This document shows, piece by piece, positions 1 through 64,000 of a stretch of 64,000 bases of DNA. Both the position numbers and the translations under genes were made by a program. The DNA is from Candidatus Azotimanducaceae bacterium (GTDB lineage Bacteria > Pseudomonadota > Gammaproteobacteria > Pseudomonadales > Azotimanducaceae), in contig OZ242170.1 of NCBI GenBank assembly GCA_965205545.1, positions 1,649,149 through 1,713,148 on the forward strand, written 5' to 3'. Positions within the stretch are counted from its first letter, which is position 1; every line of letters starts with the position of its first letter. The notes under the pieces are model-generated. The model saw nothing but the letters and a program-made list of their open reading frames with translations, had not been told where the DNA came from and ran no database searches.

Positions 1-636
1 AGATGAGGTGTCTGCGAGCCACTCGCCTTGGTAGCGGGGGAACATGTAGTCGCCCATGTCGTTCATTATCTGAACACCCTTTACGACAGGATAGATTTGC
101 AAGACTTCTTGGACCTTCTGCACAACCGTTGGCCAAGCAGCTCCCCACATGCTGCCGGATGTATCAATCACGAAAATCACATACTCGCTGTCCACAGTGA
201 TTCCACCAATGACATCGTTCTTTCGAACATAATCAATTCCCAAAAGACGTATCATCTCATCGGTTAGGGATTGCTTTGCTCGAGCGAGGTCTGCCTGTTG
301 CTCTTCCTGCTCCTCCGTGATTCTTCTGACTGTATCGTATTTGCTTGTTAGTTCGACAAGCTCCTCTTGCAATTCCAATTGACGCAGCAGCTCTTGCTCA
401 ATGTTGTCCTCAGTCTCGATTTTTGTACGTTCAAGGATTGCCGTTTCTCCGAGAATCTTCTCTATCTCCTCTTGACGCTTGGCTATCTGCGCCGCGAGAT
501 CTTCGAGTGAGATCTCCAATATGGTTGGCAGACTGATCTTGGTGATCATCAGCAACATGATGATTGCACCGAACCCGCAGCATATGACATCCAAGAAGGC
601 AAGGCTAAGCTCATTCCCTTCACGTCGTCGCCTCAT
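1..636 (-). CDS. ExbD/TolR-like membrane anchor + coiled coil + VWA domain protein (paralog of the next gene; C-terminus lies beyond the window edge)
   Basis: Absent from the ORF track because it runs off the window. I translated the minus strand from the ATG at 636-634: MRRRREGNELSLAFLDVICCGFGAIIMLLMITK, then a long E/Q/L-rich heptad-like stretch, then VIFVIDTSGSMWG (DxSxS MIDAS). The ATG overlaps the TGA of the upstream gene (ATGA at 633-636). Confidence 0.75.
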   Translation of the reverse strand, partial: MRRRREGNELSLAFLDVICCGFGAIIMLLMITKISLPTILEISLEDLAAQIAKRQEEIEKILGETAILERTKIETEDNIEQELLRQLELQEELVELTSKYDTVRRITEEQEEQQADLARAKQSLTDEMIRLLGIDYVRKNDVIGGITVDSEYVIFVIDTSGSMWGAAWPTVVQKVQEVLQIYPVVKGVQIMNDMGDYMFPRYQGEWLADTSS

Positions 637-1721
637 GGCCAGTCCTCCGACGGGGCCATGAACGTTCCGGAGGTAATGTGTGCCAAATTCCAATACGACC
701 CCGCCGCGAACGGATCGCCCTCAAGAGGCAACATGATGACGTTGATGGGGATTCCAGCGGGTAGCGACTCGACCGAACGCCTGAACATGGCTAAGCGCTG
801 GCGTCCGTCCACCACCGTGCGCCGGGAAGTTCGGTTTTCCAGGGTGGGGAGACCGTCTGTTATCAGGAAAACGTTGTCAGGAACTGGCTTCATCTCGGAT
901 ATGGTTACGAACAACTGTTGCAAGTTGGTTCCTTCTCTTGGAGGCTTGTTGCGCAATGAGTCAATTGCTTCGTGGACCGCATCCGTATCCGTCGCGGGAT
1001 GCCACTCTCCCAGCCCGACCACAAATTCAGTTTCGTTGTTGTACCTGACTATTTGAAAACTGCTGTCAACCGGAATGTTGGCGACCAACCACTCTGTAGC
1101 GTCTACTGCCTGTTTCCACTTCGGTGCATCCAACTGCCGGGGGACTGGCATGTGCATTCGTCTTCTTATGTTCACAAGCTCTGCATCCAGCATGCTTGCG
1201 GAACTGTCGAGCGCAACCAAAATGTACCGCCCGCCCATGTAAAGCCCCGTCAAGTATTGTCTATCGCCCTCTCCTTCGATGGCAATGACGTCCGGCCCAC
1301 GTTCGGTTTCCTCACGCTCCTTGAGGAGTTCTACTTCCTCCTCTTGAGTTTCTATCTCCGAACGCTCTCTCTCAATCGTCTCGCTTTGGTCGAGTGCGAT
1401 CTTCTCGATTTCTTCGAGCGCTTCTTCTTTTTCCTCCACTTCTTCCTGCAACGAATCAACTCGTTCGCGTGCTTCCGCAATGCGGAGCGCTAATTGTGCG
1501 ACTATTTCACGCAATTCAGCGAGGTCTTGCTCGCCTTCCCGCGCTCGATAATCAAGCAGTCGCGACTCCGCTAATTGATCGCGGTTGATCGTGTCAATTT
1601 CTTCCTCGGTTTGATGATTGATAATCAGAAATATCATCACCACGGCGCCAAATCCGCCCGCCATGACATCCAGAAACGACAACGTAAATACATTGAGTGG
1701 ACGTTTCCGCGATCTAGCCAT
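633..1721 (-). CDS. ExbD/TolR-like membrane anchor + coiled coil + VWA domain protein
   Basis: 362 aa. The N-terminus RKRPLNVFTLSFLDVMAGGFGAVVMIFLII matches the ExbD/TolR pattern (basic residues, then (I/L)N(I/V)..L..DV(M/L) with an Asp in the helix). About 110 aa of E-rich coiled coil follow. The VWA domain has YILVALDSSASM (DxSxS) and FLITDGLPT. Confidence 0.8.
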   Translation of the reverse strand: MARSRKRPLNVFTLSFLDVMAGGFGAVVMIFLIINHQTEEEIDTINRDQLAESRLLDYRAREGEQDLAELREIVAQLALRIAEARERVDSLQEEVEEKEEALEEIEKIALDQSETIERERSEIETQEEEVELLKEREETERGPDVIAIEGEGDRQYLTGLYMGGRYILVALDSSASMLDAELVNIRRRMHMPVPRQLDAPKWKQAVDATEWLVANIPVDSSFQIVRYNNETEFVVGLGEWHPATDTDAVHEAIDSLRNKPPREGTNLQQLFVTISEMKPVPDNVFLITDGLPTLENRTSRRTVVDGRQRLAMFRRSVESLPAGIPINVIMLPLEGDPFAAGSYWNLAHITSGTFMAPSEDWP

Positions 1722-2985
1722 CTTCGCTAACCGCTATAAGCTGATACGCAATGGAGCCTGCCACAATGGAGTCGCCAACTTTGGTTGCAGCCTCTCCGTG
1801 GATACGTTCACCGTTAAGCAACACGGTTGCGTGACTATCGGGAACGACAACGAACCCGCGCGCGTTCTTCTTGATGGTAAAGTCGGTCGTGCCATCGCGT
1901 TGGTTAGTAGCGGCAAATTCACTACCAATTGCATGGGCAATGGATTGCCTCAATACATGAGTGGCATCGGGAAGCGCATGCGCTTCGTGATGAATTTGAG
2001 AGCGTGCCTTGTTTACATGAGGAATTTCAACGTGAAGAGATCTGGCATTCGAGTCACCCTTGGAAGCCCCAATTCTCGAGGCTGCCATTGCTATGTCACT
2101 GACCGTGCAAGGAAAGCACTTGCTGCCCTGGTCGTTGAACGCCTCCACGACTCCTGGCAATGCGGCGGAGTGTTCGGAGAGCAACACTGGGCAACCGTGA
2201 TCTATGAGAGAGGACACTTCTGCCACTCGCGCATTTGCTGCCGCCACTAGCTCGGAGCGCGAAATCTCAGCTTGCCTTGAGTTTCTCTGGTGCTCCACGT
2301 GCACAACATGGATATCTTCGTCCAGCGCCACGAATTCCAACATCTGATCGAAGACCTGCTGTTCGGTTCCAGCAAATTTTCTAGGATCGAAACGAGCAGT
2401 ATCAAGCAGCTTGTCCGCAGCTATCTTTATCCAGGAATTTATCAACGGTAGCAACCCGAACCGCGGAGCAATGCTCGTACCTCCCTTAGATACAACTTTG
2501 CCGACCTGAAGTTGAGTCACAACACTTCGGTGAAGCCCTATTTCTACAAATGCACACTTCTCGCCAACGTCGATGCTGGCTCCTGCTGCGACTCCTCGGT
2601 CGACAAAATCCAAAACATTGAGCTCCGCCTGCACCGCAATGCCGTAAAACAACGCCAACTGACCATTCGACATGTCGCTGGGAACCGCTACCCACAATTG
2701 GTCCTCGCTTGAAAGCCCGCTTTGCTCCTTCATGGCAAGGAGTTGTTGGAAGACTAGGTCGGCCTGGGTCTCAACGGCAAAGCCTGGTGGGTGGACCGCG
2801 CTCTGATCCATTCGCTGCCAGTACTGACTCTGCTCGCGATCCGGATAAAGCTTGATTTGTGCTAGAGCTTCGCTACCAAGGACCAAGGACTTTGGTTCGA
2901 CAAGCGCTATCCCAGGTTCGTCGTATCGGACCTCGCCGTCTTTGCTCAGCCTAATACTGGCATCTGCAACATCAAGAATCCACAT
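1714..2985 (-). CDS. Cytoplasmic actin/Hsp70-fold-like protein with C-terminal FHA-like domain
   Basis: The ORF extends to 3036, but the ATG at 2985-2983 lies 1 nt after the TAG of the MotA-like gene (2989-2987), and MWILDVADAS is a sensible N-terminus. ILDVADAS, VAVPSDMSNGQLALFYGIAVQAELNVLDFVDRGVAA and FVEIGLHRS resemble degenerate Hsp70/actin phosphate-1, connect and phosphate-2 segments. The C-terminus FVVVPDSHATVLLNGERI...VGDSIVAGSIAYQL is FHA-like. No TM segment or signal peptide is present. Confidence 0.6.
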   Translation of the reverse strand: MWILDVADASIRLSKDGEVRYDEPGIALVEPKSLVLGSEALAQIKLYPDREQSQYWQRMDQSAVHPPGFAVETQADLVFQQLLAMKEQSGLSSEDQLWVAVPSDMSNGQLALFYGIAVQAELNVLDFVDRGVAAGASIDVGEKCAFVEIGLHRSVVTQLQVGKVVSKGGTSIAPRFGLLPLINSWIKIAADKLLDTARFDPRKFAGTEQQVFDQMLEFVALDEDIHVVHVEHQRNSRQAEISRSELVAAANARVAEVSSLIDHGCPVLLSEHSAALPGVVEAFNDQGSKCFPCTVSDIAMAASRIGASKGDSNARSLHVEIPHVNKARSQIHHEAHALPDATHVLRQSIAHAIGSEFAATNQRDGTTDFTIKKNARGFVVVPDSHATVLLNGERIHGEAATKVGDSIVAGSIAYQLIAVSEDG

Positions 2986-2986
2986 G

Positions 2987-3784
2987 CTAACGAACCTGCA
3001 AGTGCCTAAGCAAGTTTTCGTCGCACCACGCTTCAACGGCGATTACCGTCTCCTCTTGATAGCGCTGCAGCTGATATACGAAAAACATAATCACAATGCT
3101 GATGACCAAAGCCACAAAGGTCGAATTGAACGCCACGCCAAGACTTTCCGTTACCCCTGCAATGTCGCCTTGAACTGCCTCGTATGCGTGCCCTAGCGCT
3201 TCTCCAATACCGCGAACTGTACCGATGAAGCCAATGGACGGTATGGCCCAGGCAATATAGCGAATCATTGCCAATTCGCTATCCAACCTGTCTGCTTCAG
3301 CCTCGCAAACGGAGCGAACGACTTCAGAAACGTTTTGCACTGCCTGGGTGGACTCAAACCTTTGAAGTGCAGTCAAAACGGTTCGCGATATAAGCAAATC
3401 TTGCGCCTTGGCAGGAAGAGATTGAATGGGTCGCATGTAGCGACGAGCATCCTCCGGCAATACACTGACCCCATCGCCCACCTGCAGGACGTTGCGATCA
3501 AGCAATCGGCGTTCAGCCATGGCCGACATCGCTTTAGTCCCCATGATTGCAAAGGCCCAAAACATCAAAATGAAGCAAGTTTCCTGCTCGTAGTCTCGAA
3601 GCGTTACGAATAGCGACCGCTCAGGCGTGAAGGTCTCGTCGTTTTGAAGACGTTCGGCGCGATCGGCAAGAATTTCGTTAGCGGTTGGGCGAATTACGCT
3701 CGCGTACACCAAATGCACAACTAGTATGGAGATTAGCAACGCAATTAGTTGGGTTAGTAGCGACGATGTAAAGCGTCCTTTCAT
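2987..3784 (-). CDS. MotA/TolQ/ExbB family proton-channel protein
   Basis: 265 aa with an N-terminal TM and the family signature region IAWAIPSIGFIGTVRGIGEALG...GVTESLGVAFNSTFVALVISIVIMFF (compare the IAP.LGLLGTV.G ... AL.TT..GL consensus). Confidence 0.85.
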   Translation of the reverse strand: MKGRFTSSLLTQLIALLISILVVHLVYASVIRPTANEILADRAERLQNDETFTPERSLFVTLRDYEQETCFILMFWAFAIMGTKAMSAMAERRLLDRNVLQVGDGVSVLPEDARRYMRPIQSLPAKAQDLLISRTVLTALQRFESTQAVQNVSEVVRSVCEAEADRLDSELAMIRYIAWAIPSIGFIGTVRGIGEALGHAYEAVQGDIAGVTESLGVAFNSTFVALVISIVIMFFVYQLQRYQEETVIAVEAWCDENLLRHLQVR

Positions 3785-3793
3785 AGTTAATTC

Positions 3794-4189
3794 CTATATA
3801 TCCACTGGAAAAGGCACGGCAATATCTTCAGATATCTCCTCCGTTGGTATAAAGATTTCTGCAATACCGTCCTCGTCGGATCCTTCTTCTTCAGATTGAG
3901 CTGATTCTTCATTTGACGAATCCATTACAGATTGGTTCTCTGCGTCAGTTTGCGCCGGATTAAGCCCCTCAGGTGCTGGCTTAGCGTTAGCATCGTTGTC
4001 CGTTTCCTTATTACCTGAAGAAGAGTCTGCCTCCTCCGAAGACACAGTCTCCTCGGAATTCGACGTCTCCGCTTGATCGGTCTGAGAGAGAACCACCGCT
4101 GAATTCAGCAAGAGGAATACAAGTGGCAGATTCACCAGCGCAAACCTAGAGAGACTGAAACTCTTGCGCTTTCTGCTTCTATTCTGCAT
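3794..4189 (-). CDS. Small secreted acidic low-complexity protein
   Basis: The start is taken at the internal ATG 4189, just after the stop of the upstream gene (4179-4181). It has a signal-like segment FALVNLPLVFLLLNSAVVLSQ, then a D/E/S-rich region, and ends in EIFIPTEEISEDIAVPFPVDI. Confidence 0.6.
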   Translation of the reverse strand: MQNRSRKRKSFSLSRFALVNLPLVFLLLNSAVVLSQTDQAETSNSEETVSSEEADSSSGNKETDNDANAKPAPEGLNPAQTDAENQSVMDSSNEESAQSEEEGSDEDGIAEIFIPTEEISEDIAVPFPVDI

Positions 4190-6230
4190 AGCGAGCAATG
4201 CGGAAACCAACGTCTTGCCTTCCATCTATCCCATAGTCTCGAAACGACAATCTCACATCCGTAATCGTTCCATTCAAATAACTTGAACCACGAATCACGT
4301 GATATTCGCCTTCGTTCGGTCCCAATGCGTTCACAACGGTGTTCGCCTCGGGCACGGTGTAGAAATCATGCATCCATTCGGCGACGTTTCCGCCTATGTC
4401 AAACAAACCCTTAGAGTTTGGTGCAAATGTCCCAACGGGCGCTGTTACTGTGTAGTTGTCGTTGTAATCGAACAGAATTCTGCTGACTACATGCTGTGCG
4501 GCCCGATCAGCATAGTTTCCGTGTCGTGTTGGAGGCGGGAGCTTTTCACCCCAAGGAAAGTGCAACAACTCTGGCTCTCCCTCAACGTGACGCGCCGCCC
4601 AGGACCATTCTGATTCCGATGGTAGGCGGTAGCCGAGCGCACTGGGGTTGAATCCGACAACTTTTGCCCCACGCAATTCGTAAAAGGGCTCTAGGCCTTC
4701 CTTTTCTGAAAGATAATTGCAATACAAGGCTGCTTCCGTCCAAGACACGTTCACAACAGGCTGTTCGTCCTCATTGAGGGATGACCCCTGATAGGTCCCA
4801 GAATCATGTCCCGGTGCAAATTGGCGGAAATGCCCATTGGTAACTTCTTGAATTCCCATGTAGAAAAGTCTGTTCTGGTTCACCGTGCGAAAGACTTCAT
4901 TCGCGCGACGGCCTGGTTGTCTTCGCGAAGCCCCCATGCGAATGGAAGTGGGCTGGAGCAACACAATTTCCTGACCATCCGGGGATGTGCGAACTTGCCG
5001 CAATGCTTCCAATCGGGCTTCCTCCAGCGTCAATAGGCGAACACGCAAATTTTGGGCTAGTCCCGGTTGAATGGTTATGTGGTTGCTGTATCCCGCGTAG
5101 CCTTCCTTGCGTAGTTCCACCGAGTGGTCCACCGCATGTAGAGCAAACGACTCGTTGCTGACGCCAAGTAGATTGCCATCCACCCACACTTCGACACCGT
5201 CTGGTTCCGTCGTTACTATCAACGTCCCCATGACTTTTTCTAGAACGAGATCTAAAGTCTCGTGTGCACCGGGATCGACACTTATGTCGCGATCCAATTG
5301 CTCATACCCAACTAGCAATACGCTCAAGGAGTGCGCCTTCTGCGGCTCGACCGTTGCTGTTAGAGGGGTAACGCCTTTGAACTCTCCGTCGATGCTTACA
5401 CTAGCTCCGGGTGGCTCTGACGTCATTGTCAGTACGCCCCCCTGCAGCTCGAGCTCAACAGGTTCTAGCTGCACGACCTGCCCAGCTTCTACATAGATGA
5501 TGTCCGTCCAATCTGCATAGCCGAATTTCCTAATCGAAATCGTATGCTCTCCGGCAAGAACCTCGACCGGGCCAGGGGTAACAAATCCTGAATCGGCACC
5601 GTCAATGTGTACAGTCGCCCCTTCTGGATCCGTCGGCATAGTGACCATTGCCCAATTTGGGCTCAATTCGACATTGATCGATTGCTCTTGGCTCATGCCC
5701 TGGATCGTTTCCTCAACGGACTTGGATATGTAGCGTGGCGCAGTAAACTCAAACACCGTATTACCTGCTGCAATATCCAATTGCAGTGGAGTCTTGCCAT
5801 TTGGCACACCATTGACAGAAACTGCAGCTCCAACGGGAACTGAAGTGATCATCACGTCGCCTGGCAAGCGGACGAGATTCAACTCGAACACTTGGTCGCC
5901 TTGGGGAGCGACCTCAATAGGTAGTGACAACTCGTGGTAACCGTCAGCTCGAGCAATTACCGTGTATTCGCCCTGACGCATGAGAAAAGTCTCCGGCGTA
6001 CGAATCACAATGCCACCAGAGACGTCTACTTGCGTATCTGCAACGTTCGGCTCAAACCTAACCGCCTTTGCGGTGAACAGAAACCACAGCACGAACCCAG
6101 CAACCACGACAACGAACAGCGTTAACACTTGCAGCCATGGAACTAGCCTGATGCGACGGGGCGGCCGTGGTGGAGTTGGCTTGAATTCCTCGGGACGAAG
6201 AACTGGAGGCGCGTCGGTGTCCATGGGCAA
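4179..6230 (-). CDS. Single-pass membrane protein with about 5 PEGA-like repeats and a C-terminal FGE-sulfatase (SUMF1/GldK-like) domain
   Basis: 683 aa. It has a Pro-rich N-terminus and the TM segment LVPWLQVLTLFVVVVAGFVLWFLFTA. Repeats of the type TSVPVGAAVSVNGVPNGKTPL, TDPEGATVHIDGADSGFVTPG, SEPPGASVSIDGEFKGVTPL and TEPDGVEVWVDGNLLGVS are present. The C-terminus carries the FGE-family hallmarks GLFDIGGNVAEWMHDFY and HVIRGSSY...GFRIAR. Confidence 0.8.
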   Translation of the reverse strand: MPMDTDAPPVLRPEEFKPTPPRPPRRIRLVPWLQVLTLFVVVVAGFVLWFLFTAKAVRFEPNVADTQVDVSGGIVIRTPETFLMRQGEYTVIARADGYHELSLPIEVAPQGDQVFELNLVRLPGDVMITSVPVGAAVSVNGVPNGKTPLQLDIAAGNTVFEFTAPRYISKSVEETIQGMSQEQSINVELSPNWAMVTMPTDPEGATVHIDGADSGFVTPGPVEVLAGEHTISIRKFGYADWTDIIYVEAGQVVQLEPVELELQGGVLTMTSEPPGASVSIDGEFKGVTPLTATVEPQKAHSLSVLLVGYEQLDRDISVDPGAHETLDLVLEKVMGTLIVTTEPDGVEVWVDGNLLGVSNESFALHAVDHSVELRKEGYAGYSNHITIQPGLAQNLRVRLLTLEEARLEALRQVRTSPDGQEIVLLQPTSIRMGASRRQPGRRANEVFRTVNQNRLFYMGIQEVTNGHFRQFAPGHDSGTYQGSSLNEDEQPVVNVSWTEAALYCNYLSEKEGLEPFYELRGAKVVGFNPSALGYRLPSESEWSWAARHVEGEPELLHFPWGEKLPPPTRHGNYADRAAQHVVSRILFDYNDNYTVTAPVGTFAPNSKGLFDIGGNVAEWMHDFYTVPEANTVVNALGPNEGEYHVIRGSSYLNGTITDVRLSFRDYGIDGRQDVGFRIARYAE

Positions 6231-6236
6231 TGCCGA

Positions 6237-7799
6237 CTAAATCTGCTCTTCGCAGACTATGCGGACGGGTTGCATGCCTCGTCCCACGTTGATTGATTTT
6301 CGGACATCCACCCAACCATCCCGGCTACCAACAAGCTGATAGCGACCGGGGCGCAATTGGATTTCGCGTCTTTCAAACAGTCCGAGCTTGCCGCGGGTGC
6401 TCAATGTCACCTCAGTTGCATTGTCCGACACCAAGACAACTGTGAGGTGTTGAGAAGCAAAGTCAATCAAGTTAGCAAACTCGGTCAAAGATCGATCAAA
6501 ATCTGTACTGTGACCACGAAGTTTCTCGGCTCGTTCCAATAACTGAACAGATTTGCTCAGTTCGTCGTCAGCCGACAGTACACCAGGGTCACCGAGCACG
6601 ACATGCATTTGCTCATTGACCGTGAGGATTTCGAACACACGCTCCTTTCCCTTGATCGCGAAGTCCAATTTGGCGTCAATCTCTAGAACCTCGTCGTAGG
6701 TGGCAAGTGCGGCCTCGAGCTCAAGCAGATCCTCCTCTTCTTGGGCACGTGTTCGCAGTTCCTCAATTCGAAGGGCGACTCTTGCCAAAGCGCTCTGCTG
6801 CAATCCGGTTGTCGCAGCCACGTTACCTGGCTGTCTTTGCAACACTTCGTTGAACATCCGATCCGCCTCGTCGAAGTCATCCTGATTGAGCGCTTGGTGT
6901 CCCTGCGAAAGTAGCTCATTTAGCTCCTCTTCAGCCTTTGACTGATTGATTCGCGAACGTCGGTCGTCGACACCGGGCGTTAGAGAATCCAGATCCTCAA
7001 CCTGGGACAGGTACGCAAGCGCATCGTCCCACTGACCTCTCAAGACCGCACGGTCACTTTCGCGTAACAACTCATTGATCTTGGGTAGTCGGGCGACGCG
7101 CTGCAATCCAATTTGTGCTGATTGAACGAGTGGCTTGATGGCAGAAGCGTTTTGAAACGCGACTTGAGCTGCCTCTGTGTCTCGATCGTCCAACGCTGCA
7201 ACTCCCGCTTCCATCCATTCGTCGAACTCGGCGTTTACCGTCTCCAACAGTTGGCCTAATTCTTCTAAGGCGGAATTGAACTTGCTCAGTGCTGCATCGT
7301 ACTCTCCCTGCCCAAACAGTATGTCGCCTTCATTCGCCTTGGCCAAAATCGCGTTATAAAGATCCCTATGCGATTCCGAACCATATTGGTTTCTTTCAAA
7401 CGTATCCTGTAACGCGCTAAATTCCTCGAGATCTGACTCGGCCTGCGCTCGAGCGCGGTCCAACTGGGACTCCAAAAACGGCGCAATGCTTTGGTCGTTA
7501 GCGTTTGTCTCGTTCCGGTCGCTCGGTCGCTCGCTTGTACCGTCCCTTTCGTTGCTACCCGTCCACACCCGCGCTATGTCTTGCTGTTGAATCCACAAGA
7601 ACATGGCGGCAGCACAGACTACGACAAAGATTCCAGCGATAAACTGCTTCTGCCGTGAAGTTACACGAAACTGTGAACGGCGCCGAGTCGGCTCGTTTGA
7701 AGCAAGTTGGGGAACTACCGGTTGTATTTGAACCGGCTTCGCTGCACTATCCGTTGTCTTGGAAGAATTCTTCAGTGACGTTCTCCCCAGACTCATCAA
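6237..7799 (-). CDS. Membrane-anchored TPR/coiled-coil scaffold protein with a C-terminal beta-rich domain
   Basis: 520 aa with the TM segment FIAGIFVVVCAAAMFLWIQ and long helical-repeat regions (GEYDAALSKFNSALEEL, GQWDDALAYLSQV, DDFDEADRMFNEVLQRQPGN). The C-terminus LRPGRYQLVGSRDGWVDVRKSINV is PEGA-like. Its 5' end overlaps the 3' end of the upstream lipoprotein gene by about 50 nt, and there is no alternative in-frame start downstream of that overlap. Confidence 0.7.
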   Translation of the reverse strand: MMSLGRTSLKNSSKTTDSAAKPVQIQPVVPQLASNEPTRRRSQFRVTSRQKQFIAGIFVVVCAAAMFLWIQQQDIARVWTGSNERDGTSERPSDRNETNANDQSIAPFLESQLDRARAQAESDLEEFSALQDTFERNQYGSESHRDLYNAILAKANEGDILFGQGEYDAALSKFNSALEELGQLLETVNAEFDEWMEAGVAALDDRDTEAAQVAFQNASAIKPLVQSAQIGLQRVARLPKINELLRESDRAVLRGQWDDALAYLSQVEDLDSLTPGVDDRRSRINQSKAEEELNELLSQGHQALNQDDFDEADRMFNEVLQRQPGNVAATTGLQQSALARVALRIEELRTRAQEEEDLLELEAALATYDEVLEIDAKLDFAIKGKERVFEILTVNEQMHVVLGDPGVLSADDELSKSVQLLERAEKLRGHSTDFDRSLTEFANLIDFASQHLTVVLVSDNATEVTLSTRGKLGLFERREIQLRPGRYQLVGSRDGWVDVRKSINVGRGMQPVRIVCEEQI

Positions 7800-9015
7800 T
7801 GCCTGCTTCCGACTCTAGATCTCCTTCAACGTCCTCGTCTGGAAGACCTAGGTATTCAAAGTAAAGTTGCTTGAGTGTTTCGCGTGCTTTAAGAAACTGT
7901 TCGGAGGCAGTTCCTTCTAGTCTAATCGTGGAATTCTCCAACTCGATCGTGTGTGGATCGATCTCCTTGGCCGCGATAACTCCCAACTCTTGAAGCGTCG
8001 AGGCATGGATTTTCACGTTTGCGCGGTTTTGAATTCCGCCGATTATCTCTGTAGCTCCGCCGATTACCGACGCGTAACCGGCATATTCAGTAATCGTGCT
8101 GCTACTTCGTTGCGCAACGGCTCCACCTAGGACCATCATCGTCCCTGCTATTAATCGACTCCGAGACTTGTTGCGTTCCTCTCGAAGATCAATTGCCTCG
8201 GTGTACGTGCCTTCTCGCCAGTTTTGGTACGGAATTCGCATGTCCCACGCAAAGCGGGAAAAGTATTCTGCAAGTGTGTCTATTACAAGAAACTCGCGTT
8301 CTCGGACTTCACGAACTCGCCTCATGTTTGGATCATTCGACGCAGGCAAACGCACCACCTCGTATTCCTCATCCTTAGTCTCGGCGACATAGTCAGCGAA
8401 GGCATCGGGATTTATGTCGCGGGCGTAGCGCATTAGCGTAGTCAGTCGAATGTCTTCAATTTCCTCGATCGAAAGCTCTTCGACATATTCGAGCATCTCA
8501 TCTGCAATCAATCGGTAGGTTGTTTGAAACGGTTCAACATTTGAGGCAATTTCGAGAGCGTAGTGATACTTGCTAGCCAACGTTTCGTAGACTCGCTCGA
8601 ACCAGATCTCGCCTCGAGAGTCCTGCACACGCACTGCCAAAACTTGTCGCTCACCGTCAGAATGCAGAATGCCGCCGGTTACTAACACATCCACAGCATA
8701 GGTGGCTTGAGGCAGCACCCTAACGGCTCCCCAATTCCCCGTGGATTGCAACAAGTCCGTCGCGTAGCTGGAAATGTAGTTTGCTTCAGCTCTTCGTATC
8801 TCGGGAGTGATATTCCGAGTAACTAGATCGTCGTAGGCTTCGGGAATATTGGAGTCGAATACTACGACTCCCACGTCAAGCAAAAGGTCATCTGGCAGCG
8901 CGCGGTCCGAGGTTCTGGGTGCTTGGGTGTCAACAACACGCAGAGTCGTGGACGAGCACCCAAAAAGAAACAAGCAAAGTGAGAGCCCGATGTAGAGAAC
9001 ACTCGCTTTCTTCAT
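7747..9015 (-). CDS. Lipoprotein of unknown function
   Basis: The start at ATG 9015 overlaps the TGA of the upstream gene (ATGA at 9012-9015). It has the lipoprotein signal MKKASVLYIGLSLCLFLFGC (lipobox LFGC), a Gly-rich hydrophobic segment IAGTMMVLGGAVA...VIGGATEIIGG, and an acidic C-terminus. Confidence 0.7.
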   Translation of the reverse strand: MKKASVLYIGLSLCLFLFGCSSTTLRVVDTQAPRTSDRALPDDLLLDVGVVVFDSNIPEAYDDLVTRNITPEIRRAEANYISSYATDLLQSTGNWGAVRVLPQATYAVDVLVTGGILHSDGERQVLAVRVQDSRGEIWFERVYETLASKYHYALEIASNVEPFQTTYRLIADEMLEYVEELSIEEIEDIRLTTLMRYARDINPDAFADYVAETKDEEYEVVRLPASNDPNMRRVREVREREFLVIDTLAEYFSRFAWDMRIPYQNWREGTYTEAIDLREERNKSRSRLIAGTMMVLGGAVAQRSSSTITEYAGYASVIGGATEIIGGIQNRANVKIHASTLQELGVIAAKEIDPHTIELENSTIRLEGTASEQFLKARETLKQLYFEYLGLPDEDVEGDLESEAGIDESGENVTEEFFQDNG

Positions 9016-10097
9016 TTGAGACCCTCGATGTATGTCTCGTAGTCTTCCCAAAGTTTCTCTTTCAGCTCTGGATCCTCTTCTGCCATGGCGGCCTCGCGCA
9101 ATTGTCGGGCGTACACTTCCTTGTCTCGCGCATCAGGCGTGTCCGCTACTGTATGCATAGTCGGCGGAAGATTGGGTGTGCCATCTCCTTTGTTTGTTGC
9201 TTCGCTGACGGCTGAGTTCTCTTCGCCAACGCCCGAGTCGGAGGATTCGCCTTGAGACTCCGATGTTGTCTCCTCGGCCTGCATATCTGCGGGACCGCCT
9301 GCGGCAGCAGCGCGGTCATTGGCGCGAGCCAAATCATCGCTACGTTCCTCCATGATTTCGCCGTCCAAGACACCTAGTACGCGTCTCAATTCCTCATCCT
9401 CAGGATCGAGTCCGCGATTATCACCCAACTCCTGATCAAACTCTCCTGGCAGTTCTCCAATGCCGCTCTGTTCGTCTTGCGTCGCGAGCCCACCCGGTTC
9501 AGGCAACTGATTGCTAATCTCCCAACCGCCGCTGGCTTCATCGTCGCTAGTTCCGGGGATTGGTGAACTTTCAGGCAATCCGCCCTCGCCAGCCTCATCG
9601 CCTTCACTAGCCTCATCGCCTTCGGGTTCGCCAGTACCCATAGGTCCGCCGGTTTCCAACACACCTGATTCCGTTCGATCCGTTCCGTCTTGAGGAGTAC
9701 CTTCGCCCTCACCCTCTTCTTGATCTTGATCAGCTACACCGGTTGACGGCATTCCGGGCAAATCTGCATCCGTTGGCCCGTCAGTGCTCGTCGGCAGCGA
9801 TGGAAGAGATGGCATGCCAGTCGACGAATCGGTACCGGGCAAGGTAGTGCTTGGTGGAATTGGCAACGGGGGACTGCTTGTAGGTGATGGAATCGGCGAA
9901 GGGATGGATGGTAGACCCGATCCCTGTCCCTGTCCGGTTGATGTGCCACCTGATGACGGTGCACCTGATGTCGATGGCGGCATCGAGCTTTGTGACGGAC
10001 TTGGCAATTCGATTGTTGGAAAGTCTCGAGGCGTACTGGATAGACAGCCACTTAGCAGTGCGATTGCGACGCCAACTGCTAGCAATCGACTTGCCAT
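9012..10097 (-). CDS. Lipoprotein with P/S/T-rich and D/E/G-rich disordered regions
   Basis: The ORF extends to 10187, but MASRLLAVGVAIALLSGC from ATG 10097 is a classical lipoprotein signal with lipobox LSGC. It is followed by PSIPSPIPSPTSSPPLPIPPS and EGDEASEGDEAGEGG low-complexity tracts, and a short helical C-terminus EDPELKEKLWEDYETYIEGLK. Confidence 0.65.
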   Translation of the reverse strand: MASRLLAVGVAIALLSGCLSSTPRDFPTIELPSPSQSSMPPSTSGAPSSGGTSTGQGQGSGLPSIPSPIPSPTSSPPLPIPPSTTLPGTDSSTGMPSLPSLPTSTDGPTDADLPGMPSTGVADQDQEEGEGEGTPQDGTDRTESGVLETGGPMGTGEPEGDEASEGDEAGEGGLPESSPIPGTSDDEASGGWEISNQLPEPGGLATQDEQSGIGELPGEFDQELGDNRGLDPEDEELRRVLGVLDGEIMEERSDDLARANDRAAAAGGPADMQAEETTSESQGESSDSGVGEENSAVSEATNKGDGTPNLPPTMHTVADTPDARDKEVYARQLREAAMAEEDPELKEKLWEDYETYIEGLK

Positions 10098-10287
10098 CAA
10101 AAACGGCTTGCTGCTGCAATGCTCTTTCGCCGCACTGCCTAGCACACTCAACCCTGATTTATTTGTGTTGAGAGAAACGATGTCCATTTCAGCCTGTTCC
10201 CGCCATCAAGGCTTGTTTTCTCCTCTACTACAGAGACACTGTCTCGGCAACAAGGTTCACTTTAGTGCAATGCATAGTGTCAATAAC

Positions 10288-11589
10288 CTACTCTTCGGCA
10301 CTTGAGTCCGAAAAGAAGATGTATTCATGCGTCAATATTACTCCTTCCTGCGGCTTCCTCTCTCCACTTCGAACGACTGGGCGGTACCTAGCCTCTCGCA
10401 TAGACTCCAAAAATAGCTCAACAAATCGATCGTCAGGCACAACAGATTCGACGGTTACTTCCTCGACCAATCCCTCTGCGTCGACGTTGAACATCAATTC
10501 AATTCTGCCCTCTAAAGGCTCCACTAGACTCGCTTGAGGATGCGCCTGCGGACTTCTTGACAGAGGGTAGTACAGCGCCACCGGTTGGCTGAATTCCTTG
10601 CTTAAAAACTCTGCACTAAGGTTGCTGGAGAACATCTCCCATATGTCCCTATACACAATGGTGGCTAGTTCAATCTTGTCGAACAGCAAGTACCAGTCCG
10701 CCAAGTCCAATTTGGCGTAAGCTAGGGATTCAGACGAGCTTTCTGCTCGCTCCTGCTCGATTTCCACCAGCTCTTTGAGAGCTTCCTCTCCAGGTGCAAA
10801 CCGGTTAACTGTGGCTTTGTAAGTTGGAACGCCCTCATCAGTCGATGCCGACTGATCAATGAACTCCTCGCTCACAACGAGCTCTCCCGGAGTCGTGAAT
10901 CGCTCATGGCGATAGCTCATAGCCAGTCCTTTCAATGCTCGAATGTTAAAGGGATCTGTCCGCTCAAGATTGGTCTCTGTAATCTTCAGTGCATCGTCAA
11001 ACATTCCTCGTGCTGCAAATACGTTGCGCACTTCCAAATACCACTCCGCCAATTCGAGCAAACCTGGCAGAAGATCAACCGAGTCCTCGCCATATGTCCG
11101 CACGTTTACGTTGTATGCATACTCATGGCGGTCCGTTGCGCGTCCAATTTGGCCGAGCTCGTGGTAGGTGTCAGCTTCCCGGTATACGACGTCAAGCTGC
11201 TCGACGGAATGCAGGCCATGTGCTAGTCGCGAAACATGGCGTGCACGATCATAGGTGTCAAGGGCCTCCACATACTCGCCGTTCTTGCGCAATCCGTCGC
11301 CCAGCAAAAGAAGAGGCTCGACAAGTATCGGATCGAAACGCGACCCTTCTTCTTCCAATTGATCAATGAAGTTACTTGCAAGTTCTATGGCTTCGCCGAT
11401 TTCATTGGAAGCCAAGCGAGTTCGAATGGCCTCCAAGGGGTCGCTGGGTGTGCTGGGCATATCCTGCTGACCAACATCGTTGCCACCATTCTCATCACCC
11501 ATGCATGCAATTCCAACGAGCAGCACAGCCAAGGCAACAAAAGAGCTCGCCGTCCGTTGGACAGTCAAGCCAATGTGTTCAATCTTCAT
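10288..11589 (-). CDS. TPR-repeat protein with C-terminal TonB_C-like domain (first gene of the operon)
   Basis: The ORF extends to 11673 and the start is uncertain; I chose M29 (MKIEHIGLTVQRTASSFVALAVLLVGIAC, a signal or anchor). It has TPR-like helices (NGEYVEALDTYDRARHV, GQIGRATDRHEYAYNV). The C-terminal roughly 80 aa, GRIELMFNVDAEGLVEEVTVESVVPDDRFVELFLESMREARYRP, resembles the TonB C-terminal fold. Confidence 0.65.
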   Translation of the reverse strand: MKIEHIGLTVQRTASSFVALAVLLVGIACMGDENGGNDVGQQDMPSTPSDPLEAIRTRLASNEIGEAIELASNFIDQLEEEGSRFDPILVEPLLLLGDGLRKNGEYVEALDTYDRARHVSRLAHGLHSVEQLDVVYREADTYHELGQIGRATDRHEYAYNVNVRTYGEDSVDLLPGLLELAEWYLEVRNVFAARGMFDDALKITETNLERTDPFNIRALKGLAMSYRHERFTTPGELVVSEEFIDQSASTDEGVPTYKATVNRFAPGEEALKELVEIEQERAESSSESLAYAKLDLADWYLLFDKIELATIVYRDIWEMFSSNLSAEFLSKEFSQPVALYYPLSRSPQAHPQASLVEPLEGRIELMFNVDAEGLVEEVTVESVVPDDRFVELFLESMREARYRPVVRSGERKPQEGVILTHEYIFFSDSSAEE

Positions 11590-11752
11590 TAGTTTGAAAT
11601 TCACAACCCGTTTGTTAGCTTTCAACCGCATCCCATTCATGAGATCCAAACATCGATATAAACTAACTCTCATTCGTAGCTAAGTGGTTCTCTCAGTTGA
11701 CTCGTTCGATAGTGTGTTTGACCCGCAAATGCTTGGAAATGTCTTCTAGTCC

Positions 11753-11980
11753 GTGAAATACGACCACAAATTGGACACATGCGGTCTCACATGCCCCGAA
11801 CCACTCATGATGGTTCGCAATAAAGTGCGTGAGATGCGGTCGGGCGAACGCCTACTTGTCCTTGCAACAGATCCTTCAACACATCGAGATTTCTTGAACT
11901 TCTGCCGGTTCCTAGGCCACAGCCTTGAACATGCCGAAACAAGCAAAGAAATCCTCGAATTCGTCATATGTAAAGGTTAA
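11753..11980 (+). CDS. tusA: Sulfurtransferase TusA family
   Basis: 75 aa with a GTG start. LDTCGLTCPEPLMMVRNKV contains the CPxP active-site motif, and LLVLATDPSTHRDF is also conserved. Confidence 0.85.
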   Translation: MKYDHKLDTCGLTCPEPLMMVRNKVREMRSGERLLVLATDPSTHRDFLNFCRFLGHSLEHAETSKEILEFVICKG

Positions 11981-11988
11981 CTGAATTG

Positions 11989-12447
11989 ATGCAACAAGTG
12001 CACCATTACTTCGCATATGGCAGCAATATGAACGAAAATCGAGCACGTGAACGCAAACTTCACTTCACGTCGGTTAGTTGCGCACAATTGGACGGCTTTG
12101 TATTGAAGTTCAACAAGCGCTCACGCAAAACTCCAATCTCGGGACGAGCAAACGTCATGCAGCAAACTGGTAGTGTTGTATACGGTGTGCTCTACCATCT
12201 GTGCACTCCGACCAACATTGTGACAATGGATCCCTACGAACATGCGCCAGTCGACTACCGTCGAATAATCGTCGAGATCAGCGCACCTGAATTCAGCGGC
12301 CCGAGCTGGTTGTACGTTGCAAATCCAAGTGTTGTGGACAACTCGCTTCTTCCCTCACGTTCCTATCTCAAGCACTTGCTTGCGGGACGCAGCTTTTTGC
12401 CGAAGAGCTACCTTGAGGAACTTGCCCGCGTGGCTTGTCTGGATTGA
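11989..12447 (+). CDS. Gamma-glutamylcyclotransferase (AIG2/GGCT-like) family protein
   Basis: The N-terminal YFAYGSNM motif is typical of the GGCT fold. The ATG at 11989 follows the TTG at 11986 listed in the track. Confidence 0.7.
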   Translation: MQQVHHYFAYGSNMNENRARERKLHFTSVSCAQLDGFVLKFNKRSRKTPISGRANVMQQTGSVVYGVLYHLCTPTNIVTMDPYEHAPVDYRRIIVEISAPEFSGPSWLYVANPSVVDNSLLPSRSYLKHLLAGRSFLPKSYLEELARVACLD

Positions 12448-12495
12448 CGAATCAGTGTCAATTCGACGGGAATAGCTGACTCGACGTGGCCAGAC

Positions 12496-13572
12496 ATGAC
12501 CGAACGCTGTGATGTTGTCGTAATTGGTGCCGGAATAGTTGGTCTAGCCGTCGGTAGAGCTTTGGCCATGCGAGGCCGAGAAGTTCTTGTACTTGAACAA
12601 CACGACATGATCGGTACCCAGACTTCAAGCAGAAACTCTGAAGTGATCCATGCGGGAATCTACTACCCCACGGATTCGTTGAAAGCGAAGCTTTGCGTCG
12701 AAGGAAAGCACTTGTTGTATAGGTATTGCGAAGAGCACAAGGTGCCCTATAAGCGCATTGGCAAAATCATTGTCGCAACTTCCATAGGCCAACTCGCCAC
12801 ACTGAAGCAATACCAAACCCAGTCGATCGCAAACGGTGCTGGAGAGCTTCCTTGGCTCGAACAACGAGACATAAGGACCCGAGAGCCTGCCGTTAGGTGT
12901 CTTGCCGGAGTTTTTTCACCCTCAACGGGGATCATTGACAGCCATGCCTACATGTTGAGTCTTGAAGGAGATCTGGAGGCTTGCGGAGGCATGGTCGCCT
13001 TCAACTCGAAGGTCGGATCCATTATTCGCAATGGCGAAACAATAGTCTCTTGTGCCGGAATGAGACTCTCTCCTAGGCTCTTAGTAAACGCGGCGGGGCT
13101 TGCGGCACCACAAATCTCGCATCAACTGGGAGGAAGGCACCAAGCCCATTTCGCCAAAGGCCACTACTACACGCTTTCTGGAGCCTCGCCATTCAATCAC
13201 CTCATCTACCCTATCGCAGAAAGTGGGGGGCTAGGTGTGCACGTAACCATCGATATCGGCGGGCAAGCCCGCTTTGGACCCGATGTGGAGTGGATTGACG
13301 AGGTCAGTTACGACTTCTCATACAGCAACCGACAGCTGTTCATCGAAACCGTGCGGAGCTACTACCCAGAATTGGATGAATCGAAGCTTCATGCGGGTTA
13401 TACAGGAATAAGGCCAAAGCTTGTTCCAAAAGGCGATCCACCCGCAGATTTCGTCGTTAACGGACCAAAGGAGACGGGAATTCCCGGCTATGTTGAATTG
13501 CTGGGAATTGAGTCGCCAGGGCTCACTGCTTCGCTAGCCATCGCGAACCTAGTTGTTGAGCTTGCTTCCTAG
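12496..13572 (+). CDS. FAD-dependent oxidoreductase (L-2-hydroxyglutarate oxidase-like)
   Basis: The N-terminal Rossmann motif DVVVIGAGIVGLAVGRAL is followed by SSRNSEVIHAGIYYP, typical of the LhgO/COG0579 group. Confidence 0.75.
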   Translation: MTERCDVVVIGAGIVGLAVGRALAMRGREVLVLEQHDMIGTQTSSRNSEVIHAGIYYPTDSLKAKLCVEGKHLLYRYCEEHKVPYKRIGKIIVATSIGQLATLKQYQTQSIANGAGELPWLEQRDIRTREPAVRCLAGVFSPSTGIIDSHAYMLSLEGDLEACGGMVAFNSKVGSIIRNGETIVSCAGMRLSPRLLVNAAGLAAPQISHQLGGRHQAHFAKGHYYTLSGASPFNHLIYPIAESGGLGVHVTIDIGGQARFGPDVEWIDEVSYDFSYSNRQLFIETVRSYYPELDESKLHAGYTGIRPKLVPKGDPPADFVVNGPKETGIPGYVELLGIESPGLTASLAIANLVVELAS

Positions 13573-13725
13573 AATAAATTGGCAGTGGGACCATTGCAAT
13601 TTGACGCGATCACTGCCTGCGCACTCAATTGGTTGTAGTGCTCCCCCGGGTAGCCCTCTCACGGTCTACAATAAATCAACTTTTGCGTCTTCAAATGACA
13701 TTGCTAACTTAGGCTAGGTCCGACG

Positions 13726-14133
13726 ATGGGAAACTCACGAAAATCAGATGAAGAGTGGCGTTCTAAACTAACGGATCACGAATACCGCATTTTGCGGGAA
13801 TCCGCCACCGAACGTGCATTTACGGGAGAGTATTGGGACACTAAGACACCTGGTACATATCAATGCCGAGCCTGCGGACAACCATTGTTTGACTCGGAAA
13901 CAAAGTATGACTCCGGTTGCGGCTGGCCAAGCTTCTACGAGCCAATCAAGCAAGAAGCTGTGGAGACTCAAGAGGACCGATCTATGTTCATGGTGCGAAC
14001 GGAGGTCCTGTGTTCTGCTTGCGATTCTCATTTGGGGCACGTCTTTCCTGATGGTCCCCATCCAACTGGACTGCGTTATTGCATGAACTCCGCTTCACTG
14101 CGCCTAGATGAAGACGAAGGTACCGACGACTGA
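13726..14133 (+). CDS. msrB: Peptide-methionine (R)-S-oxide reductase
   Basis: It has two CxxC pairs ([21 protein letters not shown]) and the catalytic region GLRYCMNS. Confidence 0.93.
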
Positions 14134-15726
14134 TTAGAAGCCTGCCGCGTTACCCTCCTTTCGATGGTCTGAAGCGCCACAATAGCCGTCTTCCAATCGG
14201 GCAATCAACTGTGCACCGCCGAACAAGTCAATCGACTCGTTTATTCGGGCTCGATGCCCCCTGCTGATTAGTCCGCTGACTGCAGACTCCGAATAACCAC
14301 GTTCAAGTTCAATCCCAAAGTCCGGGGTCACATGCCACCGTGGCGCGTCTGACGCCGCTTGAGGGTTTTCGCTGTGGTCGAATATGCGAGTAATCATTTG
14401 AACGTGCCCTTGATGCTGCATGTGACCACCCATGACACCAAAGGCTAGCTCCGGCTTTCCCTGTCGTGTAACGAATCCCGGAATGATGGTGTGAAATGGT
14501 CGTTTGCCAGGTCCGACTCGATTGGGATGCCCTTCGTTCAACGAGAATCCCGCACCCCGATTTTGCAGCGCAATTCCTGTTCCCTCAATCACCACGCCGG
14601 AACCGAATCCCATGTAGTTCGATTGAATGTAGGACACCATGTTGCCCTGTGAGTCACTAGTGCACAGGTAGACTGTGTCCGTGCCAGGAAGCAGATCGGG
14701 TGGCGGCGACGCAGACGCACGGTTGCCGATATTCGACGCGGCTCTATCCAAAACATCGGAACTCAGCAGTGCGTCAATGCCAACTTCCATGAATTCGGGA
14801 TCCGAGAAGTACTGAAACGCACACCGAATTGCTACCTTCATTGCCTCGACTTGAATATGCGTCCACGTTTCTGAACCGGGATCCATCTCTCGAGCTGCAA
14901 GTCTGTCTAGCAGGCCCAAGGCGACGAGCGCGGCTACACCTTGACCATTCGGCGGCAATTCATGAGCCGTGATTTCGCCATATTTCAGCGAACAAGGTTC
15001 GCACCATTCCGCACGATGGCTTGCCAAATCTTCGTGCCGCATTAGCCCGCCCTCTCTTTTTGCTTGTTCAACAATGCAGTTTGAAAGGCGACCAGAGTAA
15101 AACGAATCACCGCCCGTGGACGCGATCTCGCGCAAGGTTGCGGCGAGGTCGCTCCGAATGAAAAGTTCGCCCGCTTGCGGAGCCCTACCTTGTGGAAGAA
15201 AGTGCTCTCGAAACGAACTGAATTTGCCTAACCTCTCACTCGCCTGCCCCCAATGGAAAGCTGTACGACGTCCCACGTGAAATCCCGTTTCCGCGTAATG
15301 AATCGCTGCGTCGAAAAGACGTTCAAACGGCAACCTGCCGAACTTGGCTGAGAGTTCAATCCAAGCGTTTACAGCGCCTGGTGTAGTGACAGACTCCCAA
15401 CCACTTGTAGGCATGAATGACAGGTCACGGTAGCGCTCCCAGTTCCACAGTTTGGGTGATCTTCCCGATGCATTGAGACCATGCAGCGTATTACCGTCCC
15501 ACACAATGGCAAATGCATCGCTCCCTACGCCGTTTGAGCAAGGCTCCACAACAGTGAGAGTGATTGCTGCCGCCAACGCCGCGTCAATAGCATTGCCGCC
15601 CTCGCGTAGCGTCTCTATGCCTGCCGCGGTAGCGAGAGGCTGCGAAGTGGCAACAATGTTGCGAGCGAAGACGGGGTCTCTTTGCGACCTGTAAGGCAGG
15701 TCCCAGTTCAGATCGTCAGGCTGCAT
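14134..15726 (-). CDS. Gamma-glutamyltransferase family protein (no signal peptide)
   Basis: 530 aa. ATSQPLATAAGIETLREGGNAIDAALAA, the autoprocessing-site region GTDTVYLCTSD, and GFGSGVV...GIALQNRG are GGT-family blocks. Confidence 0.85.
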   Translation of the reverse strand: MQPDDLNWDLPYRSQRDPVFARNIVATSQPLATAAGIETLREGGNAIDAALAAAITLTVVEPCSNGVGSDAFAIVWDGNTLHGLNASGRSPKLWNWERYRDLSFMPTSGWESVTTPGAVNAWIELSAKFGRLPFERLFDAAIHYAETGFHVGRRTAFHWGQASERLGKFSSFREHFLPQGRAPQAGELFIRSDLAATLREIASTGGDSFYSGRLSNCIVEQAKREGGLMRHEDLASHRAEWCEPCSLKYGEITAHELPPNGQGVAALVALGLLDRLAAREMDPGSETWTHIQVEAMKVAIRCAFQYFSDPEFMEVGIDALLSSDVLDRAASNIGNRASASPPPDLLPGTDTVYLCTSDSQGNMVSYIQSNYMGFGSGVVIEGTGIALQNRGAGFSLNEGHPNRVGPGKRPFHTIIPGFVTRQGKPELAFGVMGGHMQHQGHVQMITRIFDHSENPQAASDAPRWHVTPDFGIELERGYSESAVSGLISRGHRARINESIDLFGGAQLIARLEDGYCGASDHRKEGNAAGF

Positions 15727-15917
15727 GATCCGTTAGTAGAGATGTGAGAACCTAGCGATGGTCGAGCAACACCACCCAATCAGCCCACACAAGCCACCCA
15801 TCGCATATTCGTCCCAATGGTCCCTTATCGACTCCTGCGTCCAGAGTTGCGTGTCAGGCGGATCCGTGACGTATTTGACCTCGTCGTGTCCTAGACAGAG
15901 GTCCGCAATGGAATTTG

Positions 15918-16691
15918 CTAGCGACCCTTCCAGTTGGGGGGTCGCTTTTCCGAGAAGGCTCGTGGCCCTTCAATAAAGTCCTCGCTCTTGGAGAGTGTCG
16001 CAACTGAGTCATAGCGAACCGCCATCGACTCCTGCAGCGAGTCAATCGACAAGCTTCTATACACCACATCCTTGCTCGCTCTAATAGACAACGGCGCACA
16101 CTCCAAGATCTGCCCTACCCACTTGTGGGTAGCATCCATGAGCTCGTCATGAGGCACCACATCGTTCACGAATCCGAGTTCCTTTCCTTCCTGAGGAGAG
16201 ACATGCCTACCAGTTAAGATCATTCCCAACGCTCGCTTCACACCAATCTGACGCGGCAGTCGCTGCAATCCGCCAGCCAAAGCCGCCAGTCCCACCTTTG
16301 GCTCAGGTAGTGCAAACAGAGCGTTTTCCGAAGCAATGATCAAGTCGCATGCAAGAGCAATTTCGAATCCGCCACCCATTGCAACACCGTTGACCGCTGC
16401 GACAACCGGCTTCGTCAAGTCGAAGCGTGACGTCAAGCCACCAAATCCGCGAGGCATCGCTACACGTTCTCCGCCCTCGGCCTGATAGCGAAGATCATTT
16501 CCAGCGCAGAATCCTCTTCCTTCACCAGTAATAATTGCAACCCACAGATCGTCATCGGCGGCGAATGCATCGAAGACTTCGCCAAGCTCTGCATTGCCAG
16601 GTGGATGCAGCGCGTTCAAGCGTTCGGGACGATTGATTGTGACCGTCAAAATGTGGTCTTGCGAATCGATTCTGCAAAATTCCGGCACCAA
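15918..16691 (-). CDS. Enoyl-CoA hydratase/isomerase (crotonase) family protein
   Basis: ILTVTINRPERLNAL, GEGRGFCAGNDL and AAVNGVAMGGGFEIALACD are crotonase signatures. Confidence 0.88.
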   Translation of the reverse strand: MVPEFCRIDSQDHILTVTINRPERLNALHPPGNAELGEVFDAFAADDDLWVAIITGEGRGFCAGNDLRYQAEGGERVAMPRGFGGLTSRFDLTKPVVAAVNGVAMGGGFEIALACDLIIASENALFALPEPKVGLAALAGGLQRLPRQIGVKRALGMILTGRHVSPQEGKELGFVNDVVPHDELMDATHKWVGQILECAPLSIRASKDVVYRSLSIDSLQESMAVRYDSVATLSKSEDFIEGPRAFSEKRPPNWKGR

Positions 16692-16782
16692 ATTTCTCCA
16701 AAAATCCAGCTTGAGTTCGTTTCAACGCCATTGTAAGCACTGCTGCTCGAACGGCGGCAACAGAATGCCGAAGTAGGTGTGT

Positions 16783-18594
16783 CTATCGGTCCAGAGTCAA
16801 AGCGGTTAGAAAGGCCTGTTGCGGAATTTCGACTTTCCCAATCTGTTTCATCCGCTTCTTGCCTTCCTTCTGCTTTTCAAGCAGCTTCTTCTTGCGAGTC
16901 ACATCGCCACCGTAGCACTTGGCGGTTACGTTCTTTCGCAAAGCCTTTACGGTTGTTCTTGCCAGGACCTTGCGGCCAATCGCTGCTTGGATGGCAACAT
17001 CAAACATCTGTCGCGGAATTACTTCCTTTAGTGCAACGGCTACTTGACGCCCCCGTGATTGCGCAACATCTCGGTGAACAATTACGGCCAAGCTATCCAC
17101 CCGATCCTCATTTATAAGAATGTCAAGACGGACAAGAGGTGCAGATTCAAAACGATGAAACCCGTAGTCAAGGGAGGCATAGCCGCGACTAACTGACTTC
17201 AATCGATCGAAAAAGTCGACCACCACCTCCCCCATAGGAATGTCATAGGTCAATGAGACCTGGCTACTGGTCATTTGCATGTTCCTTTGCACGCCTCGAC
17301 GTTCTATGCAAAGTTCGATCACACTTCCAAGATGCTCTTGAGGAACAAGAATGTTGACGCGAGCGATGGGTTCCCGTATTTCCACCAAATCCGAGACTTG
17401 ATCCAATTGCGAGGGGCTATGGATTTGAACGGTATCGCCACTCTTCCGCAACACTTCGTACACCACGGACGGAGCGGTAACGACAACATCTAGCTCGTAC
17501 TCCCTTTCCAATCGTTCTTGGACAATTTCCATGTGCAACATTCCAAGAAATCCACACCGATAGCCGAACCCAAGAGCATCTGAGTTTTCGCTTTCGTATT
17601 GAAGCGAAGCATCGTTTAGTCCAAGCTTTTCCAAAGCCCTGCCCAGTGCCTCGTAGTCGTCGGGATCACTTGGATACAAACCTGCGTAGACTTGCGGTTT
17701 CAGTCTCTCAAATCCGGGCAAAGGAGCTGCGGGCGCTCTTGCGGAAACTAGGGTATCCCCCACTGGGGCTCCATGGATATCCTTGATTCCTGCTACAACG
17801 TAGCCCACGTCACCTGCAAGCAACGACTCTCTCTCCTCTCGACGAGGAGTGAACACTCCGATTTGCTCGACCGCAGTCTCACGCCCAACTGAACAGGACA
17901 CTATGCGATCACGCAATCGAATAGCTCCTTCGAAAATTCGCACCAAGGAAACAACCCCAGCGTAACGGTCAAACCAGGAGTCGATAATCAGCGCACGCAA
18001 TTGATCGTAGAGCTCGCAATTCGGCGCCGGTATCGCGTGCACGATGAGTTCCAGTAGATCATCGATTCCTTCGCCCGTCTTTGCACTAATTCCCAATATG
18101 TTGTCGGTTTGTAATCCGATCAACGACTCGATTTCTCGCGTGGCTTGATCAGGATCTGCCTGGGGAAGGTCCATCTTGTTCAACACAGGAATCACTTCCA
18201 AGCCTTGTTCGATGGCGGCATAGCAGTTGGCAACGGACTGCGCCTCAACACCTTGTGCGGCATCGACGATTAGCAGCGCTCCTTCGCACCCTGCAAGCGA
18301 GCGGGAGACCTCATAGCTGAAGTCCACATGGCCAGGCGTGTCAATGAAGTTCAGGTAATACGTCAGCCCATCGCGAGCCTCATAGTTCAGTGCCACGCTT
18401 TGGGATTTGATCGTAATACCACGTTCACGCTCGAGATCCATCGAATCCAAAACTTGATCCGCCATCTCTCGATCTGACAGACCGCCACATCGTTGAATTA
18501 ATCGATCCGCGACAGTTGATTTGCCGTGGTCAATATGAGCAATAATTGAGAAGTTGCGAGTTCGAGAGACTCGCGACTCAAGGGATTCAGTCAC
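16783..18594 (-). CDS. lepA: Translation elongation factor 4
   Basis: 603 aa. [21 protein letters not shown] and [14 protein letters not shown] show end-to-end LepA-like organisation. Confidence 0.97.
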
Positions 18595-18613
18595 GTAGGA
18601 ACGCAGATGTTGC

Positions 18614-20107
18614 CTATGTTGTTGAGCCGTATCGCGCCGACACGTGGTTGATGAAGGCCTTACTGTCCAACGGCCTGCCGGTTACGGATTCGATCAATTC
18701 GAAACTTGGCGTCAATTGTCCACGTGAATGGATGTTCGCTCGCTGCCAAGCCAACACCCTGTCGAATCTTCCTGCCGCAATGTCTCCCTCAATGTCTGGA
18801 ACATCGCGCAGGAGTGCCTGGTAAAGTTGCGCAGCTGTAAGCGCTCCCAAGGTGTAGCACGGAAAATAGCCAATCAACCCGGCAAACCAGTGTACGTCCT
18901 GCATGCAACCATCGCGAAAATCTCCATTCAATTCAATACCGAAAGATTCAAGCATGGCTTGATTCCATGCTGATGGAATGTCTTCAACACTCAATTGATC
19001 GTTCAAGATTGCCTTTTCTAGCCGATAGCGCAATGCAACGTGTAGCGGATAGGTAGTCTCATCAGCTTCTACACGTATTTTTCCGCGTTCCACTTTTCTC
19101 ACAGCGCAAGCCAAATTCTCGACATTCCAGGAAGTTCCATTGCCACGGACGTTTAAGCACTCCTCAATGAGTGGCTTGGCAAAACTCAAGAATGCATCTC
19201 CACGGCATATCTGCATCTCCACAAAAAGGGATTGGCTTTCGTGGATCATCATTCCCAATGAGTGGCCCACTGGCTGATCACTCCATTCCGATGGGAGCCC
19301 CTGCTGGTACAACGCGTGACCTGTCTCATGAAGAACCGCGTACATGGATTCCAGAAAGTCGTCGGCCCCGAACCTTGTTGTAATGCGAGTGTCCGTGTGC
19401 TCGCCGCAAGTGAAGGGATGATGGCTCGTGTCGATTCTTCCTCGACCGAAGTCGAAGCCGATGGGTGTCATGAGTCGACGTGCAAGGTCTAGCTGCCGTG
19501 CTGGGGAATAATCTCCTTGGAAATTAGGTGCTTGCGTTTGCGAAGCCAACACGTTTTCTACGAAGTTTGGCAGAAAATCCACTAAATCGGAGAACACTGG
19601 GTCGATGAATTTCGCGGATAGTCCGGGTTCATACTCGTCCAAGAGTGCGTCGTAGGGATCCATATCTAAGCTATCGCTGAGCAAGGATGCACGCTTCTTG
19701 GTGAGATTGACTACCTCAGAGAGAAGCGGCGCTACTGCTCGCCAATCGTTTTCCTTTCGCTTTTCGCGCCATTCCTGTTCACAAGCCGATGTTGCTCTGG
19801 AAAGAGCAACAACCAGGTCTCCTGGGATTGCCGTAGCCCGCTTACGCTGATGTTCGATTACACGCACGTTTGCTATGTCCCATTCGTTGGTCAGCCCGGA
19901 CTGCTTGACCGACTCCACGAGGTCTCCCATTTCCTCGCTCACCAACATTCCGTGTACGACCTCTCTCAAGACAGCAAGTGACTCAGCCCTTCGGGCTCCA
20001 CCGCCACGAGGCATCATCACCGCTTCGTCCCATGAAAGATACTGAGACGCGTGATTAATGTTGTGAATTGCGCGGAATTTATCGCGAAGTTTCTCTACAT
20101 GGGACAT
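18614..20107 (-). CDS. M32 family (Taq-type) metallocarboxypeptidase
   Basis: HETGHALYQ (HExxH), [19 protein letters not shown] and MQDVHW are the M32 signature blocks. Confidence 0.9.
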
Positions 20108-20323
20108 TGGACGTCTAGCTTGACCTGCGTGAAGGAGGTGGGCGAAAAATTATAGTTATCGCTGTCGATTCGAATTGGCGCGCAAGACCGACTTGAACTG
20201 ACTCTGGGTTGTGCGGGAAATAGGAAACCGTACGGTCCAACCTAGAGCTGAAATCGTTGCTCTATCGCTGTCTCGACAGAAACATCACCCACAATTGGAT
20301 TGAGACCGGAATTAGACCAAAAA

Positions 20324-21265
20324 CTAGCGTCGCCGCCTCGGCGGCAGCGTTAGGACATTGAATCCTGAACTGGCAGCGGCCTCCTGATTCTCTGTGTCGG
20401 AATCCGAGCCCACATTGACGCTCAATACATCGAGAGGATCGTAAACGGATTGCTCCTGCCGTGGTGTCCACTCTGAAATCATTTGCTGTGCCTGCTTCTG
20501 AATTTCTTCCACCTCAAGAAGCGTCTGATCCACAGTAACTTGATCTATACCTGCAAAGTCTTCAATGGTGGGTACGTCGTCGTCAGGTTCCGCCGCTAGC
20601 GCGCCTACGTCTGCAAGTGGCACATCCGTATCCGCAGCAGGTGTCGCATCCGCGTCAGCAACCATTGGCGCACCAGATTCGCCACCTTCATTGGCGTCAA
20701 CATTGTCACCTTCTACGACCTCGGGCTCTGCAGGTTCGGCCGTTACAGCATCGAGGATTTCTTCGGCAGGAGCTTGCGAATCGACACTGCTTAACTCCTC
20801 CGCACCGGTCACTTCTGCTTCCTCAATCGGAAGAGTTGGTTGATCGGCTTCAACTATTGGTTCGGCAACAGGTGCCATTCGCTGCTGTGCCTGATTAGGT
20901 GTGGCGTCCACATTCCATGACTCGTCCGATCCTTGCACAAACCAGACGTCCTCCCAACCGGCTTCGCGTGCACTGTCCAAAAATGAAACGCCATCCATTC
21001 CAGTAGCCACTTCGACTACTACCCTATAAACAGTCGAGCCTTCCACAGTGCCAGGCTTAACCTTGGCATTGACGCCGAGCTTCGATGATGCCCAAGCGGC
21101 CTCGGAATCCGCACGTTCTTGCGTAGTCCAGCTGCTGTAGACCACGAAACCTTCCGCCAATACGGATGTTGGCACCACAATCAACACTACTGCTGCCAAT
21201 GCGCAAATGAGTACCCTTCCCATGAATGAGACCTTCAAATGTTCCGTTTCGCTACTCATTTGCAA
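20324..21265 (-). CDS. Secreted or anchored SPOR-like domain protein with an acidic disordered tail
   Basis: It has the signal/anchor segment VLICALAAVVLIVVPTSVLAEG. FVVYSSWTTQERADSEAAWASSKLGV...STVYRVVVEV...AREAGWEDVWFV resembles a SPOR repeat. The remaining roughly 200 aa are A/E/D/V/P-rich. The start may be the internal M at 21223. Confidence 0.55.
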   Translation of the reverse strand: MQMSSETEHLKVSFMGRVLICALAAVVLIVVPTSVLAEGFVVYSSWTTQERADSEAAWASSKLGVNAKVKPGTVEGSTVYRVVVEVATGMDGVSFLDSAREAGWEDVWFVQGSDESWNVDATPNQAQQRMAPVAEPIVEADQPTLPIEEAEVTGAEELSSVDSQAPAEEILDAVTAEPAEPEVVEGDNVDANEGGESGAPMVADADATPAADTDVPLADVGALAAEPDDDVPTIEDFAGIDQVTVDQTLLEVEEIQKQAQQMISEWTPRQEQSVYDPLDVLSVNVGSDSDTENQEAAASSGFNVLTLPPRRRR

Positions 21266-21313
21266 ACTTACCTGATTGCATGACGCTATTCTAACTGTGG
21301 GACATCCCGTAGT

Positions 21314-21685
21314 TTACCCAAGAATTCGTACTCTCGGTCGCAGCATTACGCTGAACCGACGGCTTCGGCAATACCCGATAGCCGCGATTGCGGCTAGTGC
21401 CAATGCCACCAGAGCAAGCGACCAAGACTCAAGAAAATAGAAAACTGCTAAAGCGCAAAATAGCGGAAACCCTAACGCTATGGCTGTGCCTAGAGCTAGC
21501 GAGGCTGGCGACGTTTCCACTTCCACATCTGCACCAATGGACAGTTTCTCGTCCAACCAGAGTTCGACGTCTCGATTTGTAATCAATCTGCAGGAACCCG
21601 GACAACCATCGCAATACTTGCGTGCAAAACGGACCTTCGATTTGCCGTTTTCCGATGCGATAACGGTTCCACACCCAAGCAGCAT
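21314..21685 (-). CDS. rseC: Sigma-E regulatory protein RseC/MucC family
   Basis: GTVIASENGKSKVRF..YCDGCPGSCRL is followed by two TM helices, and the gene sits after rseB. Confidence 0.8.
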   Translation of the reverse strand: MLLGCGTVIASENGKSKVRFARKYCDGCPGSCRLITNRDVELWLDEKLSIGADVEVETSPASLALGTAIALGFPLFCALAVFYFLESWSLALVALALAAIAAIGYCRSRRFSVMLRPRVRILG

Positions 21686-21703
21686 AGTTGCAGGGCTAGG
21701 AGT

Positions 21704-22708
21704 TTAGGGATCGAACTTTACGCCGCGCGCAACGCGCCAAACAGTCTTGGCAGGGAGATCGCCCACAACAGTCACAAGCTGGGATCTGCCATCGTTGTCT
21801 TGCATGGTGTGGGACACAACAACCGTCGGACCGGATATGGTTTCTGCGGTCAGCTGTTTGTGCGATTCTGAAATCGGTTCCACTATTACCATGAGAGGCA
21901 CCATACCATCGCTATACATCACATGCCGCGCAGCTTCGCTTCCAATGGAGTCATCCAACCCTTGAGAGCTGAATCTTTGAAAACCTTTGGGAATCCAACC
22001 CAAATGCCAATTTGCATCAGACTCCTCCATCGGTTCATCAAGATTCTCTGATTGCTTGATCTGCATTTTCAGGTTTGAATGGGTGTGTCCAGAGAACGAA
22101 TGCTTGTGTGGATCAAGCTCACCGGTCTCGAATTCGGTGAACTGCCAGATCTTTATCGGCCTTCGATCGTCATCTCGCATGTCGTAACGCAATAGCGCGT
22201 AAGTTTCCTCGTCGATCCACAAATGGATCGAATAGCGATCACCCTCCTTGGGAATCATTGAGATGCATGCGGCAGCTCGACCTGCAATTCTGTCTTTGCC
22301 ATCGAAATTGATGGCATATGTGTCATCGATCTTGCCGAATTGAGGTTGAAATGTGCTAGATACTTGCTCGCGTTCAAGTTTGTCTCGCAACTGGAGGAGC
22401 TCGTCGTCGGCACCCAGTTCCAAAAACACGCTTCCACCTTCTCGAATAAACGATCTGGGACGTCCATTCAGGTTGGTAACCCGCTCATGCACCTCGCCAT
22501 GTTCAATAATGTGGCTGTACCAAAGCGTTGTCATTTCCTGCCCATCGAAATAGCTAAGCGTTCCCGCATAGCTAAGTTCTTGCTGGGCTTGAATCATGAG
22601 TTGGAACCAATCTTCGGCGCTTCGTTCCTCAGCTTTACTGACAGCGACTAGCAGGCAGCAAGAAACAAGCGACAGCGCGCAACTTGCTTGGGCGCGGGAA
22701 AAGATCAT
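21704..22708 (-). CDS. rseB: Sigma-E factor regulatory protein RseB/MucB
   Basis: 334 aa with a signal peptide. AEDWFQLMIQAQQELSYAGTLSYFDG is a typical RseB N-terminus. It overlaps the rseA stop by 4 nt. Confidence 0.85.
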   Translation of the reverse strand: MIFSRAQASCALSLVSCCLLVAVSKAEERSAEDWFQLMIQAQQELSYAGTLSYFDGQEMTTLWYSHIIEHGEVHERVTNLNGRPRSFIREGGSVFLELGADDELLQLRDKLEREQVSSTFQPQFGKIDDTYAINFDGKDRIAGRAAACISMIPKEGDRYSIHLWIDEETYALLRYDMRDDDRRPIKIWQFTEFETGELDPHKHSFSGHTHSNLKMQIKQSENLDEPMEESDANWHLGWIPKGFQRFSSQGLDDSIGSEAARHVMYSDGMVPLMVIVEPISESHKQLTAETISGPTVVVSHTMQDNDGRSQLVTVVGDLPAKTVWRVARGVKFDP

Positions 22709-23274
22709 TCAGTAGTTATGGACGCTTTGCGAGAGGTAACTTGAGGGAGGGATAGAGAAGCGCGGTTATAGAGGTCGTACTTAATCAAATATTGCAACTG
22801 CTTTTGTTGAATGTCCGAAGGGATACTGACTACATTGCCAGTACTTGGCACTTGCACTGCTCCGAGAGTGTCACCTCCTGCGGCATTCACCTGATCGTCG
22901 GATACAGCCAGTGATGGATTTCTCGCATCGTCTCTATCCGGCATGAGGAAAAACACGCCTAGCACCAATGTAGCGGCCAACGCTAAGACAGAAACGCCTC
23001 CAACCGCTGTCTTCCGATTGACGCGACGCCTTCCCTGCAACGCAACAATGTTGTAATCATCGGGGATTCTTGCCGCCTCTACATCCCACTTTGGCGGATT
23101 ATCTAACGATGAAAGCTTCTCCCCACGCAGAACTGCTGATATAGCGCTGTAACATCGCCAATCGCTTCGCAGTTCGTCATTGGAATTTGATTCATCCAGA
23201 ACCCGACGTAGTTCGTTATTCTCTGCTTCGCCGTCCATACAGGCAGACAGCGACTCTTGCAACGCCTGCGCCAT
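22705..23274 (-). CDS. rseA: Anti-sigma-E factor RseA/MucA
   Basis: The N-terminus QESLSACMDGEAENNELRRVL...WRCYSAISAVLRGE matches the RseA N-terminal domain pattern (LSALMDGE...W..Y.LI.D..RG). It has a central TM and lies immediately downstream of rpoE. Confidence 0.85.
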   Translation of the reverse strand: MAQALQESLSACMDGEAENNELRRVLDESNSNDELRSDWRCYSAISAVLRGEKLSSLDNPPKWDVEAARIPDDYNIVALQGRRRVNRKTAVGGVSVLALAATLVLGVFFLMPDRDDARNPSLAVSDDQVNAAGGDTLGAVQVPSTGNVVSIPSDIQQKQLQYLIKYDLYNRASLSLPQVTSRKASITTE

Positions 23275-23373
23275 AGCGATTCTTACACTCTACCCATAAA
23301 ACATTCAACCCCTAGTTGGCAGTTTGCCGGCAGGATTGACCCATTGTACACTCCACATTCGTGAATGTTCACC

Positions 23374-23949
23374 CTAGTTTCCTTCTCGAGCACGCATTCT
23401 CGTGGCGATGGCTTCGCGCGCACGAAAAATACGTGACCTGACAGTACCAACAGGACAATCCATAATATCTGCAATTTGCTCGTAACTTAGACCAGCGTAC
23501 TCACGAAGTGTTACCGCACTTTTTAGTTCCGGTTCCAATTCTTGGATTGCGCGTTTGATGATTTGTTCCAGCTCAAGGCTTTCGAGAATGTTTTCAGGAT
23601 TGTCCGTCTCGTGCAAATTCGGGATTTCATTAACAACCGCATCGTCCACAATGTCGATGTCGGATGTTGCTGGACGTCGGCTTCGCGAAGCTAGATAATT
23701 CTTTGCGGTGTTGGCAGCAATGCGATAGAGCCATGTGTAGAACTGGCTATCCCCACGGAAGCGTGGCATGGCTTTATATGCCTTAATAAAGGACTCCTGC
23801 ACGATCTCCTCGATGTCCTCATGATTGTCGACAAATCGACTGACCAAGGAGTGAATCCTATGCTTGTAGCGCTCAAACAACAGGTCAAAGGCGCGCGTGT
23901 CGCCGTCTTGAACACGTTTGACCAGCTCAGCATCAGTATCGGCTACCAA
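23374..23949 (-). CDS. rpoE: RNA polymerase sigma factor RpoE (sigma-24/AlgU)
   Basis: DAELVKRVQDGDTRAFDLLFERYKHRIHSLVSRFV and the C-terminal region 4 GLSYEQIADIMDCPVGTVRSRIFRAR support the call. The track ORF extends to 24051 with 34 non-homologous residues. The TTG at 23949, preceded by GGGAAG, gives 191 aa, the canonical RpoE length, so the start is inferred. Confidence 0.9.
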   Translation of the reverse strand: MVADTDAELVKRVQDGDTRAFDLLFERYKHRIHSLVSRFVDNHEDIEEIVQESFIKAYKAMPRFRGDSQFYTWLYRIAANTAKNYLASRSRRPATSDIDIVDDAVVNEIPNLHETDNPENILESLELEQIIKRAIQELEPELKSAVTLREYAGLSYEQIADIMDCPVGTVRSRIFRAREAIATRMRAREGN

Positions 23950-24049
23950 GACACTTCCCGTTCGGCGAGACCGTGTGACTGACACGGTAAGTAATTGTGC
24001 AATGTTGTATTGTAAGAACATGAACCCAATGACCGGGGTCACTTGAACC

Positions 24050-25687
24050 ATGGCAGCGCGCCTTAGATCTCAAGCAGACGTACTAATTGTTGGAGCAGGA
24101 GCTGCAGGGCTCAGTGCCGCTTTGGATCTTGCGCCACATTTCAACGTGTTGGTCTTGTCCAAGGAAAGCGTTCGGGGCACCACGACCAACCGGGCTCAAG
24201 GAGGAATCGCTGCCGTCTGGGATCCTGCAGATTCCCTCGAGGCCCATGAGCAAGACACCCTCAGGGCGGGAGCGGGGCTATGCGATCCGAAAGTCGTGAA
24301 ATTTGTTGTGGCAAATGCAAACGACGTAGTAACTAATCTTCTCGATCTAGGGGTCGCGTTCGACAAGGATGGCGACGATGTCCATCTTGCAACTGAAGGA
24401 GCACACAGTTTTCGACGAGTTCTGCATGTCGCCGATGCTACGGGACTTGCGATTTCCTCAAAATTGATCGAGCACGCGAGCGACCATCCTAATGTCGAGA
24501 TTCGATCCGATCGCGTAGTAATCGATCTAGTTACAAGCGCAAAGCTAGGGCGAAAGGATCAACGTGTTTTCGGCGCCTATGTCTACAACCGCAAGTTGGA
24601 TTGCGTAGAAACCGTCTCTGCACCCTGCGTAATCTTAGCCACAGGCGGGGCGTCAAAAGTCTACAAATACACAAGCAATCCGGATGGCGCAACGGGCGAT
24701 GGAATTGCTATTGGCTATCGAGCAGGGTGTCGGGTTGCAAACATGGAATTCAATCAGTTCCATCCTACATGTCTCTATCATCCAGAGGCCCGTTCGTTTT
24801 TGATTTCCGAGGCTGTTCGTGGGGAAGGTGGGCGTCTTATCCTGCCCAACGGAGAGCGATTCATGCCGCGATTCGATTCGCGGGGCGATTTGGCACCGCG
24901 CGACATTGTTGCGCGTGCAATTGACTTTGAAATGAAGCGATTGGGGATCGAGTGCGTATTCCTCGACGCCAGCCATCTCCCACGCTCCAAAATTGAAAAC
25001 CGATTTCCGCAAATACACAAGAAACTGAAGTCCGTAGGCATCGACATGGCACAGGATCCAATTCCGATTGTCCCTGCCGCGCACTATACGTGTGGCGGAG
25101 TGCTTGTGGATCGCCATGGGTCGACTGACATATCCGGACTCTATGCAATCGGCGAGACAGCATGCACTGGACTGCATGGAGCCAACAGGTTGGCTAGCAA
25201 CTCTCTGTTGGAATGCTTGGTGTTTGCAATGAGCTCCGCTCAACACATACTCTCCCGGCGTCGTAGTCGTGGCACCGAAATCGCCACGATTCCCGATTGG
25301 GATGAGAGCAAGGTCACAAACTCCGATGAGGACGTCGTTCTAACTCAAAACTGGTCTGAAATCCGTCGGTTCATGTGGAACTACATGGGGATCGTGCGAA
25401 CGGACAAGCGATTGGAAAGAGCTTCAAGACGAATAGCACTCCTTAAGAACGAGGTGTACGACTACTACTCAAACTATCGAGTGAATGGCGACCTCTTGGA
25501 ACTTCGCAATCTCATCCTGGTGGCGGACCTAATGGTGCGGTCTGCACAGTGGCGAAAGGAGAGCCGTGGTCTCCATTACACAATCGACTACCCCCAAACC
25601 AATGTTCGTGGCATCCCAAGCGTGCTGCACCCACGCCGCGACCCGCTGGATGTATTCCAGCCAGCGAGGTCTGCTGCGCTTGGTTAG
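24050..25687 (+). CDS. nadB: L-aspartate oxidase
   Basis: 545 aa. DVLIVGAGAAGLSAAL, RAQGGIAA and HYTCGGV are present, and the gene is divergent from rpoE as in enterobacteria and pseudomonads. Confidence 0.95.
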   Translation: MAARLRSQADVLIVGAGAAGLSAALDLAPHFNVLVLSKESVRGTTTNRAQGGIAAVWDPADSLEAHEQDTLRAGAGLCDPKVVKFVVANANDVVTNLLDLGVAFDKDGDDVHLATEGAHSFRRVLHVADATGLAISSKLIEHASDHPNVEIRSDRVVIDLVTSAKLGRKDQRVFGAYVYNRKLDCVETVSAPCVILATGGASKVYKYTSNPDGATGDGIAIGYRAGCRVANMEFNQFHPTCLYHPEARSFLISEAVRGEGGRLILPNGERFMPRFDSRGDLAPRDIVARAIDFEMKRLGIECVFLDASHLPRSKIENRFPQIHKKLKSVGIDMAQDPIPIVPAAHYTCGGVLVDRHGSTDISGLYAIGETACTGLHGANRLASNSLLECLVFAMSSAQHILSRRRSRGTEIATIPDWDESKVTNSDEDVVLTQNWSEIRRFMWNYMGIVRTDKRLERASRRIALLKNEVYDYYSNYRVNGDLLELRNLILVADLMVRSAQWRKESRGLHYTIDYPQTNVRGIPSVLHPRRDPLDVFQPARSAALG

Positions 25688-25736
25688 CTGTTCACGATTC
25701 CATGTTCTTGGGCAAATCAAGATGGTCCCTAATGTG

Positions 25737-25976
25737 TTAGCCGCTCGCGTGGAATCTTAAGATTTCATTGACGATGTCCTCAAACTCGCCCGCGTCACTG
25801 GGGCGTTTCACTAACTCAAAGATGCGCACATCATCTAGATCAAGCAGCTGCTCGAAGGACGTTTTTTTCTCACTGGGCAGTTGATCGTAGCGATGTTGCG
25901 CGAACGGACAAAGCAATGCGTCCAACTCCAGCATGCCTCGACGGGACCGCCAAACCACCAATCGCTTCATGTCCAT
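25737..25976 (-). CDS. sdhE: FAD assembly factor SdhE (YgfY family)
   Basis: WRSRRGMLELDALLCPF carries the RGxxE motif. The start is taken at MDMKRL (25976) rather than the ORF maximum of 26039. Confidence 0.85.
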   Translation of the reverse strand: MDMKRLVVWRSRRGMLELDALLCPFAQHRYDQLPSEKKTSFEQLLDLDDVRIFELVKRPSDAGEFEDIVNEILRFHASG

Positions 25977-26098
25977 TTTCGGAACATTCCTGCGACAGAT
26001 AGTCGAGGGACCAAGCAATCGTGAAAGGCTATTCCACAACGAAATACCTCTCCGTAAATCTTGGCAAAATTTCCAATTCTCTTTGCTAAACTCAAACT

Positions 26099-26821
26099 AT
26101 GGGAAATCTTGGAATCCTAGCAGTAGAAGGTACCGACGCAGCTACGTTTCTGCAAGGCTACGTTACCGCTGACTTAGACCTTGTCGAGTCATCCCAGGCG
26201 ATGCCGATGGCCGTACCAGACATCAAGGGACGCGTACTGGCCAACGGTTGGGTTTACGGAGACTCGGAATGTGTACATCTAGTAATGCACAGCTCTCTAT
26301 TGCCACCGACGGAACAACACTTGCGTCGCTACATGATTTTCTCAAGGTCCAAAGTTCGACAACTAAATCAAGCAATGGACTTGAATGCAAGGTCCTCGAC
26401 CGACGGCATTGTTCTCCAACCTATTCAGTGGCGACTCAGGACTCAACATTCTGATAGTACCAATTGGCCAGCTCTTACCGTCGATGAGCAAATGCCACTT
26501 GTAACCCATGAAACCAGCGGCATGTTCCTGCCGCAAATGCTTGGGTTGACAGAACATGGCGCGGTGAATTTCACCAAAGGTTGTTATCTCGGGCAGGAAG
26601 TCATCGCTCGAGCACAACACAGAGGAGCAGTGAAGCGACGAATACAACGATACAAGATCAAGAACGGCAATCTGCAGTTAGCCGAAAAACTAAGAGCAGA
26701 AAATGGATCCACTGGAGTCGTAGTCGCCCTAAGTACCAGCCATGCCTTGGTTGTCGTGAACGGCACTCCGCAATACCTTACATCCGAAAGTGGTGCTGGT
26801 GTAGTTCTCAGACGGCCGTGA
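26099..26821 (+). CDS. ygfZ: Folate-binding protein YgfZ family (short form)
   Basis: TKGCYLGQEVIARAQHRGAVKRR is the KGCY.GQE signature, and the gene sits next to sdhE. At 240 aa it is shorter than E. coli YgfZ. Confidence 0.8.
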   Translation: MGNLGILAVEGTDAATFLQGYVTADLDLVESSQAMPMAVPDIKGRVLANGWVYGDSECVHLVMHSSLLPPTEQHLRRYMIFSRSKVRQLNQAMDLNARSSTDGIVLQPIQWRLRTQHSDSTNWPALTVDEQMPLVTHETSGMFLPQMLGLTEHGAVNFTKGCYLGQEVIARAQHRGAVKRRIQRYKIKNGNLQLAEKLRAENGSTGVVVALSTSHALVVVNGTPQYLTSESGAGVVLRRP

Positions 26822-26899
26822 GTACGCACCCCACTTGCGCGCGTGAGTCTCGACAAGCGGCACTGTACGAAGAGTAATAGGGACCCGGCTTGTATTGGC

Positions 26900-27727
26900 T
26901 CAATCGGACCCGTCGGATCCTCCTGAATTCGTTCCGCTGCCAAGACTACTGGTGCTAAGGCCTGCATTTCTCCCTTGGCTGCTCGACGAGATCGCTATGA
27001 CGCCCCCGGCATCCGGCGACGTGACATTGATAGCTGTCGTGTCAATTCCCGTTCCAAAAGGGCCCGAAGTCTCGTCGAAGGCCGTGCTCATCCAATCTTG
27101 GAACAAGGCATCGCGCAACGCAAATTCCTTCTTGAAATTGCAGGTGAGCTTTGAAATGTGCGTCCCGGCTACACGGGTGTGAATGCAACTTACTCCAGTA
27201 GCATCAGGACCGTACCTCTCCACAAAGGCAGCGACTACTTCCTTGACCTTCGGCTGAAGTCGCTCTGGTATTTTGCGCATGATTCTTTTGAAGTAGTTTT
27301 TGATCTGAGGATCCGAACGAGGTTCGGCAGCGACACCTAGCCATCCGATGCCGGTGGGAAAGCTCTTCTCTACTTCTCCTAATCCATTGAGGTAGATGTA
27401 GCCAACTCGAGCTTGCGCCATCTTGAAGCCTCTCTTGGCGGAGGCGAGTAGATAAGGGAATGCCTTCTTGTATTGCCGGGTCATGTAGTAGTACTCGCCA
27501 GTACGGTTCACCTCGTGAAAGTCGTCGAATTGAAATGCGTGCAGCACATCGTCCTGAATCCCAGTGACCACCATCTCCTCCAGACTGGCGTCTTCAGACG
27601 ATTCTTGCGCGGTCTCTATAGCATCGAACTCAGTTTCTTGGGCGAAGGTCGCTGCAAAGCAGAGGAGAGAGGCAAACGTGGTTACAAAACACAACGGTCT
27701 TATATACCGATAGCCAACGTGATTCAT
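26900..27727 (-). CDS. Secreted Sel1-like repeat protein, paralog 1 of 3
   Basis: It has a signal peptide ending AATFAQE, an acidic linker, and EEMVVTG. The Sel1-like unit is KKAFPYLLASAKRGFKMAQARVGYIYLNGLGEVEKSFPTGIGWLGVAA. A conserved Cys pair (GVSCIH...LTCNF) and a G/S-rich tail follow. Confidence 0.75.
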   Translation of the reverse strand: MNHVGYRYIRPLCFVTTFASLLCFAATFAQETEFDAIETAQESSEDASLEEMVVTGIQDDVLHAFQFDDFHEVNRTGEYYYMTRQYKKAFPYLLASAKRGFKMAQARVGYIYLNGLGEVEKSFPTGIGWLGVAAEPRSDPQIKNYFKRIMRKIPERLQPKVKEVVAAFVERYGPDATGVSCIHTRVAGTHISKLTCNFKKEFALRDALFQDWMSTAFDETSGPFGTGIDTTAINVTSPDAGGVIAISSSSQGRNAGLSTSSLGSGTNSGGSDGSD

Positions 27728-27890
27728 CTCAATATCGCACCCGAAGAGTGTTCGCGCTTGATTCTATATTGAAATTGTGTTCTTTCTTCGCTAGTGAACA
27801 GGCGTCAGGTCACTGCAATAAGTAAACGCATTCTAGATGGGCGACCTGGGCAAATGCCTGTGCTTCAGATCAGTCTTCCCGCGCCGGAGC

Positions 27891-28613
27891 TCATCCTCCT
27901 GCGCTTTGTGTAGACATCGAGTCCGCACCAGCGCCAGGCCCCGTTCCGTAAGGTGTTAGAGCTTGGTCAAAACCGGTGCTTAGCCAATCCTGGAACAAAG
28001 CATCACGATTCTCGAACTCTCCTTCGAAATTACACTTCAAGTCAGAGACATGTGTACCGGCCCTTCGCACATGATCGCAGCTCATTCCCGTGGCTTTTGT
28101 TCCGTACTTGTCTATGAATGACTGAACGACTTGCTCAATCTTGGGTTTAAGATGTTCAGGAATCGTCTTCAATAGATCCTTGTAGTAATTCTTGATTTCG
28201 GGATCCGACTTCGGCGACGCCGCAACTCCCAACCATCCAATAGCCGTGGCTTTGCTGGGCTTTATCGCACCTTGTCCCGTCAGATAGATATAGCCGACCT
28301 GAGCTTGCGCGACTTTGAACCCACGTTTTGCCGATGCGAGCAAATAGGGGAATGCGTCTTTGTATCGACCTATTCGGTAGTAGTACTCACCTCTGTCGTT
28401 GACTCGATGGAAGTCATTGAAGGTAAAGGCATTTTCGATAACGTTTCTGACTTCCGTAACGACCATCTCCTCCATTGTCGTGCTCTCGTACTCAGCAGCT
28501 TCCTCGTTTTTGCCTGAAGAATCGTCTGGCGACTCTTCCCCAAAAATTTGGCTTGACCCATGAGGAGCTAGCCACAGTAGAAGCGATATGAGCAATATTG
28601 AAGGGCGAGTCAT
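27891..28613 (-). CDS. Secreted Sel1-like repeat protein, paralog 2 of 3
   Basis: The start is taken at MTRPSILLISLLLWLAPHGSSQ (28613; the ORF maximum is 28670). It shows the same block order as paralog 1: MEEMVVTE, DAFPYLLASAKRGFKVAQAQVGYIYLTGQG, IGWLGVAA, and GMSCDH...LKCNF. Confidence 0.75.
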   Translation of the reverse strand: MTRPSILLISLLLWLAPHGSSQIFGEESPDDSSGKNEEAAEYESTTMEEMVVTEVRNVIENAFTFNDFHRVNDRGEYYYRIGRYKDAFPYLLASAKRGFKVAQAQVGYIYLTGQGAIKPSKATAIGWLGVAASPKSDPEIKNYYKDLLKTIPEHLKPKIEQVVQSFIDKYGTKATGMSCDHVRRAGTHVSDLKCNFEGEFENRDALFQDWLSTGFDQALTPYGTGPGAGADSMSTQSAGG

Positions 28614-28771
28614 TGGCGTCCTATGCTTTGGAGAATGGCAGGTTTGGCACTGAAGGAGTCCAAGCGTCAAAATGCATTCGATTTTGTCTTCTAATCTCTA
28701 CGAAAGTTCTAGCGAAACCTGTTTGCTGCAACGCCGACTTGAGCGGGCAGGTCAGATTGCGGGCTGCTCGA

Positions 28772-29533
28772 TCAGTTGCCGCTCGGTGTGGACGAACCAG
28801 TCAAGTCTCCAGTTGGGCCAGTCGGTATTGCACCTGTACTATTTCCTTCCAACAAGCTATTCACATCCTGCAATGCAAACTCGGCCTTGAAGTTGCATGC
28901 CATGCGTGCTATATGGGATCCTGCAGGACGAGACATGATGCACTCCATGCCTGTAGCGTCGGGTCCATAGCGCTTCACATACTCGGCAACAACCGCGTCG
29001 ACTGCAGGAAGCAACTCTTCGGGTATCTTTCTCAACAACCTTCTGTAGTAGTTGCGGATGCTAGGATCGGTGTCCTTCGATGCCGCAACGCCAAGCCACC
29101 CCATCGCGCGCCAACCATCTCGCGGAACCTCCCCCAGCCCTTGCTGGTAGATGAAACCCAGACGAGCCTGCGCCATTTTGAATCCTTGCTTGGCAGAGGC
29201 AAGCAAGTAAGGAAAGGCCTTTTTGTATTGCCTGGTCCGATAGTAGTACTCGCCTCGATTGTGCACCATGTGGCGGTCTGCGAACGTCTGTAGATTGGGA
29301 AACTCCGGTTGCTGTCCCGTGACTATGATCTCTTCCATGATCTCGGTGGGTAGCGAAGGTGGCTGAACCTCCTCGCCACTTTCGGCAGTTATTGTTTCCT
29401 CAGAAAATTCCGCTTCCTGCAATTCGTTTGACTCGCCACCGTGCGTGGGGGAATCTCCAGTTAGCTGTGCGCTAGCGGCAAACGTATACAGCATCAAGAA
29501 TGGAATTGCGACTGCAAGACCTATCTTCGGCAT
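28772..29533 (-). CDS. Secreted Sel1-like repeat protein, paralog 3 of 3
   Basis: The start is taken at MPKIGLAVAIPFLMLYTFAASAQ (29533; the ORF maximum is 29701). It contains MEEIIVTG, KKAFPYLLASAKQGFKMAQARLGFIYQQGLG, MGWLGVAA, and GMECIM...MACNF. Confidence 0.75.
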   Translation of the reverse strand: MPKIGLAVAIPFLMLYTFAASAQLTGDSPTHGGESNELQEAEFSEETITAESGEEVQPPSLPTEIMEEIIVTGQQPEFPNLQTFADRHMVHNRGEYYYRTRQYKKAFPYLLASAKQGFKMAQARLGFIYQQGLGEVPRDGWRAMGWLGVAASKDTDPSIRNYYRRLLRKIPEELLPAVDAVVAEYVKRYGPDATGMECIMSRPAGSHIARMACNFKAEFALQDVNSLLEGNSTGAIPTGPTGDLTGSSTPSGN

Positions 29534-29808
29534 GGCACCAGTAATATCACTTGGCCGGATTTGCATTATCTGGCAATCAGTTTGTACTTTTTCAGTGACA
29601 ATTTTGCTCTCGTTGGATTTTCTATTGTATGTGCATTCACAATCGGGTAATGTGGGAAATTCAATGCGGCACAGTGTCATCCCATTGTGAATCAACGTCA
29701 TGGGCAGTTGAACTCGGATCTTGTCGCGGGAAGGACATACCTAGCCAAGCTCGAACTAAAGTCTAAAATTCGACACCAAAAACCAACGGTCACAATACCC
29801 ATTTCGAT

Positions 29809-30354
29809 ATGAACCAATTCATTGAGTTCGCGCCAGCAGCGGTATTTTTCGTAGTCTACTTCTTCGCTGGCATTTACTACGCCACTGCAGCGCTCATGGT
29901 CGCAGTGGCGTTGCAGTTTATTGTGTATTGGATCCTCAAATGGCCCATCACAAAAATGATGTGGTTGATTCTCGTCGTAGCCTTTATTTCGGGCACTCTG
30001 ACCATTGCATTGCAAAATCCGATATTCATCAAGTGGAAACCTACCGTTGTCTCTTGGATACTCAGCGCAATCTTGCTTACCAATCAGTTTCTCGGGCGGA
30101 AAAATGTATTGAAATGGCTAGTGGGAGATTACGTCAAGCTAACGGATAGTATTTGGAGACACCAAGCGCTTATCCTCGGGATAGGAATGTTCCTGTCCGG
30201 CTCCACGAATCTTTTCGTGGCATATACCTTTAGCGAAGCCATATGGGTTTCCTACCGCTTTGCTTCCATATTCATATGGCCTGTTTTGTTCGCCATAGCT
30301 ATGGCGATATATCTGGCAGTCCTGGGTAAATTCAAGGACATTGAATCGAGCTGA
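29809..30354 (+). CDS. yciB: Intracellular septation protein A (YciB/IspZ)
   Basis: 181 aa with five hydrophobic segments. The N-terminus MNQFIEFAPAAVFFVVYFF...IYYATAALMVA and the block IFIKWKPTVVSW are typical of YciB. Confidence 0.88.
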   Translation: MNQFIEFAPAAVFFVVYFFAGIYYATAALMVAVALQFIVYWILKWPITKMMWLILVVAFISGTLTIALQNPIFIKWKPTVVSWILSAILLTNQFLGRKNVLKWLVGDYVKLTDSIWRHQALILGIGMFLSGSTNLFVAYTFSEAIWVSYRFASIFIWPVLFAIAMAIYLAVLGKFKDIESS

Positions 30355-30367
30355 GGTTGGTGCGTCC

Positions 30368-30670
30368 ATGAGTAGCATGCTTTCCCGATCCCTTCGCGTG
30401 GCTACTCTGGCAATTGCAATATGCCTGTGCACGATTCCGGTGTTCGGCCAAATTGAAGAAGCGGACAACCAAACTGAACAGAAATACTCAGAAGCCGTTT
30501 CACTAAATGAACGTCTTAGAACAGAGCTCGCAAACCTGAATTCCGACTTCGACCGAGTGCGCGTAGCGCAACGCTGGGCTTTAGCTTTGGTGGGACTGGG
30601 GGCATTTGGTCTAGGATTTGTGCTGGGATATGTTGGACGGCATTCTAAAGATGCTGCAAAGCAGCCATGA
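30368..30670 (+). CDS. Small bitopic membrane protein (signal/anchor, coiled coil, C-terminal TM)
   Basis: The ATG at 30368 lies 11 nt after GAGG. The sequence has LRVATLAIAICLCTIPVFG, then a helical stretch ERLRTELANLNSDFDRVR, then WALALVGLGAFGLGFVLGYV. Its stop overlaps the pdxJ start (ATGA at 30667-30670). Confidence 0.5.
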   Translation: MSSMLSRSLRVATLAIAICLCTIPVFGQIEEADNQTEQKYSEAVSLNERLRTELANLNSDFDRVRVAQRWALALVGLGAFGLGFVLGYVGRHSKDAAKQP

Positions 30671-31461
30671 CGACGGCTCTGTCCGTAAACGTAAACAAGA
30701 TTGCGTGGCTGCGCAATGCACGAGAGGGAGACCGGCCCGACCTTATTCAATGTAGCCGGAAGATTATCCAAGCTGGCGCACAAGGAATCACGGTTCATCC
30801 TAGATCGGACCAGCGACACATCAGACCGGCCGACGTCTACGCGGTAAATGACCTAGTGCAAGAACTGAATGTGGAATACAACATTGAAGGCAATCCAAGC
30901 GTTGGACGGTTGTCCAACGGCTACCCCGGATTCCTTGAACTTGTAGAGGACACGTGTCCAACACAATGCACGCTTGTGCCGGACAACGCAAAGCAACTCA
31001 CGTCAGACCACGGTTGGGACCTGCAAGACAAGGTCAATTTTGAATGCGTCCGAACGTGTATTCGTCGCATTCACCAAATCGGTGCGCGAGTGAGCCTGTT
31101 CCTCGATCCGGAACCGCAAATGGTGGAACGGGCGAGCGACTGTGGAGCAGATCGCATTGAGCTATTTACAGGTCCCTGGTGCGATTTGGCGGCGCAAAGC
31201 GGGCTAACTAGCGACTTCACTCAACAGAGTCTTGCCCGGTATGTCGCTACCGCCAGTCGCGCCCGCGAGCTCGGATTGGAAGTCAATGCAGGTCACGATC
31301 TCGACCTAGAAAATGTCGGCCATTTCTGTTCCCAAATTCCAGTCGCGGAGGTTTCCATCGGCCACGCTCTAGTCTCCGACGCCCTCGAATTCGGATTGGA
31401 ACGCACCGTGCGGCTCTACCTATCAGCAATTCAAGGCAGCTCCAATACTCGCACCCCTTGA
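30667..31461 (+). CDS. pdxJ: Pyridoxine 5'-phosphate synthase
   Basis: LSVNVNKIAWLRNAR, GITVHPRSDQRHI, VNAGHDL and SIGHALVSDAL align with the E. coli PdxJ blocks LGVNIDHIATLRNARG, GITVHLREDRRHI, VNAGHGL and NIGHAII. Confidence 0.9.
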   Translation: MTTALSVNVNKIAWLRNAREGDRPDLIQCSRKIIQAGAQGITVHPRSDQRHIRPADVYAVNDLVQELNVEYNIEGNPSVGRLSNGYPGFLELVEDTCPTQCTLVPDNAKQLTSDHGWDLQDKVNFECVRTCIRRIHQIGARVSLFLDPEPQMVERASDCGADRIELFTGPWCDLAAQSGLTSDFTQQSLARYVATASRARELGLEVNAGHDLDLENVGHFCSQIPVAEVSIGHALVSDALEFGLERTVRLYLSAIQGSSNTRTP

Positions 31462-31528
31462 GGAATTCGACTTGCTTTGTAGCTGGTGTGCTTAAAATTT
31501 GTGCTTTCTGCTCAATCGAGAACTAACC

Positions 31529-32098
31529 ATGCGAAAGATTCGACTAGCCATAGCGGGGCTTGCCGCCCTCCCCCTTGCCCTGTTGGGGCAACTCAATGCA
31601 GGTGAATCAGAAGACCAAGTCACCCTCGAGGTTGGGGACGATGCGCCGGACTTCAGTCTGCCCGCGAGTGACGGCAAGGAGTACAAACTATCCGAAGTCC
31701 TGAAGGATGGACCTGTTGTACTTGCATGGTTCCCCAAGGCAGATACTCCGGGTTGCACCGCACAATGCAAATCCATAGCGAAGAATGGCGACATGATTCG
31801 CGAGTACAAGGTTTCATACTTCATGATCAGTGTCGACACCGTGGACGACAACACCAAATTCGCCGAAAAGTACTCTGCGGACTTCCCAATTCTTTCCGAC
31901 ACGACCAAGGAAGTTGCGAAAGAGTACGGCGTCCTGCGCACTATGGGTAGCTGGACAATTCCTGCCCGTGATACGTTCTATATTGGAACGGATGGCAAGA
32001 TTCTAAAGATCGAACGCAATGTGAAAGTTGATACTGCTGCGGAAGACATGGCTGCCAATCTAAAGGAACTCAACGTAGATCGTATCGAGTCTACGTAG
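31529..32098 (+). CDS. Secreted Bcp/PrxQ-type peroxiredoxin
   Basis: The start is at ATG 31529 (MRKIRLAIAGLAALPLALLGQLNAGE signal peptide). The active site is WFPKADTPGCTAQC. Confidence 0.85.
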   Translation: MRKIRLAIAGLAALPLALLGQLNAGESEDQVTLEVGDDAPDFSLPASDGKEYKLSEVLKDGPVVLAWFPKADTPGCTAQCKSIAKNGDMIREYKVSYFMISVDTVDDNTKFAEKYSADFPILSDTTKEVAKEYGVLRTMGSWTIPARDTFYIGTDGKILKIERNVKVDTAAEDMAANLKELNVDRIEST

Positions 32099-32168
32099 TC
32101 TGGCGCCTCCAAGAGTCGTGACCGGCTAGGCTTAAGGAGGTCACCAATTATCGCCGGCGAGTGTCGGG

Positions 32169-34283
32169 TTGACGAAGTACGTGCGCAGTCCCATCCAGTC
32201 TCTTGTTCAAGGAATCCTTGGACTTTCTTGGGTACTGGCTATGTGCTCGCTTACTCTAGAGGTGTGCGCGGATGACCAAGCGGATCCTCACTCGGACGCG
32301 AATGAGGAGGAGATTGAAGAGGTCGTTGTACGGGCCGACCCCGCTAGCTTAACCGCCCGTTCAAGTCAAGGAAGTGTGACTTCCGTCCGCGCTGCAGCTA
32401 TCTCGCTAATACGAGCGACTCATCCCAATGAAATACTGTCTCGTGTTCCTGGTGTCTGGGTGGTGCGTGGTTCGGGCCAGGAGCATCTAACTGGCATTAG
32501 GTCCGGAGTGCTAGCTGGAGCTGGCGCTTGCGGAGCATTCCTATTGCTCGAGGACAACATTCCAGTTCGGCCAGTAGGGTTCTGCAACGTTAATGGCTTG
32601 TTCGAGTTGAACACTGAACAAGCGGATGCGATCGAAGTACTGCGTGGTCCTGCAAGCTCAATTTTTGGAGGCAATGCGCTACATGGAGTCATCAATGTGC
32701 GCAGCTTCGTTGACACCAACACACCTAGTAGGTTGAGCGTTGATGCGGGTCCATACGACTTCCTGCAATTCCGCGTCGACTCTCGCAATAGAGATTCACG
32801 CTACAAAATGCACTCCACCAAGACCAATGGCTACCGCGAGTCCACTGGATACGCACAACACAAGGCAAATGTTCAGACAGCTGTTTCTTGGGGCAACTGG
32901 AAGTCCGCGCACACACTCTCAGCAACTTTGCTTGACCAGGAGACTGGAGGCTACGTAAACGGCTTCAAATCTTACGAAAACTCTCAGCTAAGAAGATCGA
33001 ATCCAAACCCCGAAGCATTTCGCGATGCAAAATCGGTGCGGGCGGCCAGTCACTGGATGGGCAAATACGCGGAAGGAAGTCTGTATATAAGCCCCTATGC
33101 TCGACGATCCACCATGAAATTTCTGCAGCACTTTCTGCCGGGTCAGCCTACCGAAAAGAACTCCCAGTCCAGTGTAGGTGTTGTTTCACAGTGGACGAAA
33201 ACCCATTCCCGACATTCCTTCACTTTGGGAACTCAAATAGAGTGGATGAATGCCCGTCTTCTTGAACAACAGATAAACGCCACAATTGGCTCACCTTTCC
33301 TGGTAGCTACCCGACCACAGGGAATTCACTACAACTTTGATGTCGCTTCAGCCACGTTCGCTGTGTTTGGGAATTCCATCGTTTCGCTCGGAAACGATGA
33401 ACTCAACTGCAGCCTACGATTAGAGCAGGTCAGGTACAACTACGACAATCTGCACCTCGACGGCAATACTCGGGACGATGGAACGCCTTGTGGATTTGGC
33501 GGATGTCTGTATACGCGGCCGGCAGACCGCAGCGACAGCTTCTATAACGGTGCAGTCCGGCTGGGCTACCGTCGATTTCTAGACGACCAAACCCGTATAT
33601 GGGGACTGGCAGGGTGGGGATACCGTCCACCACAGACAACCGAACTCTATCGATTGCAGAGCGGACAATCTGTGGCAGACTTGACGAGCGAAAGGCTTCG
33701 ATCGATGGAAGCAGGAGTGGAGGCCGTTCGCGACAACTTTGAAATCAGCATCGCTGCATATCGGGAGTCGAACAAAGACCTGATCTTTAGAGACGCCGAG
33801 GGTATGAATGTAAGCGACGGTGAAATCCTCGCTCAAGGTGTCGAGATTGAGTTCAACTGGAAAGCCACCACAATGCATAGTGTTGCACTGTCGGGCTCTA
33901 TAGCAAATCACGAATACAGATTCACCCGTACTGTTGCTAGAGGCGAACAGATCAATAAGGGAGCGGAAGTGGACTCGGCGCCTTCACTTCAAACCAGTGT
34001 CCGATGGATATTCCAGCCAATTCCCACGACTATGCTTGAGGTGGAATTTGTCCAAATTGGCCCGCACTATCTCAACGCGGCGAACACAGCAAAATACGGT
34101 GGACACACTCTAGCGCACATCCGAGCCAACTGGATTTTCGATGCGAATTGGCGCGGTTCGCTAAGGATTACGAATGCCTTGGACGCCAAGTACGCCGATC
34201 GCGCCGACTATGCGTTTGGCAACTACCGCTACTTTCCGGGTACTCCGCGGCAATTGTTTGCGGGAATCGAGTACGAGTGGTAG
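32169..34283 (+). CDS. TonB-dependent outer-membrane receptor
   Basis: 704 aa with a signal peptide and a TonB-box-like EEIEEVVVRA. Plug blocks are ILSRVPGVWV and IEVLRGPASSIFGGNALHGVINV. The C-terminus ends in FAGIEYEW with a terminal aromatic residue. The start is a TTG and is uncertain. Confidence 0.9.
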   Translation: MTKYVRSPIQSLVQGILGLSWVLAMCSLTLEVCADDQADPHSDANEEEIEEVVVRADPASLTARSSQGSVTSVRAAAISLIRATHPNEILSRVPGVWVVRGSGQEHLTGIRSGVLAGAGACGAFLLLEDNIPVRPVGFCNVNGLFELNTEQADAIEVLRGPASSIFGGNALHGVINVRSFVDTNTPSRLSVDAGPYDFLQFRVDSRNRDSRYKMHSTKTNGYRESTGYAQHKANVQTAVSWGNWKSAHTLSATLLDQETGGYVNGFKSYENSQLRRSNPNPEAFRDAKSVRAASHWMGKYAEGSLYISPYARRSTMKFLQHFLPGQPTEKNSQSSVGVVSQWTKTHSRHSFTLGTQIEWMNARLLEQQINATIGSPFLVATRPQGIHYNFDVASATFAVFGNSIVSLGNDELNCSLRLEQVRYNYDNLHLDGNTRDDGTPCGFGGCLYTRPADRSDSFYNGAVRLGYRRFLDDQTRIWGLAGWGYRPPQTTELYRLQSGQSVADLTSERLRSMEAGVEAVRDNFEISIAAYRESNKDLIFRDAEGMNVSDGEILAQGVEIEFNWKATTMHSVALSGSIANHEYRFTRTVARGEQINKGAEVDSAPSLQTSVRWIFQPIPTTMLEVEFVQIGPHYLNAANTAKYGGHTLAHIRANWIFDANWRGSLRITNALDAKYADRADYAFGNYRYFPGTPRQLFAGIEYEW

Positions 34284-34399
34284 ACCTTGAATCTACCCAC
34301 GGCCCACAGAACTGAATCTAACAGAAGTAGGGAACTATTCGCTCAGTAAATTGCTAATGCCGAGATGCTGTTGGACGCAAGACGACGCCGCACAGCTCA

Positions 34400-34720
34400 C
34401 TAATTTCCAGGAGCTCTATAGGAAACGTTCTTGCGTACCGCTTCGTCGATAGTCTCCGGAGAAACCAGCACCTTCATGGTTACATCCAGCGCGCCTGCGG
34501 CGCCAATGAACATCGAAAGCGCAACCGCTGAAGCCTCGTCGGGAAGGTCTACAACCATCAGCAAATCGACATCCCCAAATGCGTAATACATGGCGTCCAG
34601 CGAGCCACCCAGACCTTCAACCGTCTGCGTCAGTGCCGCTCTTCTGCCGCTGCCTCCTTCCTTGAGCAAGCCCTTTACTCCCGCTTGTGTATAGCTTGCC
34701 TGAAATAGGTACTTTGACAT
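34400..34720 (-). CDS. GYD domain protein
   Basis: 106 aa. MSKYLFQASYTQAGVKGLLKEGGSGRRAAL...GGSLDAMYYAFGDVDLLMVVDLPD matches the GYD family pattern. Confidence 0.8.
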   Translation of the reverse strand: MSKYLFQASYTQAGVKGLLKEGGSGRRAALTQTVEGLGGSLDAMYYAFGDVDLLMVVDLPDEASAVALSMFIGAAGALDVTMKVLVSPETIDEAVRKNVSYRAPGN

Positions 34721-35059
34721 GTCAATTCCAACCAGAAGTTTGCAAGAGTATAAGACACGACAGTTGATTTGAGGTAAATCGTCTGAGGCTCAAAACAAAT
34801 ATCGGATGCAGGGTCCCTCGAGTGGGTACACTAGCGGACTTGCAAAAGAGCCAATTTCATTGTTTGCACAAGAGTATGCGAAGGCGATGCAATCGAATTC
34901 GCATGGACCCTCGACAGAGTGCGCAATGGTTCTATGTGCACTAATACGCAGAAGGAACAAAGCTCGCTTACTAGCTACAAAGATCATCCGTTCATTGAAT
35001 TGGCACGAGAATTGCAAGTCGTTGAATAGACTGGGATATTCGCACGGGAGGCATGGCAA

Positions 35060-38000
35060 ATGAAATTGCAGCCAACAACTGTTCTCCGTGTTGCCGCAGC
35101 CGAAATGCGGACTTCGCGGCGATTGGTCCGGTTCTGGACAATAGTTGCCGTGCTCTCGATTATTTCACTCGCGGGCTACGCGCTCTCGTGCTTGATCTTG
35201 AGTTTCACTGCCCCCTACTCACCATCTCTGGGAGCGGCAACACCGCTGTATTTGCTGGGAGGAATCGATCCCACCTTCTTCCTAGCGTTCCAAATGGCCG
35301 CTCTTCTCCTGCTCTTCGACGCCGGGCACCAACATACTAGAAACCGCATCGACGAAGTGCTCGACTCCATGCCCGTAACAAACCTGGAGTACCTCGCAGG
35401 CAGGGTATTGGGCATCTCCTTCCTGCTGTGGATGGTTGCAGCCGTGAACGTTCTGCTGATGCAAATATTCGGCGTCGTGGCCAACGCATTTAACTTCAGC
35501 TACGCCGAGCCAATTCAATTGCATTCGATCATTAATCTCTTGCTCGTTGATGCACCGGCCACCTTGCTGATCTGGGGTTCGTTCGTTGTTTTTCTCAGCG
35601 TCGTGCTGCGCATTCGCGTTCTCACCGTGGCCGTGGCATTGGCGGCCATGTTCGCCTGGTTCTTCCTGGTTCTCAATGTTCCGTACTCATTGCTGTCCAT
35701 CGTATCGGCGTCGTCCAACGACAGCCTCTTTGTTTCCGATCTGATTCCGGAAATCGCGTCATGGCAAACGATCCTGGTGCGCATAGCCACTTTGCTCGGC
35801 GCTGTTGCGCTCGCCGTTGCCGCCGCAACTGCCATGCGACGACGCGATGGCGCATCGACTCTGGCGAGCGCGTCGACCATCCTGGTTGCCGTTGGCTTGT
35901 GCGGAGGAGCGTATGCGCTGAGCGCAACTAGCGTGCTTCAGGAGTTCGGCGATCCCGCCAAGTGGCACCAAGCCCACAAAGCGAACGCCTGGTCCGGCTC
36001 CGTCGACGTTCTGGAGATTTCGGGCACCGTTCAAATCGACCCGGGGAAGCGGCTTGACATCGACCTCAATCTCACCCTGCACGTTGAAGCCGACCTCTCG
36101 GAGCAACTGGTTTTCACGTTCAATCCAGGCATGACAATAGACAGCATCGAATTCGATGGCAGCCCAAAGAGTTTCACCTTCCAGAACGGATTGCTGCAAC
36201 TTGAGGTTCAAGATGCCCCGACTCTTGACTCACGGCACGTGATGCGTGTTGTGGCGCACGGGAAACCTAACCCTCGATTCGCCTATTTCGACAGCGCCTT
36301 GAACTATATGACCGACCCCGACGTGCCCATTCGATCGGTTCGCATCCTCGGCAAAGATGGCTCTGTGTTTCGTTCCAACTTTGTCGCATTGATGCCAAAC
36401 GTCTACTGGTATCCCGTGCCGGGGCTTGTGCGTGGAGACTTTGGTGCAGCGGAACAAGGAACGGATTACTTCAACGTGAGCTTGTCGGTTGAACTTTCCA
36501 AGAAGAGTCTCCGGTTAGTCGCCACTGGCACAACGGTCCAAGACGTGAACGGTGGATCTAATTATCGAGTGACCTCAGAAATGCCAATTTCAGAAATTGG
36601 CCTGTTTGCGGCGGATTACGAAAGTACTTCGCTTGATGTTGAAGGTGTGACATTCTTCATGCATTTGCACAAACGGCATGCCAAGAACATGGACCTTACG
36701 GCCGGATTCGAAGAAGCATTCGCATCCGAAGCCGCAAACCGGCTGCAGCAGCTTAAAGAACATGGTTTGTCTGTTCCTCAAAAAGGGATTAGCTTTGTTG
36801 AAGTTCCAAATCGGTTGCGTACGGTTGGAGGGGGATGGCGAATGGACAACATGAGCTCCCTGCCTGGTATTTCGCTGATGAAGGCACAAGCATTCCCCAG
36901 GACCAATTTCGATCTCGCAATCCGATTTGCTAAGCGTCAAGAAGAACCCGAGCAAGTTCCCGAAATGCTAGCGAATCTCTTGTTTCGATACTTCGAAATG
37001 GGAGTCGGAGTAGACAATTTGTGGACTACGGCACCTGAGCATCTATGGTCACATGTCACATCAGCCACGGGCGACCATGCTGAAGCGCTAGATCAAGTCG
37101 TACTTGCATTGATTTCCTTTCTGACAAGTACTCCTCAGCAGTTCTTTTCGATTTATTCAACGTTTCACGTAGCCAATACAACCGCCGTAAGCCCCTATAC
37201 CTTGAATTATGGTGCAGACCCAGAGGGATGGGCACCTTATCAGTTTGAGGTGCGCGAATCGGAGGTGAGCTACGGTGAGCGTCAGTCAGTTTGGACATAC
37301 ATGGAGAGCAATGGACTGACCGAACTTCCAACCCCGAACGGCAATCAAAGAGACATTGAATTATTGTTGACAAAAACCAACTCAATAGCGGACGGGCTGC
37401 TTCACGCCAACGGCATCGAAAAGATTCTGGGGTGGTTGACAGCTCTTCGTCTACAGTTTGCCGGTCAGAATTACACCCTCGACGATCTGATTCAGTTCGC
37501 AAAAGAGCACGAGATCGTGTACGACCCCTTCTTAACGGAATGGTTGGAAGAAACTCCCTTGCCGGCATACGCTTTTAAGCTAGTTTCGATGGAGCGAATC
37601 GCAGACGACGAGCACGGCGGTCCTCGCTACCAAACCTCTTTAGTTGTAAGAAATGTTGGACCAATTTCAGGGTTCATTAGGGTTGAATACCCTCATGACC
37701 AAAATGTTGATCGACGGTTTCCCATCCTGTTGTCAACCGAAGGGATTCGAATTGAAGGAAACTCCGCAAGACAGATAAACATAGTCAACTCATACGTCTT
37801 GAACCGGGTAAGTGTGGTACCTCATCTCTCGCTCAATCGCCAGCCAATGACACTTTGGCCGAATGCCGAGTCCATTTCCGAAAGCCCCGACGAAGAGCCC
37901 GCTCCATTTGAAGAGAGCAGCATTTGGATTCCGAGCTCCAACGGGATCGTGGTAGACGACCTCGATTCTGGTTTTTCTGCAAACCAAACTGTTCCCAAGA

Positions 38001-38521
38001 TCACGCAATCGGCAAATCTAGGTCCATTCGATTGGTTTCGAGAGCACAGATTGGAAATAGAACTGGAAGGCGGACTGCCAAGTTGGGGTCAAGAGTATGG
38101 TTCAGGTTATTGGGGTACTACTAGGCAATTGTGGAACAGATTTGCAATTGACAGTGCATATGGCAAGTACCGAAGAACTTCAACAAGCCTATGGAACACA
38201 CATTCAACGACATTCCCTACGGTTAGTTTTGAAGCCAAGACACCAGAAGCGTCTTTGTGGAGACTTGAATACCACGTTCCGATGACTCGTTTCATTATGG
38301 GCAGACGCAACACGATGAAATACCAGTTTGTTGTGTCCAACGAGAGCACTACCTACGATGTCGAATTCGAAAGCAATCCGGAAACCCCTGGCTGGCATGA
38401 GCTCGGACAATTCCAATTGACGGCGGGTCCGGTCGGCGTGGAACTCGTGCGAGCGGTTGGTTTTGGACCTGTCTTCGCAGACGCAATCCGTTGGATCAAA
38501 GCTGGTGACACACCGCGTTAG
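35060..38521 (+). CDS. Large membrane protein, paralog 1 of 3: ABC-2-permease-like 6-TM N-terminus, inactivated M1-aminopeptidase-like ectodomain, C-terminal beta-sandwich-like module
   Basis: 1153 aa, with the ATG 8 nt after GGGAGG. About 6 hydrophobic helices lie in aa 20-290. The block order then parallels M1 peptidases (WYPVPG, YRVTSEMPISEIGLFAADY, FVEVPNRLRTVGGGWRMD at the GAMEN position), but no HExxH occurs anywhere. The C-terminus runs IVVDDLDSGF...YGKYRRT...ADAIRW. Confidence 0.7.
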   Translation: MKLQPTTVLRVAAAEMRTSRRLVRFWTIVAVLSIISLAGYALSCLILSFTAPYSPSLGAATPLYLLGGIDPTFFLAFQMAALLLLFDAGHQHTRNRIDEVLDSMPVTNLEYLAGRVLGISFLLWMVAAVNVLLMQIFGVVANAFNFSYAEPIQLHSIINLLLVDAPATLLIWGSFVVFLSVVLRIRVLTVAVALAAMFAWFFLVLNVPYSLLSIVSASSNDSLFVSDLIPEIASWQTILVRIATLLGAVALAVAAATAMRRRDGASTLASASTILVAVGLCGGAYALSATSVLQEFGDPAKWHQAHKANAWSGSVDVLEISGTVQIDPGKRLDIDLNLTLHVEADLSEQLVFTFNPGMTIDSIEFDGSPKSFTFQNGLLQLEVQDAPTLDSRHVMRVVAHGKPNPRFAYFDSALNYMTDPDVPIRSVRILGKDGSVFRSNFVALMPNVYWYPVPGLVRGDFGAAEQGTDYFNVSLSVELSKKSLRLVATGTTVQDVNGGSNYRVTSEMPISEIGLFAADYESTSLDVEGVTFFMHLHKRHAKNMDLTAGFEEAFASEAANRLQQLKEHGLSVPQKGISFVEVPNRLRTVGGGWRMDNMSSLPGISLMKAQAFPRTNFDLAIRFAKRQEEPEQVPEMLANLLFRYFEMGVGVDNLWTTAPEHLWSHVTSATGDHAEALDQVVLALISFLTSTPQQFFSIYSTFHVANTTAVSPYTLNYGADPEGWAPYQFEVRESEVSYGERQSVWTYMESNGLTELPTPNGNQRDIELLLTKTNSIADGLLHANGIEKILGWLTALRLQFAGQNYTLDDLIQFAKEHEIVYDPFLTEWLEETPLPAYAFKLVSMERIADDEHGGPRYQTSLVVRNVGPISGFIRVEYPHDQNVDRRFPILLSTEGIRIEGNSARQINIVNSYVLNRVSVVPHLSLNRQPMTLWPNAESISESPDEEPAPFEESSIWIPSSNGIVVDDLDSGFSANQTVPKITQSANLGPFDWFREHRLEIELEGGLPSWGQEYGSGYWGTTRQLWNRFAIDSAYGKYRRTSTSLWNTHSTTFPTVSFEAKTPEASLWRLEYHVPMTRFIMGRRNTMKYQFVVSNESTTYDVEFESNPETPGWHELGQFQLTAGPVGVELVRAVGFGPVFADAIRWIKAGDTPR

Positions 38522-38602
38522 TTGGCAGCGACGGCACCATTCCGCGCAAGGCTACGGCAAGAGATCCAACCAAGGATTGCTTAAGATTGCCAATCCGAAT
38601 TC

Positions 38603-41600
38603 TTGAGTTCGGAAATTGGACTTGACAGATACGTGAAACTTAGTGAAGGCACGTCGTCGAGCACCACGGGAAGCAGAATCCTTGCTGCAACTCGGGCCGA
38701 ATTTGAAAACACCAAGCGGCTCACACGATTCAAGATTCTGCGAATCGTACTTCCGCTGGCTACGCTTGTCGCGTACTCCATGTCGTGCTTTATCCATGTG
38801 TTTGTCGCGCCGTATTCCCCAACCTTTGGTGCTGCGACTCCAAAGTACCTTCTGGAGAACATCGATCCCACATTCTTCCTGATCTTCCAGCTGGCTGCAC
38901 TAGTCCTCGTTTTTGATGCACCGCACCGCCATCGGCGCAATCAAATCGCCGAGGTCTTGGATACGAAACCTGTGTCGAATTTCGAGCTGCTTATGGGTCG
39001 AGTGATTGCAACAGCGGCATTGATGTGGCTACTTGTGGTAGTCGTCGTTCTCATTCCATGCTTGATTGGACTAATTGCCGCCGTGGGCGGGTTTGATTTT
39101 GCCGAACCCCTAGCAATTGCTTCGGTTTTGAACCTTCTGTTTCTTGATGCACCCATTACGCTTCTGTATTGGTGTGCGTTTGCCGTATTCCTGACCTGCA
39201 CTCTGCGATTTCGCGTTGCTGTCTTTGCCGTGGCTACAACTTTCATGGTCCTTTGGTTCTTCTTAACCATTGAATCGCCCTATTCCGTCTTGTCATTGGT
39301 GTCGCCGTCCTCAAACGACACTCTATTCATTTCCGATTTGACACCTGAACTGGTTTCAACGCCTGTCTTTCTGGTCCGATTGGCCACGCTCTTGCTTGCA
39401 CTTGCCTTTGTCCTGTTGGCAGCCAGCTGGGTCGAGCGGAACGACGGTACATCTCGGCCGAATGTTTGGGTTGTCGCACCACTTGTTCTTGTCGCATGCG
39501 CAGGAATGTACGGCTTGGCCAGTGCGATGGTCTTTGGCGCATTAGCGGACGAAAAGCGGTGGCGTGAATTTCATGCAACTGCAGAAGAAGGACGAGAGGT
39601 AGATCTCAAGCGAATCTCAGGCACTATGCAGCTGAATGCTAGATCCCATTTGGAACTCGATCTCAAATTGGAATTTGCTACCGATTTGCAAGACTCTGAA
39701 CCCTTTGTTTTTGCCTTCAATCCGGCAATGAACATCCAATCGTTGGAATTGAACGAGTCCAATGTCAGTTACACGTTTCAAGATGGTCTCATTCAACTGC
39801 ACAACCCCAATCTGCGTGAATCGAATTCTGACCAAACATTGCGAATCGTCGCACGGGGTCGACCCAACCCCCGTTTTGCCTACTTCGACAGCGCAGTCAA
39901 TTACCTGACTGATGCCGATGTCCCGATTCAGCTAACTTCTCTATTCGGCAGGGAAAACTCCCTATTCAACCCTCGGTATATTGCATTGATGCCTGCCATT
40001 TGCTGGTACCCAATTCCCGGTCCGATCAATGGGCAGTTCATGCGTCAACAGCGTGGGTCGGACTACTTCGATGTCGATTTGAATGTCAAGTTATCGCCAT
40101 CAAATCTCTCGCTTGTCGGTACCGGAATTACGAGTAGCCAAGGTGAAGAAGCATCGACCTTCAAAGTTGTGTCTCACGCACCAATGAGCGAAATTGGCTT
40201 GTTCGCTTCGTCATTTCTTCGCCTGTCGACCGAAATCGATGGAATGACTATTGCCATGTACTTCCACAGGAGCCACAGCAAGCACCTAGCCTGGATCGGA
40301 GACCTTGAACAATCCTTCCGAACGGAAGTACAAACGTGGCTACGACGCTACGTCGACCTCGGACTAACACTGCCGCAACAATCGTTGTCGTTTGTCGAAG
40401 TTCCAAGAAAACTACGCACAGTCGGAGGAGGCTGGCGAATGGACTCGGTCGCCGCGCTTCCGGGTGTCGTTCTTGTCAAAGAACACGGCTTCCCCACAGC
40501 TCCGTTGCCCATGGGTCTAGATCGACTTGAGGAGAGAATCGCCGACCGGGAGCAACGCCAGGCAAGCCAGACTGCCCTTGTAGTGCAATACATGGCGCGC
40601 GGATTGGAAACGGACAATCTGTGGGTCAGTCTGCCTAACACCTTTTGGTCGGAAGTAACTTCTGCCACAGGAGAATACGCGCAAGCTCTTGACCAAATCG
40701 CTCGCTCCCTTATCGGGTCAATAGCACCCAATCCTCGTCAATTCTTCTCGATCTACTCAAGTTCATACGTTGCACACATGACTGGTGTAAACCCCTTTAT
40801 ATCCGGCGAATTCTTAGGGACCGTTCTTTACGACCGACCAGTGCCATCGCCCGTTCAATCGTTTGCTGACGACTATGGCCGGCGCGCGTCGGTGTGGAAT
40901 TATGTCGAGACTCTCGCATATTCGGATTTGCCTACGAACAACAATCAACGCGACCTCGAATCAATGCTGTTCAAAAGCAACGAAATTGCTAGAGGATTGC
41001 TCTCGGTAAACGGCGAGGAGAAGGTATTCAAATGGCTTTCCAACTTGCGAAGGAGATTCGCCGGATCCAACTACACACATCGAGACATGCTGGCGCTAGC
41101 CGAAGAGCATGAATTGATTGTTGATCCATTTCTTACCGACTGGATAAGAAACGCCTCGCTTCCTGGCTATATTGTTTCTCGAATGAGTGTTGATCGAATT
41201 GCCGACGATGCTAGAGGCAACCCCCAATACAAGACGAGTGTGACAGTTAGAAACATGGAGCCAGTTGGTGGATTTGTGCGACTGCAATACCCAACTGAAG
41301 AGACGTGGAGCTGGATGTTTCCCTACTACACGCAATCAAAAGGGGTTTACGTTAGTGCAAAGACTTCTACGCGCATAAACCTTATCACTCCCTATGAAGT
41401 TCGCACTGCTCGACTGCTTCCGGGTCTTTCCCTGAATCGAGGTGCGATTAGCCTACGAAAATCCTCCTCGACTATCGGTGAACTACTCGAGGGCCAGCCT
41501 CCCCCGTTTGCGCAGGCAAGCGAATGGATACCAACCTCCGACAGCGGAATCATCGTCGACGATCTCGATGCGGGATTTACAGTTACTCAACCGGCTCCCA

Positions 41601-42112
41601 ATTTGGCGCGTCCGACGTCTCTAGGTCCCATGGGGTGGTTTGCGCCTCCACGTCTCCAGTTGGAGCTGGACAGTGGTTTGCCCTACTTGGGGACCTATTA
41701 CGCACGCATTTCCGAATTCCGTGTTGCTCGCGGTACTTGGGGACGCATTGTCGAAAGCTCTGCGTACGGCAAGTATCGAAAAACAGTAGCGCAGGCTTGG
41801 ATCAAAGACAAGATCCACACTGCGCAGTTCACGACGGAGTTGCCTGAATCCACCTTGTGGAGACTCTCGTTTCATGTTCCTCGGAGTTGGCGACCGGGTC
41901 CGAATGTGGATTTGCAGTGGCAGTTCAAGATTTCCAACGAGAGCGAGAATTGGTATCGCGAATTTGACCTAGGTTCCAAAGTGCCAGGGTGGAATTCAAT
42001 CGGAGACTTCGACCTGCCCAAAGGCGCCATTAGTGTGGAACTGGCTGGCACTTCCAAACCTGGGCATGTCTACGCCGACGCAATTCGCTGGGCTAGAGCA
42101 ATCGATCCTTAG
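38603..42112 (+). CDS. Large membrane protein, paralog 2 of 3 (same architecture)
   Basis: It is collinear with paralog 1: NIDPTFFL, FDAPHRHRRN, SSNDTLFISD, RFAYFDSA, ALMPAICWYPIPG, FVEVPRKLRTVGGGWRMD, IIVDDLDAGF, YGKYRKT and ADAIRW. There is no ATG near the 5' end, so the start is either the TTG at 38603 or the GTG at 38633 (VKLSEG). Confidence 0.7.
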   Translation: MSSEIGLDRYVKLSEGTSSSTTGSRILAATRAEFENTKRLTRFKILRIVLPLATLVAYSMSCFIHVFVAPYSPTFGAATPKYLLENIDPTFFLIFQLAALVLVFDAPHRHRRNQIAEVLDTKPVSNFELLMGRVIATAALMWLLVVVVVLIPCLIGLIAAVGGFDFAEPLAIASVLNLLFLDAPITLLYWCAFAVFLTCTLRFRVAVFAVATTFMVLWFFLTIESPYSVLSLVSPSSNDTLFISDLTPELVSTPVFLVRLATLLLALAFVLLAASWVERNDGTSRPNVWVVAPLVLVACAGMYGLASAMVFGALADEKRWREFHATAEEGREVDLKRISGTMQLNARSHLELDLKLEFATDLQDSEPFVFAFNPAMNIQSLELNESNVSYTFQDGLIQLHNPNLRESNSDQTLRIVARGRPNPRFAYFDSAVNYLTDADVPIQLTSLFGRENSLFNPRYIALMPAICWYPIPGPINGQFMRQQRGSDYFDVDLNVKLSPSNLSLVGTGITSSQGEEASTFKVVSHAPMSEIGLFASSFLRLSTEIDGMTIAMYFHRSHSKHLAWIGDLEQSFRTEVQTWLRRYVDLGLTLPQQSLSFVEVPRKLRTVGGGWRMDSVAALPGVVLVKEHGFPTAPLPMGLDRLEERIADREQRQASQTALVVQYMARGLETDNLWVSLPNTFWSEVTSATGEYAQALDQIARSLIGSIAPNPRQFFSIYSSSYVAHMTGVNPFISGEFLGTVLYDRPVPSPVQSFADDYGRRASVWNYVETLAYSDLPTNNNQRDLESMLFKSNEIARGLLSVNGEEKVFKWLSNLRRRFAGSNYTHRDMLALAEEHELIVDPFLTDWIRNASLPGYIVSRMSVDRIADDARGNPQYKTSVTVRNMEPVGGFVRLQYPTEETWSWMFPYYTQSKGVYVSAKTSTRINLITPYEVRTARLLPGLSLNRGAISLRKSSSTIGELLEGQPPPFAQASEWIPTSDSGIIVDDLDAGFTVTQPAPNLARPTSLGPMGWFAPPRLQLELDSGLPYLGTYYARISEFRVARGTWGRIVESSAYGKYRKTVAQAWIKDKIHTAQFTTELPESTLWRLSFHVPRSWRPGPNVDLQWQFKISNESENWYREFDLGSKVPGWNSIGDFDLPKGAISVELAGTSKPGHVYADAIRWARAIDP

Positions 42113-42187
42113 CAGTCCCTTACGCAATACCAGTGGCACGAAAATTGCATTAAATGTCAGTGCAATAGCCTCGTGGAGTTCTAGGCA

Positions 42188-45100
42188 ATGTCCGCAGTTC
42201 CGTCCATCTCCAAGATTCTCTCTGTGGCTGCCGGAGAGGTCCGAACATCTAGGCGACAAGTACGATTCTGGACCATAGTCTTCCTTTTGTCGTTGTTTTC
42301 CCTAGCTGGCTATGGACTGTCATGCTCCTTCCTCGCCTACGCTGCAACGACCTCTCCATCCTACGGCACTGGCATTCCCCAGTACCTGCTGGGCAACATC
42401 GATCCCTCCTTCTTCCTCATGTTTCAAATGGCCGCACTGTTCCTATTGTTCGACGCGTCGCACCAGCACAAACGGGATCGCATTGCAGAGGTGTTGGACT
42501 CAAAGCCGATTTCAAATTTCGAATACTTGGCCGGTCGAGTACTCGGTACTTCCGGTTTGCTGTGGATCGTCGTAGTGTTGAACATTCTGGCGATGCAAGT
42601 GTTCGGCTGGATAGCAAAAACGACGAACATCGCTGTTGCTGATACGCTGCAGGTTCACTCGGTTCTCAACCTGGTCTTCTTGGATGCACCTACGACATTG
42701 TTGATCTGGTGTAGCGTTGTGGTCGTGCTCTCGAGCCTATTGCGCATGCGCGTTTTGGTTGCGGCAGTCGGAGTCGGGCTAATGTTCGCGTGGTTTTCCT
42801 TGGTGCTCGAATCCCCGTATTCGCTGCAGGCAATCGTTTCCCCTTCCTCAAACGACTCGCTATTCGTATCCGAATTGCTACCTGAACTTGCTTCGCCGTC
42901 AGTCCTTGCGATTCGAGTCGGTACCGTCCTAGTGGCACTAGCACTACTAGCAATTGCAACCGTAATACTTCCGCGACGTGACGAGAATGCCCAAATTACC
43001 AACTTGCTCTCACTCACCGCAGGAGGAGTTGGTGCGTTGCTGGCGGTTTGGGGTTCTTGGAACCATGTTGCGCAAGTCAACGTTGCCGACCAGTGGGCGG
43101 AGGCACACAAAAACTACAAATGGGATGCGCAAACTGATTTAGCTTCAATTAGCGGAACGGTGCGTATGGAACGCGGCCGTCTCGCCATTGACTTGATCTT
43201 GAATGTTGAATACGAAACAACCAAATCTGACGAGCTCGTATTCTCATTCAATCCCTCAATGAGTATTCAGTCTTTGGAAATGAACGGAAACTCCACCCCG
43301 TTCACATTCGAAAACGGCCTGCTTGTAGTTGAGAATTCTAGGTCGCCATCCGAACGTAGCGCATATACGCTACACATCGTTGCGCATGGCATTCCCGACT
43401 ATCGATTTGCCTATTTGAACAGTGCATTTGATTATTTGAGAGATACGAGTGTGCCGCGTCAAGCAATCGCTCTATTCGGAAGTCACGCATCGGTCTATGA
43501 TTCGAGGTATATAGCACTAATGCCAGCAGTAAATTGGTATCCGGTTCCAGGTCCGTTACAACACGGCTACACCTCACTGCAGCATGGCCTGGACTACTTC
43601 GATGTCGATCTTACTGTAGCCCTTGAAAACGACGATTGGCAATTGGTCGGGCCAACGGCATCGATTCAAATTGAAGAACAAGCCAATGCCTATCGAGTTG
43701 CCTCCGAACAGCCCATACACGCAATTGGGTTGTTTGCGTCGGATTTCGAAAGTGCGTCAATCGATATCGAGGGAACGACATTCGTCGTGTATTTGCACAA
43801 ACAGCATGCATCTGGCCTTCAATTGATTGAGGAAATTGACGAAACAGTTCGCAACAAAGCCGACACTTGGCTGCACAAGTTCGCTGAGCATGATTTAGCG
43901 ATCCCAAATCGTTTGGTCTCTTTTGTTGAAGTGCCTAGACGATTGCGGACGGTCAGCGGTGGCTGGCGGATGGATTCCATGCAAACACTACCGGGACTTG
44001 TGCTCGTAAAGGAACATGGCTTCCCCAACGTAAGAATGGATCTAGTGCAAAAGCGTCAATCCAATGACGAGGTCTCACTGTCACAAACGTTATTCGAATG
44101 GCTTGTCTATTACTCACAGCAAGGAATCGGGCCAGACGATGCGTTGTCAGGGCTAGCGGCGAAGATCTTGACCCACTCAACTTCTGCAATTGGTCCATAC
44201 GCCCAGCCTCTGGATACTGTCCTTCAATACTTGACCGCATTTGTTGGCCATGACGATGTAGACGACTTCTTTGACAGCTTCTTCAACGTTCATTCGACGA
44301 TCCACTTTGCAGACACGACCGCAATTAGCCTGTTTGAAGGAGTTACTGGCATTGAGGATGGCGTGAGCAATGCCGACGTGCCAAGTTCCATGCCCACCCT
44401 ACATGGACTACGCGAGAGGCACTCGACGCGTACATCAATCTGGAATGATTTGGAGATCGTGAGCTTTGAGGATCTTCCCACGGGCCACGGGCATAAGCGT
44501 GACCTGGAGTTTTTCCTATTCAAATGCAGAGAAATCGCTCGCGCGCTCTTTTCGATCAACGGCGAGGAGCGTGTCCTCAGATGGCTGGCAGCCGTAGTGA
44601 ACCACAAGCAGGGCAAAAACTTCACATACGACGACCTAATCACAATAGCTGAACAACACGAGATTGTGACGGACCCGTGCCTAACGCAGTGGATTTCTTC
44701 GGCTTCCCTACCTGGATACGCAGCCTCTCCCTACACCACGGTACGAATTCAAGACGACGAGCGCGGCAACCCCCAGTATCAAACAAGTGTCGCTGTCAGA
44801 AATACAAGCAATGTCGCGGGGTCCGTGCATCTGCAATATCCAACCGAAGAAACCTGGAATTGGACGCATCCATACTTAGGGAGCAGCAAAACTGTTCAGA
44901 TCGACGGAAATTCGACCAAACGAATCAATTTCGTTACTGATTACGAAATTCGAAGCGTTTACTTGAATCCGGGGCTTTCGCTAAATCGAGACATACTTGG
45001 ACTATCCAGAGATCCCTCCTCGTCCACCGAATTGACAAATCGTGAACCAGCAAGCTACGAAACGATCGATTCGTGGTTGCCACCATTCGAAGAAGGAATC

Positions 45101-45652
45101 ATAGTCGACGACCTAGACCCGGGGTTCGTGGTCAACCAGCGAGCGCCACGCACCGCGCGTCCTTCGCGCGTGGGTCCTAGGGCATGGTTTCGGATGCCTC
45201 GCCTCGACGTCGAAATGGACCATGGGCTTCCGGTTAGAGGTCGCTGGATGTTCGAGTGGCACCCGCCAAGAGGAGTCTGGACACGAGTGGTAGAACCGCG
45301 CGCGTATGGGAAATATCGAAGGACGGCAGCGCGATTCTTTAGCAGGGGACACAATCCCCAAGCCGCATTCGTGACAGAAATACCAGAATCCACAAAGTGG
45401 CGTCTTGACTACCACGCGCCGCGTTCACTAGGCGATAGCTGGTATCGAGGCTTAAAGTACGAACTTGTCATAACCAGCGACACAAAGTCGTGGAATGCCG
45501 AATTGGATGCCCACAACTGGAGCATCGGATGGAACGTCGTCGACGATTTTGACTTGAATGAAGGTGCAGTGCGAGTAAATCTGGTAGGGATATCGCAGCA
45601 TAGCCTGTTGATTGCTGACGCCGTACGATGGACCAAGATTGCAGGACAATGA
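42188..45652 (+). CDS. Large membrane protein, paralog 3 of 3 (same architecture)
   Basis: 1154 aa, collinear with paralogs 1 and 2: NIDPSFFL, FDASHQHKRD, SSNDSLFVSE, RFAYLNSA, ALMPAVNWYPVPG, FVEVPRRLRTVSGGWRMD, IIVDDLDPGF, YGKYRRT and ADAVRW. Confidence 0.7.
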   Translation: MSAVPSISKILSVAAGEVRTSRRQVRFWTIVFLLSLFSLAGYGLSCSFLAYAATTSPSYGTGIPQYLLGNIDPSFFLMFQMAALFLLFDASHQHKRDRIAEVLDSKPISNFEYLAGRVLGTSGLLWIVVVLNILAMQVFGWIAKTTNIAVADTLQVHSVLNLVFLDAPTTLLIWCSVVVVLSSLLRMRVLVAAVGVGLMFAWFSLVLESPYSLQAIVSPSSNDSLFVSELLPELASPSVLAIRVGTVLVALALLAIATVILPRRDENAQITNLLSLTAGGVGALLAVWGSWNHVAQVNVADQWAEAHKNYKWDAQTDLASISGTVRMERGRLAIDLILNVEYETTKSDELVFSFNPSMSIQSLEMNGNSTPFTFENGLLVVENSRSPSERSAYTLHIVAHGIPDYRFAYLNSAFDYLRDTSVPRQAIALFGSHASVYDSRYIALMPAVNWYPVPGPLQHGYTSLQHGLDYFDVDLTVALENDDWQLVGPTASIQIEEQANAYRVASEQPIHAIGLFASDFESASIDIEGTTFVVYLHKQHASGLQLIEEIDETVRNKADTWLHKFAEHDLAIPNRLVSFVEVPRRLRTVSGGWRMDSMQTLPGLVLVKEHGFPNVRMDLVQKRQSNDEVSLSQTLFEWLVYYSQQGIGPDDALSGLAAKILTHSTSAIGPYAQPLDTVLQYLTAFVGHDDVDDFFDSFFNVHSTIHFADTTAISLFEGVTGIEDGVSNADVPSSMPTLHGLRERHSTRTSIWNDLEIVSFEDLPTGHGHKRDLEFFLFKCREIARALFSINGEERVLRWLAAVVNHKQGKNFTYDDLITIAEQHEIVTDPCLTQWISSASLPGYAASPYTTVRIQDDERGNPQYQTSVAVRNTSNVAGSVHLQYPTEETWNWTHPYLGSSKTVQIDGNSTKRINFVTDYEIRSVYLNPGLSLNRDILGLSRDPSSSTELTNREPASYETIDSWLPPFEEGIIVDDLDPGFVVNQRAPRTARPSRVGPRAWFRMPRLDVEMDHGLPVRGRWMFEWHPPRGVWTRVVEPRAYGKYRRTAARFFSRGHNPQAAFVTEIPESTKWRLDYHAPRSLGDSWYRGLKYELVITSDTKSWNAELDAHNWSIGWNVVDDFDLNEGAVRVNLVGISQHSLLIADAVRWTKIAGQ

Positions 45653-45746
45653 ATGACGGCCAACTAGCGCGTTGCCGTTCGTTGGAAGTCTTGGTTGTGT
45701 CCGGAGAGGGTCCCGACTGTAAACCCTGAGTGGGCAAGAAAAGGTG

Positions 45747-46105
45747 TGGTGGAGGCGGCGGGAATCGAACCCGCGTCCGACAGTACTCCATCCTCGGCTC
45801 TACATGCTTATTCCTGCCTTTGATTTAACCCATCGGTGACCCGGCAAGACTGGGTTCCATTGGGCGAGTCCTCAGTTTTAGCCATCGGACGATCGGACCT
45901 TCTTCCGTGGCGATCCCGTAAGTATGATCCCGTCCACCCTATACGGGCATTCAGATGGACAGGACTAGCGTGCTATCTAAGCCGCTAGAGCGTAGTTGTC
46001 GTCGTTGGCAACTAATTGAAATTGAAACAATTGATTTACGAGAGCTGTTTCTCTCTCGGCATGCACCTGAGACTTTGCATCCGCCGTCGAATCCATTTCG
46101 CCCCC
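45747..46105 (-). ncRNA. ssrA: tmRNA (SsrA)
   Basis: The minus strand starts GGGGGCGAAATGGATTCGACGG and ends GGTTCGATTCCCGCCGCCTCCACCA, forming a tRNA-Ala-like acceptor/T-arm. The internal tag ORF GCC AAC GAC GAC AAC TAC GCT CTA GCG GCT TAG encodes ANDDNYALAA* (46009-45977). Confidence 0.95.
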
Positions 46106-46325
46106 AGTGACTATCTAGTTTTGAGACATCTACCTATACACCAGCGTTCATTTTACCCCGCGAAAACGGTGCAATTGAGCATTTGATCCGCAATCGCAGG
46201 AAGTCGGGCGGGCGGAGCCGCCTCAACAAACAGCCTCTTCTATAAATGCCAGTTACTGAGTCACCAGTTTGCAACAGAGTTTGGCAATCGCCTTTCACGC
46301 ATCGAATTCGTACCGACCCTATACA

Positions 46326-46658
46326 ATGTTGACGGCAGAAAATGCGCTTTTTTCACTAGTTTCGACTTTTAACGCTTTGAGCGAAGAACGACGTCTAACA
46401 CGTATGGTTTACGACGCCTTTGTTGCCGTCGTGGAGTCCGGACGGAGTGAAATCCGTCCGGGAGACATTGTCCAATTCATGCGCGAGCAGAACCATCCAA
46501 TGGGAATCTGGAACGTGAACGGGGAGCTAACCAAACTGAAACGGCTCGGCATAGTCCGATTGGACGAAGACAGCGCCACATGGACTTTGATTCCCGGAGT
46601 GGACTTCGAGGAAGTTTCCATGAAGCCGAACGGAGAGGCAACTACTTCGAGCGATTAA
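46326..46658 (+). CDS. Hypothetical protein (~110 aa)
   Basis: The ORF starts at ATG 46326 (the track begins at TTG 46269). I recognise no motif. It is hydrophilic with a helical N-terminus. Its 3' end overlaps the convergent ispA by 17 nt. Confidence 0.4.
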   Translation: MLTAENALFSLVSTFNALSEERRLTRMVYDAFVAVVESGRSEIRPGDIVQFMREQNHPMGIWNVNGELTKLKRLGIVRLDEDSATWTLIPGVDFEEVSMKPNGEATTSSD

Positions 46659-47523
46659 CACAGAGATTCGCAATCTCTGCCAAGATTGAGTCGCGCATGT
46701 CCATGCGCTCTAGTACCTCAAACGCATTGTCAAGCAATTTCTTAGCCTTGATTTGAGCTCCCTCAACTCCGATGTACGTTACGTAATTGAGCTTCCCCGC
46801 GGTGCCGTCGGCTTGTGCGGGCTTGCCCAAGATGTCTGAATGCTGCGTTGCATCCAAAATGTCATCAGTGATTTGAAACGCCGCTCCCACGAAGCCTGCA
46901 AACTCGCTTAACGATTGAAATTCGGCTGTAGCGGGATCAAATCCCGCTACGACCGACCCGATCTCAGCACTGGCGCGAAACAATGCACCGGTTTTTGCGT
47001 CATTCAAAACGTCCAGTGTCGAGGAATCTGCAACGGTGCGATTCTCCAGTTCCATATCCATGGCCTGTCCACCGACCATGTTTGCCCAACCCCCAGCTTC
47101 CATCAGGACTTTGAGTGCATCCACCCGTTGTTGCGAACTGAGTTCTCGGCATTTCGCGAGGGTCTCATAGGCAAGCGATTGCAGCGCATCCCCAACGAGA
47201 ATGGCAGTCGTGGTCCCGAACGCCGCATGGCAACTTGGTTTCCCGCGACGCATTGACGCGTCGTCCATGTCGGGCAAGTCATCGTGCACAAGAGAATAAG
47301 CATGCAAGTACTCGACGGCCGCTGCTGGACCAAGAGCCGCCTCCAGTGACCCGTTGAGGCCAATCGCACTTGCGCACACCATACTTCCACGCAGTCGCTT
47401 TCCCCCATTCAAGACGGCATACTTCATACCAGCGGAGAGTTGGGTCGAATGCTTGGATTCAAACGACAGGTCGGACTCCAGAAAGTCGTTCACACGCCGC
47501 CGAATTGCCTGCAAGCCAATCAT
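46642..47523 (-). CDS. ispA: (2E,6E)-farnesyl diphosphate synthase
   Basis: The two Asp-rich motifs LVHDDLPDMDD and FQITDDILD are present. The start is taken at ATG 47523, downstream of the xseB stop (the ORF maximum is 47616). Confidence 0.92.
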   Translation of the reverse strand: MIGLQAIRRRVNDFLESDLSFESKHSTQLSAGMKYAVLNGGKRLRGSMVCASAIGLNGSLEAALGPAAAVEYLHAYSLVHDDLPDMDDASMRRGKPSCHAAFGTTTAILVGDALQSLAYETLAKCRELSSQQRVDALKVLMEAGGWANMVGGQAMDMELENRTVADSSTLDVLNDAKTGALFRASAEIGSVVAGFDPATAEFQSLSEFAGFVGAAFQITDDILDATQHSDILGKPAQADGTAGKLNYVTYIGVEGAQIKAKKLLDNAFEVLERMDMRDSILAEIANLCVNRSK

Positions 47524-47543
47524 GCAAATAAAGCTCTTTGGTG

Positions 47544-47789
47544 CTAAGAGCTGGTTGAATCGTCGACCGAAAGCTGTGCGATGCGTTCTTCCGCTTCCCT
47601 GAGCGCTTCTTGACACTTGCGGGCTAATGCGACTCCCTTTTCAAACGCCGTGAGGGATTGCTCAAGAGTCAAATCTCCGGACTCCATATCCTGAACCAAT
47701 GATTCGAGTTGCTGAATTGATGCTTCAAAGTCAATCGTCGAAGCATTCTCTTGTTCCTCACTCCGTTCTGTGTTTTCGTGATCGGACAC
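47544..47789 (-). CDS. xseB: Exodeoxyribonuclease VII small subunit
   Basis: 81 aa. FEASIQQLESLVQDMESGDLTLEQSLTAFEKGVALARKCQEAL is the XseB pattern, and the gene is upstream of ispA as usual. Confidence 0.9.
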   Translation of the reverse strand: MSDHENTERSEEQENASTIDFEASIQQLESLVQDMESGDLTLEQSLTAFEKGVALARKCQEALREAEERIAQLSVDDSTSS

Positions 47790-47802
47790 GCTCTATCCCC
47801 TT

Positions 47803-48333
47803 CTAGGTTTCCACTGCAATTTTCCATGCCGCTAATGCAATCACACATGCCATTCCGCCGGCAACTAGATCATCCAACAGGATTCCCAATGCGCTATGCA
47901 TTTTCTTGTCGATCCAACCAATTGGCATGGGTTTCCATATATCAAATAGACGGAACAGCAAGAACGCTACAACAAACACCCAAAAGTCAAACGGCAAGAA
48001 CAGGAATGCGACGGATACTCCAGCAATTTCGTCGAGCACCACGCACCGAGCGTCTGCGTAGCCGTACCGGCGCACCAAAACTGACAAGACTAATAGTGAA
48101 GTTCCACAAATCAGACTTGTCACCACGGTTTGAATCCAATATTCCAAAGGGGAAATCAACAGCCAGTAGGCAGCCCCCGCTGCAAGTGACGCTGCTGTAC
48201 CCGGTGCTAATGGCATCCAACCCAGACCGAATCCCGTAGCGATAACGACAATCGGATCTTTGAAGCGATTCTGCTTTAGCTTCTGGGTGACTTCGTCGCT
48301 AGCTTCCTTTCCAGCCACCTCCGCTCCCGTCAA
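47803..48333 (-). CDS. pgpA: Phosphatidylglycerophosphatase A
   Basis: GFGLGWMPLAPGTAASL and DEIAG...FRLFDIWKP are PgpA blocks, and the gene follows thiL. Confidence 0.9.
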   Translation of the reverse strand: MTGAEVAGKEASDEVTQKLKQNRFKDPIVVIATGFGLGWMPLAPGTAASLAAGAAYWLLISPLEYWIQTVVTSLICGTSLLVLSVLVRRYGYADARCVVLDEIAGVSVAFLFLPFDFWVFVVAFLLFRLFDIWKPMPIGWIDKKMHSALGILLDDLVAGGMACVIALAAWKIAVET

Positions 48334-49283
48334 AAGTGCGAATAACCTCTCCCTACATCTAAAGGCTTTCCGTCATGCAAGAATACAACGTTGGAAGTCT
48401 TGATATCGACGCAACCGATTCGAGCAAGTGGAGTAGATGTTCCCCTGCCGACTTTGAGGATCTCGTCGCGAATCGCCTGATCTGCCGTAAACAGCAATTC
48501 ATAACTATCGTCACACTTCAGCGCCTCCAAAGTATTCGTTTCCTGCCAAAACTCTATTGCACCTACATCTACTTGCATTCCGCAATTGCTGTGTCTTGCC
48601 AACTGCTCCAGTTCTGAAGCTAGTCCGTCGCTAACGTCCGTAGCGGATGAAGCCAATCCAGAAATTTGTAGAGCAAACTCCACTCTTGGTGTCGGCAGAA
48701 AATAGCTGGCAACCGGATCGCAGTGTCGTTTCTGCATAAGATCCTCTAAGGAGTATGAGGCTGGATCAGCCATGCTGCTTAACGCAACATTCGTAGCTCC
48801 GGTCCTCCCCGTCAACCATAGGTCGTCATCTGATTTCGCGCCTGATCTCCTGAGGTAACCGGCAGCAACCACACTTCCCAACGCGGTAATGGCGACGGAT
48901 TTGTGTCCTCGCGCTAGATTACCGCCAACAACCGTCAACCCAACTTCCAAGCAACAAGCTCGCACTCCATCCGCAAAGCTGCACAACCAGTCTTGGTTTG
49001 CGGCTTCCATGGTTAGGGCTATTGTCATGTAGCGAGGACGTGATCCCATCGCAGCAAGGTCCGACACGTTGACTGCCACGCTTCGGTAACCCACGAGATC
49101 CCCTGGAGTTCCCATGGGGAAATGTCGACCCTCCACGAGAACATCGGACGTTACGACTACTTCCTCATCGTTGTCGAATCGAACGACAGCGCCATCGTCG
49201 CCAGTTCCAACCACCACGTTGTGGTCGCGAGCAGCAGAACCTAATCGGCCTACTATCAAATCGATGGCTTCTAACTCGTTCAC
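48330..49283 (-). CDS. thiL: Thiamine-monophosphate kinase
   Basis: 317 aa. GDDGAVV, the DVLVEGRHF-type block, and AVNVSDLAAMG are AIR-synthase-fold ThiL blocks. The gene lies between nusB and pgpA. Confidence 0.9.
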   Translation of the reverse strand: MNELEAIDLIVGRLGSAARDHNVVVGTGDDGAVVRFDNDEEVVVTSDVLVEGRHFPMGTPGDLVGYRSVAVNVSDLAAMGSRPRYMTIALTMEAANQDWLCSFADGVRACCLEVGLTVVGGNLARGHKSVAITALGSVVAAGYLRRSGAKSDDDLWLTGRTGATNVALSSMADPASYSLEDLMQKRHCDPVASYFLPTPRVEFALQISGLASSATDVSDGLASELEQLARHSNCGMQVDVGAIEFWQETNTLEALKCDDSYELLFTADQAIRDEILKVGRGTSTPLARIGCVDIKTSNVVFLHDGKPLDVGRGYSHF

Positions 49284-49705
49284 TCTTCGGTTTCCCTTGC
49301 AGTTCGTGCCAGTGCGTCGAGGACGGCATTGATGTACCGATAGCTGTCTTGTGCGCCGAACATTTTGGCCAAATCAACCCACTCGTTGATCACCACCCCA
49401 ACAGGTACGTCCTCTCGCTCAATCAATTCAAAGCTGCCTGCCCGCAAGCATGCGCGTTCTACTGGATTCAGTTCGGATAGAGCCCGGTCAAGGTAGGGCT
49501 CGTAGGCCCGATCCAAATCTTTGACTCCTCGCATCACACCATGTAGACAATCGTTGAAGTAGCGTTTGTCGGCTTTGTCCAACGACCCCTCGTCAGTGAA
49601 AAAGTCCACCATTTCGGTTTCGGTAGAGCCAGCCATGTCCCATTGATAGAGAGCTTGCAGCAGCACACGTCTGCTTTGCCGCCGAAATCGTGGTGACACG
49701 TCCAT
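49280..49705 (-). CDS. nusB: Transcription antitermination factor NusB
   Basis: The start is taken at MDVSPRFRRQSRRVLLQALYQW (ATG 49705, just after the ribD stop at 49713-49715). The ORF maximum extends into ribD. Confidence 0.9.
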   Translation of the reverse strand: MDVSPRFRRQSRRVLLQALYQWDMAGSTETEMVDFFTDEGSLDKADKRYFNDCLHGVMRGVKDLDRAYEPYLDRALSELNPVERACLRAGSFELIEREDVPVGVVINEWVDLAKMFGAQDSYRYINAVLDALARTARETEE

Positions 49706-49712
49706 ACTGCAC

Positions 49713-50819
49713 TCAGTCCATATTTGAATTGGATATGACGAGACGCAAATCAGGACCGATTCTCGCGATCGATTCAACTCGACCGTTGACGCTATTGCAA
49801 AGGTCTTCGATCTTTAGGTTCGCCAAGGGCATCGCTGTAGTTCCCAGCAGCTTGGGCGCGACAAAGACCACGAGTTCATCCCACAATCCTGATGCTATGA
49901 AGGAACCTGTTAGTTTGGATCCCGCTTCTACCAAGACTTCATTCACCCCTCGCGCCGCCAAGCGAGAAAGAACACAGGCTAGATCTGCCTTGGCATCTGT
50001 GTGAGTCCACTTTTCCAACTTGCAGGGAATTGCCGCATTTGCGTTGCACACAACTATGACATCTCCTTCATGCCTCAAAATCTCTGCGTCTGCTGGCATT
50101 CGACCATTTGTATCGAAAACAATGCGCAATGGGGTGCATCCAGCATAGCGGTCCTCACGAACCGTAAACCGGGGATTGTCCCTTAGCACCGTCCCGATCC
50201 CAGAAATGATCGCGCCACTTCGTGCACGCAACCGCTGTACATCTGAACGCGCTTCCGGACTCGTTATCCATTGGCTATTGCCGTCAGACATAGCAATTCG
50301 ACCATCCAATGACATCCCAGTCTTGATCCGAACAAATGGCATAGCTTTCGTGATTCGCTTTCTATATCCGGGATTAATGCGACGTGCCTCCGCCAATTCA
50401 AACAAAGAAACCTCTATGCCCGAGCGCTTTAGTTCTTCAATCCCCTTACCACAAACGTGGGGATGCGGATCCTTCTCAGCGCAAACAACCCGGTTGATTC
50501 CGGCTTCTACAAGCGCTGCAGTGCATGGTGGGGTCCTCCCTTGAATACAGCAAGGCTCAAGACTTACATATACAGTCGCTGACTTAGGCGATTCCTCACA
50601 TCGCTTGAGCGCAACAATCTCAGCGTGGTCGGCGCCATCTCGGGAGTGAAATCCTCTGCCAATAACCCGACCATGCTTCACCAACACGCACCCAACTCTG
50701 GGATTGTTTCGCGTGACCGTATAGAGACCTTTCTCAGCCAATCGAATTGCGGCCAAGAGATATAGTCTGTCTACATCTGGATTTGTCATTGGTTCACGTC
50801 GATTGTGACGTACAGACAC
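49713..50819 (-). CDS. ribD: Bifunctional riboflavin biosynthesis protein RibD (deaminase/reductase)
   Basis: The deaminase zinc motifs HAEIVAL and PCCIQGRTPPC are followed by a reductase half (KTGMSLDGRIA). The start may be the internal M at 50789. Confidence 0.93.
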   Translation of the reverse strand: MSVRHNRREPMTNPDVDRLYLLAAIRLAEKGLYTVTRNNPRVGCVLVKHGRVIGRGFHSRDGADHAEIVALKRCEESPKSATVYVSLEPCCIQGRTPPCTAALVEAGINRVVCAEKDPHPHVCGKGIEELKRSGIEVSLFELAEARRINPGYRKRITKAMPFVRIKTGMSLDGRIAMSDGNSQWITSPEARSDVQRLRARSGAIISGIGTVLRDNPRFTVREDRYAGCTPLRIVFDTNGRMPADAEILRHEGDVIVVCNANAAIPCKLEKWTHTDAKADLACVLSRLAARGVNEVLVEAGSKLTGSFIASGLWDELVVFVAPKLLGTTAMPLANLKIEDLCNSVNGRVESIARIGPDLRLVISNSNMD

Positions 50820-50909
50820 GCTCTTAGGCTACGCCAAGCGAAATGGGTGAGGCTGTTTTGATGCGCCTACAAGAGCTGTCGCCAATTTTGTTGAAGAGCA
50901 ACACCAATG

Positions 50910-52169
50910 CTATTGGGCAGCGTAAACGGGAAATCCCTTGCATAGTTCAAGAACCTTCAATCGAACCGATGCAATCATGTTGTCATTCTCGATGTCGTCG
51001 AGTATGTCGCACATCCACTCGGCGAGGTTTCCGCATTCTTCCACACCAAAGCCGCGCCGCGTGACGGCTGGCGTTCCAATGCGCAGGCCGCTCGTCACGA
51101 ACGGCGATCTAGGGTCGTTCGGAACGGTGTTCTTGTTGACCGTGATATTGGCTCGATCAAGCGCTTCATCGGCTGCCTTGCCAGTCAGTCCCTTGTCAAT
51201 CAAGTCCACAAGGAACAAGTGGTTGTCGGTGCCACCCGATACAACCTTGTACCCTCGCTCCTGAAGTCTGCTCGCCATGGTCTTCGCATTTTCCAACACT
51301 CGTTGCTGGTATTCGACGAATTCGGGTGACAACGCTTCCAGAAAGCACACAGCTTTCGCGGCGATCACATGCATCAACGGTCCGCCTTGCGACCCTGGGA
51401 ATAAGGATGAATTGAGTTTCTTCTCAACGTCTGGATTGGAACGTGCCAAGATTATTCCACCCCTTGGTCCTGCCAGAGTTTTGTGTGTCGTGGAGGTGGT
51501 CACATCCGCGACGGCTACTGGATTGGGATAGAGATTCGCCGCCACCAATCCTGCAACGTGCGCCATGTCGACCAATAGGTAAGCACTCACTGAATCGGCG
51601 ATTTCTCTGAATTTCGACCAATCGATTTTCCGGCTGTAAGCTGAAAATCCTGCAACAACCATCTTTGGTCGATGTTTCTCTGCAAGCTGTTGAATCGCGT
51701 CGAAGTCTAGTCTTCCAGAGTCCGGATCTACTCCGTACTGAACTGCTTTGTAAAGCTTGCCGGAGAAATTCACAGGGGAACCATGGGTAAGATGCCCGCC
51801 GTCCGACAAACCCATCCCTAGTACCACATCTCCCGGTTGCAGCAACGCCATGTAGGCCGCTGCGTTTGCCTGGCTTCCCGAATGCGGCTGTACATTCGCA
51901 AAGTCTGCGCCGAAGAGTTGCTTTGCTCGTTCAATGGCCAGCGACTCGACTTCATCGACGTGACTGCAGCCGCCGTAATACCGCCTGCCTGGATATCCCT
52001 CGGCGTACTTGTTCGTCATGACGCATCCCTGGGCTTGCAGAACCGCAGGGGATGCATAGTTTTCGGAAGCTATGAGCTCTATGTGTTGTTCTTGACGCTG
52101 GGTCTCAGCGGAAATTGCATTCCATACCAAAGCATCGGCGTCCCGAAGAGCTTCTGAACCGTTAAACAT
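50910..52169 (-). CDS. glyA: Serine hydroxymethyltransferase
   Basis: 419 aa. [23 protein letters not shown] and [15 protein letters not shown] (PLP lysine) are present. Confidence 0.97.
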
Positions 52170-52282
52170 GCTGACTTTGAGAGCGACACTGACAGGACGG
52201 TTATTTTATGAACGCCGCAGAGCTTCAGCTATTGCAATGTGTTCGATCGTGAATTGAATTCTGCTAATCGGCAGATTGCCGT

Positions 52283-53659
52283 TTAGTCAAGCATATTGCT
52301 CAAAGTCTCGAGCGCATCGCCAAGAGATTTGACGAAAGCTACTTCCACACCGGCTGTGGGTCGCTTTGCACGGTTGGCGATGGGCGCCATGATTCTTGTG
52401 AAACCATGCTTTTGAACTTCCCGGATGCGCTCCTGGCCATTGGGTACCGGACGTATCTCTCCAGTTAGACCCAGCTCCCCAAAAACAACGAGATCGCGCG
52501 GCAGTGGACGATTGCGGAAGCTCGAATACACCGCCACCAAGACCGCGAGATCGACGGCCGTCTCGCTCACCCTTACACCTCCAGTCACGTTCGCGAAGAC
52601 ATCTTGGTCCGCAAGCGAAATCCCGCAGTGCCGGTGCATTATTGCTAAGTGCATGGCCAACCGCTGAGCGTCCAAACCCACAGCAACCCTTCGTGGATAG
52701 CCTCCTTGAACATCATCCACCAACGCTTGAATCTCCACCAATAGCGGACGGGTTCCTTCCCAGGTCACCGTGACGACGCTACCGGCGGCAGGGTCGGAAG
52801 AACGCTCCAAGAAGATGGCCGACGGATTGGACACTTCCCTCAATCCGCGATCCGTCATTGCAAACACACCAAGCTCGTTGACTGCGCCAAATCTGTTCTT
52901 CACGCCCCGTAGTGTTCGATAGCGACTCCCCGGTGGCGAATCGAGCATGACGAAGCAGTCGATCATGTGTTCGAGCACTTTGGGGCCAGCGAGATTTCCC
53001 TCTTTGGTCACATGCCCTACCAACACAAACGTGCATTCCAATTGCTTTGCCAAGCGCGTAAGGCGTGCGGCACATTCGCGAACTTGTGCCACGCTTCCCG
53101 GCACACTTTCAATCTCGTCCGCAAACATGACCTGTATCGAATCGATTACTACAACCGAGGGTCGTTCCTTCTGTACGAGTTCAATGACTTGGCCAACGGA
53201 CGTTAGCGAAGCAAGTTCGACACTTGCGTCTGCCATTCCCAAACGAACCGCACGTCCGGCGATTTGCTGAATGGATTCCTCGCCGCTCACGTAGAGACAC
53301 GAGGATTGTCTTGCAAGATTGCCTGCCATTTGAAGTAGCAACGTTGACTTGCCCGCCCCAGGGTCACCTCCGATTAGAACCACAGAACCTGGAACTAGAC
53401 CGCCGCCTAACACGCGGTCGAACTCGTGCATTCCCGATGAAATTCGCTGATTTGCTTCGGCTCGAACTTCCGACAATCGAGCTATGGTCGCGACTCCGCC
53501 GCTGTAGCCTGCACTGGCATCTGCACTTAACTTGGTGCTCGCTCGTGGAACATCAATCTCCTCGAGACAATTCCACTCCTCGCAAACGGAGCATTGGCCT
53601 TGCCACTTTGGGTGCGAAGCTCCACATTTGGTGCATGCAAATACTGTCTTGGTCTTCAT
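52283..53659 (-). CDS. radA: DNA repair protein RadA/Sms
   Basis: It has the zinc finger CTKCGASHPKWQGQCSVCEEWN, the Walker A GDPGAGKST, KNRFG, and a Lon-like C-terminus. Confidence 0.96.
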   Translation of the reverse strand: MKTKTVFACTKCGASHPKWQGQCSVCEEWNCLEEIDVPRASTKLSADASAGYSGGVATIARLSEVRAEANQRISSGMHEFDRVLGGGLVPGSVVLIGGDPGAGKSTLLLQMAGNLARQSSCLYVSGEESIQQIAGRAVRLGMADASVELASLTSVGQVIELVQKERPSVVVIDSIQVMFADEIESVPGSVAQVRECAARLTRLAKQLECTFVLVGHVTKEGNLAGPKVLEHMIDCFVMLDSPPGSRYRTLRGVKNRFGAVNELGVFAMTDRGLREVSNPSAIFLERSSDPAAGSVVTVTWEGTRPLLVEIQALVDDVQGGYPRRVAVGLDAQRLAMHLAIMHRHCGISLADQDVFANVTGGVRVSETAVDLAVLVAVYSSFRNRPLPRDLVVFGELGLTGEIRPVPNGQERIREVQKHGFTRIMAPIANRAKRPTAGVEVAFVKSLGDALETLSNMLD

Positions 53660-53837
53660 GTGTAGGTGTACCTAGACCTATTCCGCACCACCACCGACAG
53701 AAATTCAGTTTGCTAGATTCGAACTAGGCTCGTCTAGGCGACGAGAGAATAGGTGTGTATTTGTACATGTTAACACAGGTAGACTGCAGTGCTAGGCGTG
53801 GGACTAGCCTGGAACTCAATGCAGAACCTTTTGGCGA

Positions 53838-54683
53838 CTAGATGGGAACGTTTCCTTGAACGACAATCCGGTGCATCACTCGTCGTTCACTATAGTCGGC
53901 AACCGCGTAGTGCATCACGGACCTGTTATCCCATAGGACGAGATCATCTACGTTCCACTTGTGCCTATAGGTAAATTCTGGCCGAACAAAGTGGGAGAAG
54001 ATGCGAAACAGAAGAATTTCGCTCTCGTCCGATGGCATACCAACGATGTACTTCGTGAAATTTGGGTTGACAAAAAGAGCCTTACGCCCTGTTTCGTCAT
54101 GCGTGCGAACTACCGGATGAATCGAATCTTCCACATCTGGTCCGAAAACCTTGCCAGTATGAAAAGCCTCCTTATCCGAAATCTCGTCCTTGAGAGATTG
54201 CGGCAGCGTTTCATAAGCCTTGTGTTGGTTGGAGAAGATAGTGTCCCCTCCCGCGGAGGGCAATCGTCTAGCATGCAACCCCGTGTATTTTGGTGGAGTC
54301 GAGTGCCAGGTCATATCGGAATGCCATCCTCCTCCAGCTGGGTGCGAACCCGGAAAGAACTTGAACTGACGCCCCTCGTCGGAACTCCCTATCCATTGCA
54401 CATACTGAGTGTCTCGATGCTTGGTTGCGGGATGCGTTAGCAGCTCTCCCCATCGTCGTCCAAATTCCTCTAGTTCCAGAGCCGACAGTTGCTGGTTGGG
54501 GATTACGAGCAAGTGATGCTTGAGCATTAACTCATGCAACAGACTGACGGTTTCTTGGGAGTCGTCGGAACCAACGTTGAGTCCCTGCACACGGGCACCC
54601 AGTGTCACGCTCACTGGTTCTATGTCGAGGCCAGAGTCGATTTCGTGATCTACAAACGATTCTTGTGGCTTCACTTTGGTCAA
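53838..54683 (-). CDS. TauD/TfdA family Fe(II)/2-oxoglutarate dioxygenase
   Basis: 281 aa. WHSDMTW (the HxD facial-triad region) and WDNRSVMHYA are family signatures. The substrate is not inferable. Confidence 0.8.
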   Translation of the reverse strand: MTKVKPQESFVDHEIDSGLDIEPVSVTLGARVQGLNVGSDDSQETVSLLHELMLKHHLLVIPNQQLSALELEEFGRRWGELLTHPATKHRDTQYVQWIGSSDEGRQFKFFPGSHPAGGGWHSDMTWHSTPPKYTGLHARRLPSAGGDTIFSNQHKAYETLPQSLKDEISDKEAFHTGKVFGPDVEDSIHPVVRTHDETGRKALFVNPNFTKYIVGMPSDESEILLFRIFSHFVRPEFTYRHKWNVDDLVLWDNRSVMHYAVADYSERRVMHRIVVQGNVPI

Positions 54684-54854
54684 GGCAGTAAAAAAGGTGT
54701 CAAATCATACAACGATACGGTCAAAAATTCGAACCGACTCCGTGCAACCGAACATGAGAACCGTTCGGCAATGTAGCTCACATGGAATAGAACGGCCACG
54801 TTGGCAAGTCACGAATGTTACTGCTTCAACGGTAATCTGGCGCTTAAATGGAAT

Positions 54855-56366
54855 CTACGCCCAAGGAACTGATGGATCGTCTTCGTCTGGTTCGCGACGG
54901 CTCTTGGATTCTGTCGCTGTCGTTCGACGTTCGGACGCATATTCGCTTTCGGGTCCCTCGAACTTCATCAGCTGCTCCGTAAAGCTAAGTTTTACAGTTC
55001 CGCGTGGTCCGTTCCGGTGCTTGGCAACGATTATCTCCGCCTTGCCCCGGTCATCCGTCTCCTCATCGTACACCTCGTCACGGTAGATGAATGTGATTAG
55101 ATCTGCTGCCTGCTCAATCTCGCCGCTGTCTCGCAGATCCGACATCTTTGGTCGTTTGTCGTTTCTCACCTCAAGCTGGCGGTTAAGTTGCGATAGCGCA
55201 ATTACCGGAACCCTGAACTCCTTTGCCAATGTCTTCAGCGATCGCGTGATTTCGCCAAGCTCGAGCACACGCGAATCAATGCGTCGTGACGCTCGCACCA
55301 ATTGAAGGTAATCCACGACTATAAGAGACAATCCTTGATCGTCGCCATTTTGTTCCCTGCGATTGCGTGCTCTAATCTCCCGATTGACTCGTCTTGCATA
55401 GGAGCGCATTTCGTCAACTGAAATGCTAGGTTTGTCTACAACGTAGAAAGGCTTCGCCGTAAGCACTCCCGTTGCACTCTCAAGCTGCCTCCACTGCTGC
55501 GTATCCAACTCAGCACGCTCAAGCTTATGAAACGCAATGGCGGACTGTGAAGCGAGCATGCGCATTACAAGCTGCTCGTGATCCTGCTCAAGAGAAAAGA
55601 ACAGCACCGGTCGAGGATTCTCATCCAAGATGACGTGCTCGCAGATATTCAGCGCGAATGAAGTCTTTCCCATTGAAGGTCGACCAGCAACGATGATCAG
55701 ATCGTTGTTGTGAAAGCCTCCCGTAAGATCATCAAGGTCCCAGAACCCAGACCGCAATCCAGGCAATCTCCCACCCGTTTCTCGTAGCTGTTCAATTTGG
55801 GTCACTGTGGGAGTAAGCACCTCCGCAAGACTATGGTGAAACTTTTCTCCCGTCTTGTCCTTTGACAGGGCGAGTACTTTGGTCTCTGATTCCGCCAATA
55901 CGTCCTCAGGCTTTAGATCGCCTGGCACCGTTGCAATGTTCTTGATATAGCTGGCAACACCAATGAGATCTCGCCTCAATGCAGTGCCCCGAATCATCTC
56001 TGCGTAAGCTTCGACAACGCGAGGATCGTGCATCGTCTCGTTGATTTCGAATAGATAGGGATAGCCGCCAACATCGTTGAGCTTGTCCGCGTTGCGCAGT
56101 GCATCACTTACGGTGACTTGGTTCAAGGGGCTGCCCTGGGTTGCAAGTAGGCGCATGGCCTCAAAGATCGTGACATGCCGCAGCTCGTAGAAATCGCTTG
56201 ATTCAACGAGGCCCGTCAATCTGTCCCATGCGGTGTCGTCCTTCATCACACACGCTAGGACCGCTCTCTCTGCATCGGCACTATGCGGCAAGTCTCGAGG
56301 AATCGGATCGGTCTGCTGGTCTACTAGATAATCTTCTAGGTTGGATTCGTAGCTGTCAGACATCAA
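54855..56366 (-). CDS. dnaB: Replicative DNA helicase
   Basis: 503 aa. PHSADAERAVLACVM, the Walker A GRPSMGKTSFAL, VIALSQLNR and IVAKHRNGP are present. Confidence 0.97.
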   Translation of the reverse strand: MMSDSYESNLEDYLVDQQTDPIPRDLPHSADAERAVLACVMKDDTAWDRLTGLVESSDFYELRHVTIFEAMRLLATQGSPLNQVTVSDALRNADKLNDVGGYPYLFEINETMHDPRVVEAYAEMIRGTALRRDLIGVASYIKNIATVPGDLKPEDVLAESETKVLALSKDKTGEKFHHSLAEVLTPTVTQIEQLRETGGRLPGLRSGFWDLDDLTGGFHNNDLIIVAGRPSMGKTSFALNICEHVILDENPRPVLFFSLEQDHEQLVMRMLASQSAIAFHKLERAELDTQQWRQLESATGVLTAKPFYVVDKPSISVDEMRSYARRVNREIRARNRREQNGDDQGLSLIVVDYLQLVRASRRIDSRVLELGEITRSLKTLAKEFRVPVIALSQLNRQLEVRNDKRPKMSDLRDSGEIEQAADLITFIYRDEVYDEETDDRGKAEIIVAKHRNGPRGTVKLSFTEQLMKFEGPESEYASERRTTATESKSRREPDEDDPSVPWA

Positions 56367-56536
56367 CGTATTGAGTTCGTCCCTGATACTCTACATGTTC
56401 ATGTTAGTAGAGAAATAGTCAAGCTGGCAAGCCGAATTTACGCCAGCTAACAAAAGCAATTTGATTTAGTTAGTTCAGTCCGCCGATATTGTCGAGACTA
56501 ACTTTGTGGATAAGTTCTGTTTACGTTCTGAACTGC

Positions 56537-56983
56537 TTATTCTGCGTCCACTATTACTCGAATCGTGCGTGAAACGTCAGCATGGACGTGTATCGCCACT
56601 TCATACTCGCCGACTTCCCGAATCACGCCGCCCGCCATCTTCACCTCGCTCTTATTGACTTCAATGCCGAGGTCTGAGACTTCACGAGCAATTTCCACAG
56701 GACCAATAGATCCGTAAAGTCGTCCTGCATCGACGGAACGCGCCAAAATAGTGATCTCAAGGTCGTCAAGCAGAGCTGCGCGCTTTTCGGCACCCTCGAG
56801 GCGCTCAATTGCCAACGCTTTCAGTTCGGCCTCGCGTTCGGCAAAGACCTTTCTGTTGTCATCGGTTGCCTTAAGTGCCAATCCCTTGGGGATCAGATAA
56901 TTTCTTGCATAGCCTGGCTTGACTCTAACCTCGTCTCCGAGGTCGCCAAGATTGGCTACGCGGTCCAACAACAAAACATTCAT
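56537..56983 (-). CDS. rplI: 50S ribosomal protein L9
   Basis: MNVLLLDRVANLGDLGDEVRVKPGYARNYLIPKGLA is the L9 N-terminus. Confidence 0.97.
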   Translation of the reverse strand: MNVLLLDRVANLGDLGDEVRVKPGYARNYLIPKGLALKATDDNRKVFAEREAELKALAIERLEGAEKRAALLDDLEITILARSVDAGRLYGSIGPVEIAREVSDLGIEVNKSEVKMAGGVIREVGEYEVAIHVHADVSRTIRVIVDAE

Positions 56984-56994
56984 TCTTCGATCCG

Positions 56995-57225
56995 TTAGGA
57001 GTGATGCTGGTCTGTATAGGGCAACAGCGCGAGATAGCGTGCGCGTTTGATCGCCCTTGCTAGCTGTCGTTGATATCTTGCACTGGTTCCCATCATGCGG
57101 GCAGGCACGATCTTTCCAGTTTCCGTGATGTATTGACGCAAGGTTTCCAAGTCCTTGTAGTCAATTTCCTTTACGCCTTCTTCCGTGAACCGACAGGTCC
57201 TTTTGCGTCTAAAGTTCCTTGCCAT
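56995..57225 (-). CDS. rpsR: 30S ribosomal protein S18
   Basis: 76 aa. [37 protein letters not shown] is the S18 pattern. Confidence 0.97.
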
Positions 57226-57227
57226 CT

Positions 57228-57788
57228 CTATGATTCCTCAACATTGTCCTCTGGAGCGGCAGATGCGATCTCCGATTCATCATTCGAGTCGTTCGATAGA
57301 GCCTCTACGCTTTCGCTGTCGTCTTCGCTTGCTTCTACTGAGGCGTCGTCTACACCTTCCTCGTCGGACTCTTCTGCTTCCTGCATGGCCTTCTCTCGTG
57401 CCTTGCGTCGAGCAAGCATCTCTTCTTCCCTTCGTCGCTCGCGCTCACGATCCCGTTCTTGCTCGCGTAGCTCCTCTTCGTAGATCTTGGACCTTTCAGT
57501 CTCTGGAGCTTTCCGCTTTAGGATCATGTTGCGCAGGACTGCGTCGTTGAACCGAAACGCACTCTCGAATTCTTCGAGAACACTTGAAGGGGCTTCAATG
57601 TTCATGAGAACATAGTGACCCTTGTGGATCTTGGAAATGGGATAGGCTAGCTGCCGGCGTCCCCAGTCTTCGCATCGGTGAATTGCGCCACCTTCACGTT
57701 CGACCATGGCGCGATATCGTTCGATCATCCCTGGCACCTGTTCCGACTGGTCAGGATGGACGATGAACACTATTTCATAATGTCGCAT
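57228..57788 (-). CDS. rpsF: 30S ribosomal protein S6 with a long acidic C-terminal extension
   Basis: The start at ATG 57788 is preceded by [26 protein letters not shown] is the S6 N-terminus. The C-terminal ~80 aa form a charged, increasingly acidic extension beyond the core S6 fold (see the S6 finding). Confidence 0.95.
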
Positions 57789-57938
57789 GGATTCTCCCTT
57801 TGGCAAAAGTCCTTGAACTTGGCTACATGTTCGAGAACAAGGAGTAGTGTTTAACTTGCGAAGCGAAGTTCGCAGGTTGCTATTTTAGCCGAACAAGCGA
57901 GGTCTGCGACTCGTTCATGTAGTGCGACTCTATGTGTC

Positions 57939-58706
57939 CTACTCCTTGTTGTGGTGATTTTGCGCACGCTGGCGAACGGCTTCATACAACAAGATGCCCG
58001 TCGCAACCGCAACGTTGAGACTCTCAACCTGACCCAGCATGGGAATGCCAACAATCTGATCGCATTTTGATGCAGTCAATGCTCTGAGGCCTTTCTCTTC
58101 GCCTCCTGCCACAATCACCGTTGGCACGGTAAGGTCCACGTCGCCGTAGTTTGTGCTAGCCGAACGATCTGTGCCGATAACCCAGCATCCATGATTCTTT
58201 AGCCAATCCAATCTCCGTGCAAGGTTGGCTACATGCACAACGAACATTGACTCCAAAGCTCCCATCGACGTTCGATGCACCGTATCGGTTAGTGGCGCGC
58301 TTCGACTCCTTCCAAGCAGCACCGCATCGACACCCGCTCCCTCTGCAGTTCGCATACAAGCTCCAACGTTTCGAGGATCCACAACTCCGTCTAGCCCCAA
58401 GATCAATGGAGATTGCCACGTCTCAAACGCGTCTTGCAGTTCACTTTCTGTCTTGGCTACTATCGAGTCGACATCTAGGACTACTCCTTGATGTGGCGCG
58501 CCATCGGTTATCCGATTCAACGTTGAACGAGGCACCGACTTAACCACAACATGCTGCTCTTTGGCAAGAGTCCGTATAGCTTGCAGGCGCTTGCCGTGAA
58601 ACCCATCGGCAATCAAGACCCGACGCACTCGTTGCGGCGACTCCTTCAGCACCGAATTCGCACCATGGATTCCATATACACGATCCGTATTCTGAGGCGT
58701 ACTCAC
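57939..58706 (-). CDS. rlmB: 23S rRNA (guanosine-2'-O-)-methyltransferase RlmB (SpoU/TrmH family)
   Basis: 255 aa with the SpoU motifs LDGVVDPRNVGACMRTAEGAG and GEEKGLR...IPMLGQVESLNVAVATGILLYE. It overlaps the rnr stop by 4 nt, the usual rnr-rlmB pairing. Confidence 0.9.
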   Translation of the reverse strand: MSTPQNTDRVYGIHGANSVLKESPQRVRRVLIADGFHGKRLQAIRTLAKEQHVVVKSVPRSTLNRITDGAPHQGVVLDVDSIVAKTESELQDAFETWQSPLILGLDGVVDPRNVGACMRTAEGAGVDAVLLGRSRSAPLTDTVHRTSMGALESMFVVHVANLARRLDWLKNHGCWVIGTDRSASTNYGDVDLTVPTVIVAGGEEKGLRALTASKCDQIVGIPMLGQVESLNVAVATGILLYEAVRQRAQNHHNKE

Positions 58707-60676
58707 CTTCGATCCCCGCGCTGTCTCTTAAATTTCAGCTTTCCCTTTCGAAATTCGTGCCCAATTTCGCTTTGCGTCGCGTCTATCAGGTCTAGCTTGC
58801 ACTGCTCGACATTCACTGCAACAAGCTGCACTTTCATTACGTCTCCGATCTTATACGTCGTGCCCGTAGCTACACCCACCAATTCGGATCCATTGAGTTC
58901 GTAGTAGTCGTCTTTCAGTTGTGACACATGAACCATGCCCGCAATGAAGAAACTGTCGAGTTCTACGAATATGCCGAAGTCCTCCACACGAACAATGTAG
59001 CCCCTAAACATCTTCCCGATTTTCTTGCGCAGCAGTGCACATTTCAGCCAGGCATCCACGCGTCGAGTAACGTCCGTGGCGCGTCTCTCGCAAAACGAAA
59101 GATCGCTGCCTATGTCCTCGGATGGCCGCTTGACCCCCGCACCATTACCTCCTCGCAAAACCGATTTGATCAGACGGTGCACATGAAGGTCCGCATACCT
59201 GCGAATCGGCGAAGTGAAGTGCACGTACTCGTCTAGAGCTAGGCCAAAGTGACCGTTGTTTTGAAACGAATAGAGTGCTTGAGTCATCGAACGCAATACC
59301 TGCAATTCCCAAATCCATGGAGTGTTGGTCGTGCTCCGAATGGTCTCCAGCAATTGCTGCATATCGCGTGACGTATTTCCCTGTACGGGTCCACTGTCTA
59401 GGGAACTACCACGAAGATCATTTTTTAGTTCGGACAGCGACTTTGCATCCGGTCCGTCGTGTACTCGGTAGAGAGGAGATTGGTTGTGCTCTTGCAGGAA
59501 CTTGGCTGCGCATACGTTTGCCGCAATCATTGTTTCCTCGATCAAACAATGCGCTTCGTTTCTTTGATGAACAATCACGTCAGAGGGATTTCCGTTGACA
59601 ACGTGAACCACCGATTCCCTTTCGGTGAAATCAAGAGCGCCTCGAAGTTCTCTGCGCTTTCGAAGCAGGCGATAGATTTCGTATAGGTTGCGCAAGGATT
59701 TGTTGATCGCGTCCGAACGACCTGTCAATGCTCCATCCGTGGTCTGCACTGCCTCCATGTATGTCAATCGACCGCTCGATTGAATGATGGCTTCGTAGAA
59801 CTCGTAGGATTCGATCATCCCTTGAGAATCTATGCGCATGTCGCACACGACGGCCAGCCTGACCTTGTTTGGCTTCAATGAGCAAATGCCGTTCGACAAC
59901 TCGTGAGGCAACATTGGGATTACTCGGTCTGGCAAGTACACCGAGTTTCCCCTAGAACGCGCTTCGACGTCAATCGGTTCCCCGGCCTTTACATAGTGGG
60001 CAACATCCGCAATCGCGACGCAAAGTCGCCAGGCTCCATCGCTGCAACCCTCTCCAAACACGGCGTCGTCAAAGTCCCTGGCCGATTCACCGTCTATGGT
60101 CACAAAGGGGGTGCCGCGGAGGTCTTTTCGATTCGCTACGCTTGTCACATCTACTTCTTGCGGAAGTGCTTTGGCGATGCCGGGGGAGGCTTCCCGATGT
60201 GGGACTTTGTAGGCTCGGAGCAAGGCGATCGCAGCACGGGTAGCTTCGTTATTTGCTCTTAAGATTTCCTTTACAGTCCCGCGCACCGTGTGTTGAGTGC
60301 CGCGGCTAACCTTTACTGTTGCAATATCCCCTTTCTGTAGCTCAGCGGTAGGTTCGATGGCGATGGATGCACGTTCGGAAGGGTCCAGTGGATGCAATCT
60401 CCAACGATTTGACTCTTTGACGACAATTCCCGTCACTTCATCCGAGAGAATCGAAGCTGATTGTCGGTCGTTTGCGAGTACATAACGACCGTGACTGTCC
60501 TTAGTTACCTCACCATGGCGCACCATGGTCCTGAGCCGTTCGGATATTCCCTCTGCATTCCGCAGCAGGCCAACCAGCTTGCCGTATGGCGCAGGGCCCG
60601 ACTTTCGCAGAGTCCTTCTGATGCGTGCTTTGGTGGCTTTCTTCACAGTTGTCTCAGCAACTCCGTCTCTGAACAA
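58703..60676 (-). CDS. rnr: Ribonuclease R
   Basis: 657 aa. RNB catalytic blocks are TIDGESARDFDDAV and VYLPDRVIPMLP, and HFGL..YVHFTSPIRRYADL is present. The C-terminal S1 domain is MFRGYIVRVEDFGIFVEL. It is shorter than E. coli RNase R (813 aa). Confidence 0.93.
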   Translation of the reverse strand: MFRDGVAETTVKKATKARIRRTLRKSGPAPYGKLVGLLRNAEGISERLRTMVRHGEVTKDSHGRYVLANDRQSASILSDEVTGIVVKESNRWRLHPLDPSERASIAIEPTAELQKGDIATVKVSRGTQHTVRGTVKEILRANNEATRAAIALLRAYKVPHREASPGIAKALPQEVDVTSVANRKDLRGTPFVTIDGESARDFDDAVFGEGCSDGAWRLCVAIADVAHYVKAGEPIDVEARSRGNSVYLPDRVIPMLPHELSNGICSLKPNKVRLAVVCDMRIDSQGMIESYEFYEAIIQSSGRLTYMEAVQTTDGALTGRSDAINKSLRNLYEIYRLLRKRRELRGALDFTERESVVHVVNGNPSDVIVHQRNEAHCLIEETMIAANVCAAKFLQEHNQSPLYRVHDGPDAKSLSELKNDLRGSSLDSGPVQGNTSRDMQQLLETIRSTTNTPWIWELQVLRSMTQALYSFQNNGHFGLALDEYVHFTSPIRRYADLHVHRLIKSVLRGGNGAGVKRPSEDIGSDLSFCERRATDVTRRVDAWLKCALLRKKIGKMFRGYIVRVEDFGIFVELDSFFIAGMVHVSQLKDDYYELNGSELVGVATGTTYKIGDVMKVQLVAVNVEQCKLDLIDATQSEIGHEFRKGKLKFKRQRGDRR

Positions 60677-60992
60677 AATCGAGCATCAATAGCCTTCTAC
60701 GGAATCCAAGAGTGGAAGTCAGCCAAGGTAGCGGAAAATCAAGGCAATAATGTGCACCGCAACTAACGGGTGCGAGTGAAGACATGATCTGAAGATATAT
60801 TATACTAGAATTATGTTAGTGTGCAGGTTTAGTTCACGCACAACGCAGCGCCCGTCAGTCTTGAATATCAGCGCGATAATGCGGTCGCCAACTTGCTAAT
60901 GTAAAATCGTTTCTCGAGTCGAAGTGGGAAATCGCGCTCTCTTGGAGTTGCTGTCTCTCGCCGTCGGCATTCCCGTTGGGCTTGCACTAATC

Positions 60993-61079
60993 GCCGAGAT
61001 GGTGAAATTGGTAGACACGCCAGCTTCAGGTGCTGGTGGGGGCAACCCCGTGGAGGTTCGAGTCCTCTTCTCGGCACCA
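60993..61079 (+). tRNA. tRNA-Leu (anticodon CAG)
   Basis: GCCGAGATGGTGAAATTGGTAGACACGCCAGCTTCAGGTGCTGG...GGAGGTTCGAGTCCTCTTCTCGGCACCA folds as a class II tRNA with a long variable arm. The acceptor stem GCCGAGA/TCTCGGC pairs, the anticodon loop is TTCAGGT, and CCA is encoded. Confidence 0.93.
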
Positions 61080-61113
61080 AGCGCAGGATTTCTAGCAAGC
61101 CGTTTCCGATTGA

Positions 61114-62070
61114 CTAAGGCACAGGCCTAAACCCATCCGGCAATCCTTTGGCAACCATGCACACAGCATTGTGAGCATGAAGGCTCTCGTAGTGCTCAAC
61201 TCGCACTTGAAAATCTACGACGGCAGACTCCGCATCCAAACAGGTCTTCAATCGTCTGCCAGCGTCTTCGCAAAACATCGGGTTCTGGCCATTCAGCAAC
61301 GCAAATTCCTGTTCGTCAACGCGCTTTACGGCTGTTTGAACAGGTGTGGCAAGTGCGTTCTCCACGCAATCGATTAAATGTGTAAGCGGAAACGTATCGG
61401 AATTCGGATCCACACGGACAACGACCCATGCCGAGCTGCGCTGTCCATGGGGAGTTGCAACTATTCCCTCGTCCGACCCTAGCCAATGCCGAACGCGAGT
61501 CGCACTCACGGTGCCCACGGATCCGAAATCCTGATCGAACTGATGCTGGATGGACTGTCGAGCCAACGCGGCCGATGCTGGACAGGTACTCGAATAGTGA
61601 ACGACAAACTGCATGTCAACGTGAACGGTTCCCTGCTCGTGCTCGCCACGAACAACGACAGAGTAGTTGTTCCATCCCGCGTGGTCAGACACGAGTGCGG
61701 GACGGCGCAAATACTGGTCGAATGCGAATTCGACATACGCACGAGTAGACAAGCCGTTGTGCGACTTGAGCATTTGCAATAGGAAATTGCTTATCGAATC
61801 GGGAGCAAGGGGATGTTTGCCGGCTTTCTCGTCAAGGAGCATGTAGAGACGAGACATGTGAATTCCTTTTGCTTTGGGGTCGCACAAATTCACATAGAGC
61901 TGGACCGTACTCGGCGCGCTTCGAACCTCCTCGCCATCCCGGAACTGCATGGGCAGACGGATGCCGCTCATTCCAACCCAGTCCAATGGGTCCTGCTCGT
62001 TTTTAAGGACACGCATCGCCACATCTGGCATTACCTGGTCGCCGATCGAGTAGAGTTTGTTCATGGTCAA
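61114..62070 (-). CDS. folE2: GTP cyclohydrolase FolE2-like (type IB) family protein
   Basis: KGIHMSRL, SSTCPAS and VEHYESLHAHNA align by eye with the FolE2 blocks KGTHMSRF, TSLCPCS and ENFESIHNHSA. Confidence 0.7.
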   Translation of the reverse strand: MTMNKLYSIGDQVMPDVAMRVLKNEQDPLDWVGMSGIRLPMQFRDGEEVRSAPSTVQLYVNLCDPKAKGIHMSRLYMLLDEKAGKHPLAPDSISNFLLQMLKSHNGLSTRAYVEFAFDQYLRRPALVSDHAGWNNYSVVVRGEHEQGTVHVDMQFVVHYSSTCPASAALARQSIQHQFDQDFGSVGTVSATRVRHWLGSDEGIVATPHGQRSSAWVVVRVDPNSDTFPLTHLIDCVENALATPVQTAVKRVDEQEFALLNGQNPMFCEDAGRRLKTCLDAESAVVDFQVRVEHYESLHAHNAVCMVAKGLPDGFRPVP

Positions 62071-62096
62071 GGTCTAATCAGGTTTTCGTAATGCTG

Positions 62097-62300
62097 TCAA
62101 GACGTTGGACTAGAAATGCTTGACTTCTCTGCGTCGGTCAGCTCCCGCGCTTCGGCAACAACCATGACAGGTATGCCGTCTTTTACGGGATAGGCCAACC
62201 CCGCGGCAAAAGACCAGAGTTCGTTGGACGTTTTGTTGTAGACCAGTTCCTTCTTGGTGAGCGGACACACGAGAATGTCAAGCAACTTTGGGTCAATCAT
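62097..62300 (-). CDS. Trm112/YcaR (UPF0434) family protein
   Basis: 67 aa. [14 protein letters not shown]...[20 protein letters not shown] is the family pattern. Confidence 0.85.
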
Positions 62301-62329
62301 GCGGATATTTTACGTTTAGGTCAATTGGT

Positions 62330-63670
<1,341 letters not shown>

Positions 63671-63724
63671 TCAATACGTAGAAAGACGAGCCCATACCGG
63701 GAGAAACAGAACACTCATCCATGC

Positions 63725-63760
63725 TAAAGCCATCGCGCCTAGGCTAGCGCGATGGCTTTA
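63725..63760 (-). terminator. Perfect 14-bp stem/8-nt loop hairpin between hflC and purA
   Basis: TAAAGCCATCGCGC (63725-63738) and GCGCGATGGCTTTA (63747-63760) are exact reverse complements, lying 17 nt after the hflC stop. There is no strong U-tract after the stem on the minus strand, so the terminator function is only inferred. Confidence 0.45.
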
Positions 63761-63776
63761 CGACAACAAAGCTAGC

Positions 63777-64000
63777 TTAGCTTCCTGCGTCGCTCTTCAG
63801 GTACTTGAAGAATTCGCTGGACGGATCAAGCACAAGCAAGGAATTACCATCCGAAAACACCGTTCTATAGGCATTGATGCTCCTGTAGAACTCGTAGAAA
63901 TCGGGATCCTGATTGTAGGCATCTGCGTAGATTCGCGCTGCCTCAGCATCGCCGTCGCCTCGAATCTGCTCCGATTCCTTGTAGGCTTCGGCTTCAATTA
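63777..64000 (-). CDS. hflC: Protease modulator HflC (C-terminal fragment; the rest is beyond the window)
   Basis: I translated the minus strand: IEAEAYKESEQIRGDGDAEAARIYADAYNQDPDFYEFYRSINAYRTVFSDGNSLLVLDPSSEFFKYLKSDAGS*. It matches the HflC C-terminus pattern (RGEGDAEAA...DPDFY.F.RSL.AY), and the gene is upstream of purA as in E. coli. Confidence 0.88.
   Translation of the reverse strand, partial: IEAEAYKESEQIRGDGDAEAARIYADAYNQDPDFYEFYRSINAYRTVFSDGNSLLVLDPSSEFFKYLKSDAGS

Follow-up and report, generated by a model that had tools for sequence, protein, structure and literature searches.

We interpret the products of three tandem genes, found in a 64,000-nucleotide stretch of DNA (hereafter the window), as non-catalytic, ligand-binding ABC-2 subunits that are predicted to dock, still, onto an ABC ATPase encoded elsewhere. 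On the strength of sequence comparison, structural models and analogy, we regard this reading as having about an even chance of being right. The original prediction had concluded that no function could be assigned, and experimentally this still holds. The three genes and the spacers between them are as follows.

35060-38521, plus strand: copy 1, ORF of 1153 aa starting with ATG; ABC-2-type membrane domain, dead M1-like ectodomain and C-terminal domain resembling a carbohydrate-binding module (CBM)
38522-38602, no strand: spacer between copies 1 and 2, 81 nt
38603-42112, plus strand: copy 2, ORF of 1169 aa from TTG as listed; architecture as in copy 1
42113-42187, no strand: spacer between copies 2 and 3, 75 nt
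42188-45652, plus strand: copy 3, ORF of 1154 aa starting with ATG; architecture as in copy 1

As had been described, the genes lie head to tail on one strand, and all three are intact. The start of copy 2 is uncertain, since the listed TTG gives it about 17 N-terminal residues more than copies 1 and 3; an alternative start, GTG, is located 30 nt downstream. A three-way alignment agrees with the claim that the paralogs are collinear from end to end: copies 2 and 3 are 43-44% identical to copy 1, the mean column identity is 65%, and the per-domain identity is an even 35-54%. The shared sequence blocks quoted in the original prediction were all found, with the correction that copy 1 has GIDPTFFL instead of NIDP. 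A scan of the three-gene block and the 81-nt spacer revealed no convincing promoter or terminator, and promoter-like sites were fewer than in shuffled sequences. An 85-aa ORF that overlaps the start of copy 1 (34806-35063) was treated as non-coding, as it has no family match and its composition is not protein-like.

The N-terminal part of the proteins is described here for copy 1.

35060-35989, plus strand: residues 1-310, membrane domain (hydropathy, positive-inside rule, AF2 model of the TM region only, Foldseek)
35327-35404, plus strand: residues 90-115, TM2-TM3 cytoplasmic loop with the predicted coupling helix, RNRIDEVLDSMPVTNLEYLAGR (cross-clade conservation and model)

An amphipathic interface helix (residues 5-20) is followed by the six TM helices that make up the type V/ABC-2 fold, then by a seventh at residues 267-296. 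Hydropathy, the positive-inside rule and the AF2 model place the N terminus of this seven-helix domain inside and its C terminus outside, so that the remainder of about 850 residues is predicted to be periplasmic, in line with the extracytoplasmic location first proposed. The TM-only AF2 model (pLDDT 79.7) has as its best Foldseek match NosY (7o0y_D, E 9e-5), followed by ABCG5/8, PmtCD, CcmB, ABCG25 and ABCA7, and the TM-score against type V transporters, normalised to the target, is as high as 0.62. In Pfam, ABC2_membrane_3 matches copy 2 with E 0.54, short of threshold, a relative (P0237) scores 31.2 bits (E 1.5e-7) against an ABC2_membrane cut-off of 31.6, and a scan of TM-only sequences was nearly empty, with 1 of 21 scoring, at E 0.001. 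The modelled N-terminal ~310 residues have the membrane-domain fold of a type V (ABC-2) exporter. An ABC-2-like permease of about six helices had been anticipated; the fold stands, on the evidence of the Foldseek matches, the near-threshold Pfam scores in relatives and an ATPase-linked sister clade, and the number of helices becomes seven.

In type V ABC structures the helix of the TM2-TM3 loop is the contact with the ATPase, and the AF2 models contain a short helix within this loop, at residues 97-103 of copy 1. Comparison of the ATPase-less clade, to which the window copies belong, with the ATPase-linked clade shows that RxRIxEVLDxxPVSNxExLxGR in this loop is common to both, although overall identity is only ~28%. 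The loop is the most conserved stretch between the two clades, the N-terminal helix being likewise highly conserved. By analogy, the short helix in the loop of copy 1 is predicted to couple the membrane domain to an ATPase.

Not every member of the family lacks an ATPase gene. For 15 tree members that belong to a sister clade, the fusion gene begins just where an ABC ATPase ORF of 310-390 aa stops, and the gene order is ABC ATPase, fusion gene or genes, adaptor and RND pump. ATPase-linked loci are L036, L039, L040, L042, L044-48, L052-54, L056, L059, L061, L084 and L086; in four of these (L052, L053, L061 and L086) a tandem pair of fusion genes follows a single ATPase gene. The upstream ATPase of L047 matches Pfam ABC_tran at 6.8e-27, and in one source an ATPase of this kind bears the name "ABC-type multidrug transport system ATPase subunit". 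In the window, by contrast, no ABC ATPase signature was found, and the only Walker-A ORF in the 64 kb is RadA. This agrees with the original statement that the locus has no ATPase gene; a cognate ATPase just outside the three-gene region had been named beforehand as the finding that would speak against it, and none is present within the window. Nor does an ATPase gene adjoin any of 26 members of the ATPase-less clade (orphans). Within 10 kb of genes of this clade, the only ABC ORFs are of the DppD/F type, an ABC-F protein and an unassigned 210-aa ABC ATPase ORF, the last of these 5 kb upstream of a family gene (L009).

Each gene specifies an inner-membrane protein whose chain is led into the periplasm by the seventh TM helix, which comes after the ABC-2 domain. 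We propose that the ABC-2 scaffold acts as a dimer. The occurrence of tandem paralogs behind a single ATPase gene in relatives argues for heterodimers, and the window proteins are therefore likely to dimerise with one another or each with itself. Ancestrally, the fusion gene, single or paired, would have stood between an ATPase gene and genes for an adaptor and an RND pump. ATP hydrolysis would power the membrane domain and result either in export of a substrate captured by the ectodomain or in mechanical movement of the ectodomain, as NosFY does with NosD. The coupling loop is what the two clades conserve best, which leads us to suppose that the window copies still dock onto an ABC ATPase whose gene lies at another place in the genome. 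We think that this docking, suggested by sequence conservation, is the weakest step of the proposal.

In the principal competing explanation, the ABC-2 domain of this clade would no longer operate with any ATPase and would be only a dimerising membrane anchor that displays the dead M1/CBM module in the periplasm. There the module would serve as receptor or scaffold, or would regulate another envelope enzyme, for which catalytically dead LytM factors such as EnvC offer a comparison. We consider this an appreciable possibility, albeit one that we would bet against. It accords with the want of an adjacent ATPase gene at every orphan-clade locus examined and with the content of two complete relatives, each of which has 5-6 dispersed loci and no ATPase-linked member among the loci retrieved. 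Further, among the best 120 of 6,806 matches to the cognate ATPase, which are 73-98% identical and include genomes with ATPase-linked operons, none lies on a contig as long as the window's genome (3,168,924 bp) or as that of either of these two orphan-only relatives, which is no more than suggestive. One orphan pair, moreover, comes after a BlaI/BlaR1-type sensor pair and so hints at envelope signalling. However, a mere anchor would not need the TM2-TM3 loop and the N-terminal helix to be the parts most conserved between clades, nor would it need a membrane domain with the lowest dN/dS of all domains in copy 1 (0.09). In addition, some genomes hold both orphans and one ATPase operon, making it possible that an ATPase is shared in trans.

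A bolder form of ATPase independence would hold that this clade has dispensed with ATPases altogether, that the three paralogs form hetero-oligomers which, through their dead-aminopeptidase and lectin-like ectodomains, serve as periplasmic receptors for glycopeptides of the host or the envelope, and that the expansion to at least 6-8 genes per genome is an adaptation to life in sponges and on marine particles. We find this doubtful; if true, no earlier case would exist in which the type V ABC fold, coupled to a pseudo-peptidase, is used independently of ATP.

Returning to the preferred reading, in which the subunits bind a ligand non-catalytically, we turn to the ectodomain, whose features in copy 1 are these.

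35990-36670, plus strand: residues 311-537, beta-rich, equivalent of M1 domain I (model strands at 315-537; hhalign 357-537 with PepN ~58-200; Foldseek)
36671-37564, plus strand: residues 538-835, thermolysin-like, equivalent of M1 domain II lacking the catalytic residues (hhalign)
36830-36847, plus strand: residues 591-596, GGWRMD, vestige of GxMEN (hhalign M595-D596 with PepN M263-E264)
36986-37000, plus strand: residues 643-647, RYFEM, site of the lost HExxH (hhalign)
37565-37939, plus strand: residues 836-960, beta-sandwich, equivalent of M1 domain III (model strands at 837-954)
37940-38518, plus strand: residues 961-1153, beta-sandwich like Golvesin_C and CBM6-35-36 (Pfam PF25275; motifs VVDDLDxGF, YGKYRRT and ADAIRW)

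With the AF2 model of copy 1 (pLDDT 88.6, pTM 0.88) as query, the top 50 PDB matches in Foldseek were M1 aminopeptidases throughout, with E from 3e-16 to 8e-15, probability 1.0 and 650-700 aligned columns. Against an alignment of seven M1 sequences, taken from plasmid-borne genes, hhalign paired copy 1 residues 357-836 with PepN 58-447 (probability 90%, E 1.5e-6); against PepN alone the match was weak (probability 9%). PDB sequence searches with 3-sequence and 98-sequence profiles gave nothing significant, the best match, at E 0.11, being an aminopeptidase N. Pfam gave neither Peptidase_M1 nor a related model at E<1, and no NCBIfam model matches copies 1-3. The M1 link is therefore settled solely through comparison of the predicted fold and of profiles, and the M1-like ectodomain that had been proposed finds its support there. 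The hhalign and HMMER matches to PepN/APN stop at the border of domains II and III, and it is the length of the Foldseek alignment that suggests that residues 836-960 correspond to domain III.

Inspection of the aligned positions indicates that in this predicted fold of M1 domains I-III (residues ~311-960) the catalytic residues have been replaced. PepN H297, E298 and H301 correspond to R643, Y644 and M647, in columns that are poorly conserved across the family; the catalytic Y381 corresponds to Leu770 in two independent alignments, and K383 to K772. HExxH and HxxEH are absent from all three copies, as is GxMEN, which is represented by GGWRMD with only M-D aligned to M-E; at least 90% of the family keeps G591, G592 and M595. 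Neither HExxH nor GxMEN occurs at the homologous place in any of 246 family members, and in all of them the complete zinc site, HExxH-(18 aa)-E, the glutamate of GxMEN and the catalytic Tyr are missing. The disappearance of the peptidase motifs, noted originally for the three copies, is by these alignments a property of the family rather than of this locus. The alignment also contains further family-invariant polar residues, namely N355, Y409, D469, H540, E581, R587 and E609.

Some of these could form a new catalytic or metal site, so that the protein would still be an enzyme, processing a periplasmic peptide or glycopeptide. Of 354 members, at least 96% keep H540, E581, E609, D469 and Y409, and a vestige of GxMEN survives as the M-D pair that is aligned with its M-E. 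Against this, none of the five canonical catalytic positions retains its residue, the substitutes being non-liganding and poorly conserved, HExxH and HxxEH are absent from the three copies and HExxH from the homologous place in the 246 members, and copy 1's own orthogroup has Ala at E609. We judge retained enzymatic activity to be unlikely.

The C-terminal ~190 residues replace the helical lid (domain IV) of M1 enzymes with a beta-sandwich of the Golvesin_C/CBM-like type. PF25275 matches copy 1 at E 8e-6 (26.4 bits) and copy 2 at E 1.1e-5 (26.0 bits), in both cases below its cut-off of 31.6, and does not match copy 3; two relatives exceed the cut-off (P0239 with 44.9 bits and P0231 with 32.9 bits). 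Domains of the Golvesin_C type are carbohydrate-binding in nature (PMC9166713). The ectodomain would then be a non-catalytic binding module in which an open peptide-type groove is combined with a glycan-binding-type domain, and this combination makes a peptide or glycopeptide, from the envelope or from a host, a plausible ligand.

At 50% identity the family comprises at least 2,344 clusters, among which 1,030 reach E<=1e-30; it has no name in any source found and no Pfam or NCBIfam model over ~85% of its length. No literature on this permease/dead-M1 family was found, including among papers that mention Azotimanducaceae, and a tblastn search of plasmids with copy 1 gave no match. Its members are spread over marine and apparently sponge-associated Gammaproteobacteria, with many copies per genome, often in tandem, in marine Pseudomonadales. 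In a phylogenetic tree copies 1-3 fall in three separate orthogroups that are common to other genomes. The three-gene order is also kept in L005 (88% identical) and L006 (66%), and in some relatives the copy 3 orthogroup alone fills the syntenic slot (the single-copy loci L003 and L012). Values of dN/dS are 0.20 for copy 1 against its L005 ortholog and 0.11 against L006, 0.27 and 0.14 for copy 2 in the same comparisons, and 0.21 and 0.15 for copy 3, and only 10 of the family sites that are at least 85% conserved differ in any of the three copies. The sequence data therefore indicate that the window copies represent three old orthogroups, all under purifying selection, in accord with the old, selectively maintained duplication that had been suspected. 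Some of the carriers are abundant MAGs, with isolate names that resemble those of sponge-symbiont bins.

That the copies are instead recent, redundant duplicates without distinct roles, on their way to becoming pseudogenes, might be imagined from the variation in copy number at the syntenic slot (1 versus 3) and from frameshifted copies in a few relatives (e.g. L015, L028, L079), but this is extremely improbable: the window copies are full length and merely 43-44% identical, and their separate orthogroups and dN/dS of 0.11-0.27 rule it out.

As a whole, the window proteins join two well-studied folds, an ABC-2 membrane domain and a pseudo-enzyme, in an unusual way. With the M1 zinc aminopeptidases (E. 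coli PepN, PfA-M1, ERAP1/2, IRAP, EryP) they share the three-domain core, made up of a beta-saddle (I), a thermolysin-like domain (II) and a beta-sandwich (III), the lysine of Y-x-K-G (K772), and vestiges of "IPDF" (VEVP) and of GxMEN (GGWRMD). They differ in lacking HExxH, the third zinc ligand, the catalytic Tyr (Leu770), the glutamates that bind the N terminus and helical domain IV, and in that the module is periplasmic and tethered to a 7-TM membrane domain. The membrane-domain fold is that of NosY of NosDFY(L) and of other type V exporters (ABCG, PmtCD, CcmB and the YbhFSR type). As in such systems, relatives have a gene for a COG1131-type ATPase immediately upstream, a pair of paralogous permease genes and a gene for an HlyD-type adaptor, an arrangement of ATPase, permease and adaptor that the E. 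coli ybhGFSR layout resembles. In contrast to these exporters, the window proteins add a seventh TM helix and a covalently fused ectodomain of ~850 aa, miss the Pfam ABC2_membrane thresholds (E 0.54) and have no accompanying ATPase gene. What NosFY drives is a partner in the periplasm and not a solute in the classical sense, which makes it a plausible functional analogue.

Proteins annotated as "ABC transporter permease/M1 family aminopeptidase", from Bacteroidota and others, also combine an ABC-2 permease with an M1-fold ectodomain and are encoded beside an ABC ATPase gene; they keep the M1 motifs and match Pfam and NCBIfam M1 models. By this description, the window family would be set apart by having neither M1 motifs nor a match to M1 or NCBIfam models and by its CBM-like end; no exemplar of these fusions was found in a literature search or by plasmid tblastn with PepN and copy 1. 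The C-terminal ~130-190 residues match PF25275, below threshold in the window copies and above it in relatives, as do Golvesin_C/CBM6-CBM35-CBM36_like_2 domains (Dictyostelium golvesin, Bacillus xanthan lyase, the Bacteroides lectins Cbeg4/5); here, however, the domain forms the end of a membrane protein, and glycan binding is putative. Within the family, the natural comparison is between a clade whose genes stand beside those of an ATPase, adaptor and RND pump and a clade that has none of the three. Knowledge of the ligand and of the energy source would enlarge the small group of ABC systems whose task is to move a periplasmic partner, not a solute, and would help to explain a prominent gene expansion in symbiont genomes.

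The block at 35060-45652 consists of three genes, here called copies 1, 2 and 3, which are arranged head to tail with spacers of 81 nt (copies 1 and 2) and 75 nt (copies 2 and 3), among housekeeping neighbours.

35060-38521, + strand: copy 1, an ORF of 1153 aa
38603-42112, + strand: copy 2, an ORF of 1169 aa from the listed TTG, start uncertain
42188-45652, + strand: copy 3, an ORF of 1154 aa
Upstream of the block: septation protein A, PdxJ, AhpC and a TonB-dependent receptor
Upstream of the block, strand opposite to it: a GYD protein
Downstream of the block: polyprenyl synthase, PgpA, ThiL, NusB, RibD, GlyA, RadA, TauD and DnaB

The ORF calls and the alignment agree with the original prediction of three collinear genes of these lengths and spacings, and all of the sequence blocks that it quoted as shared are found in the copies. 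The listed TTG start of copy 2 adds about 17 extra residues. The three proteins align from end to end with pairwise identities of 43-44% and a mean column identity of 65%, the identity is even from domain to domain (35-54%), and the GC content of the block is the same as that of the rest of the window. It had also been claimed that no ATPase gene lies beside the block, and a six-frame motif scan bears this out for the whole 64 kb: no ABC ATPase is present and RadA is the only Walker-A ORF. An 85-aa ORF at 34806-35063 (+), whose end overlaps copy 1 at its start codon (ATGA), is probably no gene; its composition is odd and it has no match in the family, by which we mean all homologs of copies 1-3. 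At L001, one of the loci of relatives numbered L001-L086, a 111-aa ORF likewise overlaps the start of the family member.

Pfam matches the C termini of copies 1 and 2 to Golvesin_C below threshold and copy 2 to ABC2_membrane_3 (E 0.54), with no further match; NCBIfam gives GldF at E 0.14 and nothing else, and a sequence search of the PDB yields no significant match. Given a family alignment of 98 sequences, AlphaFold2 models copy 1 with confidence (pLDDT 88.6, pTM 0.88), and the model contains the following regions.

aa 5-308: helical region
aa 315-537: beta-rich domain
aa 538-830: mixed alpha/beta, then helical domain
aa 837-960: beta-sandwich
aa 963-1147: second beta domain

Hydropathy and the positive-inside rule place seven TM helices in the protein, with the N terminus inside and the C terminus outside, so that everything after about residue 300 is predicted to be periplasmic; the expected extracytoplasmic remainder therefore stands, and the expected count of about six helices does not. 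When a TM-only model (aa 1-312, pLDDT 79.7) was compared with the PDB by Foldseek, the matches were membrane domains of type V (ABC-2) exporters, in keeping with the ABC-2-like permease that had been proposed. The best was NosY of NosDFY(L) (7o0y_D, E 9e-5), followed by ABCG5/G8, PmtCD, CcmB, ABCG25, a mycobacterial efflux pump, ABCA7 and ABCH, with TM-scores, normalised to the target, of up to 0.62. Distant members come near the Pfam ABC2_membrane thresholds (P0237, a relative's protein, scores 31.2 bits against a cut-off of 31.6). In the copy 1 model the N terminus forms an amphipathic helix (aa 5-20), and the cytoplasmic TM2-TM3 loop contains a short one (aa 97-103); we take the two as counterparts of the interface helix and the coupling helix through which solved type V transporters touch their ATPase.

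The family, whose ABC ancestry is demonstrated, comprises two deep clades, and the window copies belong to the one that lacks an ATPase. Members of the other are about 28-31% identical to copy 1, and in 15 of those in the tree the fusion gene starts right where an ORF with ABC ATPase signatures ends. At L047 this upstream ORF matches Pfam ABC_tran at 6.8e-27, and behind it come the fusion gene, genes for an HlyD-type adaptor and an AcrB-type RND pump, and one for a 1592-aa RND::ABC_tran fusion; the order at L086 is ATPase, member, member, adaptor, RND. On a metagenome scaffold (L084) the same conserved ATPase precedes a 1132-aa gene that we take as a family member. This cognate ATPase, named 'ABC-type multidrug transport system ATPase subunit' in one source, is strongly conserved, the best 120 matches listed being 73-98% identical. 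Two paralogous fusion genes follow one ATPase at L052, L053, L061 and L086, and a paralogous permease pair behind one ATPase classically points to a permease that works as a heterodimer. As a separate matter, the ATPase-linked operons end with a protein of about 1600 aa in which a complete AcrB-type RND pump carries a C-terminal ABC ATPase (L047:17643-22421; ACR_tran 1.6e-139, ABC_tran 2.8e-26), with further examples at L039, L040, L042, L044, L048, L053, L054, L056-L061 and L067. RND pumps are proton-driven, which makes a covalently joined ABC ATPase unusual.

Among 26 orphan-group members of the window's clade, none has an adjacent ATPase. The few ABC ORFs within 10 kb of orphans are opposite-strand importer ATPases of the DppD/F type, an ABC-F protein and, at L009, an unassigned 210-aa ABC ATPase ORF 5 kb upstream. 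Among the best ATPase orthologs listed, none is on a contig of the same length as the window's genome or as either of the two orphan-only complete relatives. One genome combines an ATPase operon (L086) with an orphan tandem pair (L002). This pair (L002:8411-16956) lies immediately behind genes for a BlaI-like repressor (Penicillinase_R) and a BlaR1-like M56 sensor, which may hint at regulation by envelope stress, and is itself followed by unannotated genes of 592 and 542 aa. The two clades are about 28% identical overall, and no stretch is better conserved between them than the TM2-TM3 loop, RNRIxEVLDSKPVSNxExLAGR; within copy 1, dN/dS is lowest for the membrane domain (0.09). From these two features we read the ATPase-docking surface as probably retained in the window copies, and for this reason we favour an ATPase supplied in trans. 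Nearly as likely is an ATP-independent clade, in which the membrane domain would serve merely as anchor and dimeriser; the consistent absence of an ATPase beside orphan members speaks for this reading. Since type V membrane domains work as dimers, the three window proteins would by analogy be expected to form homo- or heterodimers.

The M1-peptidase-like ectodomain that had been described is recovered by structure and by profile. Foldseek finds 214 matches in the PDB to the copy 1 model at E<=0.001, of which the best 50 are all M1 aminopeptidases (PfA-M1, IRAP, PepN, ERAP2, EryP, PSA), with E 3e-16 to 8e-15, probability 1.0, 8-12% identity and 650-700 aligned columns, the extent of M1 domains I-III. 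Against PepN alone the family profile gives a weak local match (P1, i.e. copy 1, residues 769-864 to PepN 380-468, E 0.0036), consistent with a sub-threshold HMMER match to an aminopeptidase N. Against a 7-sequence M1 alignment (E. coli PepN and plasmid-borne M1 genes) hhalign gives a probability of 90% and E 1.5e-6 over 383 columns (P1 357-836 to PepN 58-447), so that, on this profile evidence, the ectodomain is a diverged M1 homolog and not a look-alike. In this alignment PepN H297/E298/H301 fall on R643/Y644/M647 of copy 1, Y381 on L770, and M263-E264 of GAMEN on M595-D596 of GGWRMD; K383 is kept as K772, and the position of the third zinc ligand (E320) lies in an unconserved, poorly aligned stretch. 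The peptidase motifs are gone, as had been claimed: HExxH, HxxEH and GxMEN are absent in all three copies, and in none of 246 full-length members does either HExxH or GxMEN occupy the homologous position, a stray HExxH occurring elsewhere in five of them. By this distribution the catalytic apparatus was lost at the root of the family and not at the window locus. The ectodomain thus passes the fold test for M1 membership and fails every catalytic one.

The helical lid (M1 domain IV) is also missing, and a Golvesin_C-type beta domain takes its place. In relatives this domain exceeds the Golvesin_C gathering threshold (P0239, 44.9 bits; P0231, 32.9 bits), and it holds the motifs that are most invariant in the entire protein (DDLDxGF, W1025-x-R1027, R1038-x-T1040, W1112 and D1141-A-x-R-W). 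Golvesin_C is a carbohydrate-binding module of the CBM6-CBM35-CBM36_like_2 type; golvesin and a xanthan lyase have it, and the glycan-binding Bacteroides lectins Cbeg4/5 are predicted to have it (PMC9166713). The sequences and the model suggest that the ectodomain is a binding module and not an enzyme. With the lid absent the former substrate groove would be open, and with a lectin-type domain attached to it a peptide or glycopeptide ligand is a reasonable guess. If the ATPase does act in trans, an ATP-driven machine might export a substrate that has been captured, or it might shift the ectodomain by mechanical force, in the way that NosFY acts on NosD. It is unlikely that the invariant residues H540, E581, E609, D469 and Y409 form a cryptic new active site. 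Residue 609 is Glu in 96% of 354 family members, copies 2 and 3 included, and is Ala in copy 1 (36884-36886) and its close ortholog (KEHGFP -> KAQAFP), a change that may mark functional divergence of copy 1.

A word-indexed search returned 105 relatives, all nameless or 'hypothetical protein [Gammaproteobacteria bacterium]', and an exhaustive profile search of 1.84 billion representatives returned 2,344 clusters at E<=1e-3, of which 1,030 reach E<=1e-30; among the best 150, almost every one is 1110-1190 aa long. A scan of GTDB species genomes gave 192 relatives, and the 78 loci kept are confined to Pseudomonadales, 'Candidatus Azotimanducaceae' or unclassified Gammaproteobacteria MAGs; retrieval favoured close relatives, so the real range may be wider. 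On a contig of a MAG labelled Thermoanaerobaculia the conserved ATPase, here 77% identical to that of Azotimanducaceae, precedes a truncated ABC-2-like ORF that looks like the beginning of a family member; either the family extends past Gammaproteobacteria or the contig is mis-binned. Many relatives have isolate names (COS, IRC, RHO, SB06xx) that we take to denote sponge-microbiome bins. Eukaryotic-like repeat proteins of the Sel1 type are typical of sponge symbionts, and three tandem ORFs in the window (26900-29701, -; 275, 259 and 309 aa), each with a sub-threshold Sel1 repeat, fit this apparent origin of the closest relatives.

Complete genomes such as OZ242357.1 and OZ241909.1 have at least 6-8 family copies, and tandem arrays of two to four members are common. 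In a neighbour-joining tree of 110 members copies 1, 2 and 3 separate into three orthogroups common to other genomes, each of which takes in the copy of matching position from L005 (88% identical) and L006 (66%), where the three-gene order is the same. In other genomes the orthogroups are dispersed; in OZ241909.1, L008 has the copy-1 type and L016 the copy-2 type, and the syntenic slot (L003/L012) is occupied by the copy-3 type alone. This slot, AhpC - TonB-dependent receptor - [member(s)] - ... - polyprenyl synthase (31499-34283 and 46642-47616 in the window), is conserved in 11 loci (L003, L005, L012, L013, L017, L022, L023, L026, L027, L031 and L033), among which the orthogroup and copy number of the occupants differ. 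The dN/dS of the three window genes is 0.20-0.27 against L005 and 0.11-0.15 against L006, and all three are under purifying selection. From the shared orthogroups and this selection we conclude, as originally predicted, that the triplication is old and maintained. Pseudogenisation of the window copies is refuted; the family-invariant residues are nearly all kept in them, Ala609 being the notable exception. Between 35060-45652 and L005:9971-20594 dS differs greatly from one part of a gene to another; in copy 1 it is 0.73 for domain I but 0.06 for the C-terminal domain. This unevenness suggests mosaic recombination or gene conversion between strains.

As a whole, this is a large, nameless family with a clear and unusual architecture and, in its two clades, a built-in natural comparison. 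With M1 aminopeptidases it shares the fold of domains I-III, without the catalytic motifs and without domain IV. The window proteins descend from an ABC-2 permease and are predicted to work alike, although the operon ATPase partner is missing, and among the solved systems the membrane domain is closest to NosY of NosDFY(L). Permease/M1 fusions with intact motifs already have a name in databases, so the general kind is known, though to our knowledge uncharacterised. From these the present family is set apart by the lack of a catalytic site, the CBM-like C terminus, the multiple copies and the ATPase-less state of one clade.

Follow-up and report, generated by a model that had tools for sequence, protein, structure and literature searches.

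Three tandem genes in the analysed window (the whole stretch of 64,000 nucleotides) probably encode proteins of one composite design: a six-helix ABC-2 permease, a seventh helix leading into the periplasm, a catalytically dead two-domain module resembling M1 aminopeptidases, and beta domains ending in a Golvesin_C-like domain of the carbohydrate-binding module (CBM) type. In such proteins the M1-like module would bind a ligand without cutting it and the ABC-2 domain would couple the module to an ATPase. The coordinates of the genes and their features are collected in Table 1.

Judging from sequence, the three open reading frames are functional tandem paralogs, and the predicted inner-membrane proteins that they encode belong to a large family without a name. 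The dN/dS ratios are 0.20 for paralog 1 (against the ortholog in a related locus, L013), 0.27 for paralog 2 and 0.21 for paralog 3 (both against syntenic orthologs), values that rule out pseudogene decay and mark all three as functional genes under purifying selection. Clustering at 50% identity divides the family into about 2,400 groups, and single genomes of Pseudomonadales from marine and sponge-associated settings carry as many as eight copies or more. All members with a source name are called 'hypothetical protein', and a look-up of the clusters gave no names. When the alignment was used in a second, word-indexed protein search, the same 105 proteins came back with little in addition, and plasmids gave no tblastn match to paralog 1. 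At the locus itself, PADLOC gave no match for an anti-phage defence role, and a scan for promoters and terminators found fewer sites than in shuffled sequences.

A tmRNA gene abuts paralog 3. The idea of a genomic island, which this gene prompted, was rejected because the locus lacks direct repeats at its flanks, has a uniform GC content (0.50–0.54) and keeps its synteny in relatives.

Table 1. Coordinates of the three paralogs and of their predicted features (residue numbers refer to paralog 1)
Feature	Position	Strand	Description and basis
Paralog 1	35060..38521	+	1153 aa; predicted order: membrane domain (ABC-2-like), M1-like module without catalytic residues, beta domains, Golvesin_C-like domain
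Membrane domain (res 1-308)	35060..35983	+	Seven predicted helices, N-terminus in cytoplasm, C-terminus in periplasm; ABC-2 / type V exporter fold
Cytoplasmic loop TM2-TM3	35315..35407	+	FD..H.H.RNRI.EVLDS.PV.N.EYL.GR; among the most conserved windows; candidate ABC ATPase contact
Beta-rich domain (res 315-537)	36002..36670	+	Counterpart of M1 domain I; DSSP of model, hhalign to PepN residues 14-215
Thermolysin-like domain (res 538-830)	36671..37549	+	Counterpart of 'catalytic' domain, without catalytic residues; model, Foldseek, hhalign
H540	36677..36679	+	End of strand parallel to VEVP; present in 226 of 231 relatives
Signature loop, paralog 1	36794..36847	+	FVEVPNRLRTVGGGWRMD; strand VEVP, then loop with isolated beta-bridges; Gly-rich tip in place of GAMEN loop
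Helix (res 630-646)	36947..36997	+	Counterpart of HExxH helix; PepN H297, E298, H301 correspond to F642, R643, E646 (low local confidence); variable in family
LLTK (res 769-772)	37364..37375	+	Aligned to PepN V380-Y381-E382-K383 (hhalign confidence 7-9); Lys conserved
Golvesin_C-like domain	37943..38500	+	CBM6/35/36-like beta sandwich; invariant GIVVDDLD.GF and ADAIRW; Pfam PF25275
Paralog 2	38603..42112	+	1169 aa, TTG start; predicted architecture as paralog 1; 43% identity to paralog 1
Signature loop, paralog 2	40391..40444	+	FVEVPRKLRTVGGGWRMD; translation
Paralog 3	42188..45652	+	1154 aa; predicted architecture as paralog 1; 42% identity to paralog 1
Signature loop, paralog 3	43922..43975	+	FVEVPRRLRTVSGGWRMD (SGGWRMD); translation

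An M1-like fold and the loss of its catalytic residues

M1 zinc aminopeptidases (E. coli PepN, ERAP1/2, IRAP, PfA-M1, LTA4H; MEROPS M1) have a common two-domain core, in which a beta N-domain is followed by a thermolysin-like domain, and counterparts of both are found in the AlphaFold2 model of paralog 1 (pLDDT 87.6, pTM 0.87). Comparison of this model with the PDB by Foldseek gave 208 matches at E<=1e-3, the first 50 of them without exception M1 aminopeptidases (E 2e-15 to 8e-14); IRAP, PfA-M1, ERAP2, PepN and a two-domain M1 enzyme of Deinococcus (TM 0.64) are among the best. Alignment of profiles by hhalign against nine true M1 enzymes (an alignment of sequences from E. coli and plasmid-borne genes, all with HExxH) reached a probability of 94.3% (local) to 97.7% (global), with E values of 1e-7 to 1e-11. 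Significance was reached only with this nine-sequence alignment, the single-sequence comparison with PepN giving a probability of 10.7%. The alignment is anchored with high confidence at two segments that are hallmarks of M1, YPL..D.vavP and Y-x-K-G..., and the regions near YPL..D.vavP and Y.KG....L....G...F are recognisably kept in the family. The family differs from the enzymes in that it is without the helical C-terminal domain IV and is fused to a permease and a CBM-like domain.

The earlier note, which had read these proteins as pseudo-enzymes or receptors, made its case depend on an M1-like ectodomain, and the AlphaFold2 model, Foldseek and hhalign all match M1; descent of the module from a zinc peptidase is supported by these predictions. 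That the ectodomain is instead an unrelated fold, over-read by Foldseek and by the earlier note alike, is very improbable: sequence identity to M1 structures is just 7–12%, Pfam Peptidase_M1 models match none of 42 diverse family members at E<0.1, neither NCBIfam nor phmmer against the PDB detects an M1 domain, and the best hit of the family profile among PDB sequences, aminopeptidase N in two collinear pieces, is non-significant (E 0.32), but the structural match covers 650–700 aligned columns, takes in two successive domains whose order is that of M1 and has a probability of 1.00 with over 50 M1 structures, and the independent profile–profile match is anchored at the hallmark segments.

What distinguishes the family from the M1 enzymes is the lack of GxMEN, HExxH-x18-E and the catalytic Tyr. 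The systematic loss of M1 signatures proposed for the three paralogs, in which a scan finds neither HExxH nor HxxEH and no GxMEN, extends to all 241 relatives examined (the representative relatives being the best 150, with 2,266 weaker representative matches beyond them). G[AG]ME[NS] occurs in none of the 241 proteins, and HExxH in six of them, at six different and non-homologous positions. Family residues at the positions of the PepN zinc ligands are variable (F/R/E/S/A...), and the catalytic Tyr (PepN Y381) corresponds to L770 (hhalign confidence 7), a position held by L/A/I/T/M/S in the family; local confidence of the alignment is low at the GAMEN and HExxH positions. A non-canonical metal site that restores catalysis, which the earlier note had named as fatal to its reading, was not found on the cleft's helical side, where the positions aligned to PepN H297, E298, H301 and Y381 vary across the family. 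Combining predicted peptidase homology with the loss of catalytic residues, the family would count among pseudo-peptidases, and its cleft may have been retained for ligand binding without hydrolysis.

The TFIID subunit TAF2 is an inactive eukaryotic M1 homolog. In TAF2 and yeast Tma108, as is proposed for the family, the M1 fold serves binding or is without demonstrated proteolysis; the two are soluble, cytosolic or nuclear, and eukaryotic, whereas the family is bacterial, predicted to be periplasmic and ABC-2-anchored, and has its own conserved replacement motif. Tma108 is the M1 example in a 2024 review of metallo-pseudopeptidases (PMC11266112), and a text search of that review returned no bacterial inactive M1 case. 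The family would be a clear bacterial pseudo-peptidase in which decay has affected the cleft's catalytic half and the substrate-docking half is the most conserved part of the protein, and it offers a testable handle on the reuse of dead peptidase folds.

The signature loop and its polar surroundings

Translation reproduces exactly the three loop strings reported in the earlier note, and its downstream strings (NLLFRYFEMGVGVDNLW and two others) are likewise found in the proteins. The greater conservation that it ascribed to the motif is borne out: 83% of the residues (15/18) are identical in the three paralogs, against 29% of columns overall, the highest share of any window, and the motif also ranks first of 1136 windows of 18 residues in a 75-member family alignment. 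The signature is retained even at 27–30% overall identity, and among 231 full-length relatives P583 is found in 228, R587 in 227, G591 in 224, G592 in 223, W593 in 203, M595 in 190 and R594 in 185. Placement of the motif at the GAMEN position holds for the loop as a whole but not residue by residue, since within the loop the hhalign confidence falls to 1–2 and the pairing shifts between runs. The preceding strand is fixed at top confidence, VEVP (E581, P583) pairing with PepN VAVD (A254, D256); GAMEN begins 5 residues past D256 in PepN and GGGWRMD 7 residues past P583, in a loop about 9 residues longer than its M1 equivalent.

Conservation across the family suggests that selection is now strongest on the beta-sheet side of the old active-site cleft (VEVP..LR..GGGWRMD..LPG...E together with H540), and that the helical, catalytic side varies freely. 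The polar residues H540, E581 (222/231), R587, D596 (153/231) and E609 (221/231) are probably close in space, judging from the topology of the chain, and such a set would suit catalysis or metal binding too. It is conceivable, though in our estimation unlikely, that the module remains enzymatically active through a newly evolved active site, in which H540, E581, E609 and D596 (with R587, W593 and R594) form a new metal or acid–base centre on the sheet side, acting on a non-canonical substrate such as a glycopeptide or a glycan presented by the CBM-like domain. The 96–98% conservation of these polar residues (66% for D596) while the old zinc positions drift, their location by chain topology beside the signature loop, where neighbouring parallel strands have their C-terminal ends, and a conservation of the signature beyond what a mere scaffold would seem to need all speak for catalysis. 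No known catalytic motif fits, however, and searches of Pfam, NCBIfam and PDB sequences gave no match; H537, the second His of a possible HxxH, occurs in just 162 of 231 relatives, and paralog 1 and 8 other relatives carry Ala in place of E609. Because paralog 1 has Ala at this near-invariant position, the three copies may not be equivalent. The most likely role of the M1-like module would be to bind a ligand or transmit force in the periplasm without proteolysis.

The membrane domain and its possible partners

The earlier note left out the fusion of the ectodomain to a domain of ABC-2 permease type, which alters the likely mechanism. When modelled alone (pLDDT 76, pTM 0.78), the membrane domain finds its best PDB fold in NosY of NosDFY (7o0y, 7znq, 7qba; E 6.9e-5, probability 1.00, TM up to 0.55–0.64), followed by ABCG5/8, ABCG25, PmtCD, CcmB/C, LptF and KpsM. 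Matches to ABC2_membrane HMMs are all sub-threshold (6/42 members; best E 1.8e-4, 21 bits against a cut-off of 27), paralog 2 giving a faint match to ABC2_membrane_3. Predicted cytoplasmic loops contain 12 K/R residues and periplasmic loops none. According to the model, the N-terminus is an ABC-2 permease of type V (NosY/ABCG-like) with six helices, and the seventh helix is predicted to put the dead M1 module in the periplasm. Both the M1 and the ABC-2 homology are overlooked by annotation pipelines.

NosDFY is a system in which an ABC-2 permease works with a large periplasmic partner and is not a plain exporter. This partner, NosD, is a separate beta-helix protein, whereas the M1-like module of the family is fused to the permease. 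To our knowledge, the NosF and NosY genes are always adjacent, whereas an ATPase gene adjoins the family gene in a minority of loci only. Among 85 family gene arrays of relatives, 11 have a translationally coupled ABC ATPase gene directly upstream, with a stop/start overlap at locus L062 (ATPase gene at 9030–9989), and 12 have genes for an HlyD adaptor and AcrB pumps downstream; some relatives have the operon order ATPase–family gene–HlyD–AcrB. No ABC ATPase gene was found by tblastn within the 64-kb window, and none adjoins the other 74 arrays. Some proteins bear the NCBI pipeline name 'ABC transporter permease/M1 family aminopeptidase' and may represent the same fusion of ABC-2 permease and M1. 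Proteins so named were absent from the plasmid collection and from the literature searched, as were fusions of ABC permease and M1 among annotated plasmid M1 genes and in the same literature.

In the mechanism that we favour, the dead peptidase module would keep the substrate-docking edge of the cleft and, helped by the CBM-like domain, would bind a periplasmic or envelope ligand (peptide or glycopeptide) without cleavage, while the ABC-2 domain, as a homodimer or a heterodimer of paralogs, would couple the module to a cytoplasmic ATPase; NosDFY would be the precedent, its ABC-2 permease driving a periplasmic partner and no classical substrate. We infer ligand binding, coupling to an ATPase in this genome and the direction of any transport, and ATP coupling of the three copies is an assumption since no ATPase gene was found in the window or next to 74 of the 85 arrays. 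These same absences, the many paralogs per genome in sponge and marine Pseudomonadales, typical of surface or interaction proteins, and the CBM-like terminal domain would also agree with proteins that need no ATPase and serve as receptors, sensors or scaffolds exposed at the surface, with the ABC-2-like domain as a membrane anchor only, as in ABC-2-type proteins with large external domains and no dedicated ATPase. We consider such a role doubtful: the TM2-TM3 loop in the cytoplasm ranks with the best conserved parts of the protein and is common to ATPase-linked and orphan members, some of the former having a gene that overlaps the one for an upstream ABC ATPase, and this conservation argues that a cytoplasmic partner has been kept.

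The fusion to ABC-2 and the operons with HlyD and AcrB suggest a link between mechanotransmission of ABC type and the handling of envelope ligands that is not described in the literature searched. A bolder and decidedly speculative proposal, which we hold to be improbable, would make the family a new class of ATP-driven periplasmic machine, in which the ABC-2 permease moves the fused dead M1 'clamp', and peptides or glycopeptides of the envelope are caught in its rebuilt cleft (GGGWRMD loop, H540, E581, E609) and handed to partners such as the HlyD–AcrB pumps; or else the cleft is itself a new zinc-independent active site. The many paralogs in sponge-associated bacteria would then represent diversified ligand specificity.

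The Golvesin_C-like domain

Golvesin_C has been linked to carbohydrate-binding modules (PMC9166713). The PF25275 model scores 26.4 bits with paralog 1 and 26.0 bits with paralog 2 (cut-off 31.6) and has no match in paralog 3; across the family it matches 36 of 42 relatives at E<0.1, with one of them (P0105) reaching 42 bits.

The ectodomain fold

For the three tandem paralogs of the window (residue numbers are those of paralog 1 unless PepN is named), Pfam gave only sub-threshold C-terminal Golvesin_C and faint ABC-2 matches, NCBIfam no useful match, and phmmer against all PDB sequences no match; the best PDB match of a family profile was aminopeptidase N, at E 0.32. An AlphaFold2 model of paralog 1, built from a 75-sequence alignment (mean pLDDT 87.6, pTM 0.87), returned 208 Foldseek matches in the PDB at E ≤ 1e-3, of which the best 50 are all M1 aminopeptidases. 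IRAP (2.2e-15), PfA-M1, ERAP1/2, PepN, puromycin-sensitive aminopeptidase and the lanthipeptide peptidase EryP are among the M1 matches, with alignments of 650-700 columns at 7-12% identity, and a two-domain Deinococcus M1 reached a target-normalised TM of 0.64. Helical domain IV of the long M1 enzymes is absent from the model.

An independent M1 profile was made from nine genes, E. coli pepN and a diverse set of eight M1 genes carried on plasmids (HExxH in 9/9, G[AG]MEN in 7/9). It was aligned to the family by hhalign over 442-457 columns in local mode (probability 94.3%, E 1e-7), and in global mode with a probability of 97.7% and E 1e-11. M1 homology, which the earlier note had assumed, therefore follows from the comparison with these nine genes independently of Foldseek. 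The ectodomain is a genuine, highly divergent M1 homolog, structure deciding where sequence libraries fail, and the structural claim is solid; an ectodomain unlike M1, which would have overturned the idea of the earlier note, is thus not what the comparisons show.

The fusion of an ABC transporter permease to an M1 family aminopeptidase occurs in the names NCBI gives to some proteins ('ABC transporter permease/M1 family aminopeptidase'); if these form a catalytically intact sister group, the fusion is already known and the degenerate branch alone is new. Among eukaryotes, TAF2 is an inactive M1 homolog. Tma108 is another (2024 review, PMC11266112). A literature search for a bacterial, ABC-2-fused inactive M1 homolog found no description.

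The former catalytic cleft

The three 54-nt stretches singled out in the earlier note translate exactly into the motifs quoted there, and a scan of all three proteins found no HExxH, as had been claimed, and no HxxEH. Within the 18-residue signature window, 15 of 18 columns are identical across the paralogs, against 29% over the whole protein, and it ranks first of the 1136 such windows of the 75-member family alignment; the motif is thus conserved beyond its surroundings, as proposed, and the observation is confirmed and is no chance resemblance. The other two copies are 42-43% identical to paralog 1.

The proposal that GGGWRMD stands in place of GAMEN holds at the level of the loop. Family V580-E581-V582-P583 is anchored to PepN V253-A254-V255-D256, the strand leading into GAMEN, with an hhalign confidence of 9, and L769-L770-T771-K772 to V380-Y381-E382-K383 with 7-9; GAMEN starts five residues after D256 and GGGWRMD seven after P583. 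Occupation of the GAMEN loop by GGGWRMD is thereby supported. Residue pairing inside the loop is weak, as its confidence is 1-2 and it shifts with settings: one run pairs G592/R594/M595/D596 with G261/A262/M263/E264, and another shifts them; a replacement of the GAMEN Glu by R or D would be tentative. From the VEVP strand to the next strand (604-608), the family loop is about nine residues longer, and isolated beta-bridges at 586, 589, 597 and 600-601 of the model suggest a hairpin whose tip carries the Gly-rich motif.

Model helix 630-646 is the counterpart of the HExxH helix. Wherever they are aligned, PepN H297, E298 and H301 pair with F642, R643 and E646, at low local confidence and within the downstream string that the earlier note had quoted for this site; two domain-limited runs leave H297 unaligned. 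Among the 231 full-length relatives, these positions are highly variable (642, R/E/S/A/Q/F and others; 643, R/Q/N/D/S and others; 646, E/A/S/Q/R and others), the catalytic Tyr equivalent is L/A/I/T/M/S, and the position of the Lys after it keeps K or R in 223. The near-invariant S435 shows a weak alignment with PepN E121, which anchors the N-terminal amine. Neither HExxH nor GxMEN occurs at the homologous place in any of 241 relatives, in which six HExxH lie at six unrelated positions, so the systematic loss of M1 signatures extends to the family. Going by the alignments, none of the canonical catalytic and N-terminus-anchoring residues is left. The family descends from, and would work like, M1 aminopeptidases. 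Of the defining features of the M1 enzyme family that could be tested, five in all, four are lacking, so it is filed as an M1-fold pseudo-peptidase, not an M1 peptidase.

Conservation lies elsewhere in the cleft. Counts among the same 231 relatives are H540 226, V580 212, E581 222, P583 228, L586 226, R587 227, G591 224, G592 223, W593 203, R594 185, M595 190, D596 153, P602 227, G603 212, E609 221 and P613 218. H540 ends the strand before helix 538-547. In a beta-alpha-beta topology this strand and VEVP run in parallel, which would bring H540 close to E581 and the signature loop in the predicted fold. Nothing in the protein is more constrained than the sheet side of this former cleft, and the helical catalytic side drifts, which fits a retained docking surface. 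The same conserved sheet side (H540, E581, E609 and others) would also suit a rebuilt active or metal site of a non-canonical kind, and this alternative is therefore kept, as an unlikely one.

At residue 609, paralog 1 and eight other relatives have Ala. Paralog 1 reads MKAQAFP where the family has LKEHGFP, and residues 609-611 are A-Q-A in paralog 1 and E-H-G in paralogs 2 and 3 and the family; given this change, the three copies may differ in function. All three are maintained by selection, since dN/dS is 0.20, 0.27 and 0.21 for the orthologous pairs with the closest MAG, which has the same triplet in the same gene order. A mobile island was rejected for the triplet: there is no sign of one, and the locus shows neither flanking repeats nor a shift in GC.

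Membrane domain, family and candidate function

Residues 1-308 are helical, and Pfam barely recognises ABC-2 there. A domain-only model (pLDDT 76, pTM 0.78) matches best NosY of the NosDFY ABC-2 complex (E 6.9e-5, probability 1.00), followed by ABCG5/G8, ABCG25, PmtCD, CcmB/C, LptF and KpsM, and the domain, as modelled, has the type V/ABC-2 exporter fold. Seven helices, with 12 Lys/Arg in predicted cytoplasmic loops versus 0 in outward loops, imply a cytoplasmic N-terminus and a periplasmic M1-like module. The TM2-TM3 loop (FD..H.H.RNRI.EVLDS.PV.N.EYL.GR) ranks with the most highly conserved segments of the 75-member alignment. Beyond the M1-like core (315-830) the chain continues through beta domains and ends in Golvesin_C (26 bits here, sub-threshold; matched by Pfam in 36/42 relatives), a family grouped with CBM6/35/36-like carbohydrate-binding modules (PMC9166713). 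Taken together, each protein tethers to the membrane, on its periplasmic side, a module of M1 fold that lacks the M1 catalytic machinery, and joins it in one chain with an ABC-2 permease fold and a CBM-like domain; the former substrate-docking loop is the module's most constrained surface, and the protein is under purifying selection.

The family is large and unannotated. A word-indexed search gave 105 relatives, every named one a 'hypothetical protein' from Gammaproteobacteria MAGs, and exhaustive HMMER gave 2,416 representatives (50% identity) at E ≤ 1e-3 and 1,033 at E ≤ 1e-30; the best 150 of the 2,416 are mostly full-length (roughly 1,110-1,220 aa), with a few shorter fragments. In species-representative genomes, Pseudomonadales MAGs account for every one of the best 80 loci ('Candidatus Azotimanducaceae', OMG group, many sponge-metagenome bins), and one 3.64-Mb chromosome carries at least seven separate loci. 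Arrays in 78 loci are single (70), double (11), triple (3) or quadruple (1). An ABC ATPase gene lies directly upstream in 11 of them, its stop overlapping the family-gene start in locus L062 (Pfam ABC_tran E 3.7e-30). In 12 arrays an HlyD-type adaptor comes next downstream, and after it two pumps of AcrB type, another ABC ATPase domain and a small membrane protein resembling ABC-2. ATPase-linked members (27-30% identity to the window proteins) keep VEVP..LR..GGGWRMD, H540 and the cytoplasmic loop. P0105, a more distant relative from human-gut-type metagenome assemblies (profile E 4.6e-43), lies behind ABC ATPase modules and has neither GGGWRMD nor HExxH.

ABC-2 domains in known systems function as dimers, and NosDFY, whose permease NosY has the closest fold to the membrane domain and on which the analogy is based, acts on a periplasmic partner. 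The M1-like module would bind, and not cleave, a periplasmic or envelope ligand, with the ABC-2 domain coupling it to a cytoplasmic ATPase, a reading given a little under an even chance; tandem paralogs could act as heterodimers. By tblastn, the 64-kb window has no ABC ATPase partner gene like those of the relatives, the triplet being flanked by TonB-dependent receptor, GYD-domain and tmRNA genes. An ATPase-independent receptor or scaffold is considered improbable, and a resemblance to M1 enzymes without homology very remote beside the Foldseek and hhalign results.

Neighbouring genes

Features of the window and of relatives' loci outside it (prefix L)
Feature	Position	Strand	Remark
PEGA/FGE-sulfatase ORF	4179-6230	-	683 aa
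Three tandem ORFs	26900-29701	-	275, 259, 309 aa
TonB-dependent receptor	32169-34283	+	directly upstream of triplet
GYD-domain protein	34400-34720	-	directly upstream of triplet
Paralog 1 ORF	35060-38521	+	1153 aa
Signature, paralog 1	36794-36847		18 residues
A-Q-A, paralog 1	36884-36892		residues 609-611
Paralog 2 ORF	38603-42112	+	1169 aa
Signature, paralog 2	40391-40444		18 residues
Paralog 3 ORF	42188-45652	+	1154 aa
Signature, paralog 3	43922-43975		18 residues
tmRNA gene	45747-46105	-	tag ANDDNYALAA
RND-ABC ORF	L062:17628-22421		~1,592-1,597 aa
RND-ABC ORF	L047:17666-22444		~1,592-1,597 aa
RND-ABC ORF	L069:12858-17651		~1,592-1,597 aa
~600-aa neighbour	L038:1-1811	-	
Repressor to family genes	L002:4860-13405		same strand

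Paralog 3 is followed after 95 bp by the tmRNA gene, whose 3' end points towards the paralog, and the TonB-dependent receptor is syntenic with family genes in 12 related loci. The RND-ABC ORFs, each a single frame, combine a complete AcrB-type permease (ACR_tran, residues 5-1030) with a C-terminal ABC_tran (about 1316-1465) and are followed by a small ABC2_membrane_2-like protein; ORFs of this length occur in at least 10 loci, and the fusion looks unusual. A ~600-aa family with no Pfam match, often in 2-3 tandem copies, adjoins pseudo-M1 genes in 14 loci (L038 and 13 others). In L002, of a 5.7-Mb genome, a BlaI-like repressor (Penicillinase_R) and a BlaR1-like Peptidase_M56 gene precede two tandem family members, a possible regulatory connection with the sensing of the envelope or of beta-lactams. 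The three tandem window ORFs each have weak Sel1-repeat matches; small paralog sets of this kind are common in host-associated bacteria. The 683-aa ORF has four PEGA domains and an FGE-sulfatase (formylglycine-generating enzyme-like) domain and is surrounded by a TPR, TonB_C, MotA/ExbB and VWA gene cluster.
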